From: Eukaryota sp. TZLM1-RC | Lineage: Eukaryota; Protista; Metamonada: BaSk clade | Direction of reading: 5' to 3' | Assembly (NCBI GenBank): GCA_040285825.1 | Contig: JAUPSS010000005.1 | Span: 930,001-994,000, forward strand | Length of the DNA: 64,000 nt | Shown here: one piece after another, positions 1-64,000 of the stretch | Numbering within the stretch: position 1 is the stretch's first letter | How the letters are laid out: each line of letters starts with the position of its first letter | Position numbers and translations under genes: made by a program | Notes under the pieces: generated by a model | What the model was told of the DNA's origin: nothing | The model's database searches: none | What the model saw: the letters and a program-made list of their open reading frames with translations, nothing else

Positions 1-11
1 TCAAAGATAGA

Positions 12-1315
12 TTGGATTGGAAGGCCTTCTTCCTAGATCAACACGGCAGGAGAATAAGGTTTCTCTCCATCGAGCAGAGAAGTAGGACCGACTCGGAAGA
101 CATCCTACAATCCAAATTGCCTGCCTGGTTTGACCCTAACTTTGATACGGAAATCCATAATTACACGGAGCTGACAGAGGGTGCTCCCACATATTTTAGG
201 GAATTTATGGAGCAGGAGGATAGTAGTGAACAAGACAAGCTTGAACCAGTAACACCCTGGTTTGATGAAGACGCTTTAAATAACATTCATACGGAACGAT
301 CAGCTGTATCCACGTATAGGAGCCGTCCTCACAACTACATCCAACAACATGGTAACTCGTTCACGAAACAACGAGAGTTTAGACAATGGGTAACGGGAGA
401 TCCATCCACATCTCTCCACCTTCCCAAACTGCCTGTTGTAGCCCCCATAATTTCTGAAAACAGCCAACCAATACAGGTCTGCTCTATTGACAGCATACCC
501 GAACACGTTCCAACAGTGAACGTCCCGGAACCTGTAACTAGACAAGACGTTGCTCCTCAGGAAGAAACAACTTCCTCTCAACCTATGGAATGTGAAATCG
601 GAGAAGACATAGAGTTGAACGGGCCAGTCGTTGGAGAAACGGCTCCTCCTCAACCCTCAGTATGAAACTCTTCTTCCGACAGATTTATGCGTATTGAGGA
701 CCTACAATCCTCAAGAAGAGCTATTGAAATCCTGTTGGCCACACTGTATTCGAATGCAAAGATCCTCGTTGTGCTAGAAGCAGAGTTCCCAAAGAAGAAA
801 GATTCAGATTAGAAGAACAGGAGGCGCCTGCTAGTAGAGGCAGTGTAGAAAGGGGCCGAGGTGGCCGTGGTAGACGTGTACATAGATTCAAATTTAGAGG
901 CCGTGGAGGCCGTTTTAGAGGTCATAAAGGAAGAGGTCAGTACAGACCTATTTATAACATCAACACTACAGAGGATATATCATCAAACGCATCCCCTACT
1001 GAGTCAAAACCGACCCGTTCGAGTACGGTTCCTCACAGACGGATCAACAACAGCAACCGGAACAGCAGGACAGGCAACTTACCTAATCGGGTACACATCA
1101 ACGCAATCAATCACAATCAATCAACAACCGATTTAGGAAACCCAGTCAACAACTTTTCAACAGCTCAACAAAATCTTTTAATTCCTCTACAAATTCACCA
1201 ATCCAGCTTTGATATCAATAGTATTTTTGATATTAATTCTACGGTTAGTGAGAACCACATCAGATCCCAGCGTTCTCCATTTCTAAGACTGGAGATATCA
1301 ATAAATGATATTAAA
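12..1315 (+). pseudogene. gag: gag remnant with the capsid region deleted
   Basis: 12-730 aligns with the Gag N-terminal region of ORF 54764-58789 (GRRIRFL.IE.RSRTD). Stop at 663. At ~730 it jumps, out of frame, to GHTVFECKDPRC and the RGG-rich segment. Confidence 0.88.
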
Positions 1316-4300
1316 ATGATTGCGACTATAGATTCGGCTGCGTTTTGTTCAGTTATCACTGCAGATTTAGCTGAACAATGCCATATGTCAATCAATAGCA
1401 AGGATACCATTAAGTTCTTACCAGCTAATAACGTATCCACAAAATCGCTAGGGAGTGCAACTGGTATTCTGTCGTTCAACGTAGGAAGCATTGCGCAACA
1501 AGTTCATTATAAACATACTCTTCCCATAATCCCGGGTTCGAACAAATTATTAATAGGGACAGACATGTTAAAAGCACTTGGGCTTCAGACGGATGATGGT
1601 CTTTTCATTAGATTAGACAAAGAACACCGCACTTTGCTAAATGCAGAATCAGAATTCGACTCTAGGATCGCTCAACATTCGATTGGGAACTTAGATAACC
1701 AATCACCAAGTCCTTCTGATTTTGAGGAGCAATTAGCAAGACCTGGATGTGAGATAAAATTAGATGATAGTAATAATAAATTAAAATTAACGAGTCTACT
1801 AAAATTATTCAGCGATGTTTTTAGTGAAACTCCTAATAGAAAAGGGATCGATTGTAATCCTCTAACAATCCCCTTTAGAGATGAGAATGCTATAGTACAC
1901 AAGCCTGCTAGACGGTTAAATCCCAGCAAAATGGAAATAGCAAACAACATATTTGATGAACTGATCGAAATGGGTTATGCAGTTGAATCTAATTATAAAT
2001 TCAGCTCTCCTATTGTCTTAGTTATATATCCTGACGGCAAGAAACCCAGGTTAACTGGAGACTTTAGTGGTAAAGATGGAGTTAATGCCCATACGATTTC
2101 AGTAGAGCCTAATCTACCTAGGATTAGTGATATTTTAGAATTTTTGAGTAGAGCAAATTACATCGCCACGCTTGATTTACCAAAAGCTTTCTGGCAGATG
2201 AATGTAGCTGATAAGGATATTGAGAAAACATCAATCTCAATTCCTGGAAGGTCAATCATGTTTAAAAAGAGCTTGCTTCGGATTAAAGAACATCCCAGCA
2301 GTTTTTCAAAACGTAATGATGGAAATTTTCCAAATAGACGGCGTTTTTATATACATTGACGATATCATAATAGTTGGAACGACATTCGAAGAATTTTATA
2401 AGAGATTACAAAGAGTCCTCCAATGCGCCAGAAATAGACGCGTAAATATAGGCTTACGTAAATGTAAATTCGTAACATCAAAACACCCTATCGACATTTT
2501 AGGAAGTACCTTCCAGGATAAAACTAGATTTATTAGTAAGAAAAAAATCGAAGCCTTGATGAGAATCCCTAGACCAAAAACAGTGAAAGAAGTTCGCTCA
2601 TTGGTAGGATCCATCAATTATATTAGAGATTGGCTTCCAGGTATTTCTGAATTAATTGCTCCAATTAACGAGCTAATTAAAGGAAAACCCAGAATAATTA
2701 AATGGACTAGCAAGCATGACGATTACCTAAAACAAATAAAAGACTTAATAGTAAACCACATGCCCCTTGAATTACCAGCTCCGGGCAAGCGAGTATTGAT
2801 AAGTACTGACGCTTCAGATGTAGCAGTAGGAGGTGTTATTTGGCAAGAAATTGAACCCTACTCCCCTGCAGGAACCCCGCTAAATAAAAGGAAAGTAAAA
2901 CCTTTGTCATTCTATAGTAGATTACTTACAGAAACACAAAGAAAATGGTCCACATTACAGAAAGAATTATATGCAATACTTTTGATTTTAACTGAAAGTT
3001 GTTTAGAAAGCTACTTGTTAACTAGACATTTAACATTTTTCACAGATCATAAAAACATTGCATTCCTGGCTACAGCCCCAGAGAAAAATAGAATTGTAAA
3101 GAGATGGCTGCCGATACTATCTGAATTCGACTTTGACATAGTCCACGAACCTGGTGAAGACAACCATTGGGCAGATATGTTATCGAGGAATATTGATTTG
3201 GAACAAAACGAGGAAACTCCTTCTATTTGTAGCATAAATATACCAGATACTTTACTTTCAAATTACGAGATACCTCCACTAGACGATGATTCTGATTCGA
3301 ATCTTGAAGACATCCCATCAATCTCATCTCTAAGTAGACACCAAGACCTACCTATTTTTTCTTCTTGGTTCTCTAAGATAAGATCCGAACAACAAATAGC
3401 CAAAAACAACAACGACTCGTTATTTGAAAATGTAATTCTAGATGAAAATACTCAAATTTGGAAAAATAATAAAAACAAAATTTTGATTCCAAAGAGCCTC
3501 AGAAAACAGGCACTACTATTAATACATGGTTTGGTTCAATCTGGTCACCCCAGTAAAAACGATAGTTTACACCAACTATCCAAAAGCGATTTCTACTGGC
3601 CCAATATGAGAAAGGACCTCATTAATCATGTCAAAAGATGCCCAACTTGTCAAAAAACGGCTCCAGTTAAAAGATCAAAAACACCTTCCACAGGATCTTT
3701 ATGGGCAGATCGTCCTTTTGCCAGATTAAACGTCGATACAATTGGACCCCTAAATTCTGACAACGAAGGAAATAAATATCTTTTAGTATTTGTAGACTCT
3801 TTCACTGGATATACAATTTTAGTCCCTCTAAAAGAACTCAATGCCTTAGAAACCGCTGATGCCTTAATTTGGAATGTTTGTGCTCTGGCATACCTATGTT
3901 AATTCATAGTGATAATGGACCTGAGTTCGCCAACGAGACTTTTAAAATAGTGTGTAACAGATAGCGATTGAGACGAGTAACTCAATTCCCCACTATTCAG
4001 AAAGTAATGGACTTGTAGAACGTAAACATAGAGACGTTCTTCAATGCTTAAGGAAACTATTAATAGATTTCAACGATTACGGAAATTGGTCTACATACGT
4101 ACCTATATCCCAACTATTAATAAATTCTACTAAAAGCAGAAAAACTGGTTTTACTCCATACGAACTCATGTTCGGTTCTTCGATTAGCCCAAGAACAGAC
4201 CCTGCTAATATATTAGGAAATTTATCCAAATTTGAAACTAATATCCCCTTATTAGATGACATCAAAATGAAAAACACTCGTCTACAAGAAAAAAGGGAAG

Positions 4301-4851
4301 AAGCAGAGCGTCACCAAACATTAAATACTCCGTCTTCAGTAGATAATACTAATTCGTGTTTTTTAGCATTCAATATTGGTGACTACATCTTACGTAAAAC
4401 CAAGCAAAATAATAAATTGCATGGATCTTGGAATGGACCATTTTTAGTTATTGACCTTCCTTCCAAATCCACTTTATTATTGAAGAATCTTACTACTGGC
4501 ACAGAATTAAAAGCTGCCAAGAAAGATTGCAAAACCTATAACGCAGAAAATCCACAGGACATTGAGTTCCTCAAGGCAGTCGCTGCAGGCGATTCCGAAA
4601 AACACGTTATAGAGAAAATCCTCTCAGAATACCACTCTGATTCAGGTAGTTTCTGTACTGTTCAATGGTTTGGCGGTGAGACAACAGAAGAGCCACTCCA
4701 TTCGGTTAGACACTCAGAAGCTTATAAGTTATTTAGTAAGGATAACAAGAAAATTGGAAAACGTACCATTAGTCGACGACAAGGTACCTCCAATGAGTCT
4801 ACGCCTTCTAAAAAGCCTAGACGCAGCAATAGAATTAGGAAAAGGAGCTAA
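1316..4851 (+). pseudogene. pol: pol (protease-RT-RNaseH-integrase-chromo-like tail), frameshifted
   Basis: ORFs 1316-2359, 2220-3902 and 4168-4851, with frameshifts near 2265, 3885 and 3960. Confidence 0.93.
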
Positions 4852-4980
4852 TTCTTAGTTTATATCGATTATTTAAATTATATCGATTATATGTATTTAT
4901 TATAGTTATTTCGTTATTTGTATATAGTTTTTATTTCATATTTTTATAAGCTGATTTATTTTGAAAAAGGGAAGAAGCAG

Positions 4981-5059
4981 TGTTGGCGCCCTAAGGCTTA
5001 TATAATATGAATGGAAAATAAATCAGACTTTTCTTTACTACAATAGACTTTAGGCAACA
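4981..5059 (+). repeat. 3' LTR (79 bp) of Gypsy copy A
   Basis: TGTTGGCGCC...GGCAACA, preceded by PPT GAAAAAGGGAAGAAGCAG. Homologous to LTRs at 50820 and 58873. Confidence 0.9.
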
Positions 5060-6599
5060 AAAAGGTGATTTTATCATGTGACGACACTAGAAAAGCAGTG
5101 GCAGGAAATCTTTGAGGAGATTCAAGATGAACTTACATGCATTTAATAAAAAGAATCTTTCTGTTGAATTATTCAGATGAAAATTGATGTAGTGTTCCAG
5201 AACAGAATCAACAACTATTTCTTCGGGTTGGGCTAAAGGTTCATCTGGTAAAAGAGAGATAAGATAATTGGCACATATATTCGTTTTATCTAGAGCTCTA
5301 CAATGAGCACGAATGAAGCTTTTTGTCCAGGATTGACAAATTTTAGGTAAACTTGTCTTAACGTTAAACGTTCAATTGACGAGCCCGACAAGCAAGGTAA
5401 GGAGAAAGCCCTTTTTTATTGATAAAATTACATTTCTGAAACTGCAGCCAAGCATTGAGAAAAAGGTTGAATGAAATTCTGTAAGGCATTAATGAATTTT
5501 CCCATGAAGAAACAAGAGACCTATCTTGTGGGCATTCAGGAAGAAATCCACTGTAAAAGATATGGAGTAATTGGCATTGGCCTTTGGAGGTGGATGGCTT
5601 TAGAAAAGAACCATTGGTGATGACGGTCATGAAAAAATACCATACATCCTGTATGGTATTTCAACATCCAGTAAAGCTCTGAAAGCCAACGGAAAATTTA
5701 GAAAAAAGACTGAAACAATAAAGAACCTTCATGACAAATCTCGTGGACCAAAGGAAGGTCAGTCCGAATTTGTTGCACCGTTGAAGAGGTCAGTAGCGAG
5801 TCATGTGCACAAGACCCAGTGAATACACATGACACAGAATGGTTGTCTGACATGTAGTGAGAATAAAGAGCTCATCTATCAAATTTTACACTTGTCACCC
5901 CTTATTCAACTTCTGGTTGCCTGTTTTGGAAGGTTTTTAACCCTCAACTTGGTTTTAGGAGGTTTTCATCATTCCCACGCCTTCCCCTCACTTCATAAAC
6001 TAGGTTCTTATTTCCTCCACTTAGCTTCTTTTGTGAGCTTTAATATTCCCCTGCACTAATTCTACAGGTTTGTTTACTCATCTTTGATTCATTTTTACCT
6101 TATACCGCAGTTAGTTCCCTTAAAACTATTGTTGGACTCGTCCCAAACCCCACCACTCTCTTCTTATGTTGCCATTCCTCTCCATTGTCAGCTCCTTCAC
6201 AATCCAACTTTTCTCTATTACGGTATTACGGCATTTATCCATTGTTTACATGAGCTTCCATCATTGCCCTCATATTCAGCGAAGCATTTCGATCTCTATT
6301 CCACAAACATTCACATGATTTACACATGGTAAGCCCGCGACGAATAGACATCTCATGCCTCTTCCATGGCCTAGGATTTCTGTACCATTAGAATGTTTAA
6401 ACTGTCTTCTGCGCTGTCTTACAATTGAACACAACAACAGCTGATTCGAAACTCATCAATTAAATAGATAGATATTATAACCAGCTTTTGTGATCAAAAA
6501 ACTTTCCCAAGACTAATGAGTATTCAAGTTCGTAGGGAACATTGATCTCTTGAAGTATTTTTCTCTTAAACAAATTGTTGTTTCAGTCATTTTTTAATT

Positions 6600-6790
6600 A
6601 TACTATTGTCTGTCATGGAATAATTTCGGTTTTGATGACAGAGGTGATGTGTACTGTGATTGTGTCAAAAAAATCTGAAGCTGTTGATGACTTTGTCACC
6701 TGAAATGTTGCAATTGACACTTTGGTTCAAAGAAGAAAACTTAATACTGAAGATGCACTTGATTTGAAGCCAAAGAAAAACAAAGAAAAT
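6600..6790 (+). mobile_element. degenerate RLE-domain fragment, non-LTR family H
   Basis: Matches 30150-30330 (NNFGFDDRGDVYCD...RRKLN). Confidence 0.75.
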
Positions 6791-7329
6791 CAAGTTTCTT
6801 TCTTGATTACAGTATTATTAATTTAATAGTGAACATCATTGCAAATTACGATAAACAATAATTGAGAATATAATTGTCAACAATCAAGTACATTTTGCGT
6901 TTATTTTTCAAATTTGTTCAGTCAGTCCTGATGCCTGAAGTTTTGATACAGACGTATGCTCAATTTCCAATGAAGACCATGCAGTGAGAACACGGCTCTA
7001 TGTTGTTAAATATTTATTCGACATTGTTAAAAACCAGATCTTCTTTGATTGGATTTTCCACAGTTACATTAATAGGAAAAGGTTAATCACTGAGGATCTA
7101 CGTTCTCAAGTTTTGACTGAGCAGTAGGAGACTCTTTAATAATTCAGTACATGATGAGGTAGTGTGATTGAAAGTGAATAAGTATTATGCCAGGACAAGA
7201 CCTTTAAATGAACCTTTCAAATCTGTTATTTAATTGGAAAAAAATTAATTTAACGTAATGAAATTAATTTAGTACTTTGTATACACGATATTTTCTGTGT
7301 GAACCAATTATAGTAACTATTACAATGAT

Positions 7330-10300
7330 TTTTTTTCTCACTCACTTTCAACGTCCTCCTTTTTCTCAACTTGACGTCCTATTGTCGGTTCGATTGAATT
7401 CCTCCAGTCTCCATGTCAGACACTCTCAGTGATACTGACTGGACTGCAAAAAGTACCGAACGTGATGTTGACAAACCAACTTCCTCAACCACCAATCGTT
7501 CTCATTCTCCCCACCTGTCACTCCATGCTGGAAAATCATTGGAAAAAAATTTAAATGAAAATTTTTCTAAACCACGCCGCAAATGTAGTAAATGTCGAAA
7601 ATCCGGACATAACATTGCAACTTGTCCGCTTATTCAAAAGGAAAAACTTAATGCTCGTGCTGCAACTGCTGATTTAAATTTTTCGTTATCACACAATCCT
7701 GAAAATGAATTTTTAAGTGAGATTCCCGATAACACTCCAAACAAAGAAGATCAAAAAGATGAAAAAATGTGTTTTTTGTCGAAAGCTTGTTGCTGTCAAT
7801 GATTCTGGTCGACCTTTACTTTTTTGTGATTCTTGTGTTGCTGCTGATCAGCTACGTTGTCCCATTCGTGTTCCTGCTCAGCTTAGTCCGTTGGCTTCGA
7901 TACCTTTTGCTGTTGTTCTTCGTGCTTTGACTGAAAATCTTCGTAAAGGATTATGGGATGTTACGATTATTTGGAAATTTTTCCTGAAAAAAGATAAAAA
8001 ACTTTTATCGAAAAAATCATTTTTTTAAAAAAAATGTTTTTTCGAAAGAAAAATTGATGAGAAAATTAGCTTTAAAAGGACGTTTTGGATCTGCAAAACA
8101 ATGTCTATTCTCTTCTGATTTAGCTGAATGTAATGAAAGCACATTGTTCCAATTGAATCATCTTCATCCAGAAGAAAATTTCATTGTACTAAACCAGATT
8201 CAGTTGATTATTGGCTGCAAAATCCTGTCAATGCTTCAGAGGTATTGAAACTGATTCAGCAAGTGCCTACTGGAAAAGCCCCTGGGCCATCTTTGTTGAA
8301 TTTTGACATGATCAAATCAGCTGTTGGACAATGTCCTGAAATTGCTGATGATCTTGTTCTTTTTTTCAACAATCTTCTTACGTTAAAAATTAAAGTCCCT
8401 TTTGAGATGACCAGTGCTCGCTTAATTGCCCTCAAAAAAATCAATCCAAAATCCGTCCAATTGCAATTGGAGAATCGTTTTGAAGAATTCTTGCGTCTCT
8501 TGTTTTCAATAGAATTGGGAAAAAAGCCAAGGAATTTTTCAGTCCATTTCAATTTGAAATCAAGACAATTGATGGTGCTTCTTCTGCTGCTCTTTCGTCG
8601 GATGTGTTTTTTAATTCTAGTGATTCTAATTACATCTTCAATTTAGATTTTAAGAATGCTTTCAATTCTGTATCTCGTTCTTCCATTTTACCTTTGCTGC
8701 GAAAGCATTTTCCTGAAGTTGAGCCTTTTTTCTATTCATTTTATGGAAAATCATCCACATTGGTCTATGAAAACTTTGACCTGCTTTCGTCTTCAGGTGT
8801 TAAACAAGGTGATCTACTTGGTCCTTTTTTCTTTTGTCTGGCAATTCATTCATTAATGTGCGAATTGAAAGAAAAATTCCCAGAAATAGATATTGTAGCA
8901 TATATGGTTGGCATTTCTGTAATTGCTCCTATTACAATTTTGAAACAAATAGCAACTTGTATTCAACAGCGTTATGAAGATATTGGTCTCTCATTGAATA
9001 TCTCCAATTGTTTGATTATTGGCCATAAACTAATTCATTTTTTCATTAATGATGTCAATGTCCCCTTTATCAATTATGATCAGTCTGGTTTTCGTTTTTT
9101 GGGTTGTTATCTCGGAAATAATGATGAAGTCAAAGGCCAACTTTCGACTCTGTTGACTCAATTTGGAAATGAATTAGAATCAATAGAAAATTTAAATATT
9201 GAGAAACATTTGAAATTCTTTTTCCTAAAAATCTGTTATTCTGAAAAATTTACTCATATTTTGAGATCAACATCACCATCAATTTCTTTGGAGTTTTGTC
9301 GCATTTTTAATGAACAAAGAACCAATTTTTTAGCAAAATTATTGGAAATTGATGCATCTCAGTTACGAAGCCACATTTTTTGTGGTACAAATTTTGGTGG
9401 TGTTGATTTTCATAAATCAAGCTACCTTTGAAAAGCTGCCTTCATTGGAGGTGGAAAGAATTTTATTTATGAATTTGTGAATCGTTTTCCTGAAAAAATT
9501 CATCTCATTGAAAATTGTGGCAGCTCTTATCTTATTTCATTGCAACAGGAAATTGAAACTCTTTCACCCAATATTTGGGCTAAATGTTTCCCCTCTGATA
9601 TTGTGGAACTTCCTTCAAGAAGCTTGCTCTCCTTACCACTGACTTTTGCAAAATTGCAGAAAAAAATCTTGAAAGTTTTAGAAAACTTGGATTATATTGT
9701 ACGTCTTAGCTTGGCTAAGAAAAAAATTCCGTTTTTGCAAACTTTTTGATTGATCTTGAAGACAGTTGCTCAAGTTGCCTAATCTCCCAAATTCCCAACA
9801 TTTATGGCATTCTACTTAATGATCACCAATGGACCACTGCAATGAGAATGAGATGTTTTCTATGGCCTTGTTCATTACCAAATGATTTAATTTATCGCTG
9901 CAAGAGTGTTGTTACGCTTTCCCATATTTTAAACTGTAAGTCTTTTATAACTTATCGCTCGCTTGTTCATGACTCAGTTCGTGATCAATTATATGCCATG
10001 TGCAAAAGTTTCAATATAGAGGCATTTATTGAGCCACTAGTACGTAAGCTGTCTTCAGATCAAACTGATGATTCCTTTGGTAAAAGAAGGGCAGATTTAG
10101 TAGCTCCAGGGATCGATGGTGTTCTCAATTTTGTAGACGTTGTCTCAGTGGATGTTTGCAAAAATTCTGCTGCTCGTTTAGTGTATTCCGCTGATTCGCC
10201 GTTATCTAACGCCGAAAAAAAGAAGATAAAAAAATATGAAGAACCTTTGGCACAGTTAGGTAGAGTGGAACATGTGAAATATCAGTTTGTGCCGTTTGCA

Positions 10301-10610
10301 ATTTCTCTTTTTGGCAATATTGGACCTTCAGGGTTACACTTTTTTGAAAATTTCAAAAAAGTGTTACTGAATAGGTCTGGTAAAACAATGAACTCCACTT
10401 CCTGGTTAAATAGAATTGTTTTTTGCATTTTCAAGTCTATTCCAACAATGATTTCAAAGGCACTTTTAGCTATTGGTGTAGAATATGAACGTAATGCTGT
10501 GAGTAGGTTCAGTAATAGTGATGCTTGTTTGGAGGATATTGAATTCTAGATGGGTTTTTTTATCTCAATAATTATTCCAGTTTTAAAAATAAATAAAAAT
10601 AAATAAAAAA
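7330..10610 (+). mobile_element. full-length CRE-like RLE non-LTR retrotransposon, family A copy 1 (frameshifted)
   Basis: ORF pieces 7413-10549: CSKCRKSGHNIATC knuckle; RT motifs KAPGPS, LDFKNAFN, GVKQGD, FRFLG; HDSVRD; RLE RRAD..DV..KKY..FVPFA. A-rich tail. Candidate 11-bp TSD ATTAC(A/T)ATGAT at 7319 and 10611. Confidence 0.92.
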
Positions 10611-10789
10611 ATTACTATGATGATGACAAAAACGATTGATAACCACGTCTCAAACATTGTGCTTTATCACCAATCATTCTGACTTAATCAATTGTAAACA
10701 AATCGTAAAATGCTAACTTGTTAAGTAGACATAATTTGAAGTATTGGAAATTGACATTCTCAGATAAAGAATGCTTTTCCAGTGAAAAC

Positions 10790-12117
10790 CCTAGACACAC
10801 TGAACATGTTGCCGTTGGTGAATCTTTATCTCGTTTGTTGGCATCGATGGGCTTTGATCGTGTCAAAAACGAAGCTTCTAAATTTCTGAATCCTCATCAA
10901 TTTGGAATAAAAACAGTTGATGGTGCTTCTGTTGCCACTCTTGCCTCGGATAATTTTTTCAACTCAGAGGATAATAATTTTATTTTCAATCTCGACTTCA
11001 AAAATGCTCCCAATTCTGTAAAACAAAAAGCAAATTTTGAAGTAATTGAATCTAATTTTCCTGAGCCGTTAAGTTTTTTCTACCAATTTTATGGCAAAGG
11101 CTCTGATTTAATATTCAATTCATTTGGTTTAAAACCATCTTCTGGTGTAAAACAAGGTGCTCCTGTAGCCACCACAAGTTTGGACCAAATGTTTTCCCCA
11201 ATCAATTCAAGAAATTTACAACCAATCTCTTGTTAATTTGTAGTTTTGCTGTAAAAAACTTCAACGAAAATTGTCAAAGATTTTTGAAAGCTTGAGTTTT
11301 GATGTTAGACTTGACTTGGCCAAGAAAAAGAATCCCGCTTTTGTAAATCTTTCACAAGATATGTGTGATAGTACATCTTCTGCCTTAGTAACAACAAATC
11401 CTCAAATTTATGGCACTCTCTTAACTGATTCTGCCTGGACTTTGAATATGAGATTTTGTTCCTTTATGTGGCCTGTTAATTTACCTCATAATTCAATTTG
11501 TAAAGTTCTCGAATAACTACAATTACTCATTTGCTAAATTGTAACCTCTGTTGTCTCTGTTGAATTGTGCCTCTGCTTTTGGAACCTCTGTTGTCAAATC
11601 TGTTTGATACTGAAGATGATTTTCAAAAGAATAATAGAGGTGATGTCATATTACCTGGATTAGATGGAACCTTCATTTGATTGTATGTAATGTCTGTTGA
11701 TCCTTGTAATGCTTGCTAATTCTGAAATTCATAATCCTCTCAAATGCTGAAAATTTTAAAATCAAAAATTACAATGAAAATTTATCCAAACTGTCCATTC
11801 AACAGCATGCAAAATACAATTTGTATCCATTTGTATTTTCTCTTTTTGGTCCACTTGCACCAACGGCTATACGCTTTTTGGCAGATTTTGAAATGATTGT
11901 GAAGAGAAGAACTAACAGAAATTTCAACAGATTGTTTCGGGTAAAATAGAATTGTGTTTTCTATTTTTAAGGGAATGTTGAAGATGGTTTCTGATACTTT
12001 GCTTTCTCTTGGATATACACTATGCGAGTTGCATCTAGTTGTTTTGTTTTGGGAGAAATGGATTATTTAGATGTTATTTTGTAAAATTTCTAATAAATAA
12101 ATATATTTCAAAAAAAA
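10790..12117 (+). mobile_element. internally deleted RLE non-LTR element, family D
   Basis: AVGESLSR..HQFGI..LDFKNA..GVKQG, then an RLE region matching 32726-33670 and an A-rich tail. Confidence 0.85.
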
Positions 12118-12163
12118 GGGAATGTTCCAATTTATCTACATCGAAATAACAATTCAATAAGTC

Positions 12164-13121
12164 CTAAGCTCTATTAGCTGCAGATCCACCATCAGGATTG
12201 ATAACAGCTCCAGACATATAACTAGCAGCAGGAGAACACAAGAAAAGAACACCGTCAGCTTGTTCTTCAGGTTCAGAGATTCTCTTCATTGGGAGTTGTT
12301 CTACCCATGCATCCTTGATAGAGAGCCAGTTGGGGTCATCAGGAGAAAGAATATCGTAGTCTCCTTCATATGGTTGCTTTCCCTGGAAGTACCAATATTG
12401 GTTGAAGGTGAATGGTGTGCTAACCAAACCAGGAGAAATAGCATTGACTCTGATATAGGGAGTAGTGTCGGTGGCAACCATATTTTCCAAAGCGGCAGAC
12501 TTTGTTAAGGATACAACTGCCCATTTTGAGGTACCATACATACTTCCTAATGGAGTACCACTGTGTCCATTACCTGAGGCGGTATTGACAATACATCCTT
12601 CCTTATTGATTCTTTTCCAGTATCGGATCTCAGCGGCAATAGAGAACATTGTACCATAAATGTTGTTGTAAAGAGCATCATGTTCGGAGAAGAAGTTCGA
12701 TACTGGAATCTCATCAATAGGAGCCATATGGCCGCTGATACCTGCATTATTGACGGCAATGCTGAAGTTAATGCATCATACAAAGCGAATCATACTCTAA
12801 CGTTCCAAAGCGAGATACAGCAAAATCTACCATTGCGTCAGCTTGAAGAGGGTCTTTGATATCAGCTTGGAAGTAGACAACACGTCCAGAAGCCTTTCTG
12901 ACCAAAGGATGCTGATTGATCTTGTTTTCGGCTGCCCTACCCTTGGTGGAATTGCGGCAAACGATGGTAACCATTGCACCTGATTGAGCAAACTTCATGG
13001 CAGTACTGTAACCAATTCCCTGGCAACCACCAGTCACAAGAACGCTCTTGCCTTCAAACCAATTGGATGCGCATGCATGGATCGCCAAAAGGCAAACGAT
13101 AGCAATCAACAACGATTTCAT
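12164..13121 (-). CDS. short-chain dehydrogenase/reductase with N-terminal signal peptide; 34-nt intron 12762-12795
   Basis: TGGCQGIG, YGTSK, IRVNAISPG, DGG. Splicing restores LDIAVNNAG. Confidence 0.92.
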
Positions 13122-13739
13122 CAAATTTCAAATGGGAAGGTGATCAAATGATGTTTTCCATCTTTTCTAAATGCCAATTATTTTTTCAAATTAATTAGAT
13201 TTAAAATGCAAGAAATCAGATTAGTATTGTTTGTTATTCCCTTGCCCAGTTTTTGAATCATCTAGAAACTCTATTTTTGCAGCCACTTTTTAAATCCACT
13301 ACGACTACGATTGTAGTTTTTGAAACAATAGATAGTAATCAAACAGTATTAAGCAACCTTCACACGTGATAACACGTGTCAAACATTGACAAGAGTGTGT
13401 AAACTTGACACCTGCTTGAAAAATAAACCCATTTTGATTTGGTTCAAGCAATTTAATCCAGCATAGATAATCAAATATGTTTCAATTAAATCACAAACAT
13501 AGTAATAGCTAACGGGAAATGACTAAATCAAGACTTTGTTAAGGATATTTTTGTTCAAAAAATTTCACTGCTCATTCTCCAATATATTATTTACGATCAA
13601 GCTGTTAGTTATCAATGCTTATCTTTAGTTTGTTTTTGAGTCAAAATTTTTGACATTTGGATTATTTTAATTCACATTTTACACCAACTTTATGAAAACT
13701 AACTGGTTTTGAATCATCATAATTCAGAACGAATATTGA

Positions 13740-14080
13740 GAGGACAATTACCTTTACCTGAAGTCATTGTTAGATTGAAAGAAAAATTGTGATGTTCCTA
13801 TCTTTGGGCATTATGCCATTGTGGAAAATACATTACGAACATGAAGGAATTGATAGCTTATACAAAAATTCCAACCAATATTACTGAACAAAACTATCCT
13901 TTTTTGAGATTCATTCAATTGATTCAATCTAATGAAGATAGTCTGTCAGAATTTCTCCTATCTCCAACAAAGCTTATCAATTAAGGTTTAATGAATTCTG
14001 TTAAGCTGATAAAGAATCAATATTAAGTTGAATTAACTTGTTTTCCATGGTGGATACAGTATTCAGCTAAAAGGTATTTC
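13740..14080 (+). repeat. degenerate coding repeat of unknown type, copy 1
   Basis: Translates to MKELIAYTKIPTNITEQNYPFLRFIQLI, homologous to ORF 34043-34237 (-). Confidence 0.7.
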
Positions 14081-15163
14081 GTTGATATTTTTCCTAATTT
14101 TTTAGCTGTGAATAAAAAGGCTATGAAGTTACATTGATTTTTTGTTATAGAGGCGACATAATTTTATAATTCAATTGTGATAAAATTCTGAAAACTCAAA
14201 AAGACAAACAAAACAAGGTTTGAATTACACTAAGATAGAAAAATTATTTGTAAAATTAATAATTATTAGTTTCTGGCAAATTTAAAAATATTCCAGTGTT
14301 CATTGAATTGTTTCTTTTCAATGATGAATGGTTACTTCTTCAATTGCATTGATGTGGTGCGACTAGATGCAAATGTACACCACATGGAGCGATGCAGTGG
14401 TGTGACTTCACTTAAATGTAAACGCAGGAGAAAATCTTGGTAATCAGAAGCGCAATGCAATCATTCACATATCTGAGAATGTTTTCACAGTATCAGTTTC
14501 CATTTATTGTGAAGGTACCTAACAACATCAGTTATCCGTCTCCAATTGATTAAATGTAAAATCAATTATGGTGAATTGTTATTGATAACACCTAGTGTAC
14601 ACTGAAAACATTAATGATTAACTAGTGAGAAAACATTCATAGATAGGTTGAATCTACAATTGCAGTTGGTTGATCATGAAAAAGGGCAGCAATGATGAAA
14701 TGGGAAATGTTGATTTAATATAAGAAATCAAATAAATAAACTTTAACTGGATCACTTCCGTTTTTAATTAATATTAATTAGCTTAATTTCCATTGAAATA
14801 TTGATAAATAATCTTTCAGTGACAAGAAAAATTCAATGTTTGGTATAGCGTCGTGTGAATTAAAAGCTCTGTTTTATAATTGTTGAACGTTGTAATGATT
14901 GTAGTTTGAAAACATTGTTACTGGAACTTCAATCGAATATTAGATTTTAAAAAAATGCAAGGTTCTATTGTGGCACAGAATTGGTTTTTTTGTAATAACT
15001 CACTTCCAACTATAAAGAAAATTACCACAGTTACAAAAAGAAATCTAAATAAAGGTTTTTAATTTATTTAAAACAATTCGTAAAAAGTTTATTAAAGGTT
15101 TTTCAATAAATAATTCAACACCAAATATAATGCAATTTAAATTTTTTCAATTAAATTTCCCAA

Positions 15164-16042
15164 TCACACCCTATCACTAACCCTTTTCAACTCCATTTCC
15201 ACCATGGCCAAAGCCTTTTGCCTTCTTCTATCAGCAGTAATTCCCCGATCGATCGGAGTGGCTAAACCAAACCTATCACTAGCTGAATCACTTCCCGAGT
15301 CAGAAGAAGTCAAAGGAAGTCTCAATAATTTTGAGCATTGTGTAGAGATAATTCGAATAATTGGGCGTAGATGAGAAGGGAAAAACAAAGCAAAAGCAAA
15401 TTGAGGACCTCTGTCACCTCGGGAGCTGAGTAAAGGATTGTTCATTAAATACCGAATGTAACAATAAGAACAAATTAAAGAGGAAAAAACCCAAAACCCA
15501 AATATTAAAGATTGTCCGAGAAAAATGAAATTTATTAATGATAGAATAATAAAAATAAATGGAAGATACTGAAGTTTCAGATAGGGTATTTTAAAAGATT
15601 TGTTGGGCAAACTTAGAGTGGGAGAAAGCTCTGGTCGGACATACGCACATGCAATGGAGAGCATAGAGAGTAGAGGAAGGGAACCATGGAGGTTGGGGGT
15701 AAGGAAGGAGAGAGAAAGACCAGAGAAGGCGAAAAGAAGTACAGAAAGAAAAACGGTGATGAGGCACGCCGGGAGGTACGAGGCGGTGAGAAAGGAGAGG
15801 AGAAGCTTTGATCCCCAAAAAGACTCAATGAAGGAAAGTGATGAGTAAAGAAGTGGGGTGTAGAAAGGGAGGAGAAGAAGACTATTTACAAGGGGTGCTG
15901 TCAGTATCCTGTAGGGTTGGAATAACGAAATGAAAGTGTCCATGGGAGAAAACACAAGAGCAGAAGGAGAAAGAAGCAGTGAGAGCAGTGAGCATGATAT
16001 GGTGAGGACAGTAAGGCTGAGTGCGACAGGACGATGTATCAT
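15164..16042 (-). CDS. TMEM115: TMEM115-like (DUF1751, rhomboid-like) Golgi membrane protein
   Basis: Multi-TM; RGD...FAFALFFP..LRP and C-terminal RRRQKAL motifs. Confidence 0.82.
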   Translation of the reverse strand: MIHRPVALSLTVLTISCSLLSLLLSPSALVFSPMDTFISLFQPYRILTAPLVNSLLLLPFYTPLLYSSLSFIESFWGSKLLLSFLTASYLPACLITVFLSVLLFAFSGLSLSFLTPNLHGSLPLLSMLSIACAYVRPELSPTLSLPNKSFKIPYLKLQYLPFIFIILSLINFIFLGQSLIFGFWVFSSLICSYCYIRYLMNNPLLSSRGDRGPQFAFALFFPSHLRPIIRIISTQCSKLLRLPLTSSDSGSDSASDRFGLATPIDRGITADRRRQKALAMVEMELKRVSDRV

Positions 16043-16576
16043 GGAGAAATCAAAAAAGCTACAGATTGACTGTTACAAAAGACTTAAACCTGAGACAATT
16101 TAAAATTCTTAAAACGATTTCAAGCAACTTATTTTTTGTAAACTAAACAAAAAGTAACAAATGCAACAATTCTTCAATTAAAAAAATAAAAAAAAATTCT
16201 TCAATTAATCATCTCCTGGTTGTGCTTTTCATACAACACTTCTTGTCTTCTAACCTGCTTCGCTGGATAAGTACTTAAATTTGATGCGTTTCATAGTATC
16301 AAGAAAGCCATATAAAGATATAGTTGTCAAACAATTGAACGTCATTATATAAATTTGTTGCTTTTTGGAGCTCCTCATCCTTTGAATTACAATATATATA
16401 GAAAAAATCTGTTGCAATTGAATTGAGTTGTTCAGTATTTTTTGAATCAAATGACCGTAAAGCATTTGTCTCATCACTGTATTTTCAATTTTTCATTCCT
16501 TCTTTTTAAATGTTAAATTTCAATAAAAGACGAGAAATTACTGACTATTCCGAAATTGATTCTTTACTCTGTCCAT

Positions 16577-16748
16577 TTTTTTTAAATATTTATTTATCAA
16601 ACTACTTATAAATCAACATCTAAATAATTCATCTCTCCCAAAACAAAAACACTGGATGCAACTCTCTCATAGTGAGATCCAAGACAAACCAAAGCATCAG
16701 GAACGATCTTCAACATCCCCTTAAAAATAGAAAACACAATTCTATTCA
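16577..16748 (-). mobile_element. 3'-terminal fragment of RLE non-LTR family D
   Basis: Matches 28020-28165 and carries an A tail. Confidence 0.8.
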
Positions 16749-16850
16749 ACAGGTATATTTATCAAATAATTGTTTGAACAATTCTTTATTCTAAACAATC
16801 ATTAAAACAAAAACATTGAATTTATATAAAGAACATACAAATAAATAAAC

Positions 16851-17598
16851 CTAAGCCTCAGGAGTAAGGAAAGGCTCCCCTTGATTCGTTCTAGAAAATA
16901 ACGAACTCCAGAAATCAATGTTAGGTATTAACTCCCAACCAGTCATTCCTAAAATAAGATCCTTTTAAAACAAAAACAAACCTTGAACAACTCCCTTATA
17001 CAGGGCTCCAAGGGCAAAGTAACCAATAATGGCAATACCAATAATGATTAAAGCAACCAGGATAAATGGCATGGAATGACAGACGGAATCGCTGTTTGTG
17101 TACCAGTCAAATGTCCAAATGGTTGGTTTATCATCATAGCAATAAGAAGTAGGAAAGTTGCGGCCAGCTTCTAGGCGTGATCTATCCCTATCAAGCTTAT
17201 CATCACAGAAGAAGCGAATTCTAGTGGAATATCCGTCAGGTGAATTGGGTCGGCACCGCTCTCCTCCAATAATATGGATATTGGGGTTATTGTTGCCATC
17301 AGAATAGAAAACATCAGTGTTGTCACCAACGTTTACCCATCGGCTCTCTTCAGCGCCGAACACGTGAAGACATGTCCGTGAGGTACAGTTCTCCGCATTG
17401 GCATTGTGGAGAGGTGTGTTGTAGCACTTTGTTTAGTAAAGACGGTGGGTATGAACAAACAGGGTGTAAGACGACTTCCACATCGAAAGCGTCGGTAACG
17501 ATTGTATCATATACAGGCTCAAGAGTACAGATGTCGTCTAGAGTGGAGCGAGCTTGAGAGAGGACAAGAACGAAGAAGAGGTAGAATAGTGAACGCAT
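16851..17598 (-). CDS. cation-dependent M6P receptor / ATG27-like type I membrane protein; introns 17427-17460 and 16949-16981
   Basis: Signal peptide; Cys-rich MRH-like domain (GGERC, IRFFCD, FDWYT..VC); one TM. Splicing restores the frame and the GWELIPNIDFW tail. Confidence 0.82.
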
Positions 17599-18704
17599 TG
17601 GTGTAGGTGATAAACTCAATACATACTGCTAAATGATATATATGGTGTCCCTCATGTATAACTCACATCATTCTCAACAGTTTTTTCCCGCTCTAACAGC
17701 TTTTTACACTCAGACCTGTGCACTACCTTTTCTCTGTACTTGTTATGAACACGTGTCTCCATATTGCTGAACATGTTAAGAGCACTGTTTACAACACTAT
17801 CCCATCAGATGTGACATTCACTGTTATGACAGTACAAAAGTCCATGGAAGGGACTAATTTAATATTATCTTTTGCTTGATTACAAATTTGTGGTGATTTA
17901 TGTATATTGTTTGCAAGATTTTTAATATTTTTGAACTCAATTTATTAATTAAGAATACGAGACAATGTTGAAAACAAGATTTTGAATGGAATCAGGAGTA
18001 TCATCCAGAACTTTTGTCAAGCCTCAATGATTTTTGAATCTCTGCTTTTTTGTTTGAACTTTCTATTTGTGTTGGGATCTCTGAAATTGTAATTGGACTT
18101 GGTATTTCTCCACAATTATCTTCAACTGAACCGTAACTTCTCTTACTGTAAAAATATTTTTCTACCAAGTATATTCGGGTACCAGCTTTGGTCACGAATT
18201 TGATTTTCTTTCTTGTATTGTCCCAATCCCCAAGGCCAACAAAAATATCGGCAGCATCAGCTTTCACTTTTGTTTAACTATTTGGTTGACTCAGTTGGCA
18301 TCACACTATTATTTATTTATTTATTTTAATAAATTTTGGTGCCCAAGGAGACCTAATGGTAATGTGGGTGTAGCACTTCATCATGGATAAATTTAATTTT
18401 GATATATTTTTTGTTTTACTAAAGGCAACAAGAAATTTCCAATAACAGAGAGTTGACATTAAAACAAAATTAAATTCGTTTAATGTGAAATCGGTAGAAG
18501 CTTTGATCTCATCTTTACTACCATTTCTTCTTCATGTTATTTTAGTTTTCGTGCAGTTATCACTACTCTCAATCCTGAAACGGTTGAGTGGAGGTAGCTT
18601 GATTCCTTTTTTTAACCTTATCCGAAAATCAACGTTTCGTCAACCTATCAAAATTTTGCTGGGTGTGATCGTTGTTGGGATGTTACCTTGGAAAAAATGT
18701 TGAT

Positions 18705-19785
18705 GTCAAAAGCCAACCTTCGACTTTGTTGCAATTGTTTGCAAATGAGTGAGAGTCCATTGAAAATTTAAAAACAATCAAACAAATTTTGAGGGTGCGT
18801 CATTTTGAACGGTTGAGACTTATTTTAAGATCAACATCACCATCCGTTTTTTTGGAATTTATTCGTATTTTTAATGAACACAGAACCAATTTTCAGCAAC
18901 ATTATTGGAAATTGATGCATCTCAGTTACGAAGTTACATTCTTTGTGGTACAGATTTTGATGGTGTTGATTATCATAAATCAAGCTACCGTTGTAAAGCT
19001 ACCTTTATTGGAGGTGGTAAAAAAAATTTATTTTTGAATTTGTGATGATCAGATGAAGCAGAAACATTTTTGAATGACTTTCAAAAAATGGTTCAAGAAA
19101 ACACAATGAAAAGATTTGATATTTTTTTATGGGGTTTTCGGATTCAATTTGCCATTATTAATAGATTAACTCGGTATTTCAATCGAATAAGAGAAGCTTT
19201 AGCTAGACAGCAAGCAGATCAAAATTTTGGAGAGGAAATCTTCGTTCAATTATAGTCGTCCCATTAGTTAGGAGTTAATTTAATTAAATGTGCATGTTTA
19301 ATAAATCAATACCTTATACTAAATTTGTGAATCGCTTTACAGAAAATATTGATCTCATTGAAAACTGTGGCGGCTTTTATTTTATTTTTTTGCAACAGGA
19401 AATTGAAACTGTTTCACAAAATATTTGGTCTAACTGTTTTCCCTCTGCTCTTGTGGAACTTTTTTCAAGAAGCTTGCTATCCTGACCTCTGATTTTTGTT
19501 AAATTGCAGAAAAAAGAGTGAACAGTTTCAGAAACCTTGAATTATCGTGTACCTCTTAGTTTGTCTAAAAAGAAATCACGCTTTGCAAACTTTCTGATTG
19601 ACCTTAAAGACAGTTGCTCAAGTTGCCTAATCTTTCAAGTTCTCAACATTTATGACCTTATACTCTATGATCATCAATGAACAATTGCTGTGAGAATGAG
19701 AAGTTTCTTATGGCCTTGTTCGTTGCCAAAGTATTTGACTTGTCGCTGCAAAAATGTAGTTACGGTTTCCCTTATTTTAAACTGA
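18705..19785 (+). mobile_element. degenerate internal fragment of RLE family A
   Basis: Matches ~9130-9935 (ILRSTSPS.SLEF); interrupted at 19046-19321. Confidence 0.8.
19046..19321 (+). mobile_element. 5'-truncated RLE non-LTR family E inserted in the family A relic
   Basis: FLNDFQKMV..LW..RIQFAI C-terminus. TSD AATTTGTGA at 19037-19045 and 19322-19330. Confidence 0.8.
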
Positions 19786-19814
19786 AAATATATAATCTGT
19801 TTTTCTTTTGCTTT

Positions 19815-20620
19815 CAAAAATGTATATTTATCCATCAAGGAATTAAGAAATCAACAAATACACAACTAAAACTCCACATGCTCACAATCTGCCTCCCCAA
19901 CATCAACAAACATCATGACTAATGATTGAGAAAATTTCCCATAAGAACAAAATGAACATTCCATCCAAAAGACACAATAAAATTCTGTTTTGCCAGTAAA
20001 CACGATTGAAAATTCTTCCAATTCTTTCCTCTACAACTGCATTAAAATCCTGAAGGAAAGCCCCAGCAGCCTTACCTTAAGATCCAATTAAGGAAAAAAC
20101 TATCATTAATTCCATTGGACATCAGAATTTTCATTGGCAGAAGAATTAGGTTTTGCGTACTTCCGAACTCAACCAAATCACCTCTTGTCAGAGATTATAG
20201 AAGCTCTGTGTACCGCCTACTATCATTATTGAGGTCACCAAGAATCAATACAATAGCAAAGGGTTCAAAAAAGAATCTACTCGATATGATTTGCACATTA
20301 CATAAAATTGGTCCCTGACATTATTATAAACATTACTGCTAAATTTAATGAAATGTTTACAGTTCAAAAGATGAGTAAACCAAAGCGGTTTCCCACATTT
20401 ACAAGTTAAATGATTTGGCAAATTGTTTGGACATAGAAAACAACGAAAACGCAAGTCTATGCCGTTCATTTTTTTTAACAGAAATCCATAAACAGAAAAT
20501 TTGTGTTGTTAAAACACCTACACAACTGTAACGAATGGGATTTTGAGCTTTGGCCAGGCCAAGTCTTAGTTCGTAATCCATGCTCAAAAGTTTACAATTA
20601 ATCCTTCCTTGAAACTATTA
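19815..20620 (-). mobile_element. fragments of RLE non-LTR family C
   Basis: CKCGK..HLLNC, NNVRDQ, FNRVYWQ; homologous to 36485-37320. Confidence 0.75.
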
Positions 20621-21576
20621 CCTTCTGCTGATAACCTTGATCAAAAAAATTTATGTCAAAAATTTATTATTAATTATAAATAAAATTATTATTATATAAT
20701 AATATATTAATAATATAATATAATATTATTATAATATTATTTATTATAAATTTAAATTTATGTCAATTTTATGATTAGATTTTATTTAATTTGTATCAGA
20801 TTATTTGTTGTTTCTTCAGCCACATCTTGGAAATTATTCACAGAAAAATCATGCTGCTTCTGATAGATTATCGTTTTCAGAAAATGGAGAAGTAATGAAA
20901 ATACTATTGCTAAAACTCTATTGCTATTAGCATTAGCTTCCTCGATATCTTTGTCGTTTTTTCTATGTTTGCCATTCACTTTCAATTCAATGATGAAGTC
21001 ACTTGATTGGTGGAGAAGACCATACACCAAGGAAAAAACATTGATCAGGAGCAGGTTGGTTCCACATTCATTGATGTAGTTTCAATTTAAATCTTTCAAG
21101 TAAATTTTTCTTCCAAAAATTTAAATTTTACACTACCGGAAGTAATCAGTCTCTCTGAGGCCATTTTCCCCTCATTTGTGTTATTCACTTGAAGACAATA
21201 AATCACATTTCAAAACGTTCTACTGATAAAACTGTTTACTTTTATTTTTAGCTTAATCATTTAATGAGGAATATGAAAACACGAAATTCACAACTAAAAC
21301 TTCACATCCTCAAAATCTGCCTCCCCTGCTTCAAGAAACTTAATTGCTTCAATAAAGACAGTGAATCAGAAATTAATTTCATTATCCCCTCCAAAAAACA
21401 AACAACAATCCTGTTTTGCCAGTAAACACCATTGAAAATTCTTCCAGTTCTTTCCTTTACAACCACAACAAAATCCTCTAGGAAACCCATAGCAGCGTTA
21501 CCTAGTGATCCAAATAAAGAAAAAACAAAGGGACATAAATTATGATAGGAATGAGAATTCTCATAAACTGAGGAAG

Positions 21577-22685
21577 TGTTGTTGTTGAACTCAAATTGAA
21601 TTAGTAGGTTTCTTTGTATTTCGACTGATGACGTGATACTCATTTATGAATCAGTTTTATTAATAAACGCAGATTTCTCTCTCTCCCCTTCGTGTGTTCA
21701 TCTGCCTAACGGCATCAATAATTATTGGCCTTTCTTATTTCAGATGACTGTTCCTTCTGTAATCCTCCCGTCTCTTTCTTCCATGAAAGTTGAAAGTGTT
21801 CTCTTGTTCCTACAAGAGTGGAAGATCTATTCTTCTGTGATTTCTAAGAAAGAGCTTGTTCCAGCAAGACTCTTGGTCGATTCTTTTCTGTTAAAGTCTC
21901 TATCTCTCCAGAAATCCGACGTCTCTTCCAGTGACGATGTTCTTCTTAAACATCTACAATCTGTCGTATCGTTCGCCACGTACGAAAATTTTAGTTTGGC
22001 TATGTCAGAACTGAAGCTTGATGTCCGTATTGGTGACGTCCGAGAACGTATGTCCTGTTACCTGCGACGTTTCCTCCAGGTAAAGAGTAGGGCTTCCGGA
22101 CTGAAGTTACCAGACACAGCTTTTCTGAATCGATTTGCCAGAGGAATTTTTCCCGTAGGTCTACAACGTTCTCTACTAGCGAGAATTCGAGATGATGTAT
22201 TCCCAGATCTTCACTCTCTTGTCGAAACCACTACTGATGAGCTGTTGGACTGCTCTAGGGTTGCTTCATGGACTCGTGGTTTCAAAACCTCAGTGAATGA
22301 TGTGGAACGTACGGCTGGCACTAAAACGAGGTCCTCTTGGCGCTCTCAGGATTTAAAAAATCAATCGTGCTTCAAGTGCCACAAGCCTAAAAACATCTCC
22401 CGCGATTGTCCAACTGAAATCAAACATGAGGTAAATTATGTGTGTCACACAAACGATGCACCAAAGAGTTTAACAAACCCCATATCTTCCCTCTATTGAG
22501 CCAGTACTGTATTTGTCCTCAGAAAAGGGGGAAAAAGTAGTGTTGTTGTTGTTGAACTCAAATTGAATTAGTACTTGTCTTTGTATTTCGACTGATGACG
22601 TGATACTCATTTATGAATGAGTTTTATTAATAAACAACAGATTTCTCTTTCTCCCCTTCGTGTGTTCATCTGCCTAACGGCATCA
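21577..22685 (+). mobile_element. Gag-only mini LTR retroelement, copy 1
   Basis: LTRs 21577-21717 and 22541-22685 (TGTTG..CATCA, several differences). TSD GAAG. PPT AGAAAAGGGGGAAAAAGTAG. Single ORF. Confidence 0.93.
21744..22499 (+). CDS. gag: compact Gag (251 aa), zinc knuckle mutated (CFKCHKPKNISRDC)
   Basis: About 95% identical to ORF 51784-52539. Confidence 0.85.
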   Translation: MTVPSVILPSLSSMKVESVLLFLQEWKIYSSVISKKELVPARLLVDSFLLKSLSLQKSDVSSSDDVLLKHLQSVVSFATYENFSLAMSELKLDVRIGDVRERMSCYLRRFLQVKSRASGLKLPDTAFLNRFARGIFPVGLQRSLLARIRDDVFPDLHSLVETTTDELLDCSRVASWTRGFKTSVNDVERTAGTKTRSSWRSQDLKNQSCFKCHKPKNISRDCPTEIKHEVNYVCHTNDAPKSLTNPISSLY

Positions 22686-22976
22686 GAAGTGGGTTTCACA
22701 TATTTAGTAATTTTATATTTTTCGCCAGCAAAAAGTAGATTATTCATATGAATTAATGAAATGTTCGTTAGAAGAATTATAGGGGCCAATGGACACGGCG
22801 TCTAAAATAGTAAAACTACCAATTCAAACAGGAACAACCACATGTAACATCAACATGGAGATTATTCAGGACCTTTCCCAATTACCGAAATTTTTTTTTC
22901 TCCCTCCCTTGGTCAACCTTCTCATATTTCACTTTCTGTCACGGCGTCAGAATCGTACTTTTTCTCTGTCAAAACG

Positions 22977-25900
22977 ATGCCATTGGCTGATAGTGACTCT
23001 GATACTGATTGGAACGCCCGAGTAAAGATTCTACCAGTCAGACCAAGCTCATCATCTTCACTTCTCCACTCTCCCCACAATACAAGCTATGCTCGAAATT
23101 CATCTCAAAAAAATTTCAATTCAAAAACTGATCATTGTACCAGAAAAAACTCACAAAAACCACAATTACGATCCTTACGTTCTGTTGCGCGTTATATAAA
23201 CAACTCCGTTTCTCGAAATTTGTTTGCTCCAGCTGAAATCGGAAAAAGTCAAAAATCTGTTTCTACCTTTAACTCACCAATTGACAAAATAGAAATAACT
23301 GAAAAAATGAAACCATTACTATTAAAAACTGGAAAAGTTCATTCTCAGAGTTGTGGCAAATGTCGTCAACCGGGACATAACGTTAAAACATGTCCCCAAA
23401 TAAAACAAGAACAATTAAAAGCTCGTGCTGCATCTGCTGATTTGAAACAATCCCTCTCTTCGTTACCCATAAATGATGATAATTCTGATCAAGAAATACC
23501 AGCAATAGTACCTATAAATTTATCCATTGATTCTCCGAATAATAAGTGTATATTTTGTACCAAAAATTTGGGCATTAATTCTTCTGGCCGACCATTACGT
23601 TTTTGCGAATCATGTAAAGTTGTTGATTCCTTGAGGCCTCCAATACGTGTTCCATCACATGTAAGTCCTCTTTCTTGCATCCCCTTTTCGATTAGTTTTC
23701 GAAAATTTACCACCAATTTAAAAAAAGGCATATGGGATGTAACACCGCTATGGAAATTTTTTTTGCTTAAAGATAAAAAATTATTGTCATCAAAATCAAA
23801 ATTTCGTCCTTCAGTAATGAAGAAAGAAAAAATTGTTCGAAAATTAGCTTTAAAGGGACGCTATAATTCCGCTAAGCAATGCCTGTTTTCCTCTGAACTT
23901 GCAGAATGTAATGAGAATACTGTTGCTCAACTAAAGAGTCTCCATCCTGTTGCAAATTTTAAGTGCCCTAAACCTAATAATGTAAGTTATTGGGAGCAAA
24001 ATCCCGTAACTAATGATGAACTAATTAAATTGATAAACCACTTACCATCTGGAAAAGCGCCTGGTCCATCAATGATCACTTTTGACATGTTAAAATCCAC
24101 GATAAACCAATGTCCTGAATGTATTGATGATTTGGTTTTCTTTTTCAACAAAATTTTAACATTAAAAATCAAGCTTCCATCTGAAATGACAAGTTCACGC
24201 TTAATTGCTTTAAAAAAGAATGAATCAAAAATAAGGCCAATTGCAATTGGTGAATCTTTGTCTCGTATTCTTGCTTCAGCTGTGTTTGGCAGGATTGGTA
24301 AAAAGGCTAAAGATTTTTTTAGTCCTTTCCAATTTGGAATTAAAACAGTTGATGGTGCATCTTCTGCAGCACTCTCTTCTGATGTCTTTTTTAATTCCAA
24401 TACTTCGAATTATATTTTTAATTTGGATTTTAAAAACGCTTTCAATGCAGTGAAGAGGTCGTCCATCTTGCCCTTGCTTCAAACTCATTTTCCAGAAGCT
24501 GAGTCGTTCTTTTACAATTTTTATGGCTCACAGTCAACTCTTGTTTATGAGGAATTCAATCTAATATCATCATCTGGTGTCAAACAAGGTGATCCATTAG
24601 GTCCTTTCTTTTTCTGTCTTGCTATCCATCCTTTAATGTGTGAATTAAAACAAGAATTTCCAGATGTTCATATAACTGCTTATATGGATGACATATCAAT
24701 AATTGGTCCAATTGATTCATTGAGAACAATTGCTGAAATTGTTCAACAGCGCTATTAAGAAATTGGTCTTTCTCTAAATATTTCCAAATGTTTATTGATT
24801 GGTAGAGAGCCTGCTGATTTCATTATTGATGGTCAAAGTGTTCCTTTTATCAATTATTTTGAATCAGGATTTCGTTTTTTAGGTTGTTATTTAGGCAACT
24901 TTGATGAAATTCGAAATCAACTTTCCTCTCTTTTGGATAATTTTGAAGAAGAATTGATGGTTCTTTCAGATTTAAATATTGAAAAACATCTTAAATTTTT
25001 CTTCCTCAGAATTTGTTATTCAGGGAAATTTACTCATATTTTACGATCAACATCACCATCTATTTCTCTCGAATTTTGCAGAATTTTTAATGAATTAAGA
25101 ACAAAATTTTTGGCTAATTTGCTCGATATTGATTCTTCTTTTTTACGTAGTCATATTTTTTGTAGCACAGAATTGGGAGGCCTGGATTTTCACAAATCAA
25201 AATATTTGTGTAAAGCCGCATTCATTGGTGGAGGAAAAAATTTCGTTTTTGAATTTTTGAAACGTTTTCCTGAAAACCAGCATTTGATAGAATGTTGTGT
25301 TAGTGACTATTTAGTGTCCTTGCAGAGTGAAATTGAATGCATCTCTTCTCACATATGGTCCAAATGCTTTCCTGCTGATATTCAAGAAATTCCACCCAGG
25401 AGTTTGATTTCCTTGAAATTTGCATATGCTAAATTGCAGAAAAAGATATTAAAAGTTTTTGAAAACTTGGATTTCACTGTTCGTCTTAGCTTGGCTAAAG
25501 AAAAGAATCCCGTTTTTGCAAACTTTTTAATTGACCTCAAGGATAGTAGCTCAAGTTGTCTTATTTCCCAGATTCCAAATGTATATGGTCTATTATTAAA
25601 TGATCATCAATGGACAACTGCCTTCAGGATGAGGTGTTTCCTGTGGCCATGTAGTGTGCCAAATGATTTGATTTGTCGTTGTGGTCAGCTCATTAATCTG
25701 AATCATTTATTTAATTGCAAATTTAATATTACATATCGCTCAGTTGTTCACGATGCTGTTAGAGACCAACTATACCCTATGTGCAAAAGCCATCACATTG
25801 AAGCTTTTGTTGAACCACTTGTGCGAAGGTTGTCATCTGAAAATGAAAATGAAAATACTTTTGGGAAACGCCGTGCTGATTTAATTACCCCTGCGTCTGA

Positions 25901-27164
25901 TGGTGTTATTGAAGTTGTTGATGTTGTCACTGTTGATGTTTGTAAAGACTCAGCAATTGACTTTGCTAAAAGAGATGAAACTCCACTTTGCTTTGCTGAA
26001 AAGAGCAAAATCAAAAAGTACAATGAACCCTTATCTCAGCTAGGACGTGTTGAGCATGTTAAGTATCAGTTGGTTCCATTTGCTGTTTCTCTTTTTGGTA
26101 ACATTGGAATATCTGGCATTAAATTTCTTGAAGGTTTCAGAAGTTTAATAAAAGAAAGAGCAGGAAAAGAATTGAACTTCAATTTCTGGCACAATAGAAT
26201 TGTTTTCAGTATTCTTAAAGCAATTCCAGAAATGTTGACCAAAGCACTGTTACAATTAGGAATAGAGTATGAAAATCGCGCGCTTAAAAGATTTGATGAT
26301 GTTGATGCGTGTATTTGATGCCGTTAGGCAGATGAACACACGAAGGAGAGAGAGAAATCTAACTTTATTAATAAAACTGATTCATAAACGAGTATCACGT
26401 CATCAGTCAAAATACAAAGATACCTACTAATTCAATTTAAGTTCGACAACAACACTACTTTTTCCCATTTCTCTGAGGACAAATACAGTACTGGCTCAAT
26501 AGAGGGAAGATATGGGGTTTGTTAAATTCTCCGGTGCATCGTTGGTATGAGAACGTTGGAGACCTACTGGAAGAATTCCTCTGGCAAATCGGTTCAGAAA
26601 AGCTATGTCTGGCAACTTCAGTCCGGAAGCCCTACTCTTTACCTAGAGGAAACGTCGCAGGTAACAGGACATGCGTTCTCGGACGTCACCAATACGGACA
26701 TCAAGCTTCAGTTCTGACATAGCCAGACTAAAATCTTCGTACGTGACGAACGATACGACAGATTGTAGATGTCTGAGAAGAACATCGTCACTGGATGAGA
26801 CGTCGGATTTCTGGAGAGATAGGACTCTAACAGAAAAGAATCGACCAAGAGTCTTGCTGGAACAAGCTCTTTCTTAGGAGTCACCGAAGAATAAATCTTT
26901 CACTCTTGTAGGAACAAGAGAACACTTTCAACTTTCATGGAAGAAAGAGACGTCAGGTTAACAGAGGGAACAGTCATCTGAAATAAGAAGGGCCAATAAT
27001 TATTGATGCCGTTAGGCAGATGAACACACGAAGGAGAGAGAGAAATCTAACTTTATTAATAAAACTGATTCATAAACGAGTATCACGTCATCAGTCAAAA
27101 TACAAAGATACCTACTAATTCAATTTAAGTTCGACAACAACATATTGAGGATATTGATTTCTAG
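22977..27164 (+). pseudogene. single ORF (~1118 aa): CCHC knuckle-RT-RLE; one nonsense codon plus an LTR-element insertion in the last codons
   Basis: ORFs 22977-24758 and 24795-26318 are in frame across TAA 24756. RPIAIGE, QGDPLGP, YMDD, RRADL. DACI|EDIDF* resumes at 27147. Confidence 0.92.
26316..27142 (-). mobile_element. internally deleted Gag-only element, copy 2 (non-coding)
   Basis: Identical 139-bp LTRs 26316-26454 and 27004-27142. TSD TATT. Early TGA in gag and a ~275-bp deletion. Confidence 0.93.
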
Positions 27165-27989
27165 TTTTTTGTTTAATGTTTTGTTAGCGTTGAAAATAAA
27201 TTTATCCTAAAAAAATTACCGAAATCGTATCTAATTCGACTGTGAATATTACGAATCTTTGCACCGGTACGATTGTACAAGCTAGCGTCAAACATCTAGC
27301 ACCCTGGTACTCTAGCCTGTCCACCAAGGATGAGTTCCACTCATGGGTCGCTGCAGGTGATGTCGAAAAACACATCATTGAAAAAGTGCTCGGTCAGGAC
27401 GGTGACTTTTGCCAAATGCAATGGCCTGGAAAAGAGATCACAACTGAACACATGTCTACAGTCCAAAATACTGCGGCGTATAAAGACTTCATCAAGACTT
27501 CAAAAGTACGTCGCCGTACTAAATCCGCTCCTCCCAAGAAGCGTACCAATTCCATTAGTTCACCTCCTGTGACTCGAGCTTCCATGGCACGTCGCTGGAA
27601 AGAGAAGAAAAGGCAGTGTTAGTCTTGAATAGTATTTATTGTTTAATTATATAGTTTATTAGTATTCCGCCTATTAGTTTAAGAAGAGAGAATACAATTG
27701 CTCTTCGTAATAAATTACACTACTGTTACATTACACTGTATGAATTCTAACTCACAACAGGCAAGACCATCAATAGAAGTCTAGGATGTTGAGTTGTGGG
27801 ATAAAGTCCATCAAATATACAAATATCTTTTTCACTTTTTTTAAAAACCTGGAATATTTATTGAGATAAAAAACCCATCTAGAATTCAATATCCTCCAAA
27901 CAAGCGTCACTATTACTGAACCTACTCACAGCATTTCGTTCATATTCTATACCAATAGCTAAAAGAGCTTTAGAAATTATTGTTGGGAT

Positions 27990-28502
27990 TTTTTTTTAAA
28001 ATTTAATTTTATTCTAAACCTATAAATCAACATCTAAAAAATCCATCTCTCCCAAAACAAAAACACTAGATGCAACTCTCTCATAGTGAGATCCAAGAGA
28101 AAGCAAAGCATCAGAAACCATCTTCAACATCCCCTTAAAAATAGAAAACACAATTCTATTTTGCCAAAACAATCTGTTGAAATTTCTGCCAGTTCTTCTC
28201 TTTACAATCATTTCAAAATCATCCAAAAAACGTAAAGCAGTTGGTGCAAGTGAACCAAAAAGGGAAAATACAAATGGATACAAATTGTATTTTGCATGCT
28301 GTAACTGGCCAATTTGGACAAAGGTTCATTGTATTTTTTGAATTTAAAATTTTCAGCATTTGAAAGGGGATTATGAATTTCAGAATTAACAAGCCTTTCA
28401 TTTGAGGCATTACAAGGATCAACAGACATTACATCCAATAAAATGAAGCTTCCATCTAATCCAGGTAATATGACATCACCTCTATTATTCATATGAAAAT
28501 GT
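27990..28502 (-). mobile_element. 5'-truncated RLE family D inserted in A2
   Basis: A tail; TSD TTGTTGGGAT at 27980-27989 and 28503-28512. Confidence 0.88.
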
Positions 28503-30047
28503 TTGTTGGGATAGACTTGAAAATGTCAAAACAATTCTATTTAATCAGAAAGTGGAGTTCATTGTTTTACCAGACCTATGCAGTAACACTTTCTCAAAAT
28601 TTTAAAAAAAAGTGCAACCCTGAAGGTACAATATTGCCAAAAAGAGGAATTGCAAACGGCACAAACTGATATTTCACATGTTCCACTCTACCTAACTGTG
28701 CCAAAGGTTCTTCATATTTTTTATCTTCTTTTTTCGGCGTTAGATATCGGCGAATCAGCGGAATACACTGAACGAGCAGCAGAAGTTTTGCAAACATCAA
28801 TTGAGACAACATCTACAACATTGAGAACACCATCGATCCTTGGAGCTACTAAATCTGCCCTTCTTTTACCAAAGGAATCATCAGTTTGATCTGAAGACAG
28901 CTTACGTACTAGTGGCTCAATAAATGCCTCTATATTGAAACTTTTGCACATGGCATATAATTGATCACGAACTGAGTCATGAACAATTGAGCAATAAGTT
29001 ATAAAATACTTACAGTTCAAAATATGGGAAAGCGTAACAACACTCTTGCAGCGACAAATTAAATCATTTGGTAATGAGCAAGGCCATAGAAAACATCTCA
29101 TTCTCATTGCAGTGGTCCATTGGTGATCATTAAGTAGAAGGCCATAAATGTTGGGAATTTGGGAGATTAGGCATCTTGAGCAACTGTCTTCAAGATCAAT
29201 CAAAAAGTTTGCAAAAACGGGATTTTTTTCCTTAGCCAAGCTAAGACGTACAATATAATCCAAGTTTTCTAAAACTTTCAAGATTTTTTTCTGCAATTTT
29301 GCAAAAGTCAGTGGTAAGGAGAGCAAGCTTCTTGAAGGAAGTTCCACAATATCAGAGGGGAAACATTTAGCCCAAATATTGGGTGAAAGAGTTTCAATTT
29401 CCTGTTGCAAAGAAATAAGATAAGAGCTGCCACAATTTTCAATGAGATGAAGTTTTTCAGGTAAACGATTCACAAATTCATAAATAAAATTCTTTCCACC
29501 TCCAATAAAGGCAGCTTTACAAAAGTAGCTTGATTTATGAAAATCAACACCACCAAAATTTGTACCACAAAAAATGTGGCTTCGTAACTGAGATGCATCA
29601 ATTTCCAATAATTTTGCTAAAAAATTGGTTCTTTGTTCATTAAAAATGCGACAAAACTCCAAAGAAATTGATGGTGATGTTGATCTCAAAATATGAGTAA
29701 ATTTTCCCGAATAACAGATTTTTAAGAAACAGAATTTCAAATGTTTCTCAATATTTAAATTTTCTATTGATTCTAATTCATTTCCAAATTGAGTCAACAG
29801 AGTCGAAAGTTGGCCTTTCACTTCATCAATATTTCCGAGATAACAACCCAAAAAACGAAAACCAGACTGATCATAATTGATAAAGGGGACATTGACATCA
29901 TTAATGAAAAAATCAATTGGTTCATGGCCAATAATCAAACATTTGGAGATATTCAATGAGAGACCAATATCTTCATAACGCTGTTGAATTAAAGTTGCTA
30001 TTTGTTTCAGAATTGTAATAGGAGCAATTACAGAAATGTCATCCATA

Positions 30048-30412
30048 CAATGTCATTCATTACATGATGCTGTTAGAGACACTGTTTTCAATATGGCACA
30101 AACTGCAAGGATATCGTGTATCAAAGAGCCCCTGCTGAAGGAAACACTTTCTCTGAATAATTTTGGTTTTGATGATAGAGGTGATGTATACTGTGATTGG
30201 ATTGATAATTCTGAAGCTATTGTTGACTTTGTTTCATGTAATGTTGCAAACGATACTTTGGTTCACAGAAGAAAACTTAATCCTGTGGCTGCTCTGGATT
30301 TTAAAGCAAAAGAAAAACATAGAAAATATGATAAAGAAATTGAAGATGCAAATGTCGATAGAAATACACAGCTGGGTTTTATTGCTTTCCCATTTTCGAT
30401 AAATGGAAGATT
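30048..30412 (+). mobile_element. RLE-domain fragment of family H replacing part of the A2 RT
   Basis: LHDAVRD..EPLL..DRGDV..VDF..KHRKY..FPFSING; opposite strand to A2. Confidence 0.85.
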
Positions 30413-31758
30413 ATTGCAATTGGACGGATTTTGGATTGATTTTTTTGAGGGCAATTAAGCGAGCACTGGTCATCTCAAAAGGGACTTTAATTTTTAACGT
30501 AAGAAGATTGTTGAAAAAAAGAACAAGATCATCAGCAATTTCAGGACATTGTCCAACAGCTGATTTGATCATGTCAAAATTCAACAAAGATGGCCCAGGG
30601 GCTTTTCCAGTAGGCACTTGCTGAATCAGTTTCAATACCTCTGAAGCATTGACAGGATTTTGCAGCCAATAATCAACTGAATCTGGTTTAGTACAATGAA
30701 ATTTTCTTCTGGATGAAGATGATTCAATTGGAACAATGTGCTTTCATTACATTCAGCTAAATCAGAAGAGAATAGACATTGTTTTGCAGATCCAAAACGT
30801 CCTTTTAAAGCTAATTTTCTCACTGATTTTTCTTTCGAAAAAACATTTTTTTAAAATCTGATTTTTTCGATAAAAGTTTTTTATCTTTTTTCAGAAAAAA
30901 TTTCCAAATAGGCGGAACATCCCATAATCCTTTACGGAGATTTTCAGTAAAAGCACGAAGAACAACAGCAAAAGGTATCGAAGCCAACGGACTAAGCTGA
31001 GCAGGAACACGAATGGGACAACGTAGCTGGTCAGCAGCAACACAAGAATCACAAAAAAGTAAAGGTCGACCAGAATCATTGACAGCAACAAGCTTTCGAC
31101 AAAAAACACATTTTTATCATCTTTTTGAACTTCTTTGTTAGAAGTGTTATCGGGAATCTCACTTAAAAATTCATTTTCAGGATTGTGTGATAACGAAAAA
31201 TTTAAATCAGCAGTTGCAGCACGAGCATTAAGTTTTTCCTTTTGAATAAGCGGACAAGTTGCAATGTTATGTCCGGATTTTCGAAATTTACTACATTTGC
31301 GGTGTGGTTTAGAAAAATTTTCATTTAAATTTTTTTCCAATAATTTTCCAGCATAGAGTGACAGGTGGGGAGAATGAGAACGATTGGTGGTTGAGGAGGT
31401 TGGTTTGTCAACATCTTTTTCACCCAATAATTAAACAGTACTCAAACCTACCAAACAAGAATTCATCAGACATAAGGAGTTATTTCGGAAAAACAATTGC
31501 AAATAACTAATTTTTCAAAAAATAGGCACAATTTTTTGACTGATATGGAGATATAAAGTTTGAGGTTTGTTACAATGTTGATTGAAACAAATCAAAATCA
31601 ACAAAACACTTGCTGAAAATTGATTTAGTGTTGAGATTAAAGTCGTTATCAGTGATTTGAATGAGCTTTTGGTAAGTGCTGTATGCTACACATGACAGAG
31701 ATAGTATTGACCATTGAGCAAATTAAGGAACTTTACACAAAATTGATGGGAACAAGAC

Positions 31759-32095
31759 TCATTCTACACAATCAGCAAGATCTGTATACAATTGGTTAAA
31801 TTGATAAACTGCGGTGAAACAACACTTATGTTCATACAATTGATGACTCCTGATCCATCAAAATCAACATTGTTGATGATGTCATCAAGCTTCTTTTCAC
31901 TGAGGTTAGACTAAATAGACATACTTTATGTTCAGGTCCAAGTCAAGAACAAACTTCCTGAAGGCGGAGACCTTAAGGAAGTTGTCCTCATTCTTCTCCA
32001 ACATGTGATACATTTCAAGTACTTGATTCTCGTCATCGCTTTCGTACAGAAGTGCAGCGATGTCAACAAATTGTTGGAAAGAAATGTTTCCAGTC
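31759..32095 (-). pseudogene. calmodulin/centrin-like EF-hand gene, 3' half (introns 31900-31924, 31809-31837)
   Basis: TGNISFQQF; after splicing, DFDGSGVINFYQF. Confidence 0.8.
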
Positions 32096-32676
32096 AAATT
32101 TTAAATTAAATAAATTATAAATAAATAATAAATAATTATATAATATAATATAATATAATATATATTATTATTATAATTATTATTATATATAATAAATTAT
32201 ATTTATTATTTATTTAAATTTTATTTGTTGTCAGTCAAATTTATGTTGATGAAAAATTTGTTAAAAAATGCCTGTTTTTTCTAAACTATTATCTCCTGTG
32301 TGCTCATTATGTTATTCTGAGCCACCCAAATCGTGTAATTTTTTATGCGGTTGTCTATTATCAAATCTGCGAAATATCAGTGAGACTTAAATTGAGACAT
32401 GATTCAATTTTCAATAATTTTGTTTATCAGTTACCCTCTTTCCAGAATCATTATGATGTTTACTGCATTTAATTATTACACAAATCATTATGTAAAGTTT
32501 CCTTTGGACTGATTCAAGACCTGATCTAGTTCTTATCTCAAAAAGCACAGGTGAATCAAGAAGGAAGGCAGTTTTGAGTTTTGAGTTCTCCTCACCGATG
32601 AAACAATATTTAGATAGTAGAAAGTTAGTGTACGGTGTGTTAAGTTAAGTACATTATAAAGTATGAAATACAATAT

Positions 32677-33670
32677 ATTTTTATTTAAAATAATATAATT
32701 TATTAAAAACCTATAAATCAGCACCTCATAGATCAATCTCTCCCACAACAAAAACAACAAATACAACTCTTTCATTTTGAGATCCAAGAGAAAGCACAGC
32801 ATCAGAAACCATCTTCAACATCCCCTTAAAAATAGAAAACACAATTTTGTTTTGCCAAAACAATCTGTTGAAATTTCTGCCAGTTCTTCTCTTTACAATC
32901 ATTTCAAAATCATCCAAAAAACGTAAAGCAGTTGGTGCAAGTGAACCAAAAAGGGAAAATACAAATGGATACAAATTGTATTTTGCATGCTGTTGACTGG
33001 CCAATTTGGACAAAGGTTCATTGTATTTTTTGATTTTGAAATTCTCAGCGCTTGAAAGAGGATTATGAATTTCAGAATTAACAAGCCTTTCATTTGAGGC
33101 ATTACAAGGATCAACAGACATTACATCCAATAAAATGAAGCTTCCATCTGATCCAAGTAAATTTACATTGCCTCTATTATTCTTATGAAAATCATCTTCA
33201 GTATCAAACAGGTTTGACAACAGAGGTTCCAAAAAGGATTCAATTCTATGAGACTTACACAAACAATATAACTGGTCTCTTACAGCATCATGAACCTTGC
33301 TTCCAAAAGTAATCAAATGTTTACAATTTAACAAATAAGTAATTGTAATTTTTCGAGAACATTTACAAATTAAATTGTGAGGTAAATTATCAAACCAGAT
33401 AAAGGACCGAAATCTCATATTCAAAGTCCAAGCAGAATCAGTAAATAGAGTATTATAAATTTGAGGAAATACTGTTACTAAGGCAGAAGAAGTACTATCA
33501 CACATATCTTGGAAAAGACTTGCAAAAACGGGATTCTTTTTCTTGGCCAAACCAAGTCTAACATCAATCTCCAAGCTTTCAAATTGTTGTGACACTTTTT
33601 GTTGAAGGTGTTTACAGCAAAACGGCAAACTAATTAGAGATTGGTTTGGAATTTCTGACCAGAGTCTTGA
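32677..33670 (-). mobile_element. 5'-truncated RLE non-LTR family D
   Basis: ORF 32726-33754: CKC..LLNC, HDAVRD, LDVMSVD, KKY, LYPFVFS; A-rich tail. Confidence 0.88.
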
Positions 33671-34004
33671 ATTGTGATTCTTCAATTCAGATCGTTTGGT
33701 GATTTCTATTTGAATTTTCAGCAAGAAGAATAGTTGCTCATAATTGCATTTCATTCATGAAAAGAAAGACTCTCTGTAGGAAATCAGCATTTCAGGCTCT
33801 CATATGCTCATACCACATTATTTCTGCTAGCGAATTTCGTATAAGGTTGTCTGATGGACTGAATTGATGAAACACGCCGAGGGCGGTGGTTTAAAAGTGT
33901 TGCAACCTCAGTATTTCAAATTGATTGTTAATAGGAAAAAAGTTTCATATTGATTTCACGTATTGTTTAAATGAACTTAGTCACGAAATGTTTCAATCAC
34001 AAAC

Positions 34005-34330
34005 TTTTTAGTTGAATACTGAAACCACCATAGAAAACGAGATTATTCAACCAAATATTTATTCTTGATTAGTTTAACAGACACTACTGTACCTTGAATA
34101 TTAAGTTTTGTTGAAAATATGGGATAGTCAGACAAACTGTTTTCACAAGGTTTAATCAATTGAATAAATCTCAAAAAAGGAAAGTTATGTTCAGTGATAT
34201 TGGCTGGAACTGTTATATGAATCATCAATTCCTTCAAGTTTGGTAATTGTTTTTGAATATTAACAGGATACCAACAGTGAACTTTTAATCTAGCAATGGA
34301 TTGAGATAAAGGTATTTTCCTTCCATTATT
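34005..34330 (-). repeat. degenerate coding repeat of unknown type, copy 2
   Basis: Homologous to 13740-14080. Confidence 0.7.
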
Positions 34331-34759
34331 CTTGCTTGAAGAGAATCTTCGAAAAATCCACTGTTAATTATCACCAACTCTTTTGCTGACGTAAGACAAC
34401 TTAAATCAGTACCCTCAATATCATCTTGTTTAATCACTAACTTCACTAGTCAAAAGGGTAATTGATTTATGTCCAATAAATAATCGGGCTCTAGACATTT
34501 GAGATTTGATAAATGTGCAAAAATTATGAGGAAGTATCAAGTTCAAAGATGAAGTAGGAATTTAGTCTCCGCCATGATAAACAACCTCAACATTTGGGTA
34601 CAATGACAGTAATTGTGGATCATAATGAACTCTATCATAGTAAACATCAAGTTTTTTAATTCTGATATTGATTACTTTGGGACCTTTATAATTAGTGAAT
34701 AATCGCAATCGTAAATCACAGATATCTTCATTTCAATTGAAATTGTGAGGATCTTTGAG

Positions 34760-35458
34760 GATCCAAAAACCTACTGCCAATTTTCGTCATATTGTGAGCT
34801 GTAAGAAATTTCTCCAATATAGGTCAGTTCTTCATAATGCCGTTCGTGATGTGACATATGAGTTGCTCAAGTGTTACAATTTTAGTTGCAAAGTAGAACC
34901 TTTGTTGAAACATTATAGTGATGATAATCTTTTTAATTCACGTCGAGGTGATTTAATTGCTCCTTTTGTGGATTCCTCTCAAGTTGTTGTTGATTTTACT
35001 ACAGTTGATCCCTTTGCTTTAATTTATCGTGATGATGTTTTAGTTAGTTCCAATGGTCATTTAAACAAGGCTGAGCATCGTAAACCAGACAAATATACTG
35101 AGATATTAAATGATTTAAATAAGAATCTATACTCGAAGTTTTCGTTTGTTCCTTTTGCCTTCTCGATTTTTGGCAACATTGAACAGTCTGCCTTGAATTT
35201 TCTCAATGATTTTGATAATTGATGTCGTTCAAGAGGTAAGAATTTTTCAATGAATTTATGGAAGAATCGTATCGTTTTTGCTTTGTACAGAAATGTTCCC
35301 AAGTAATTAAATTTAATGATGTCCAAGCTGTATAAGGATTCATCGAGAGTTAAACGTGAGGAATTTTGTTTCTTATGTGTTTTAGTTTGTTTTGTTTTGT
35401 TTTGTTTCTTCGTAGAAAATAAACAAATAAATAAATAAAAAACAAAAAATAACAAAAA
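34760..35458 (+). mobile_element. 5'-truncated RLE non-LTR family F
   Basis: HNAVRD..VEPLL..RRGD..VDFT..FVPFAFS; long A-rich tail. Confidence 0.85.
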
Positions 35459-36099
35459 TTCATTGGTTATTGTATTCGTTTTCTTTATATTTTTTTGTTT
35501 GTCTTGACATCATTCATTTTGGTTTTTTGTTCACAATTGTCTTTAATTTGTTTTTAATTTTCAGAATCTGTACTGTACGTGCTTTTCAGTCGTAACTATT
35601 AGTCATAATCAAAAGCAGTGATGAAAATCGAATTTCTTAAGGCAAATAGATGTAATACAAATAATTTATTTCTATTTTTGACAACTTCACAATAATAAAC
35701 CTTTTCCACCTAAAAAATTGATACAATTTTAGAACTCAATATCCTGAATACACACATCGAGCATGAAATTTTTGAAATTTCGACTGAAATTTTCACAACA
35801 ATTGAAACATTGCTTTGGTTATAATTTTTGAAGTTGTTTTCAGGTAACAAAATATAATTTTATTGTTTTGGAAATTACAGTTTAATTTTTGCGATTTCCA
35901 AGAATATAGTTTTATATGGAACTACAACACCAATAAAATTAAGCTTTTGGGACAACATTCAGTGGAAAAAAGAATTCCTCTACAATTCTGGTCTGCTTGT
36001 TTTTCTCACCATTACTGCACTTATTCGATGTAAAAACCGAAGCAATCCAAATTAATCAATTTAATTTCAGCAAATTGACTTCACCTACACCACCAAAAA

Positions 36100-36302
36100 C
36101 ACATCGTAATCATTGAGCAATTGGTTTAACTTATCTTCAGGAGGATTCTGGCCTGGTTGTCAGTCGACTATCATTTGTGAATACCAATAGCACGCATAGC
36201 GAGGAGAACGCTGCTTTTCTTGATGTGACCATCTGCACCAAACAACTCAAATGACTCCTGAAGCTCATTTATCTCCGTTTCTGAGAAGAAGAAGTGTTTC
36301 AT
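36100..36302 (-). pseudogene. calmodulin-like EF-hand gene, 5' half (intron 36153-36184)
   Basis: MKHFFFSETEINELQESFELF...AMRAIG|QNPPEDKLNQLLNDYDV. Contiguous with the 32095 half in the paralogue at 59430-59490. Confidence 0.8.
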
Positions 36303-36484
36303 GATATATGCAATGTGATTGGTCAGAAATCGATCATTCCATAATCAATGATTTGAATTTTCGTCACTCATTACTGTTTTGGACCAATATACCGTGTGGG
36401 TAAACAACTTCGACCCAAAAAAGTTCGAACTGTTTGTATACTGTTCGAAAATTTTTCGGTCAAACATGATTCAGTTCGAGCATA

Positions 36485-37320
36485 TCAAAAATATATTTAT
36501 TCAACAACGAACAGGAAAACATCAAATACACAATTAAAACTCCACATCCTCAAAACCTGCCTCCTTTACATCAAAACAATTAATTGACAAAGATTCAGAA
36601 AATTTCCCACAAGAAGACAGTGAATCAGAAACAAGTTTTACCATTCCCTTAAAAATAGAAAATACAATCCTGTTTTGCCAGTAAACACGATTGAAAAATC
36701 TTCCAGTTCTTTCCTTTACAACTACAACAAAATCCTCAAGGAAAGCCATTGCAGCCTTACCCAAAGATCCAAGCAAAGAAAATACAAAAGGATATAAATT
36801 ATATTGGGCATGAGAATTCTCATTAACCGAGGAATTGGGTTCGCATATTTAGCAATTTTATATTTTTCGCCTGCAAGAAGAGGATTAATTATATCCGAAT
36901 TAATGAGATGTTCGTTAGAGGAATTACAAGGGTCAATAGACATGGCGTCTAAAATAGTAAAACTACCATTTAAAAGTCGGAACAAATAGAACACCTCTTG
37001 CCAGAGCCCTGGAAGCTCTGTTGTAACGTGTACTATCAATATTGGGATCATCAAGAATGAATTTTGATAACAGCGGTTCTAAAAAAGAATCTACTCGATA
37101 TGATTTGCACATTACATAAATTTGGTCCCTGACATTATTATGCACTTTGCTTCTAAATGTAATGTAATGGTTACAGTTCAAATGATGAGTAAACAAAAGA
37201 GGTTTACCTTATTTACAAGCTAAATGATAAGGCAAATTTTTTGGCCATAGAAAACAACGAAAACGCATGTTTAAAAGCCATTCATTGTTTTTTAACAAAA
37301 GTCCATAAACAGAGGGAATT
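36485..37320 (-). mobile_element. 5'-truncated RLE non-LTR family C
   Basis: HNNVRDQ, FLEPLL, LDAMSIDP, YWQNRIVFS across frameshifted ORFs. Confidence 0.85.
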
Positions 37321-37676
37321 AACTTATAAAAATATTATATGATAGATCACTCATCAACAACAACATTTTCCAAAGATAGTATTTCCTCTTGGTCCCACTC
37401 AGCTCCAAGACTGAGCTTAATCGACTGAGATTAGATGAAATAGGACTCATAGCAAAGAGCAATATCATTCTCTCTTTCAAGGGCACGATGTGAAATCCGA
37501 AAAATAACACTGATTTTGATTACAATAAGATTAAGAATCCACCAAAGAAAGATTGAAACTATGGAAAAATGAATCAAATAAAACAAAAAGGAAAAGACTA
37601 ATTTAATAACAAAAACTAATAACCTTAAAACTAAATTCACAAAGACAAATTTAAAGAAATCAAAAAAGGTCTAAAC

Positions 37677-39017
37677 TTACAATACCGTAACTGAACCACT
37701 ACCTTTTGCTTTAGCCATTCTTTGTTGTTCCTGGGCAAACAACTGCTTGAGAGCTTTCTTTTGACTTCTCTTGACTTGTTTTTGTTCTTTTATTAGTTTT
37801 TTGTGCATTTTTCTAGTATTTTTATCAACTTTTTTCAAACTTTTGCCTTCATTAATCTTTTCGTCTTCGCTTTCTGCGCTTTTCTGACCTTCTACTTCAT
37901 CAGTGTGACCCTTGACTGCCCCTGTTTTTGAGCTAATCCTAACCCTCTGTGGTTTCTTGAATGGATCTTCCAAGGTTTGTGGGTGATGATAAACATTTGA
38001 ATAAGTAGAAACAATAGATTGGCAATCAAATTTGATTGATTTTGGCCTCTCCTCTTCCAAAGGATCAATATCTTCTATTTCTGAGCTACTACTGCTTACA
38101 TATTCATTCTTCTTAATCAATTCTTCCTTTTCTCTTTTTTCTTTCAACAATTCTTCTCTGGCTTTGGTAGGTCTGCTGATGACTTCACTTTCTACCTCAC
38201 CTTTTGTTACCTTAAAATCATTGCACTTTTTTCTCTTTAAATCAATATCAAATAATTCAAGTGCTTCACCAACTTCAAGCCCTTCAGATTCATCATCATA
38301 TTCATCATATTCCATTGCGTGCTCAATCTGTTTTTCTAAAAGTGACACATCATCTACTGCCACGTCATCATGAGTTGGTTCCACATCATCATCGCTAAAT
38401 TCCTCATCAGACATTTCGTCCAATAGTGGATCATTCTGAGCCATCTCTACAACCTTAAAAACAAAATCATCTTCCAATTCCTCCACATCATCTTTTCCAT
38501 CAAAAATGATTGCCTCTACATCACTATCCATGTCATCAACATTACCTTCATAATAATCACCAAAATAACCTTCCTTTAGGGATAAAAGTTCTTGGGGTAA
38601 AACATCATCAGCTATATGGGAAGAGAAAACTGGTTGTGCGATCTCATCAGTTGGTTCTTCATCATCGTGGTCAAGTGGAGTCATGCTAACTTCGCCATTT
38701 TGATCTTTTGCCACGTGTACAAAGCCTTGACCTGGTCCTGTGCTCATCATGTACTGTGAATAGTCAAAATCATCATCAAAACCAAGATTAAGCAGATTAT
38801 AGGCTCTACGGTCGTTTTGGGGCTGGGAGGAAAGAGCAGATGTTGTGGATGTAGAAAAGGGAGCAGGTTGTTGTCTGGCGTTCTCGTTGAGTGGCATGAG
38901 CACAAACTTGGAAGCTTCATTGTCATCTACGAGTTGGTCTGTTTGAGATCTATGTACGAACTGATATTGCAGGGCATTTTTCTTGTCAATAAACTTCTTT
39001 GTCTTGCGTGGGGCCAT
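37677..39017 (-). CDS. LTV1: LTV1, 40S ribosome assembly factor
   Basis: KKFIDKKNA..FVHRSQ.D N-terminus, acidic middle, DCQSIVSTYSN..HHP, basic C-terminus. Confidence 0.92.
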   Translation of the reverse strand: MAPRKTKKFIDKKNALQYQFVHRSQTDQLVDDNEASKFVLMPLNENARQQPAPFSTSTTSALSSQPQNDRRAYNLLNLGFDDDFDYSQYMMSTGPGQGFVHVAKDQNGEVSMTPLDHDDEEPTDEIAQPVFSSHIADDVLPQELLSLKEGYFGDYYEGNVDDMDSDVEAIIFDGKDDVEELEDDFVFKVVEMAQNDPLLDEMSDEEFSDDDVEPTHDDVAVDDVSLLEKQIEHAMEYDEYDDESEGLEVGEALELFDIDLKRKKCNDFKVTKGEVESEVISRPTKAREELLKEKREKEELIKKNEYVSSSSSEIEDIDPLEEERPKSIKFDCQSIVSTYSNVYHHPQTLEDPFKKPQRVRISSKTGAVKGHTDEVEGQKSAESEDEKINEGKSLKKVDKNTRKMHKKLIKEQKQVKRSQKKALKQLFAQEQQRMAKAKGSGSVTVL

Positions 39018-40099
39018 GATGTTCTGGGAAGAAATACGTAGTTAAAGGAAAGGAAGATTGTTAGATGGGGAGCTTATGGAATTCTATCGAAAGGGTTTTT
39101 CTTTGTTTGGACCAAATGGAATTTTCGTTCGAAATTGCAAAAGGTGATGTCCCCTTATCATCTTCTACCTTGATCTCTTGGTCGTTATTGTGTAAGGACA
39201 AACAGTCAGTTAATTTTTTTAGATGATTTGGGACAAAAGATTTGGAACTTTTATTTTGTTGTTTAGTTTCTTGGTGCAATCAATTAAATATATGAGAAAC
39301 AAACCAAATGGCAGATGCAAATGCCAATGCATATTTAGTATCCAATACTTCATCCATATCTCTCTTTCAATTTGAACTTCATTTTCTTTTATCAAATTAT
39401 GAAAATTAATTTTTAAAAATAAATTCTTTTTTCTAAAAATTTTTTCCAATTTTAGAACAGTAACGTCTGTTACGAACACGCCAGCAGGTCCAGATATTCA
39501 AAAACTTGAGTCAAAAATTCGGTGTGTAAATGGATATATGCCACCCAGTACTGAAATTCCAAATTCTGAATCTTCTGTTGTCGTTAGATAGAAATACCAA
39601 AAAAAGTAAAAACAGAAAAAGAGCCTTTGTTAATGACGATATAAGTTTTGAACAAGTGCCACGTCATCACGTGAAATCTTGACTTGTTTTATCTTAGCTC
39701 TTTCCGCAACAGCAACACCCCAATAATTGATAAATGATGGAATTCACTATAACTATACAAATCAATCAACTTTAAATTAAGCAAAGATCTTATGAATACT
39801 TCCAACGCTTCTTGGGAAAACAGAGTTTCAGTCGTCACTTGAATGATGTAATTGTCGCAATTGGATAATTGCCTTAAATATCGAAAATGTATAATGAACA
39901 TAAATGAGTATCTCAAGAAATGATGAAACAAAATTCTTTGTATTCACTATCTTTCAACTGCTCAAGATGAAAATATAGAGAAACCTAACACATAGCAAAA
40001 TTAAAACGTCAACAATTGGATTTCTAAAACAAAAAAATATACTTATTTTGGAAATTATTTTGAAAAAATTAAATCGATTTTGATTTTGGCTCTAAGTTT

Positions 40100-41200
40100 T
40101 CATTTGTGCCATTTGCCTTCTGGATTTTTAGCATCATTGGACCGTCTGCCTTGAATTTTCTCAATGATTTTGACAATTTATGTCGTTCAAGAGGTAGAAT
40201 TTTGCTGGGAATTTATGGAACAATCGTATCATTTTTGCTTTGTACAGAAGTGTTCCCAAATACTTAAATTTAATGATGTCCAAGCTGTACAAGGATTCAT
40301 TAAAAGTTGGCGTGGAGATTTTTGTTTCTTATGTGTTTTAGTTTGTTTTGTTTTGTTTCTTCGTAAAATAATAAAATAATATTGAACATTTAAAATTCAA
40401 TCGTATTGTTTAACTTTGGCTATATCCGGTTTCCTTTTCCAGATGTTACATAACACTGCTTTTAGAAATTCTTCTGTAAAATGTTAATCAGTAACTGTCG
40501 AGAATAATAGATCCAATTATACAGATAACATTGGTAAAAACAAATGATTTTAAATAATTTTGAACAGAGAAAACCGTTCTATTTTTTGAAGAACAATGTT
40601 TTGGCAACTTTACACTTGTTGAGTGCCACATCAATGATGTCTTGTGTAAAGCAGAAAAAATGCCAACGACCACTAAGAATGAGCCTCAATCAGGCGACAC
40701 TATTTCTGAAATAGCTAAAATGAATTAATCAACAATTGTTTAAACTATTTAGTAATTCAAAACTCATTAATCAACATCTCAATAATCTATCTCTCCCAAA
40801 ACCAAACAATTGGATGCAGATTTCCCATAGTGTGATTCAAGAGAAATCAAGGGATCAGACACCCACTTCAACATCCCCATAAAAATAGAAAACATAATTC
40901 TAGTTTGCAAAATCCAAATGTTAAAATTTCTGTTAGCTCTTCTTTCTCTTCTCATTTCAAAATTTCGAGGATTGAGATTTTGTTCTAATGGAAAGAAACG
41001 GAACATTTTTCAATCGTGTTTACTGGCAAAGCAGGATTTTTCCTGGGAAATTTGAAATAAATTTCCAATTTGCTCTCTTCATTTAAAAAATTTTCTGAAT
41101 CCTTAGTAATTGATTGTTTTGATGTAGAAAAGGCAAATTTGAGGATGTGAAGTTTTAATTGTGTATTTCATGATTTCTTATTCTTTATTCGATAAATTAG
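40100..41200. mobile_element. cluster of short RLE 3' fragments: F (+, ~40100-40380), D (-, ~40770-40960), C (+, ~41000-41200)
   Basis: Similarity to 35150-35430, 28020-28215 and 36520-36700. Confidence 0.7.
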
Positions 41201-41452
41201 TCAGACGAACAACAAGGTGTTTTGGATAAGTTTTATGAAAACAAAATCCTCAGTCAATAACAAGATCAAAAAAGTATAAAGTATAAAGAAGAAGAAATCA
41301 TTACATTTATTCGGAGTATAACATTTCCAATAAAAGCCGAGCTGATTATTCTCTGGCTATTGTTTCTCCTGTTGGATGAAATAAGGGTGGTATTCTATTA
41401 ATTATGCTATGATGTAAAGTTGGTTCAATAAACTATAAAGCCAAAAAAATAT

Positions 41453-43198
41453 TTAATGGTGATCCACGTGGATCCTTATTCTCAAAATCTTTTTTTTGAG
41501 ATTGGCAATAGCAACATTTGTAGCCTTCCTTCTCAATAACAGTTGTTCTCTATAACAATGAGCCTTGGTAAAACCTACAGTAGACCTAAACCATGCAAAG
41601 AATACAAACGCCATGGGAACCCAGAACATTGGATGGAGAACAATAATAGCATCCTTTGGTGTTTCATGACTAGAGAAGGGACCACAAGGATGACGGGCAG
41701 AGACGAATGTGGACAAAAACGCCCCACAAAGGGAAATCGGTAACATCAAATATAAAGAAAAGGTAAATCTAGACTTTTCTGTTCGATACATTATTCTTGG
41801 AGGTTTAAGAAAATGCTTCATGAACCATTTTACATACTTGGCATTGATGTATGCAAGGAAAAAAGAAATGATTGGTGTAAAAGGACTAAAAGGGAGAGAG
41901 GTGATGGTCAACATATAGTGATACACTAGTTTGAGAGCATAATCTTGATAATTGAATTCAGGACGCATTTGAACAATCTCCTCTCTAGATTTTTTCTTAT
42001 AGACACCACTCATAAATAGAATGAAAATTTGAGTTACTCTGAGGGTGAAAGGAACAGTAATATCCAAAACGAAAGATACAAACATTAAATTTTGAACATT
42101 TTTAGTGACCAAATTAAGCGGACAATCTGTGAGATTCTCCACCGGAAAGTAAAGCATTGAAATCGCATCATTCATTATGGGACCAAGTAACACAAGGCGG
42201 AAGCAAATCAAGAATCTCAATCGAGCAGCAGAGCGTTGGACATCATCATAATGATACTCAAGGGCAAGAATCGAATCACAGATTTTTGGACTTACCAAGT
42301 TGGCCAATGCAACCCATATTGAAAAGAATAATGAGACAGCTGTTGCAACCCATTCATCTTGGTCAGAATCACTGGGTTGATATTGTGATAAGCGCAAAGA
42401 AACAAAAAAAATCAGAACAGTCCAAGAGACAAACAACAAAGTTGCATAGACTCTACTCCTCTTGATCGACCTTGCAGTAGTCGCCTTTTGTTGATCAGGT
42501 TTGTTTTCACGAAAAATTCTACACCCATTCATGGCAAATGTTAGATCTTCATTCATGATATAGCGTTCATGGTCAGCTTCATATTTAGACTTTTTATTCC
42601 AGTTCCACGAATAGATTATATTCATGAAGGTTGGAGTATCTCTTGTTCGACCAGCTTGAATAGCATCATAGCGGTACATCAAACGACTCGAATACAAAAT
42701 AAACATTCCAGCAAATACAATGACAATGAAATACCCAAAAATAATGAAAAATGTCCAATAAATTTTCAACACATAAGAAAGAGTTGACGGCAGAAACAAA
42801 GTTGGATAAAAGCCACTGAATATCAAAAACACAGATTGATCATTCTCCAAAAGTTCTTTGATGTGCTTATAAAGCAAAACCCCAGAGAGCAAGGAAAGTA
42901 AAAAAATTGCTCCAAGCACAGATCGACATAGAGAGAAGTAGTAAGCACATGTAGAACCGAAAGCACGTTCAATCTCAAGAAATGTTTGTTTGAGAGGAAG
43001 AAATGCAGATGAGAGTGTATTGATGAGCACCTCGATCCTGGAAGAGAACTTGACTGGTTTGAGGTCTTCATAGATCAGTTCTTCATATTTGTTGGTTTCC
43101 ACCACATTGGTGTGAATGTCCTGGTTGACATCAAAATCAAAAAGTGAATCTGTATGATCATCATCCTGAAGAACCTGTCCCGGTATTTCATTATTCAT
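41453..43198 (-). CDS. transmembrane channel-like (TMC) protein
   Basis: IERAFGS..YYF..R; PEF....LKLVY...PFSPF.P; CGPFS; multiple TMs. Confidence 0.85.
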   Translation of the reverse strand: MNNEIPGQVLQDDDHTDSLFDFDVNQDIHTNVVETNKYEELIYEDLKPVKFSSRIEVLINTLSSAFLPLKQTFLEIERAFGSTCAYYFSLCRSVLGAIFLLSLLSGVLLYKHIKELLENDQSVFLIFSGFYPTLFLPSTLSYVLKIYWTFFIIFGYFIVIVFAGMFILYSSRLMYRYDAIQAGRTRDTPTFMNIIYSWNWNKKSKYEADHERYIMNEDLTFAMNGCRIFRENKPDQQKATTARSIKRSRVYATLLFVSWTVLIFFVSLRLSQYQPSDSDQDEWVATAVSLFFSIWVALANLVSPKICDSILALEYHYDDVQRSAARLRFLICFRLVLLGPIMNDAISMLYFPVENLTDCPLNLVTKNVQNLMFVSFVLDITVPFTLRVTQIFILFMSGVYKKKSREEIVQMRPEFNYQDYALKLVYHYMLTITSLPFSPFTPIISFFLAYINAKYVKWFMKHFLKPPRIMYRTEKSRFTFSLYLMLPISLCGAFLSTFVSARHPCGPFSSHETPKDAIIVLHPMFWVPMAFVFFAWFRSTVGFTKAHCYREQLLLRRKATNVAIANLKKKILRIRIHVDHH

Positions 43199-43546
43199 TT
43201 TGGAGATGTTTGCTTTGGAAAAATTTATGCTGAACCAAAAACCACTTCAAATTTAGATTTTACTGATTTGCTCTTGAATTCATACAGGATAGGGTTAACC
43301 AACATCAACCAGGTGTTAGTCAACATGATCTTTTGAAACATCTTTTATTCTATCTAACAATTCATTCAATTATATTCCAATTCAAGAAATGCTTACTTTG
43401 TTCAATAATGCTGCTTACAAAGATGATGGGGTACTAATAGTCAACGTTGAGTCAGCGAAAGCATAGGTACCAAATCTAAATTGTAAATAGTAAATTAATC
43501 TATTATCACCATCCATCAATTCTTACTTTCCATTCCTACTCTATTT

Positions 43547-44398
43547 ATGCCCTTAAATGAATGGTGGAATCCGCTCTTCGTGATCTTGTTTGTCTATCTC
43601 CTCATATGCATCCACTCTCTCCTCGAAGTGATCAAAACTCGCCGTAAACTTACCAAAGCCACTGATTTCACCTCTGCACATCGTTCTCGACTTCTATTTT
43701 ATCTCCTTCTTCTCCTGGCCGCACTCACTCGACTTGCCGTGTTAGTCCAACAAACAATCCAATCCTTCCAGGGAGACGAACCCCGTAGTTGGGAGTACGA
43801 TTGGCTACACCTAGTCCCTGTTCTTTTCTTCCTCTCTGCTTTCTCTGTCATTGTAGTCTTCTTCTCACGCCTGTACCATGCTACTCTCTCCATCCATTCT
43901 ACTATTCTCTCTTCCTTTTATTACTATCTCAACCTCATCACCTACATTGTATTTCTTTTCATTTCGATTTTCACTCTGGGACAGCAGCCAAATAGCACCA
44001 CCATGACTGCATTCAAGAGACAATCGTTTATTTGCTTTGCCATCTCCTTCTACATTTCAGCTGGTGCCCTCTTCTATTATGGTTATCACATCTCCACCTC
44101 TTTATCCAATGCTATTTACATAAGATCTGGCTTAGATCCAAGGTCGTTTTTGAAGAAGCGGTGTTTGTTATTAATGATTGTTATTGGAAGTGTCTTTACT
44201 TTACGAGGAACTTTCTTTTTGGCGGAAAGTTTTTTAAAGTCTGAATTTCGACCTTCTTTTTTGAGCGATGTTGTGTGGGAGGTTTGTTATTTTCTTATGG
44301 CTGAGGGTTTACCATCGATTTTTTGCTGCTACTTGCTCAACGTTAAACCGAAAAAGAATAAAAAAGCTGATACTTTGTTGGTTAATGTTGAGGGTTAG
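43547..44398 (+). CDS. TOM1/THH1/GPR137-like 7TM protein (DUF1084)
   Basis: About seven hydrophobic segments; P.LFFLSAFS, F.LRG, YF..AE.LPS. Confidence 0.75.
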   Translation: MPLNEWWNPLFVILFVYLLICIHSLLEVIKTRRKLTKATDFTSAHRSRLLFYLLLLLAALTRLAVLVQQTIQSFQGDEPRSWEYDWLHLVPVLFFLSAFSVIVVFFSRLYHATLSIHSTILSSFYYYLNLITYIVFLFISIFTLGQQPNSTTMTAFKRQSFICFAISFYISAGALFYYGYHISTSLSNAIYIRSGLDPRSFLKKRCLLLMIVIGSVFTLRGTFFLAESFLKSEFRPSFLSDVVWEVCYFLMAEGLPSIFCCYLLNVKPKKNKKADTLLVNVEG

Positions 44399-44422
44399 GG
44401 TTAAGGTTAAGGTTAGGGTTAG
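44391..44422 (+). repeat. short TTAGGG/TTAAGG telomere-like array
   Basis: AGGGTT AGGGTT AAGGTT AAGGTT AGGGTT AG. Confidence 0.55.
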
Positions 44423-45134
44423 TCATTTTTTTGTGTTTATATTTGTTAATAAATTTATTATTATTATTATGGTATTGATTCTCGTTAATGAACAATTCGT
44501 TATAGTTAATATTCAGTTTGGTTCAGATAGCAGGTATTATTGTTTAATATGATAAGCCCGTTTTGGATAGTGATAGTGATTTCTTGCTCCTTGAAAGAAT
44601 TTTTATAAAATTCTTATTTTTCTATTTTTATAGATTTTATAAAATTTATCACCATTATATAAAAATATATAGAAAACGGTGATTAAAATTAATTAGTTAC
44701 GTCTGTGAAGGGAAATTGATTAATGTATTTTGTATATCTTTGGGATATTATATTTTGAAAACGAAACATAAAATTGCTCCACAGCAGATTTGTTTAGTAT
44801 CAAATAAGTAAAAAAATTGTGATTTATCAAAAATTCGGATATTTTAAGGGTACAGAATGGGAATCTTGTATCTGATTATTTAAAATTAACTAATTAAATT
44901 GCAACATTTATTTCATTTTTGAACTTTGTATTCGACAACAATTCACTAATGCGAAATATAAACGTACTTCCTTGTTTGAGTTATTTTGTTGAAAAATTTC
45001 AGAAATTTTTCTTCTCAGGGCCATCTTCCCAGCCAAAACGCCAAGTTCTCACAGATCAAATCTCCTGTCAAAGCTCAAGAGTTACAAGCTCTTTTTACTG
45101 CATTACAAAAGGAAGGTAATGAGAAAATGGACAC

Positions 45135-47425
45135 TTTGAATCTCCCAAAAGCTTCCTGGCAAATGACAGTCACTGACGACCATATTGATAATAGATCTAT
45201 TTTGACAAATCATTTATGTTTAAGGAGCAAGCTTTGGATCAAAGAATATTCCAGCAATTTTTCAAAGTGTAGATGGAAATTTTCCAAATAGAAGGAGTAT
45301 TCAATTACATCGTTGACACAATTATAATAGGATCAAACCATCATAAATTCTTTGACAGAATACAGAGGGTACTGCAATGCGCAAAAAATAGAAGAGCGAA
45401 CATTCGACTGAAAGAATGTACTGTCGTTACTGACAAACAACCAATTGACATTTTAAGCAGCACTGTCCCATTCAAACAAGGAAAATCAGCAAAAAACGAG
45501 TAGCTGCTCTAATAAATGAATCTGCTTCTAAAACAATTAAAGACGCACGGTTTTTAGTCGGCTCGGGCAGTTTCATAAGAGTTCAGCTCCCAAATAATTT
45601 ACAACTGACATAACCCGTAAGCGAATCAATAAAATACGATCAACGTTGTGTAAATTGGGAACCCAAACACGACGAACTATTAGACTAAGTAAAACCACTG
45701 ATGATAAATCACATGCCTCTAGAATTACCTTTACCAGACAAACGCATTCTGATAAGCAGCGATGCATCTAACATCGCTGTAGAAGGAGTCATTTGGCAGC
45801 AAGTCGCTCCTTACGCACCCATAGAATCTGCTTTACGAGATAGAGAAAAACAACCAATTTTCTGTTACCATACGATTTAACTAATACTCAAAAGCGTTGA
45901 TCAACTTTACAAAAAAATTATATGCAATCTTATCAATATTAATGGCAAATCATTTGGAAATTATTCTGATTACTGGACACCTGACTATTTTCACCGAGCA
46001 CAGAAAGAATAACGCACCACGGTTCCGAAAAAATAACAGAATTGTCAAAAGATGGTTACCTATACTGTTAGACTTTGACTTTGACATCGGAAATGGAAAA
46101 AACAAAGACAATTACTCGGCTGATATTATGTCTAGAAACACTGATATAAATTTAAAAATCCGGGAATAAACCACATCAATTACCCACATGATACCTTTTG
46201 GCACGGTGATATACCAATTCTTGACGACGATTCTTATTGGCAAGATCCAGACCATATCCATGTTTTCGAATCAGCAAAGCACCCAAATTTAGCCTTTGTT
46301 TCAAATCAGCTCTTAAAAGTTAGAACAACACCTAGCCATTAACAAAAACGATTCATCTTTTAATAATGCTAAACTATACGAAAACTCAAAAATCTGGCAA
46401 AGTGATCATAACAAATTAATAACTCCGACCAAACTAAGAAAAACGGAACTCAGTTCAAAACATCATTGAACCGAATCAGACCACTTAAGCAAAAACAAAA
46501 GTCTTCATAAACTTTTCAAAAGTGATCTCTAATAACCATACATGAGAAAAGTTCTGATCAGACACATAAAACGTTATCCTAGTTGTCAAAGAACATCACC
46601 AGTAAAGAAATCTAAGACTGCCTCAACTGGTTCCCTGTGGGCTAATATCCATTCTGCAAAATTAAACGTGGCCACAATTGGCCCACTCAATAAAGTCAAG
46701 AATGATAATAAATGAAAATATCTCCTAATAATGAGAAAAAATAGAGTATCACCAATTACTAAACACATCCATTCATAATAACAACAATAATGAAAAATAA
46801 TGACTATATTCTTTGAAAAAATGATCAACCAAATAAATGACATGAATATTGGTTCATCCGATATCTTATTCTAGAAGTCCTTTCCAACTTCATGATTTTA
46901 ATAAAAGCCTGACGACTGGTGAACAGGCAAAAATATCTAAGAGGGACTGTTGAATTGAGAATGCTGACAATTCTAAACCATGTTGGTCTACTTAAGGGCA
47001 ATTGCGGCTACCGACTCAGATTAATCAAGTCATCGAAGGAATTCTTGATCAATATAGCACTGCTCAAGGACCCTTCTGTACTGTGAAGTGATTTGGTGGA
47101 ACCGAGGAACAATTCCATTTTATCAGATATTCAGAAGCTTATGCACGATTTAATAAGAAACCAAGTAAATAAACGAAAATCTATTCAAGCAAAGAACTCA
47201 GTTCAGGCTCTCACAGTGCCTCAGCAATAGTGTTCTCTGCATGAAAAACAGAAAAACAATCGTACATAATTTCAATTAAAAAACGGGAGAAGGTAGTGTT
47301 GGTAACACATTAGTGAGTACCTTATTGTATCTTGTATAGGTTTAAATGAAATTATTTTTATCTTGGTGCCCTTTACATAACACATAATTTCAATATTCAG
47401 CTAGCTAATAGGACTTTCGGCAACA
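45135..47425 (+). mobile_element. old, heavily mutated Gypsy pol relic with 3' LTR 47297-47425
   Basis: LPKASWQM, FQIEGVF..IVD, IVKRWLPIL, STGSLWA. PPT AAAACGGGAGAAGGTAG followed by TGTTG..GGCAACA. Confidence 0.85.
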
Positions 47426-47759
47426 GGTCTCCTCCATGAAACTAAATGTCTTTTTTAATGAATCGCAGTCATTTTTTCCACAAATTTTCGGGGTTGTTGT
47501 TTTGAAATATCAAATAGTATTAAAATTCCTGCAAAAATGAGACATGTACTGTGTTAAAATTGATACTATCATGATAGCAAAAGTAGGCGTGACCTTATTG
47601 CACCCTACTTGATTACCGTAATTTAAGAATGAAACACAAGACTGTTGATCACCGTAGCAAATCATTAAATTTTTATTGCCGTTGAGAATATACCTACAGC
47701 ATTTTCCTAATAAAATCTTCCTAGTGATCACAACGAGCCAAAAACAAGGCTAATCATTC

Positions 47760-48540
47760 CCTCAAAACAGAAAATACAATTCAGTTTTACCCAAGGTTCC
47801 AAATGAAGAAAAAGCAAAAGAACAAAATAGGTATTAATTATGTGAGTTGGAATTCAAATTATTGATTTCTTCAACATAGTTGATACTTTTAACTACTTCA
47901 GCTCTATGTAAAGGTGAATTATAAGATGGTGTCATTGCACTGTTTTAAACACCAGTAGATCTGGCGTCAATAATGATCATTGATTTATCAAAACCGGTAA
48001 CTAGCACATCACTGCGGCCATCATCAAAAGAATTTCTGTCAGCTTCATCATCCAAATTTGACAGCAAAGGTTCTAAAAAGGATTCGATCATGTAGGATTT
48101 AAACATACAATAGATCTGATCACGAACTGCATCATGCATTTTTGATCTAACTAAAAGTAACAAAACGATTAGAATTAAAAAAATGGGTTGGAGTGACAGG
48201 CTTTCCACATTTACAAATTAAACCATAAAGGAGATTATCAGGGCAAATAAAAAATTGAAGACGCATAGAAATAAAAAGCAAGAGTAATCTGGAAACAAAC
48301 CATAATTTTTTGGCCATTGATTAATTGAAATAGACACATAACTATCACAAACATCCAGTAATTTTTTTTGCAAAAGTGGGATTTTTTTGTTTGGCCATGC
48401 CAAGACGTACTTCATAATCCACGCCTTTAAATATTTTTGTCAGTTTTTGTTGAAGTTCCTTACACGATACCTTAAATGGATTAAATTTCGTGGCGGAATC
48501 TCTTGAACTGAGTCGGGAAAACATTGACACCAAATTTCTG
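47760..48540 (-). mobile_element. degenerate RLE non-LTR fragment, family G
   Basis: VRLGMAKQKNP, HDAVRDQIY, FLEPLL, GRSDV..IID. Confidence 0.75.
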
Positions 48541-49399
48541 GTGCATCGTGACCAATAGCAACATCAAGGTTATACAAATATATAAAAAAATGATGGACTA
48601 AGCAATTGGCTATCATTATGGAAACGATGAACGCAAATTAGATTCATTCAATTCTGACTTTTTGTTGATGTTGAAGTTCATCAATATTTTTATGTTAAAT
48701 TCGATTTCAATCCTGAAAAAGGGATGAAAAAGTTACAGAAAAGAAGCATGAAAGTCAAAATCAATTTTGATATTAGTACACTTAATTCGCTCATTTTCAA
48801 TTTTTTTTTTGAAATTTCTCCTCGGAATTGTTTATTGTTTATTATATTGTTTTAGACTTGATGCTTTTGTAAGGAATTGAGAAGAATTAGGACAATGGTG
48901 TACTTCCGAAATACACTTCTATTATCCGTTGTCAAATGTATTTTTACATAAACAGTAAACATTTCAAGAAAACTTAATGATAAAAATCATAGTTGAACAT
49001 CACAATTTTTCCACTCTGTAATACCTGTGTTATCACAACTGTTGCCCACAATATCACATCAGAGTGTCATACTTCGTGTATACCATATCACAACTATGTC
49101 TTCACCAAATGGAACCAACACATGGTGATCAATCTTTTTCAATGAAAATGAAATTTCAAGTTGTCCTGATAAATCACAAAGAACTTCATCTACAGAATCA
49201 TTAAAGTTTATCGTTAAGAAAAATTAAAAACAATTTGCTGCTGCTGTGTTTCTTCCATCTGCAACGACACTCTTTTGGCTGGCTCAAAAATTGTTTACAA
49301 AAAGTTCTAGAAATGTGTTGAGGCTCCTTGACCAAGAGAAATAAGTTGAACGATACCAGAACTTCATCATTGAGAACTGACCGTTCCACATGAAGATTT

Positions 49400-49635
49400 G
49401 CTAGATGATGGTTAACATGTGACCAGTTTCGTTCAGTAGCGGTGGCAGATGCACATCCATGAGTGAAACGAACAGCAAGGTGGTCAACAGCAGGATACAT
49501 GATGACTCCATTGGACTTCCACCATTTATGAGAAGGATTTTCGTTGGATATTTCTGGCTCAGTTTCAAGGTAGTTAGTAAGATCGTTGTTGAGTGCGGCT
49601 ATTTGTGAAGGAAAATGGTTGAAATACTTTCTCAA
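49400..49635 (-). mobile_element. hAT transposase C-terminal dimerisation domain relic
   Basis: YL...WWK...YP....LA......SATATERNWS. Confidence 0.75.
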
Positions 49636-49924
49636 TTTCAGAACATGCTCAACTTGCTAATATTCATATATAGATATATGCTGATATGTTCAAAGGACTA
49701 AAAAATCAGATCAATCAGAAATATCAATCACAGAAATCACATCACACAAAATTGTGATACTAAAGTATGGATAAATGTTGCTGATCCAATCATATTTGCT
49801 AAAGGAAAGATTTGATAGTACTAAAACCTACCTTGAAATTAATACACCAACATGATTTTCATAAAGGTTTGTTTAATTATATTTGTTTTGAACTTGTTTT
49901 AACCGATTGATTTCTGAAACAGAC

Positions 49925-50432
49925 TCGAATTAGAGAAGCTTTAGCTAGACAGCAAGCAGATCAAGATTTTGTAGAGGAAATCTTGGTTCAATGATAGTCG
50001 TCCCATTAGTTATGAGTTCATTTATTTAAGTGTGCAAATTCAATAAATACATTCTTTGTTCAAAGAAACAGACTCATTTTAGGAATCAACAATAACTTTA
50101 ATTAAAACTTTAGAACCTACTCATACTTCATCAATTGGATGAGGAAAAATTGTCCTTGTTCACTTGAATAGCAACTCGCTTGTTTTAAAACTCGCTAATA
50201 TATTCATATTTATTGAATTTGCACACTTAATTAAATTAACTCATAACTAATGGGACGACTATCATTGAACCAAGATTTCCTCTAAAAAATCATGATCTGC
50301 TTGCTGTCTAGCTAAATCTTCTCTTATTCGATTGAAATACCGTGGTAATCTATTAATAATGGCAAATTGAATCCGCGAACGCCATAAAAAAATATCAAAT
50401 ACTTTCAAAGTTTTTTCTTGCACCATTTTTTG
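49925..50432. mobile_element. two inverted 3' fragments of RLE family E (+ ~49925-50050; - ~50207-50432)
   Basis: Both match 19080-19310. Confidence 0.8.
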
Positions 50433-50434
50433 GA

Positions 50435-50783
50435 TATCACCTACACAGCTTTTGCAGCACATGCAGCATGGTTGTTTGTGGCCACCATTGCAAATGTACT
50501 AACCGTTTTAGCTTGGATGGGAGTTGACCTCGCCAGCCAGATCATTGCACAAATTCTCCTCATTGTCGTTCCTTGTGCTTTCGTGTTTGTTTTCAAGAAA
50601 CTTGCCTCAGGACATGATTATTCTCCCTACTTAGTTCTGGCATGGGCAATTCTTGGTATTGGAATTAAGAACAGTGAATTTGTTTTGACTTTTGTGCTTG
50701 CTATTGTAATGACTGTTTCCTCAGTGCTGGTTACAATTCCACAAGTTGGTGAGGTTTTACGAAAGTTGATTAGAAATGTTTAG
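50435..50783 (+). pseudogene. 3' half of a TspO-like/DUF1774-like membrane protein gene
   Basis: AWLFVATIAN and YLVLAWAILGI motifs. The 5' end abuts a family E fragment; no ATG start is visible. Confidence 0.55.
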
Positions 50784-51617
50784 TTTTTTTGAGTTCATAT
50801 AAATTATATTTGGGTTTTCTGTTGCCTTAGGTTGCAAAAGTGGTTGAGATAAAGATAATTTATTTTCTATTCATATTATAAAAGCCTTAGGGCGCCAACA
50901 CTGCTTCTTCCCTTTTTCAGAGCTAATAGGCTTATACAAATATGAATCTAAACTATAACAAATAACTAAATAACTAAATAACTAAATAACTAAATCTAAA
51001 CTGAGAATTAGCATCACTTCCTAATTCTAGTACTGCGTCTAGGCCTCTTGCAAGGCGCAGAGTTATTGGAGGTACTCTTACGTTGACTAGTAGTACGTTT
51101 TCCAATTTTCTTGTTATTCCTACTGAACAACTTGTAAGCTTCTGAATGTTTAACTGAATGGAGAGGCTCTTCTGTTGTCTCACCGACAAACCATTGAACA
51201 GTACAGAAACTACCTGAGTCAGAATTATATTCTGAGAGGATTTTCTCTATAACATGTTTCTCAGCATCGCCTGCTGCGACTGCCTTAAGGAATTTGATAT
51301 CCCGAGGATTATCTGCGTTATAGATTTTACAATCTTTCTTAGCAGCCTTTAATTCACTGCCAGTGATAAGATTCTTTAATAATAAAGTGGAGTTGGAAGG
51401 ATGGTCTATTACTAAAAAGGGTCCGTTCCAAGAACCATGTAATTTATTATTCTGTTTGGTTTTACGTAGGACATAGTCACCAATATTCAATACTATAGAG
51501 CGCGAAGTAGTATTGTCTACTGAAATCGGAGTATTTGATAATTGATGACGCTCTGCTTCTTCCCTTTTTTCTTGCAGACGAGTATTTTTCATTTTAATAT
51601 CGTCTAATAAAGGTATA

Positions 51618-52720
51618 TGTTGTTGTTGCACTCAAATTGAATTAGTAGGTTTCTATGTATTTCGACTGATGACGTGATACTCATTTATGAATCAGTTTTA
51701 TTAATAAACAACAGATTTCTCTCTCTCCTTCGTGTGTTCATCTGCCTAACGGCATCAATAATTATTGGCCCTTCTTATTTCAGATGACTGTTCCTTCTGT
51801 CAACCTCCCGTCTCTTTCTTCCATGAAAGTTGAAAGTGTTCTCTTGTTCCTACAAGAGTGGAAGATCTATTCTTCTGTGACTTCTAAGAAAGAGCTTGTT
51901 CCAGCAAGACTCTTGGTCGATTCTTTTCTGTTAGAGTCCCTATCTCTCCAGAAATCCGACGTCTCTTCCAGTGACGATGTTCTTCTTAGACATCTTCAAT
52001 CTGTCGTATCGTTCGCCACGTACGAAGATTTTAGTCTGGCTATGTCAGAACTGAAGCTTGATGTCCGTATTGGTGACGTCCGAGAACGTATGTCCTGTTA
52101 CCTGCGACGTTTTTTCCAGGTAAAGAGTAGGGCTTCCGGACTGAAGTTACCAGACACAGCTTTTCTGAATCGATTTGCCAGAGGAATTCTTCCCGTAGGT
52201 CTTCAACGTTCTCTACTAGCGAGAATTCGAGATGATGTATTCCCAGATCTTCACTCTCTTGTCGAAACCACTACTGATGAGCTGTTGGACTGCTCTAGGG
52301 TTGCTTCATGGACTCGTGGTTTCAAAACCTCAGTAAATGATGTGGAACGTACGGCTGGCACTAAAACGAGGTCCTCTTGGCGCTCTCAGGATTTAAAAAA
52401 TCAATCGTGCTTCAAGTGCCACAAGCCTGGACACATCTCCCGCGATTGTCCATCTAAAATCAGACATGAGGTAAATTATTTGTGTCACACAAACGATGCA
52501 CCAAAGAGTTTAACAAACCCCATATCTTCCCTCTATTGAGCCAGTACTGTATTTGTCCTCAGAAAAGTGGGAAAAAGTAGTGTTGTTGTTGCACTCAAAT
52601 TGAATTAGTAGGTTTCTATGTATTTCGACTGATGACGTGATACTCATTTATGAATCAGTTTTATTAATAAACAACAGATTTCTCTCTCTCCTTCGTGTGT
52701 TCATCTGCCTAACGGCATCA
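51618..52720 (+). mobile_element. Gag-only mini LTR retroelement, copy 3 (intact)
   Basis: Identical 140-bp LTRs 51618-51757 and 52581-52720. TSD TATA. PPT 52561-52580. Confidence 0.95.
51784..52539 (+). CDS. gag: compact Gag (251 aa) with CCHC knuckle
   Basis: CFKCHKPGHISRDC; colinear motif matches to the copy B capsid region. Confidence 0.88.
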   Translation: MTVPSVNLPSLSSMKVESVLLFLQEWKIYSSVTSKKELVPARLLVDSFLLESLSLQKSDVSSSDDVLLRHLQSVVSFATYEDFSLAMSELKLDVRIGDVRERMSCYLRRFFQVKSRASGLKLPDTAFLNRFARGILPVGLQRSLLARIRDDVFPDLHSLVETTTDELLDCSRVASWTRGFKTSVNDVERTAGTKTRSSWRSQDLKNQSCFKCHKPGHISRDCPSKIRHEVNYLCHTNDAPKSLTNPISSLY

Positions 52721-54763
52721 TATATTGGAATCAAATTTTGATAAGTTTCCTAATATGTTTGCAGGGTCCGATCTTGGACTAATCGAAGATCCGAACATTA
52801 GTTCGTAAGGTGTAAAACCTGTCATTCTGCTTTTAGTGGAATTTATTAATAGTTGGGATATGGGTACATAAGTAGACCAATTTCCATAATCATTAAAATC
52901 TATTAATAATTTCCTCAAGCATTGTAGAACGTCTCTATGTTTTCGCTCTACGAGTCCATTACTTTCACAGTAGTGGGGTATTGAGTTACTCATCTCAATA
53001 GCTAATCTATTACACACTATCTTAAAAGTCTCATTGGCGAACTCGGGACCATTATCACTATGAATTAACATAGGTATGCCAAAAAATTGCGCAAACGTTC
53101 CAAATCAAAGCGTCTGCGGTCTCTAAGGCATTGAGTTCCTTCAGAGGGACTAAAATTGAATATCCAGTAAAAGAATCTACAAATACTAATAAGTATTTAT
53201 TACCATCACTATCAGTATTCAGAGGTCCAATTGTGTCAACATTTAGTCTGGCAAAAGGACGATCTGCCCAAAGGGAACCTGTGGAAGGTGTTTTTGTTCT
53301 TTTAACTGGTGCCGTTTTTTGACAAGTTGGGCATCTTTTGATGTGGTTTATGAGGTCCTTTCTCATATTAGGCCAGAAAAAGTCACTTTTGGACAGTTTA
53401 TGTAGACTGTCGTTTTTGCTGGGGTGGCCTGCTTGAACCAATCCATGAATTAATAATAGTGTCTGTTTTCTGAGGCTTTTTGGAATTAAAATTTGATTTT
53501 TTATTGTTTTTCCAAATTTGAGTATTTTCATCTAGAATTGCATTCTCAAATAGGGGGTCATTATTATTTTTGGCTATTTGTTGTTCAGATCTTATTTTAG
53601 AGAACCAAGAAGAAAAAATAGGTAAGTCCTGGTGTCTACTTAGGGATGAAATTGATGGGATGTCTTCGAGGTCCGAATCAGAATCATCGTCTATTGGAGG
53701 TATCTCGTAATTCGAAAGTAAAGTATCTGGTATATTTTCACTACATATAGAAGGAGTTTTCTCATTTTGATCTAAATCAATATTCCTCGATAGCATATCT
53801 GCCCAGTGGTTATCTTCACCTGGTTCATGGACTATATCAAAGTCGAATTCAGATAGTATCGGCAGCCATCTCTTTACAATTCTATTTTTCTCTGGGGCTG
53901 TGGCCAGGAATGCAATATTTTTGTGATCGGTGAAAATTGTTAGATGTCTAGTCAAAAGGTAGCTTTCTAAACAACTTTCAGTTAAAATCAGAAGAATTGC
54001 ATATAATTCTTTCTGTAAAGTGGACCATTTTCTTTGTGTTCCTGTAAGTAATCTACTATAGAACGACAAAGGTTTCACTTTTTTTTTATTCAGCGGGGTT
54101 CCTGCAGGGGAGTATGGTTCAATTTCTTGCCAAATAATGCCTCCAACTGCTGCATCTGATGCGTCGGTACTTATTAGTACGCGCTTGCCCGGAGCTGGTA
54201 ATTCAAGGGGCATGTGATTAATTATTAAATCTTTTATTTGTTTTAGGTAATCGTCATGCTTGCTAGTCCATTTAATTATTCTGGGTTTTCCTTTAATTAG
54301 CTCGTTAATTGGAGCAATTAATTCAGAAATACCTGGAAGCCAATCTCTAATATAATTGATGGATCCTACCAATGAGCGAACTTTTTTCACTGTTTTTGGT
54401 CTAGGGATTCTCATCAAGGCTTCGATTTTTTTCTTACTAATAAATCTAGTTTTATCCTGGAAGGTGCTTCCTAAAATATCAATAGGGTGTTTGGATGTTA
54501 CGAATTTACATTTACGTAAACCTATATTTACACGTCTATTTCTGGCGCATTGGAGGACTCTTTGTAATCTCTTATAGAATTCATCGAAAGTCGTTCCAAC
54601 TATTATAATATCATCAATATATATGAAAACGCCATCAATTTGGAATATTTCCATCATTACATTTTAAACATAATTGACCTTCCAGGGATTGAGATTGATG
54701 TTTTCTCAATGTCCTTCTCAGCTACATTCATCTGCCAGAAAGCTTTTGGTAAATCAAGCGTGG

Positions 54764-57700
54764 CTATATATAATCTGCTCTACTTAAAAACTCTAAAATA
54801 TCACTAATCCTAGGTAGATTAGGCTCTACTGAAATCGTGTGGGCATTGACTCCATCTTTACCGCTAAAGTCTCCCGTTGACCTGGGTTTCTTGCCGTCAG
54901 GATATATAACTAAGACAATAGGAGAGCTGAATTTATAATTAGATTCAACTGCATAGCCCATTTCAATCAGTTCATCAAATATTTTGTTTGCTATTTCCAT
55001 TTTGCTGGGATTTAATCGTCTAGCAGGTTTATGTACTATAGCATTCTCGTCTCTAAAGGGGATTGTTAGAGGTTTACAATCGATTCCTTTTCTGTTTGGA
55101 GTTTCACTAAAAACATCGCTGAAAATTCTTAGTAGACTCGTTAATTTTAATTTATTATTATCATCATCTAATTTTATCTCACAACCAGATCTAGTTAACT
55201 GCTCCTCAAAATCAGAAGGACTCGATGATTGGTTATCTAAGGTCCCAATCGAATGTTGAGCGATTCTTGAGTCGAATTCAGATTCTGCATTTAACAAAGT
55301 GCGGTGTTCTTTGTCTAAACTAATGAAAAGACCATCATCCGTCTGAAGCTCAAGTGTTTTTAACATGTCTATCCCTATTAATAATTTGTTCGAACCCGGG
55401 ATTATGGGAAGAGTATGTCTATAATGTACTTGGTGCGCAATGCTTCCTACGTTGAACGACAGAATACCATTTGCACTCCCTAGCGATTTACTTGATACGT
55501 TATTGGCTGGTAAGAACTCAATTGTATCGTCTCTATTAATTGACATATTGCATTTGTTAGCCAAATCTTCTGTTATAACCGAACAAAACGCTGCCGAATC
55601 AATAGTTGCAATCATTTTGATGTTATTTATTAAAATCTCCAATCTTAGAAATGGAGAACGCTGGGATCTGTTGTGGTTCTCACTAACCGTAGAATTTATA
55701 CCAAAAATACTATTGATATCAGAGCTGGGTTTGTGGGATTGTAGAGGATTTAGTAAGAATTGTTGAGCTGTTGGGGAGTTGTTAACTGGGTTTCCGAAAT
55801 CGGCAATTGATTGATTATAATTGATTGCGTTGATTTGTTTCCGATTGGGAAAGTTTCCAGTATTTCTGACCTTGTTGCTGAAACGGTCAATCCGACTGTG
55901 AGAGGTCATGCTCGAACTAGCTGACACGTTCTCAGAAGGGGATGATATTGATGATGTATCCTCTTGTGTATTTATGTAATAAATAGGTCTATACTGACCT
56001 CTACCTTTATGTCCTCTAAAATGGCCACCTCGGCCCCTACCTCTAAACCTAGAAACACGTCTACCACGGCCACCTCGGCCTCTAACTACGCTGCCACTTC
56101 TCGCAGGCTGATCAGCCTCGCCGATCTTAAACCTCAATTCTTTTGGTACCTTGCTCCTGGTACAACGGGGGTCTTTGCATTCGAAAACCGTGTGACCGAT
56201 AGAATTATTTCCTTCGGTGACGTTACAGAATGTACAGAACTTAGATCCCTCTCGTTCATGTCTTTCTGGGACATATTTGTTTTGGGGAGTTCCTTTGGAT
56301 CCGCCTCCCGAGCGACGTTTAGCACCTGGACCAGATGGTGTTGTGCCTCTAGAGAACGTTCTCATGGTCAAAAGGCCTAATGGGATGTCTTCTTCTCTTT
56401 CAGCTTGTTTTCTCAAAAGTTCCATGGTGTGCCTATTTCCTGTTGTTTGGCACCAAGCTAAAAAGTGTCTCCTGGTGGTCGAAATCAGGTCTAACAAAGT
56501 TGTACCTGTTGAAGGGTCCCATAGAACTTCTCTTGTCCAATGGCTTGCCAGCTCCTTGGTAATGGCAAAATTATCTATGCCCAAGAGAAAGTATTCTGCA
56601 ATAAGGGCGGGTGAGAGGGTTATTAAACCACTGCTTCCCCTAATTGATGCAGATATGGAGTGATCAACCATGTAAGTGGTCATCCTCAGGACGTCTCCAA
56701 AATCTTCGACGAACCTACCAAATTCGTTGTCCGCATCCACTTTGTTGTGGATGTTTCTCCAGTTTATACATGGTTTTGCTAGGGCAGAGCAAGCCTCATG
56801 ATATGAGGTAAATTGTGTCCTGCGTAGCAGAAAAACCATTAGGTCGGCGTCTGAGAAGTCCGGTCTTAGAAGTCCTTGGCCTTGCCATCTAGAGATGAGA
56901 TGGGGGTCGACCATGCTTGATAAGCCGGATGGACAAGTACTAATCATCATACTTCTAAATAAGTCATAATGATGGATAGGAGGTCCCAAACGTTTCGTTA
57001 GTTCTGGGTCGATCCTTAAGAGTGGCTGTTTCATGTCCCTGTCTATTTCTTCTCTGATGTGAGATGGGAGTGATGATAACAACTCAGGGGTAATCTGGGT
57101 CTTTCCTTCGCCAAATATTTGGGTTGCTATCAACATAGCACGAGACCAATCAGATTGACCAGGGGCTTGAAAGCTTCGATTGGCTATCTTGCGCCCGTAT
57201 TTGTCCCATGTTTGGAATTTGAGGAGGAAGGAGACGAGAGACATCTTGTTGAGAGGGTCCTTCTCAGATAGGTGAGGGGCTTTATATTCAGCTGACCTAG
57301 GCTGAGAGTCCACATGTCTCTGAAGACTACTTGCTATACTCATATCCAAAATGTTTCTAGGAGCTTGGAGGTCTTCCAAACGAAGAGGCTCCTCAGAAGT
57401 AACTCTTCTACGAGGGGGTTGAGGAGGAGGTGTTTCATCTAAACTAGGTCCTCTCAACTCGACTTCGTCTTCTGATGCACTAGTGAGCATAGGTTGGGAG
57501 GGACTTGATGGTCCCTGAACCACTCTGGTAGGTCTGTTTGCTCGTTCTGTCACATCTACTGTTGGGATGTGATCAGGGAGTACGTCAATGGAACAGACTT
57601 GTACCGGTTGCTCTTTTTCAGATATAATGGGGGCAATTATAGGAAGATTAGGTCTCTGGTGGAGCTCTGTTGATTGATCACCCGTGACCAAGAACCTGAA

Positions 57701-58789
57701 CTTCTTCTTCCTTGTCGTTGATTCCCCGAATTGCTGAATGAAGTTATTTGGGCGGCTCCTAAATGTGGATACGCTTGAACGTTCCGTAAGTATATTATTT
57801 AGGGCGTCCGCGTCAAAGAAGTCACTGACGGGATCCAACTTACTTGGATTTGTGCTGTCTGCTTGTTCCATGTATTCTCTGAAACAAGTAGGAGCCCCAT
57901 CCTCTACCTCTGAGTAGTTATGGATGATCGTATCAAAGTACGAGTCCATCCATGCCGGTAATTTAGTTTGCAGGATGTCGTCGGTATCGGTTCTGCTCCT
58001 TCGTTCGATGGCTAAGAACCTGATCCTTCTCCCGAACTGATCTAAGTGAATGGCTTCCCAATCAGGCCTATCTTTGATAGGCTTTGCCAGAATCACATGG
58101 ATCTCTCTATCCATACCGGTTATCCTAGGACGGCGTTCTGCCCCGCGTCCATAGGGGTCTCTACTCAAAGTGTCCAACGCGTTAATGAGTTCTCTTCTCT
58201 CATTTTGAGGGAATTCGTAGACTCTATTAGGGTCCCCTTTATGGCCCAGAGTCTGGAATCCCACATTTCTACCAGATTTTGATATTTGCTTCCAAAGGGG
58301 AGGGAGCTGCTCGAACAAACAGTAATCTGTTGGTTCAAGGTGAGCTTCCGCGTCCTTCATTATCTGTTGGCGAAGCTCTATTTCATCGTCGTCCATTTCT
58401 TCTAAAACGGACTGGAGTTCTTCGTAGTCCTTTAGGGCAGACGAAGTATCCGAGCTTAATCCAACATTTTCTTTAGGTGAGGAGGGGGGTGGTCCCGTTC
58501 CTGAAACCTTATCTGGTTTGTTGGACATGGAAAGGGCGGGAGGTGGTTCCGTGCCTGGTTCCATTGTTTTTGATTTGGAAGAGGCGGGAGGTGGTTCCGT
58601 GCCTGGTTCCATATCTTTCTCATGAGGAGGGGCGAAGGGTGGTCTCGAGCCCGAGTCCTCTTCTTTATTTGACTCTTCAGTCCCTGCTGTTGTTGTATAT
58701 ATGCACAAAGCATCTCTGTCGTACTGTTGCATCTGTCTAATGTAAAAAATTTGGCTGGAGTCAGTGTCCTGGCGAGGAGAGACTGACAT
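54764..58789 (-). CDS. gag-pol: Gag-protease-RT(N) polyprotein, truncated by frameshift
   Basis: 1341-aa ORF: long N-terminal extension, capsid-like helices, CTFC-X10-H-X4-C, RGG, IDSAA, RT start. Confidence 0.9.
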   Translation of the reverse strand: MSVSPRQDTDSSQIFYIRQMQQYDRDALCIYTTTAGTEESNKEEDSGSRPPFAPPHEKDMEPGTEPPPASSKSKTMEPGTEPPPALSMSNKPDKVSGTGPPPSSPKENVGLSSDTSSALKDYEELQSVLEEMDDDEIELRQQIMKDAEAHLEPTDYCLFEQLPPLWKQISKSGRNVGFQTLGHKGDPNRVYEFPQNERRELINALDTLSRDPYGRGAERRPRITGMDREIHVILAKPIKDRPDWEAIHLDQFGRRIRFLAIERRSRTDTDDILQTKLPAWMDSYFDTIIHNYSEVEDGAPTCFREYMEQADSTNPSKLDPVSDFFDADALNNILTERSSVSTFRSRPNNFIQQFGESTTRKKKFRFLVTGDQSTELHQRPNLPIIAPIISEKEQPVQVCSIDVLPDHIPTVDVTERANRPTRVVQGPSSPSQPMLTSASEDEVELRGPSLDETPPPQPPRRRVTSEEPLRLEDLQAPRNILDMSIASSLQRHVDSQPRSAEYKAPHLSEKDPLNKMSLVSFLLKFQTWDKYGRKIANRSFQAPGQSDWSRAMLIATQIFGEGKTQITPELLSSLPSHIREEIDRDMKQPLLRIDPELTKRLGPPIHHYDLFRSMMISTCPSGLSSMVDPHLISRWQGQGLLRPDFSDADLMVFLLRRTQFTSYHEACSALAKPCINWRNIHNKVDADNEFGRFVEDFGDVLRMTTYMVDHSISASIRGSSGLITLSPALIAEYFLLGIDNFAITKELASHWTREVLWDPSTGTTLLDLISTTRRHFLAWCQTTGNRHTMELLRKQAEREEDIPLGLLTMRTFSRGTTPSGPGAKRRSGGGSKGTPQNKYVPERHEREGSKFCTFCNVTEGNNSIGHTVFECKDPRCTRSKVPKELRFKIGEADQPARSGSVVRGRGGRGRRVSRFRGRGRGGHFRGHKGRGQYRPIYYINTQEDTSSISSPSENVSASSSMTSHSRIDRFSNKVRNTGNFPNRKQINAINYNQSIADFGNPVNNSPTAQQFLLNPLQSHKPSSDINSIFGINSTVSENHNRSQRSPFLRLEILINNIKMIATIDSAAFCSVITEDLANKCNMSINRDDTIEFLPANNVSSKSLGSANGILSFNVGSIAHQVHYRHTLPIIPGSNKLLIGIDMLKTLELQTDDGLFISLDKEHRTLLNAESEFDSRIAQHSIGTLDNQSSSPSDFEEQLTRSGCEIKLDDDNNKLKLTSLLRIFSDVFSETPNRKGIDCKPLTIPFRDENAIVHKPARRLNPSKMEIANKIFDELIEMGYAVESNYKFSSPIVLVIYPDGKKPRSTGDFSGKDGVNAHTISVEPNLPRISDILEFLSRADYI

Positions 58790-59107
58790 GATATCCGCTG
58801 AAGATATCCTCTGTTTGATAGCTGTGAGTTGTGTGAACGGTATACCTATAACCTAATACGGCCAATAATTATTGTTGCCTTTGGTTGCAAAAGTGGTTGA
58901 GATAAAGATAATTTATTTTCTATTCATATTATAAAAGCCTTAGGGCGCCAACATTTCTTGTTCTTTACTAGTGTTTATTTTTCAGGAAGTTTTTTCAAAA
59001 ATCGTTCTTCTGCAACATTATTTTTACATGGTTATGTTCTAGTGAAGAAACTGATTATGCAACAAATGAAATTAAGAAAATTTACGTTAAATTGATGAGA
59101 ATAAGAC

Positions 59108-59490
59108 TCATTCAACACAATCAGCTAGATTCATGTACAGTTGACAATCTGAAGTTAATAATATGAAGTGATGTTCACACAATTAATGACTCCTGTTCCA
59201 TCAAAATCAACATTGTTGATGATGTCATCAAGCTTTTTCTCACTCAGGTTAGATTAAAAAGACAACCTTATGTTCAGGTCCAAGTCAAGAACAAACTTCT
59301 TGAAGGTGGAGATCTTAATGAAGCTGTCATCATTCTTCTCCAACATGCGATACATTTCAAGTACTTGATTCTCGTCATCGCTTTCGTACAGAAGTGTAGC
59401 AATATCAACCCATTGTTGGAAAGAAATGTTTCCAGTCTTGGACACATCGTAATCATTGAACAATTGGTTTAACTTATCTTCAGGAGGATC
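59108..59490 (-). pseudogene. calmodulin-like paralogue lacking its 5' end (introns 59243-59266, 59149-59180)
   Basis: DVSKTGNISFQQW, DFDGTGVIN; paralogous to 31759-32095 plus 36100-36150. Confidence 0.78.
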
Positions 59491-59494
59491 CTAG

Positions 59495-59640
59495 TAACCA
59501 AAGGACTGTTACAATTAGGAGTAGAGTAGGAAAATCGCGCACTGAAAAGAATTGTTGGTGTTGATGCATGTATTGAGAATATCGAATATTGTTTTTTGTT
59601 TAGTTGTTATAATTGCGTTTCAAATTTTTTTTAACAAAGA
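59495..59640 (+). mobile_element. 3'-terminal fragment of RLE family B
   Basis: Matches 26237-26315 joined to 27147-27210, i.e. the empty-site version. Confidence 0.8.
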
Positions 59641-59926
59641 CATAGAATTATTGTGTATTCGTTTTTCAATACAAACATCTGTTCATATACAATAACAGTT
59701 ACAAGCTTCAATAGTTTAACAGTTGAGGAAATATCTTGTACATTATTCCAAAACAAAGTTGGAAATATGGAATACAAGAACTGGTAACATTGAGCCTCAA
59801 CACCAGAAGGCGGGTGTGTGATCTAGAGAGCATATTCTTTGGGGTTCATTTCAAAATCTCAACCACTAAACACTGTAAATTTTGACTCTAATAACAGCCA
59901 ACGTACGCTAAAATCATCAGCCTCAA

Positions 59927-62359
59927 ATGAGTCTTTCTGAATGTAGTTTGTGTCTTGAATCAATGGAAGAAGCCACCACCCTTCCCAGTGGACATAGTTT
60001 CTGTCGAACCAAATGTCTCTCCAAATGGCTGAAATCAAACACCACATGCCCCTCCTGCCGTAACTACATTCCACAACGAGCTTTCTTCTTCGATAGAGTC
60101 TTGCGGGAATCGATCGATGGCCTTAACCAGAAACCAAAGGAGTTGACCATCTGTAATTTCTGCCTCGCATCCGACGCCACAATCTTTTGTTCACAATGCA
60201 GTGATCATCTCTGTCAGCAGTGCTCCACTCATCTTCATCAATACAAAATTTTCCAGGACCATAATATCGTCCCTCTCGAGGAGAAATCCCCCCTCCCTGT
60301 CGTCAAGTGTCCTCATCATAATACAAAAAACCTTGAATACTTCTGTTCCCAATGCAAGGTTGCAATTTGTGATGCTTGTGCTCTTTCACAAACTCACGTG
60401 GCCCATAACAAATGCCTTGTACCTCTTCCCAATGCCAAGGAAGACGTCAGTGAAGATGTGATGGGTGCGCAGAATTCATTGAATGTTTCTCACTTGCAAG
60501 AACCAACCGAAAGAGTTCAACATATTGAGCAGAAAACTCCTTCAACCCGGCAATCATTTGAAGAGACAAGAGATGAGCCCATTTATGATGCTGTTTTCAA
60601 ATATGTAAACGAGTGTTTTAATCAGTCAAATAATGATAAACTTAGACCAGATCAAAAAGATGATCTGAATACCATTACTAGTAAAGATTGGTGCTCTCTT
60701 TGTAGTCGTTTGTTAGTAATTCGAGACAATTCTTTGAAGTATAGAACTTTGTGCGCTGATTTTTTGACTGTTGATCCGTTAGTTCCTGAACATCACCTTG
60801 ATTGGTACAATATCTTAGTCACTTGGCTCCGGTATTTGATTTTAAATAATTTTGATCCATTACTTTTACCATCTTTTCCTCTAGGAATTGACGATGACGT
60901 CATTTGTTACATAATTGAAAATTTGTTTTCACTGGAAACAATTGATGAACCTAAGCTTGGCTTGTTTTGTTCTCTTATTCAGTCGTTTAAAAATAACGAG
61001 GAGAGGATATTGTTCACTAAAAGCCACCACAATGTTTTCAAATCTTTGCAGTCTGAACAGTTGCAGACTGTATTGCATGTGTTGTTTACCACAACTTTCT
61101 TAAATACCAGTTCTTTTGAAGATTTGGATAGTATTTGTTTTCATTATGTTTCACCATTCCTCAGCTTCTTCGAATGTGATTTGGATACTTTCAAGATAGT
61201 TGTTACCACATTGACATCAGTAATCAACAACCGTTTGCTTGATTGTAGCATTGATTTCAATGACCCTGCTATCTATGAAGAATCCGAAATGCAATTGACT
61301 GAACTCAATGATTATGCTCGTATAATTCTATATTCTAGAAGATTTTTGCTTGCAGTCCAGCACAGCATTGATAATAATGTACCTATTCACCCAATTATCA
61401 TGAGGTACATTTTAACTGAACAGCTTGATTCCGACCATCTTCTTGGAGTTAAGTCTTGTGGATTGAGATATCTGACATCAACACGTGGAAGTTTTCAAGT
61501 TGTTGATTTTATTTGTAATGAAATTTTCAGAGCTGATAATATTCTTGATACAAAAACTAAAGCTCAACTTCTTTCTGCATTGTTTGTTGAAAAAGCAGCT
61601 GCGGGTGTTGGTCCGTGCTTTTCTACTGATGTGGAAAATATACATAAGTTCAATTTCAATCATGATTCAACTTATCATCAACAATTTTTCTCCGAATATG
61701 TTCATGTTTTTTCTTCTCCAATGGACAAACAATTCCAATTTAATCCTAGTTTTTTGAGAGGACTTTTTGGCCTTCCAACAGATGAACTTGGAAAAATTTT
61801 GCCTAGTTTGCCACAAAACATCTGTCAGATATTTTACCTTTTCGATAATAAGGATCTATTAGTACCAGTCCTGGAAGTGATTGATTTACCAGGTTTTAAG
61901 GAGCTTATAGATGCTGACACTATTGAAAACTGTTTTGTTCCCGGTTGTTGGCCAAATATAGTGCTTTCTCAATTTGGTATAATGAATCCTTCCCTTAGAA
62001 CCCATTTATACTATTGCAAAAACTGTTTTTCGTGGATTGATGTCATGGATTCTGGTGGGATTTCTCAATTTTCTGTGGAACAACGCCCATTTGCACTGAG
62101 AGATGATAAAAAATGTAAAGTTTGTCAAGAAAACTGCTTGCATTTTCTTCCTCGTGATTCAGAAGGTAGAAATATTCGTAACTACAATCAAATTATATAC
62201 GACCATTTCAAGAATAATTGGTCATGTGGTTTTGTTCCTTTTACTGTTTACTTTGAGTTAATGGAAAACCATATCAGAAATCTAATCCCTTATACCAGTT
62301 TATCTGCTTATAGGAAGCTCTTAGCTCCTAGCTCTTTGCTAGGTGTTGTTGTTGTTTAA
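59927..62359 (+). CDS. RING-B-box-B-box (TRIM-like) protein with uncharacterised C-terminal region
   Basis: CSLC..PSGHSFC..C..W..CPSC; CNFC..CSQC..LCQQC..H..H; CPHH..FCSQC..ICDAC..H..H. Confidence 0.8.
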   Translation: MSLSECSLCLESMEEATTLPSGHSFCRTKCLSKWLKSNTTCPSCRNYIPQRAFFFDRVLRESIDGLNQKPKELTICNFCLASDATIFCSQCSDHLCQQCSTHLHQYKIFQDHNIVPLEEKSPLPVVKCPHHNTKNLEYFCSQCKVAICDACALSQTHVAHNKCLVPLPNAKEDVSEDVMGAQNSLNVSHLQEPTERVQHIEQKTPSTRQSFEETRDEPIYDAVFKYVNECFNQSNNDKLRPDQKDDLNTITSKDWCSLCSRLLVIRDNSLKYRTLCADFLTVDPLVPEHHLDWYNILVTWLRYLILNNFDPLLLPSFPLGIDDDVICYIIENLFSLETIDEPKLGLFCSLIQSFKNNEERILFTKSHHNVFKSLQSEQLQTVLHVLFTTTFLNTSSFEDLDSICFHYVSPFLSFFECDLDTFKIVVTTLTSVINNRLLDCSIDFNDPAIYEESEMQLTELNDYARIILYSRRFLLAVQHSIDNNVPIHPIIMRYILTEQLDSDHLLGVKSCGLRYLTSTRGSFQVVDFICNEIFRADNILDTKTKAQLLSALFVEKAAAGVGPCFSTDVENIHKFNFNHDSTYHQQFFSEYVHVFSSPMDKQFQFNPSFLRGLFGLPTDELGKILPSLPQNICQIFYLFDNKDLLVPVLEVIDLPGFKELIDADTIENCFVPGCWPNIVLSQFGIMNPSLRTHLYYCKNCFSWIDVMDSGGISQFSVEQRPFALRDDKKCKVCQENCLHFLPRDSEGRNIRNYNQIIYDHFKNNWSCGFVPFTVYFELMENHIRNLIPYTSLSAYRKLLAPSSLLGVVVV

Positions 62360-64000
62360 GTCGAAGAACATAGATCTAACGAAGTCGTACTGATGAACAG
62401 GTTGACCGTATTTGGTGATCGGCGTAAATGCTCTGGTGGGTCCATCGCGATCCCTAACTGTTTTAGCCCAATTGCCAAAGTTAAGAACGAAGTCGAAGAT
62501 CTTCTTGGCGTCAAACGCTTCATTTAACTTAACTAGGCATCTCAGTTTGTCGTCTATTCTTTTCCTCAATTTCTCCTCGTCTGTTACAGGAGTTCTATAA
62601 AGACCGAGGGTGTCGACGAGAGAATCTCTAGGAGCATTCGTTCCTAGGGGTTGCGTGGGTATAGATGATTTTATAACAGATGCTTGTGTAGGAGTTGCTT
62701 CACAAGAAGCTCTCCTAGATGCCAGAGGCCCTACAGAAGGTGTACTATATAGGTTCATATTCCTCTCTTCTGAAGGCAATGTTTCGCCCAACTTTATGAT
62801 AAATCTTGTCTTAGGAGGTTCCTCCTGCACAGGTACAGTCTGGGCTGGTGGTCTTAAATCCACCCAATCTGGTGCATCTTTAGATCCTCTAGGGACCCCT
62901 GCTAGTTTATGATCATATGGAAGGCAACTGCTCTTTATTAAGACATTCTCAAAAACATTTTGGTCGGGCCAGCTATCAACCCATGCCTTAAGTTTAGCCA
63001 TCCATGCATCAGGGTATACTAGTTTTAACTTGTTGGGGCCAACACATTGCTCTTTCAATTCAATTACCCTCGTGCCTATTTCTCTAATATAGGACTCTTT
63101 GGTATGAAATTGAAGGGTGTCACCTCGAGATTCATCGAATCTGCCCCCAAGCATAATAAGAATGTCCGCAATGGAATCTTTTGGGTGTACATTCTCCACT
63201 AGGAAATGCCTTACGACGCCTCTAAGGTTTCTACCTTGTTGATTATGAGGATACATTTTAGCTATCCAAAATAGTCTGTCGTAAGCTTCTTGATTTCCAC
63301 TGAAATATATTTTGTGGTCATCAATTGCATCCCTATGCCATTTGGCAGGCCTGGGAGTAGCAGCTTGATACTTTGAACGAGGTGCGCTAAAATAGCAATC
63401 CTCGACTGCACTCATTCCACACGAGACTGCCGAATCGGTAAGATCATCCAATCTCTTTAAAAGATTTGGACTTTGATCATAACTCTCGTAGACGACGTCG
63501 TCAAGTGTTTTGCCGTGGGCTTCCCCAAAGAGGAAGGGCCAACGTTTCGCTAAATAGTCACGTCGCACCTTCTCACATTCGGCTGGGTCTACGTCTCCCG
63601 CAAAACGCTCTGACTCATTCTCAGCCATTTTTAATAATTCGTCATCACTCCAATCCAGTATATCTTCGGGAGGATTGGCGATGAGGTCCAATAAGAAATC
63701 TCTAGTTACAGCCTCAACTGCCTTTGCTAATTTCCTGCGGTAAAGACCCTGAGAAGTCCTTTCCGTAGATGGGAAACTAGGAGTTGGATTAGGAGAATTG
63801 GGTGTATGAGGTGGTTCATCATCGCTCTCATCCCCTCTCCTGCTGTAGTTCTGATTAAGAGATCCTCTGGAATCACTTTGAGGTTCCTCACTTGAGCTGA
63901 TGTCAGAAGTAGGTGAGGAGGGAGTTTTACGTGAGGAGCCAGTCGTAGACTGTTGCTCGCCTTCACCTCCTTCACCTTCTGTACAAGCGTCAGATTTGGT
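62344..64000 (-). mobile_element. gag: truncated gag of another Gypsy-type family (frame open to the window edge)
   Basis: IFDFVLNFGNW ~ LVSFLLKFQTW and GQPVHQYDFVRSM ~ GPPIHHYDLFRSM of copy B Gag; retroelement-like base composition. Confidence 0.65.

What the first reader, a model, noticed from the sequence alone, without database searches (positions are those of the whole stretch)
51618..52720. 1.1-kb Gag-only LTR element: candidate satellite of the Gypsy elements that brings its own capsid
Seen: three copies (21577, 26316, 51618), each with TG..CA LTRs of ~140 bp, a PPT and a 4-bp TSD (GAAG, TATT, TATA). The intact form encodes only a 251-aa Gag with a CCHC knuckle, with no PR/RT/IN. The Gag is a distant, minimised homologue of the copy B capsid (LVDSFLL~MVDPHLI, SDDVLLRHL~SDADLMVFL, FATYEDFSLAM~FTSYHEACSAL, FARGI~FLLGI), and the LTR body is unrelated, so it is not a simple deletion derivative of A or B. 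The cis signals Pol would read are shared: TGTTG start, GGCA(A/T)CA end, PBS-region motif, G(C/T)AG|TGTT PPT junction and TSD length. Identical LTRs in copies 2 and 3 imply recent movement. Known: plant TR-GAG elements are Gag-only LTR elements but are larger. Inference: a satellite that keeps its own capsid and borrows Pol in trans.
Basis: partly seen in the sequence, partly recalled or inferred. Interest (0 to 1): 0.88.

Follow-up and report, generated by a model that had tools for sequence, protein, structure and literature searches.

The report
Gag-only mini LTR retrotransposon in Skoliomonas
This is a real and recently active 1.1-kb retrotransposon of the free-living protist Skoliomonas litria that encodes only a capsid (Gag) protein, belongs to an old Gag-only lineage kept under selection in three species, and must borrow its copying enzymes from another element, probably the neighbouring 7.3-kb Gypsy family.

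Summary
Window 51618-52720 is a 1103-bp LTR element with identical 140-bp LTRs, a TATA target-site duplication (TSD), a polypurine tract (PPT), and one 251-aa ORF made of a capsid domain and one CCHC knuckle. Two more copies lie in the window. An uninterrupted related Gypsy copy in the window proves the insertion.

The host is Skoliomonas litria, a metamonad. I checked 19 loci in three Skoliomonas species. All are Gag-only elements of 0.99-1.19 kb, and none has pol. Their Gags are compatible with a single clade. Selection on Gag is strongly purifying between subfamilies (dN/dS 0.085; elsewhere synonymous sites are saturated).

The closest pol-bearing relatives are compact 4.2-kb gag-pol elements in the sister species (32% identity). 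The window's own Gypsy A/B Gag is only a borderline match. Gypsy A/B (7.3 kb, 79-81-bp LTRs) nevertheless shares the LTR ends, the PPT, the 4-bp TSD and an identical 15-nt motif at the end of the 5' LTR.

That motif holds a 12-nt palindrome beginning at the LTR's terminal CA. It changes between families by symmetric substitutions, so it is not a tRNA primer site.

The element often occurs as dimers or trimers inside a single TSD, and once as an array of at least 17 units.

Verdict: a new protist variant of the TR-GAG kind. Borrowing Pol in trans is inferred, not shown.

The parts
51618..52720 (+). Mini element copy c3, intact, 1103 bp (LTR-gag-LTR)
51618..51757 (+). c3 5' LTR, 140 bp. Starts TGTTG, ends GGCATCA, and contains a TGATGACGTG box and an AATAAA-like motif
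52581..52720 (+). c3 3' LTR, 100% identical to the 5' LTR
51614..51617 (.). Left copy of the 4-bp target-site duplication TATA (right copy at 52721-52724)
   Evidence: The uninterrupted Gypsy A copy shows the empty site at 4241-4244
51756..51767 (+). 12-nt perfect palindrome CAATAATTATTG, starting at the terminal CA of the LTR. It sits where a primer-binding site would be and is followed by GCC, which can pair with the GGC upstream
51784..52539 (+). gag ORF, 251 aa. Helical two-lobed capsid domain (about residues 11-182) followed by a linker and the nucleocapsid region
52405..52455 (+). CCHC zinc knuckle (C209-X2-C-X4-H-X4-C222)
   Evidence: PF00098, E 6.6e-6; retroviral and Ty3 nucleocapsid matches
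52561..52580 (+). Polypurine tract AGAAAAGTGGGAAAAAGTAG, directly before the 3' LTR
   Evidence: Compare the Gypsy A/B PPT GAAAAAGGGAAGAAGCAG
21577..22685 (+). Mini element copy c1. Older copy: LTRs differ at 6 sites plus indels, TSD GAAG, ORF open but knuckle histidine lost
26316..27142 (-). Mini element copy c2. Identical LTRs and TSD TATT, but gag is broken by a stop, a frameshift and a 273-bp deletion
50820..58953 (-). Gypsy B, the candidate helper family. It has 81-bp LTRs (1 mismatch), TSD GAAA and the same CAATAATTATTGGCC after its 5' LTR. Its integrase gene is split by c3 and its reading frame is broken at several points
1..5059 (+). Gypsy A, a relative 87% identical to Gypsy B and cut by the window start. 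It has an uninterrupted c3 target site and a 79-bp 3' LTR at 4981-5059
   Evidence: An intact genomic member is L010

Best explanation
The feature is a non-autonomous Ty3/Gypsy-type LTR retrotransposon of Skoliomonas litria that encodes only Gag (capsid plus one zinc knuckle).

Origin (inferred from the tree and shared motifs): it belongs to a Gag-only lineage that most likely arose once, by loss of protease, reverse transcriptase, RNase H and integrase from a compact 4.2-kb element. This happened before the three sequenced Skoliomonas species split. The lineage has since diversified into subfamilies while Gag stayed under purifying selection.

Shown: the structure, the insertions with 4-bp TSDs, recent activity, the absence of pol at every locus examined, and selection on Gag.

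Inferred mechanism: its RNA is reverse-transcribed and integrated by Pol supplied in trans. The best candidate helper in this genome is the abundant and recently active 7.3-kb Gypsy A/B family. That family has the same LTR ends, the same 15-nt motif with the 12-nt palindrome at the U5 end, a near-identical PPT and the same TSD length.

Selection implies that the element's own Gag is needed for its spread, probably to coat or package its own RNA. Copy c2 hints that Gag too can be supplied in trans by sibling copies.

Tandem dimers, trimers and a long array arise either from read-through or multimeric cDNA, or from LTR-LTR unequal exchange.
For: Structure, TSDs and empty sites.

Host identity: 97%-identical proteins of 'Eukaryota sp. 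TZLM1-RC', which is S. litria.

Gag-only status at 19 of 19 loci:
- window c1-c3
- L002, L011-L017
- L001
- L008
- L004, L005, L006
- L018

No long protein from S. litria carries this Gag in a profile search of 1.8 billion proteins. Transposable-element ORFs were annotated in that proteome, so the absence is meaningful.

Tree: a clade of 14 short Gags from three species has support 94/93. Holding all 17 short Gags together is not rejected (log-likelihood +0.58, p-AU 0.53).

Selection: P0011 (S. litria) against P0010 (GEM-RC1) gives dS 1.82, dN 0.154, omega 0.085. Other subfamily pairs are saturated at synonymous sites with dN 0.28-0.95.

Capsid fold: AlphaFold2 pLDDT 85. The top Foldseek hits are PEG10, PNMA2, Ty3 and dArc capsids.

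Relatives with pol: P0041 and P0178, ordered gag-PR-RT-RH-IN, in 4.2-4.3-kb elements.

Helper signals.

Recent activity: an identical Gag at 7 loci and LTR pairs with 0-2 mismatches.
Against: There is no direct evidence of trans-mobilisation, expression or particles.

The S. litria genome could not be searched at the DNA level. A rare or unannotated pol-bearing element with these LTRs is therefore not excluded.

The Gypsy A/B Gag is at best remotely related to the mini Gag. Co-assembly of the mini Gag with the helper Gag-Pol is therefore not obvious.

The shared cis signals may partly reflect common descent of the whole clade rather than a specific helper relationship.

Within young copies, and inside the array, substitutions look neutral.

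Foldseek E-values are not significant (0.4-0.6).
Confidence: 0.72

Rival explanations
1. The helper is not Gypsy A/B. It is an unsampled compact (about 4.2-kb) autonomous element in S. litria whose Gag is related to the mini Gag, like L003 or L009 in the sister species. Mixed particles would then form between related Gags.
For: The mini Gag and its LTR box (TGATGACGTGG) match the compact GEM-RC1 elements and not A/B. Co-assembly is easier between related capsids.
Against: No such protein appears in the S. litria proteome. The three compact GEM-RC1 families carry different palindromes (CAGTAATTACTG, CAGTGATCACTG, CAGTGCACTG). The mini elements of all three species carry the A/B version.
Confidence: 0.2
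2. The copies are recent simple deletion derivatives of a full-length parent in the same genome with the same LTRs and gag. The Gag ORF is merely a young remnant.
For: Young copies show omega of 0.55-0.84 based on few changes. In GEM-RC1, a 251-aa Gag (P0074) turned out to be part of a decayed full-length element.
Against: All 19 loci from 7 subfamilies in 3 species are Gag-only. Subfamilies are saturated at synonymous sites yet keep ORFs of about 250 aa (omega 0.085). The single-clade tree is not rejected. No parent was found.
Confidence: 0.05
3. The Gag does not serve the element's own transposition. It acts as an interfering capsid, like Fv1 or Ty1 p22, or as a domesticated host gene family. 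Selection on Gag would then reflect benefit to the host.
For: Purifying selection alone does not say who benefits. A tandem array of largely intact ORFs exists.
Against: Every copy keeps LTRs, PPT, palindrome and TSD. Copies sit at different sites and inside other transposable elements. Units in the array evolve neutrally, with substitutions equal across codon positions. Eight of the 17 array units are broken.
Confidence: 0.06

Closest known systems
Plant TR-GAG elements (terminal-repeat retrotransposons with a GAG domain; Chaparro et al. 2015, PMC4350172)
   Same: Both are non-autonomous LTR retrotransposons whose single ORF encodes Gag with a zinc knuckle. Both lack PR, RT and IN. In both cases no matching autonomous parent was found in the genome, and trans-mobilisation is inferred.
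   Different: TR-GAG1 is about 2.5 kb (the class limit is 4 kb), has 485-bp LTRs, a tRNA-Leu primer site, a 5-bp TSD and a Copia-type Gag. Here the elements are 0.99-1.19 kb with 92-141-bp LTRs, a 4-bp TSD, a Ty3/Gypsy-type Gag and a palindrome in place of a tRNA primer site. The host is a metamonad protist. The lineage is shown to span species under purifying selection, and tandem multimers are frequent.
Compact Ty3/Gypsy elements of Skoliomonas sp. GEM-RC1 (loci L003 and L009; proteins P0041 and P0178)
   Same: They have a homologous Gag (32% identity, E 9e-39), short LTRs of 91-111 bp that start TGTT and end ACA, a (T)GACGTGG box, a 4-bp TSD, and a palindrome starting at the LTR's terminal CA.
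   Different: They are autonomous (single gag-PR-RT-RH-IN ORF, 4.2-4.3 kb), the palindrome sequence differs, and they were found only in the sister species.
TRIM and LARD elements, and partner pairs such as BARE2/BARE1
   Same: All depend on a partner's proteins that recognise shared LTR ends, primer site and PPT.
   Different: TRIM and LARD elements encode nothing. BARE2 lacks Gag and keeps Pol, which is the reverse arrangement. Here only Gag is kept.
Tandem dimers of transposable elements that seed satellite DNA (McGurk and Barbash 2018, PMC5932611)
   Same: Head-to-tail multimers share an LTR, and one is expanded into an array of at least 17 units.
   Different: Here multimers are unusually common among very young insertions (3 of 8 sampled family-1 loci). 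Each lies inside a single 4-bp TSD.

Membership tests
LTR retrotransposon (structural definition) | [quoted passage not shown] | tested here: met
   Found in three window copies and 8 further family-1 loci, all with perfect 4-bp TSDs. Empty sites seen.
LTR retrotransposon (structural definition) | Polypurine tract immediately before the 3' LTR | tested here: met
   52561-52580, conserved across subfamilies.
LTR retrotransposon (structural definition) | Primer-binding site complementary to a tRNA 3' end next to the 5' LTR | tested here: not met
   No conserved TGG-led site. Only the palindrome is conserved, and it changes symmetrically between families. The full tRNA set of the host was not available.
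Ty3/Gypsy (Metaviridae) Gag | Sequence homology to the Gag of elements with PR-RT-RH-IN gene order | tested here: met
   BLASTP 9e-39 to the N-terminus of P0041, and profile hits to P0178, P0062, P0068, P0107 and P0163, all with Pfam RVT_1, RNase H, Integrase_H2C2 and rve in that order.
Ty3/Gypsy (Metaviridae) Gag | Two-lobed helical capsid fold followed by a CCHC nucleocapsid | tested here: inconclusive
   The model has pLDDT 85. The first 11 Foldseek rows are PEG10, PNMA2, Ty3, dArc1 and dArc2 capsid chains (probability 0.35-0.98 across them, TM 0.30-0.69), but E-values are 0.4-1. The CCHC knuckle is met.
TR-GAG | LTR element under 4 kb with a single Gag ORF and no PR, RT, RH or IN | tested here: met
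   Only 41 nt lie between the gag stop codon and the 3' LTR.
TR-GAG | Mobilised in trans by an autonomous partner | not testable with these tools
   Only shared cis signals with Gypsy A/B are available.
TRIM | Miniature LTR element with no coding capacity | tested here: not met
   The element encodes a conserved 251-aa Gag.
Tf1-type self-priming elements | Primer site complementary to the first bases of the transcript within the LTR | tested here: not met
   The longest complement of the post-LTR segment inside any of the LTRs is 5-6 nt.
Chromovirus (helper Gypsy A/B) | Chromodomain at the integrase C-terminus | tested here: not met
   No Pfam Chromo hit in the C-terminal ORFs of Gypsy A, Gypsy B or L010, even at E up to 1. 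More distant metagenomic relatives do have one.

The most novel reading that the evidence does not exclude
The palindrome at the U5 end may be an RNA dimer-linkage site, and possibly also the minus-strand priming site, for this whole clade of elements. It runs from the LTR's terminal CA through 8-10 bases to TG, often with 3-5 further complementary bases on each side. On this reading, the Gag-only element carries exactly the helper's palindrome so that its RNA pairs with Gypsy A/B RNA. It would then be co-packaged, and perhaps primed by the partner's cleaved leader. This would be a retroelement satellite that hitch-hikes by RNA kissing while making its own capsid, using a mode of primer choice that needs no tRNA.
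Probability: 0.2. Interest if true: 0.85.

Novelty: new variant of a known kind. Interest (0 to 1): 0.66.

Why it matters
Gag-only LTR elements have been described mainly in plants. For those it has been unclear whether the retained Gag matters or is a passing remnant.

Here the lineage is minimal (about 1 kb), spans three species, and is under strong purifying selection. It coexists with a candidate helper whose Gag is almost unrelated. This argues that a non-autonomous retroelement can depend on keeping its own capsid, in the manner of a satellite.

The case also offers three further things:
- a compact system for asking how Pol is captured by a foreign capsid;
- a clade-wide, symmetrically changing palindrome in place of a tRNA primer site;
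- a clear example of a retroelement turning into tandem arrays.

It is also the first description of transposable elements in skoliomonads; the genome paper did not analyse them.

Tried and rejected
- Pfam on Gag finds only the zinc knuckle.
- The first AlphaFold2 run, with 12 close sequences, was poor (pLDDT 57). It was replaced by a 19-sequence alignment.
- A PDB sequence search matches only the nucleocapsid region.
- hhalign with the narrow profile found no link to the Gypsy B ORF (probability 0.6%).
It showed no relative above 29% identity.
- Tandem Repeats Finder missed the 957-bp array because its period limit is 500. The array was mapped by motif instead.
- The L006 gene at 127-927 and the call spanning 938-2883 are unrelated to gag or pol. 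One search failed on a spliced gene call and was repeated ORF by ORF.
- P0074, a 251-aa 'short' Gag in GEM-RC1, belongs to a decayed full-length element and is not Gag-only.
- Tf1-style self-priming is rejected.
- Folding the leader as a single strand gave no significant stability (z from -1.1 to +0.5).
- Rfam gave nothing relevant.
- The ARAGORN tRNA-Trp hit at 36972-37043 looks spurious.
- No chromodomain was found in Gypsy A/B.
- No DNA-level search of the S. litria assembly was possible with the collections on hand.

Full report
**1. The observation**

Window 51618-52720 is a complete small LTR element.
- It has two 140-bp LTRs that are 100% identical. They start TGTTG and end GGCATCA.
- It is flanked by a TATA duplication.
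- A polypurine tract (52561-52580) abuts the 3' LTR.
- It has one ORF (51784-52539, 251 aa), which starts 27 nt after the 5' LTR and ends 41 nt before the 3' LTR.
- Pfam sees only a CCHC zinc knuckle at residues 208-224.

Two more copies exist in the window.
- c1 (21577-22685): TSD GAAG. Its LTRs differ at 6 sites plus indels. The knuckle histidine is replaced.
- c2 (26316-27142, minus strand): TSD TATT and identical LTRs. Its gag carries a premature stop, a frameshift and a 273-bp deletion.

A self-comparison of the window supplies empty sites.
- The related Gypsy copy at 728-5063 aligns to both flanks of c3 with a 4-bp overlap.
- 36509-36985 does the same for c1.

The insertions and the 4-bp TSD are therefore demonstrated, not just inferred.

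**2. Host and family size**

The Gag is 97% identical to proteins of 'Eukaryota sp. TZLM1-RC'. This is Skoliomonas litria, a free-living haloalkaliphilic anaerobic metamonad. The genome paper did not analyse transposable elements.

- The 90% cluster around the window Gag has 58 member sequences on many contigs.
- One exact Gag sequence is encoded at 7 loci.
- A second subfamily (65% identity) has 42 members.
- A third subfamily exists, and related subfamilies occur in Skoliomonas sp. GEM-RC1 and TZLM3-RCL.

**3. Every locus examined is Gag-only**

I fetched 16 further loci.

| Group | Loci | Structure |
|---|---|---|
| S. litria family 1 | L011, L013-L016 | monomers of exactly 1103 bp |
| S. 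litria family 1 | L002, L017 | dimers |
| S. litria family 1 | L012 | trimer |
| S. litria family 2 | L001 | head-to-tail array filling all 16.7 kb fetched: at least 17 units, period 956-963 bp |
| S. litria family 3 | L008 | dimer, unit 1078 bp, TSD ATTT |
| GEM-RC1 | L004, L006 | 1.09 kb and 0.99 kb |
| RCL | L005, L018 | 1.03 kb and 1.06 kb |

Each family-1 locus is flanked by a perfect 4-bp TSD, and LTR pairs differ at 0-2 positions. None of the 19 loci has pol sequence next to gag.

The annotated proteomes do include transposable-element ORFs. Even so, a profile search of 1.84 billion representative proteins found no S. litria protein longer than about 300 aa with this Gag.

**4. What the protein is**

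- With a 19-sequence alignment, AlphaFold2 gives pLDDT 85. It shows an all-helical two-lobed domain (residues about 11-182), a disordered linker and the knuckle.
- The best Foldseek PDB matches are the PEG10 capsid C-terminal domain and the PNMA2, Ty3 and dArc capsids.
- Foldseek probabilities are 0.77-0.98 for the best chain of four of these proteins (PEG10, PNMA2, Ty3, dArc2), with lower-probability chains, including all dArc1 chains (0.35-0.51), also in the top ranks. TM scores for the four best chains are 0.48-0.69.
- The Foldseek E-values are not significant, so I treat the fold as consistent with a capsid rather than proven.
- Sequence evidence is firm. The Gag aligns end to end with the N-terminus of gag-PR-RT-RH-IN polyproteins: P0041 (32% identity, E 9e-39), P0178, and four metagenomic chromodomain-bearing elements.

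**5. Origin**

P0041 and P0178 sit in compact autonomous elements of GEM-RC1 (L003, 4.28 kb; L009, 4.23 kb). Both have 91-111-bp LTRs; L003 also shows a 4-bp TSD.

Their LTRs share with the mini LTRs the TGTT start, a (T)GACGTGG box, an AATAAA-like motif and the ACA end. Removing pol from such an element gives almost exactly the 1.1-kb structure.

In a maximum-likelihood Gag tree:
- The short Gags of the three species form a clade of 14 (support 94/93) plus an RCL trio.
- The autonomous GEM-RC1 families fall outside.
- Constraining all 17 short Gags to one clade is slightly better than the free tree (p-AU 0.53).
- Two S. litria/GEM-RC1 sister pairs of subfamilies, with RCL lineages branching deeper, match the species tree.

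The simplest reading is one ancient loss of pol followed by vertical persistence. This is an inference. Horizontal transfer and unsampled parents are not excluded.

**6. Selection**

- Between the orthologous-looking pair P0011 (S. litria) and P0010 (GEM-RC1): dS = 1.82, dN = 0.154, omega = 0.085.
- Between other subfamilies, synonymous sites are saturated while dN is 0.28-0.95, and all keep ORFs of 250-266 aa.
- Among young family-1 copies, omega is 0.55-0.84 on 3 to 23 changes. This is compatible with neutral decay after insertion.
- Inside the array, substitutions are equal across codon positions and non-coding sequence (0.45-0.64%).

This is the expected pattern if Gag function is selected at transposition and not in resident copies.

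**7. The candidate helper**

Gypsy B (50820-58953, minus strand) is the element whose integrase gene c3 split. Its relative Gypsy A (1-5059) and an intact genomic member (L010) belong to a family with 43+10 annotated ORF1 copies. L010 is 7296 bp with 79-bp LTRs that are 100% identical and TSD TTTA.

This family shares the following with the mini elements:
- the LTR start TGTTG;
- the LTR end GGCA(A/T)CA;
- the 15 bases CAATAATTATTGGCC that span the LTR end;
- the polypurine tract (GAAAAAGGGAAGAAGCAG against GAAAAGTGGGAAAAAGTAG);
- the 4-bp TSD.

The motif occurs nowhere else in the window. Other LTR families nested in the window lack it.

Gypsy A/B Pol is 36-40% identical to P0041 Pol. Its Gag region is barely related to the mini Gag. 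hhalign gives probability 0.6% with a narrow profile, and 57% (E 1e-4) with a broad one.

Gypsy B itself is broken, by frame interruptions and by the c3 insertion. The helper would therefore be other family members.

**8. The palindrome**

In every family, the terminal CA of the 5' LTR starts a perfect palindrome.

| Palindrome | Found in |
|---|---|
| CAATAATTATTG | mini elements of all three species, and Gypsy A/B |
| CAATAACGTTATTG | S. litria family 3 |
| CAGTAATTACTG | L003 |
| CAGTGATCACTG | L007 |
| CAGTGCACTG | L009 |

- All differences between these versions are symmetric: paired A-T to G-C changes, or insertion or deletion at the centre.
- The one exception is an older RCL copy (L018, CATTAATTATTG).
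- Only 14 of 4370 CA sites in the window start a palindrome of at least 10 nt.
- In most families, 3-5 further bases on each side are complementary, with different sequences (GGC/GCC, GGT/ACC, GCG/CGC, GCTAA/TTAGC, GCA/TGC).
- Nothing downstream is conserved. There is no conserved TGG, and no Tf1-type complement in the LTR.

The pairing partner is therefore the element's own sequence, as a hairpin or an RNA-RNA duplex, and not a tRNA. I propose, as inference only, a dimer-linkage role and possibly a priming role. Because the mini elements and Gypsy A/B carry the identical version, heterodimers would be possible.

**9. Multimers**

- Three of eight sampled family-1 loci, the family-3 locus and the family-2 array are head-to-tail multimers that share LTRs.
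- The dimers and the trimer each lie within a single TSD. In the trimer all four LTRs are identical.
- Units of the array are 98.2-99.9% identical.
- Two routes fit the data: (a) integration of multimeric cDNA, for example from read-through transcripts of an existing dimer or from template switching between repeated R regions; (b) unequal LTR-LTR exchange after insertion. The data do not separate them.

**10. Copy c2**

c2 has identical LTRs but a thoroughly broken gag. This suggests, weakly, that Gag-defective copies can be mobilised with Gag from sibling copies. With only 140-bp LTRs, post-insertion damage cannot be excluded.

**11. Comparison with what is known**

The closest named class is the plant TR-GAG (PMC4350172). 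The same features apply: Gag-only, non-autonomous, no parent found.

The differences are:
- the size is less than half;
- the LTRs are much shorter;
- the Gag is Gypsy-type and the TSD is 4 bp;
- there is no tRNA primer site;
- the host is a protist;
- persistence across species under selection is demonstrated;
- multimers are frequent.

A full-text search for Gag-only non-autonomous LTR elements returned one paper, which is plant-focused.

**Verdict**

I file this as a new variant of a known kind. The satellite-like dependence on a heterologous helper is the best explanation (confidence about 0.7), but it is untested.

The element is a retrotransposon of a free-living protist.

Noticed in passing
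window 51756-51767; 58863-58874 (-); L003, L007, L008, L009, L010: A clade-wide perfect palindrome of 10-14 nt starts at the terminal CA of the 5' LTR. It differs between families only by symmetric changes and sits where a tRNA primer site would normally be.
   Followed up: partly
L001 1-16753 (S. litria contig JAUPSS010000009, 755-772 kb): A satellite-like array of at least 17 head-to-tail LTR-gag units fills the whole fetched locus. The period is 956-963 bp and units are 98.2-99.9% identical. Nine of the 17 units keep the 250-aa ORF. The ends of the array were not reached.
   Followed up: partly
window 54764-58789 (-); L010 5180-5503: ORF1 of Gypsy A/B has an N-terminal extension of about 600 aa with no Pfam match. 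It includes 54-nt tandem repeats that encode a proline-rich MEPGTEPPPA-type motif.
   Followed up: no
window 59927-62359 (+): An 810-aa ORF with a RING finger and two B-boxes (TRIM-like architecture) lies next to Gypsy B. It is presumably a host gene.
   Followed up: no
window 49925-50049 and 50207-50331; also 19082-19306: A 125-bp inverted repeat pair (95% identical) has a third related copy elsewhere in the window. It may be an unidentified small element.
   Followed up: no
window 36972-37043 (-): ARAGORN calls a tRNA-Trp inside AT-rich transposable-element sequence. It does not look like a real tRNA locus or an extended primer site, and is probably spurious.
   Followed up: partly
window 7400-33200: This region is a nest of at least two other LTR-element families with 300-500-bp LTRs. 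They lack the CAATAATTATTG motif, and their Pol is not detectably close to P0041.
   Followed up: no
L005 1-499 (Skoliomonas sp. TZLM3-RCL): A neighbouring gene has a faint Cas12f1-like_TNB (TnpB/Fanzor-like) Pfam hit.
   Followed up: no
L018 3951-3962: In an older RCL copy (LTRs 97% identical), the palindrome has one asymmetric change (CATTAATTATTG). This is the only exception seen.
   Followed up: yes
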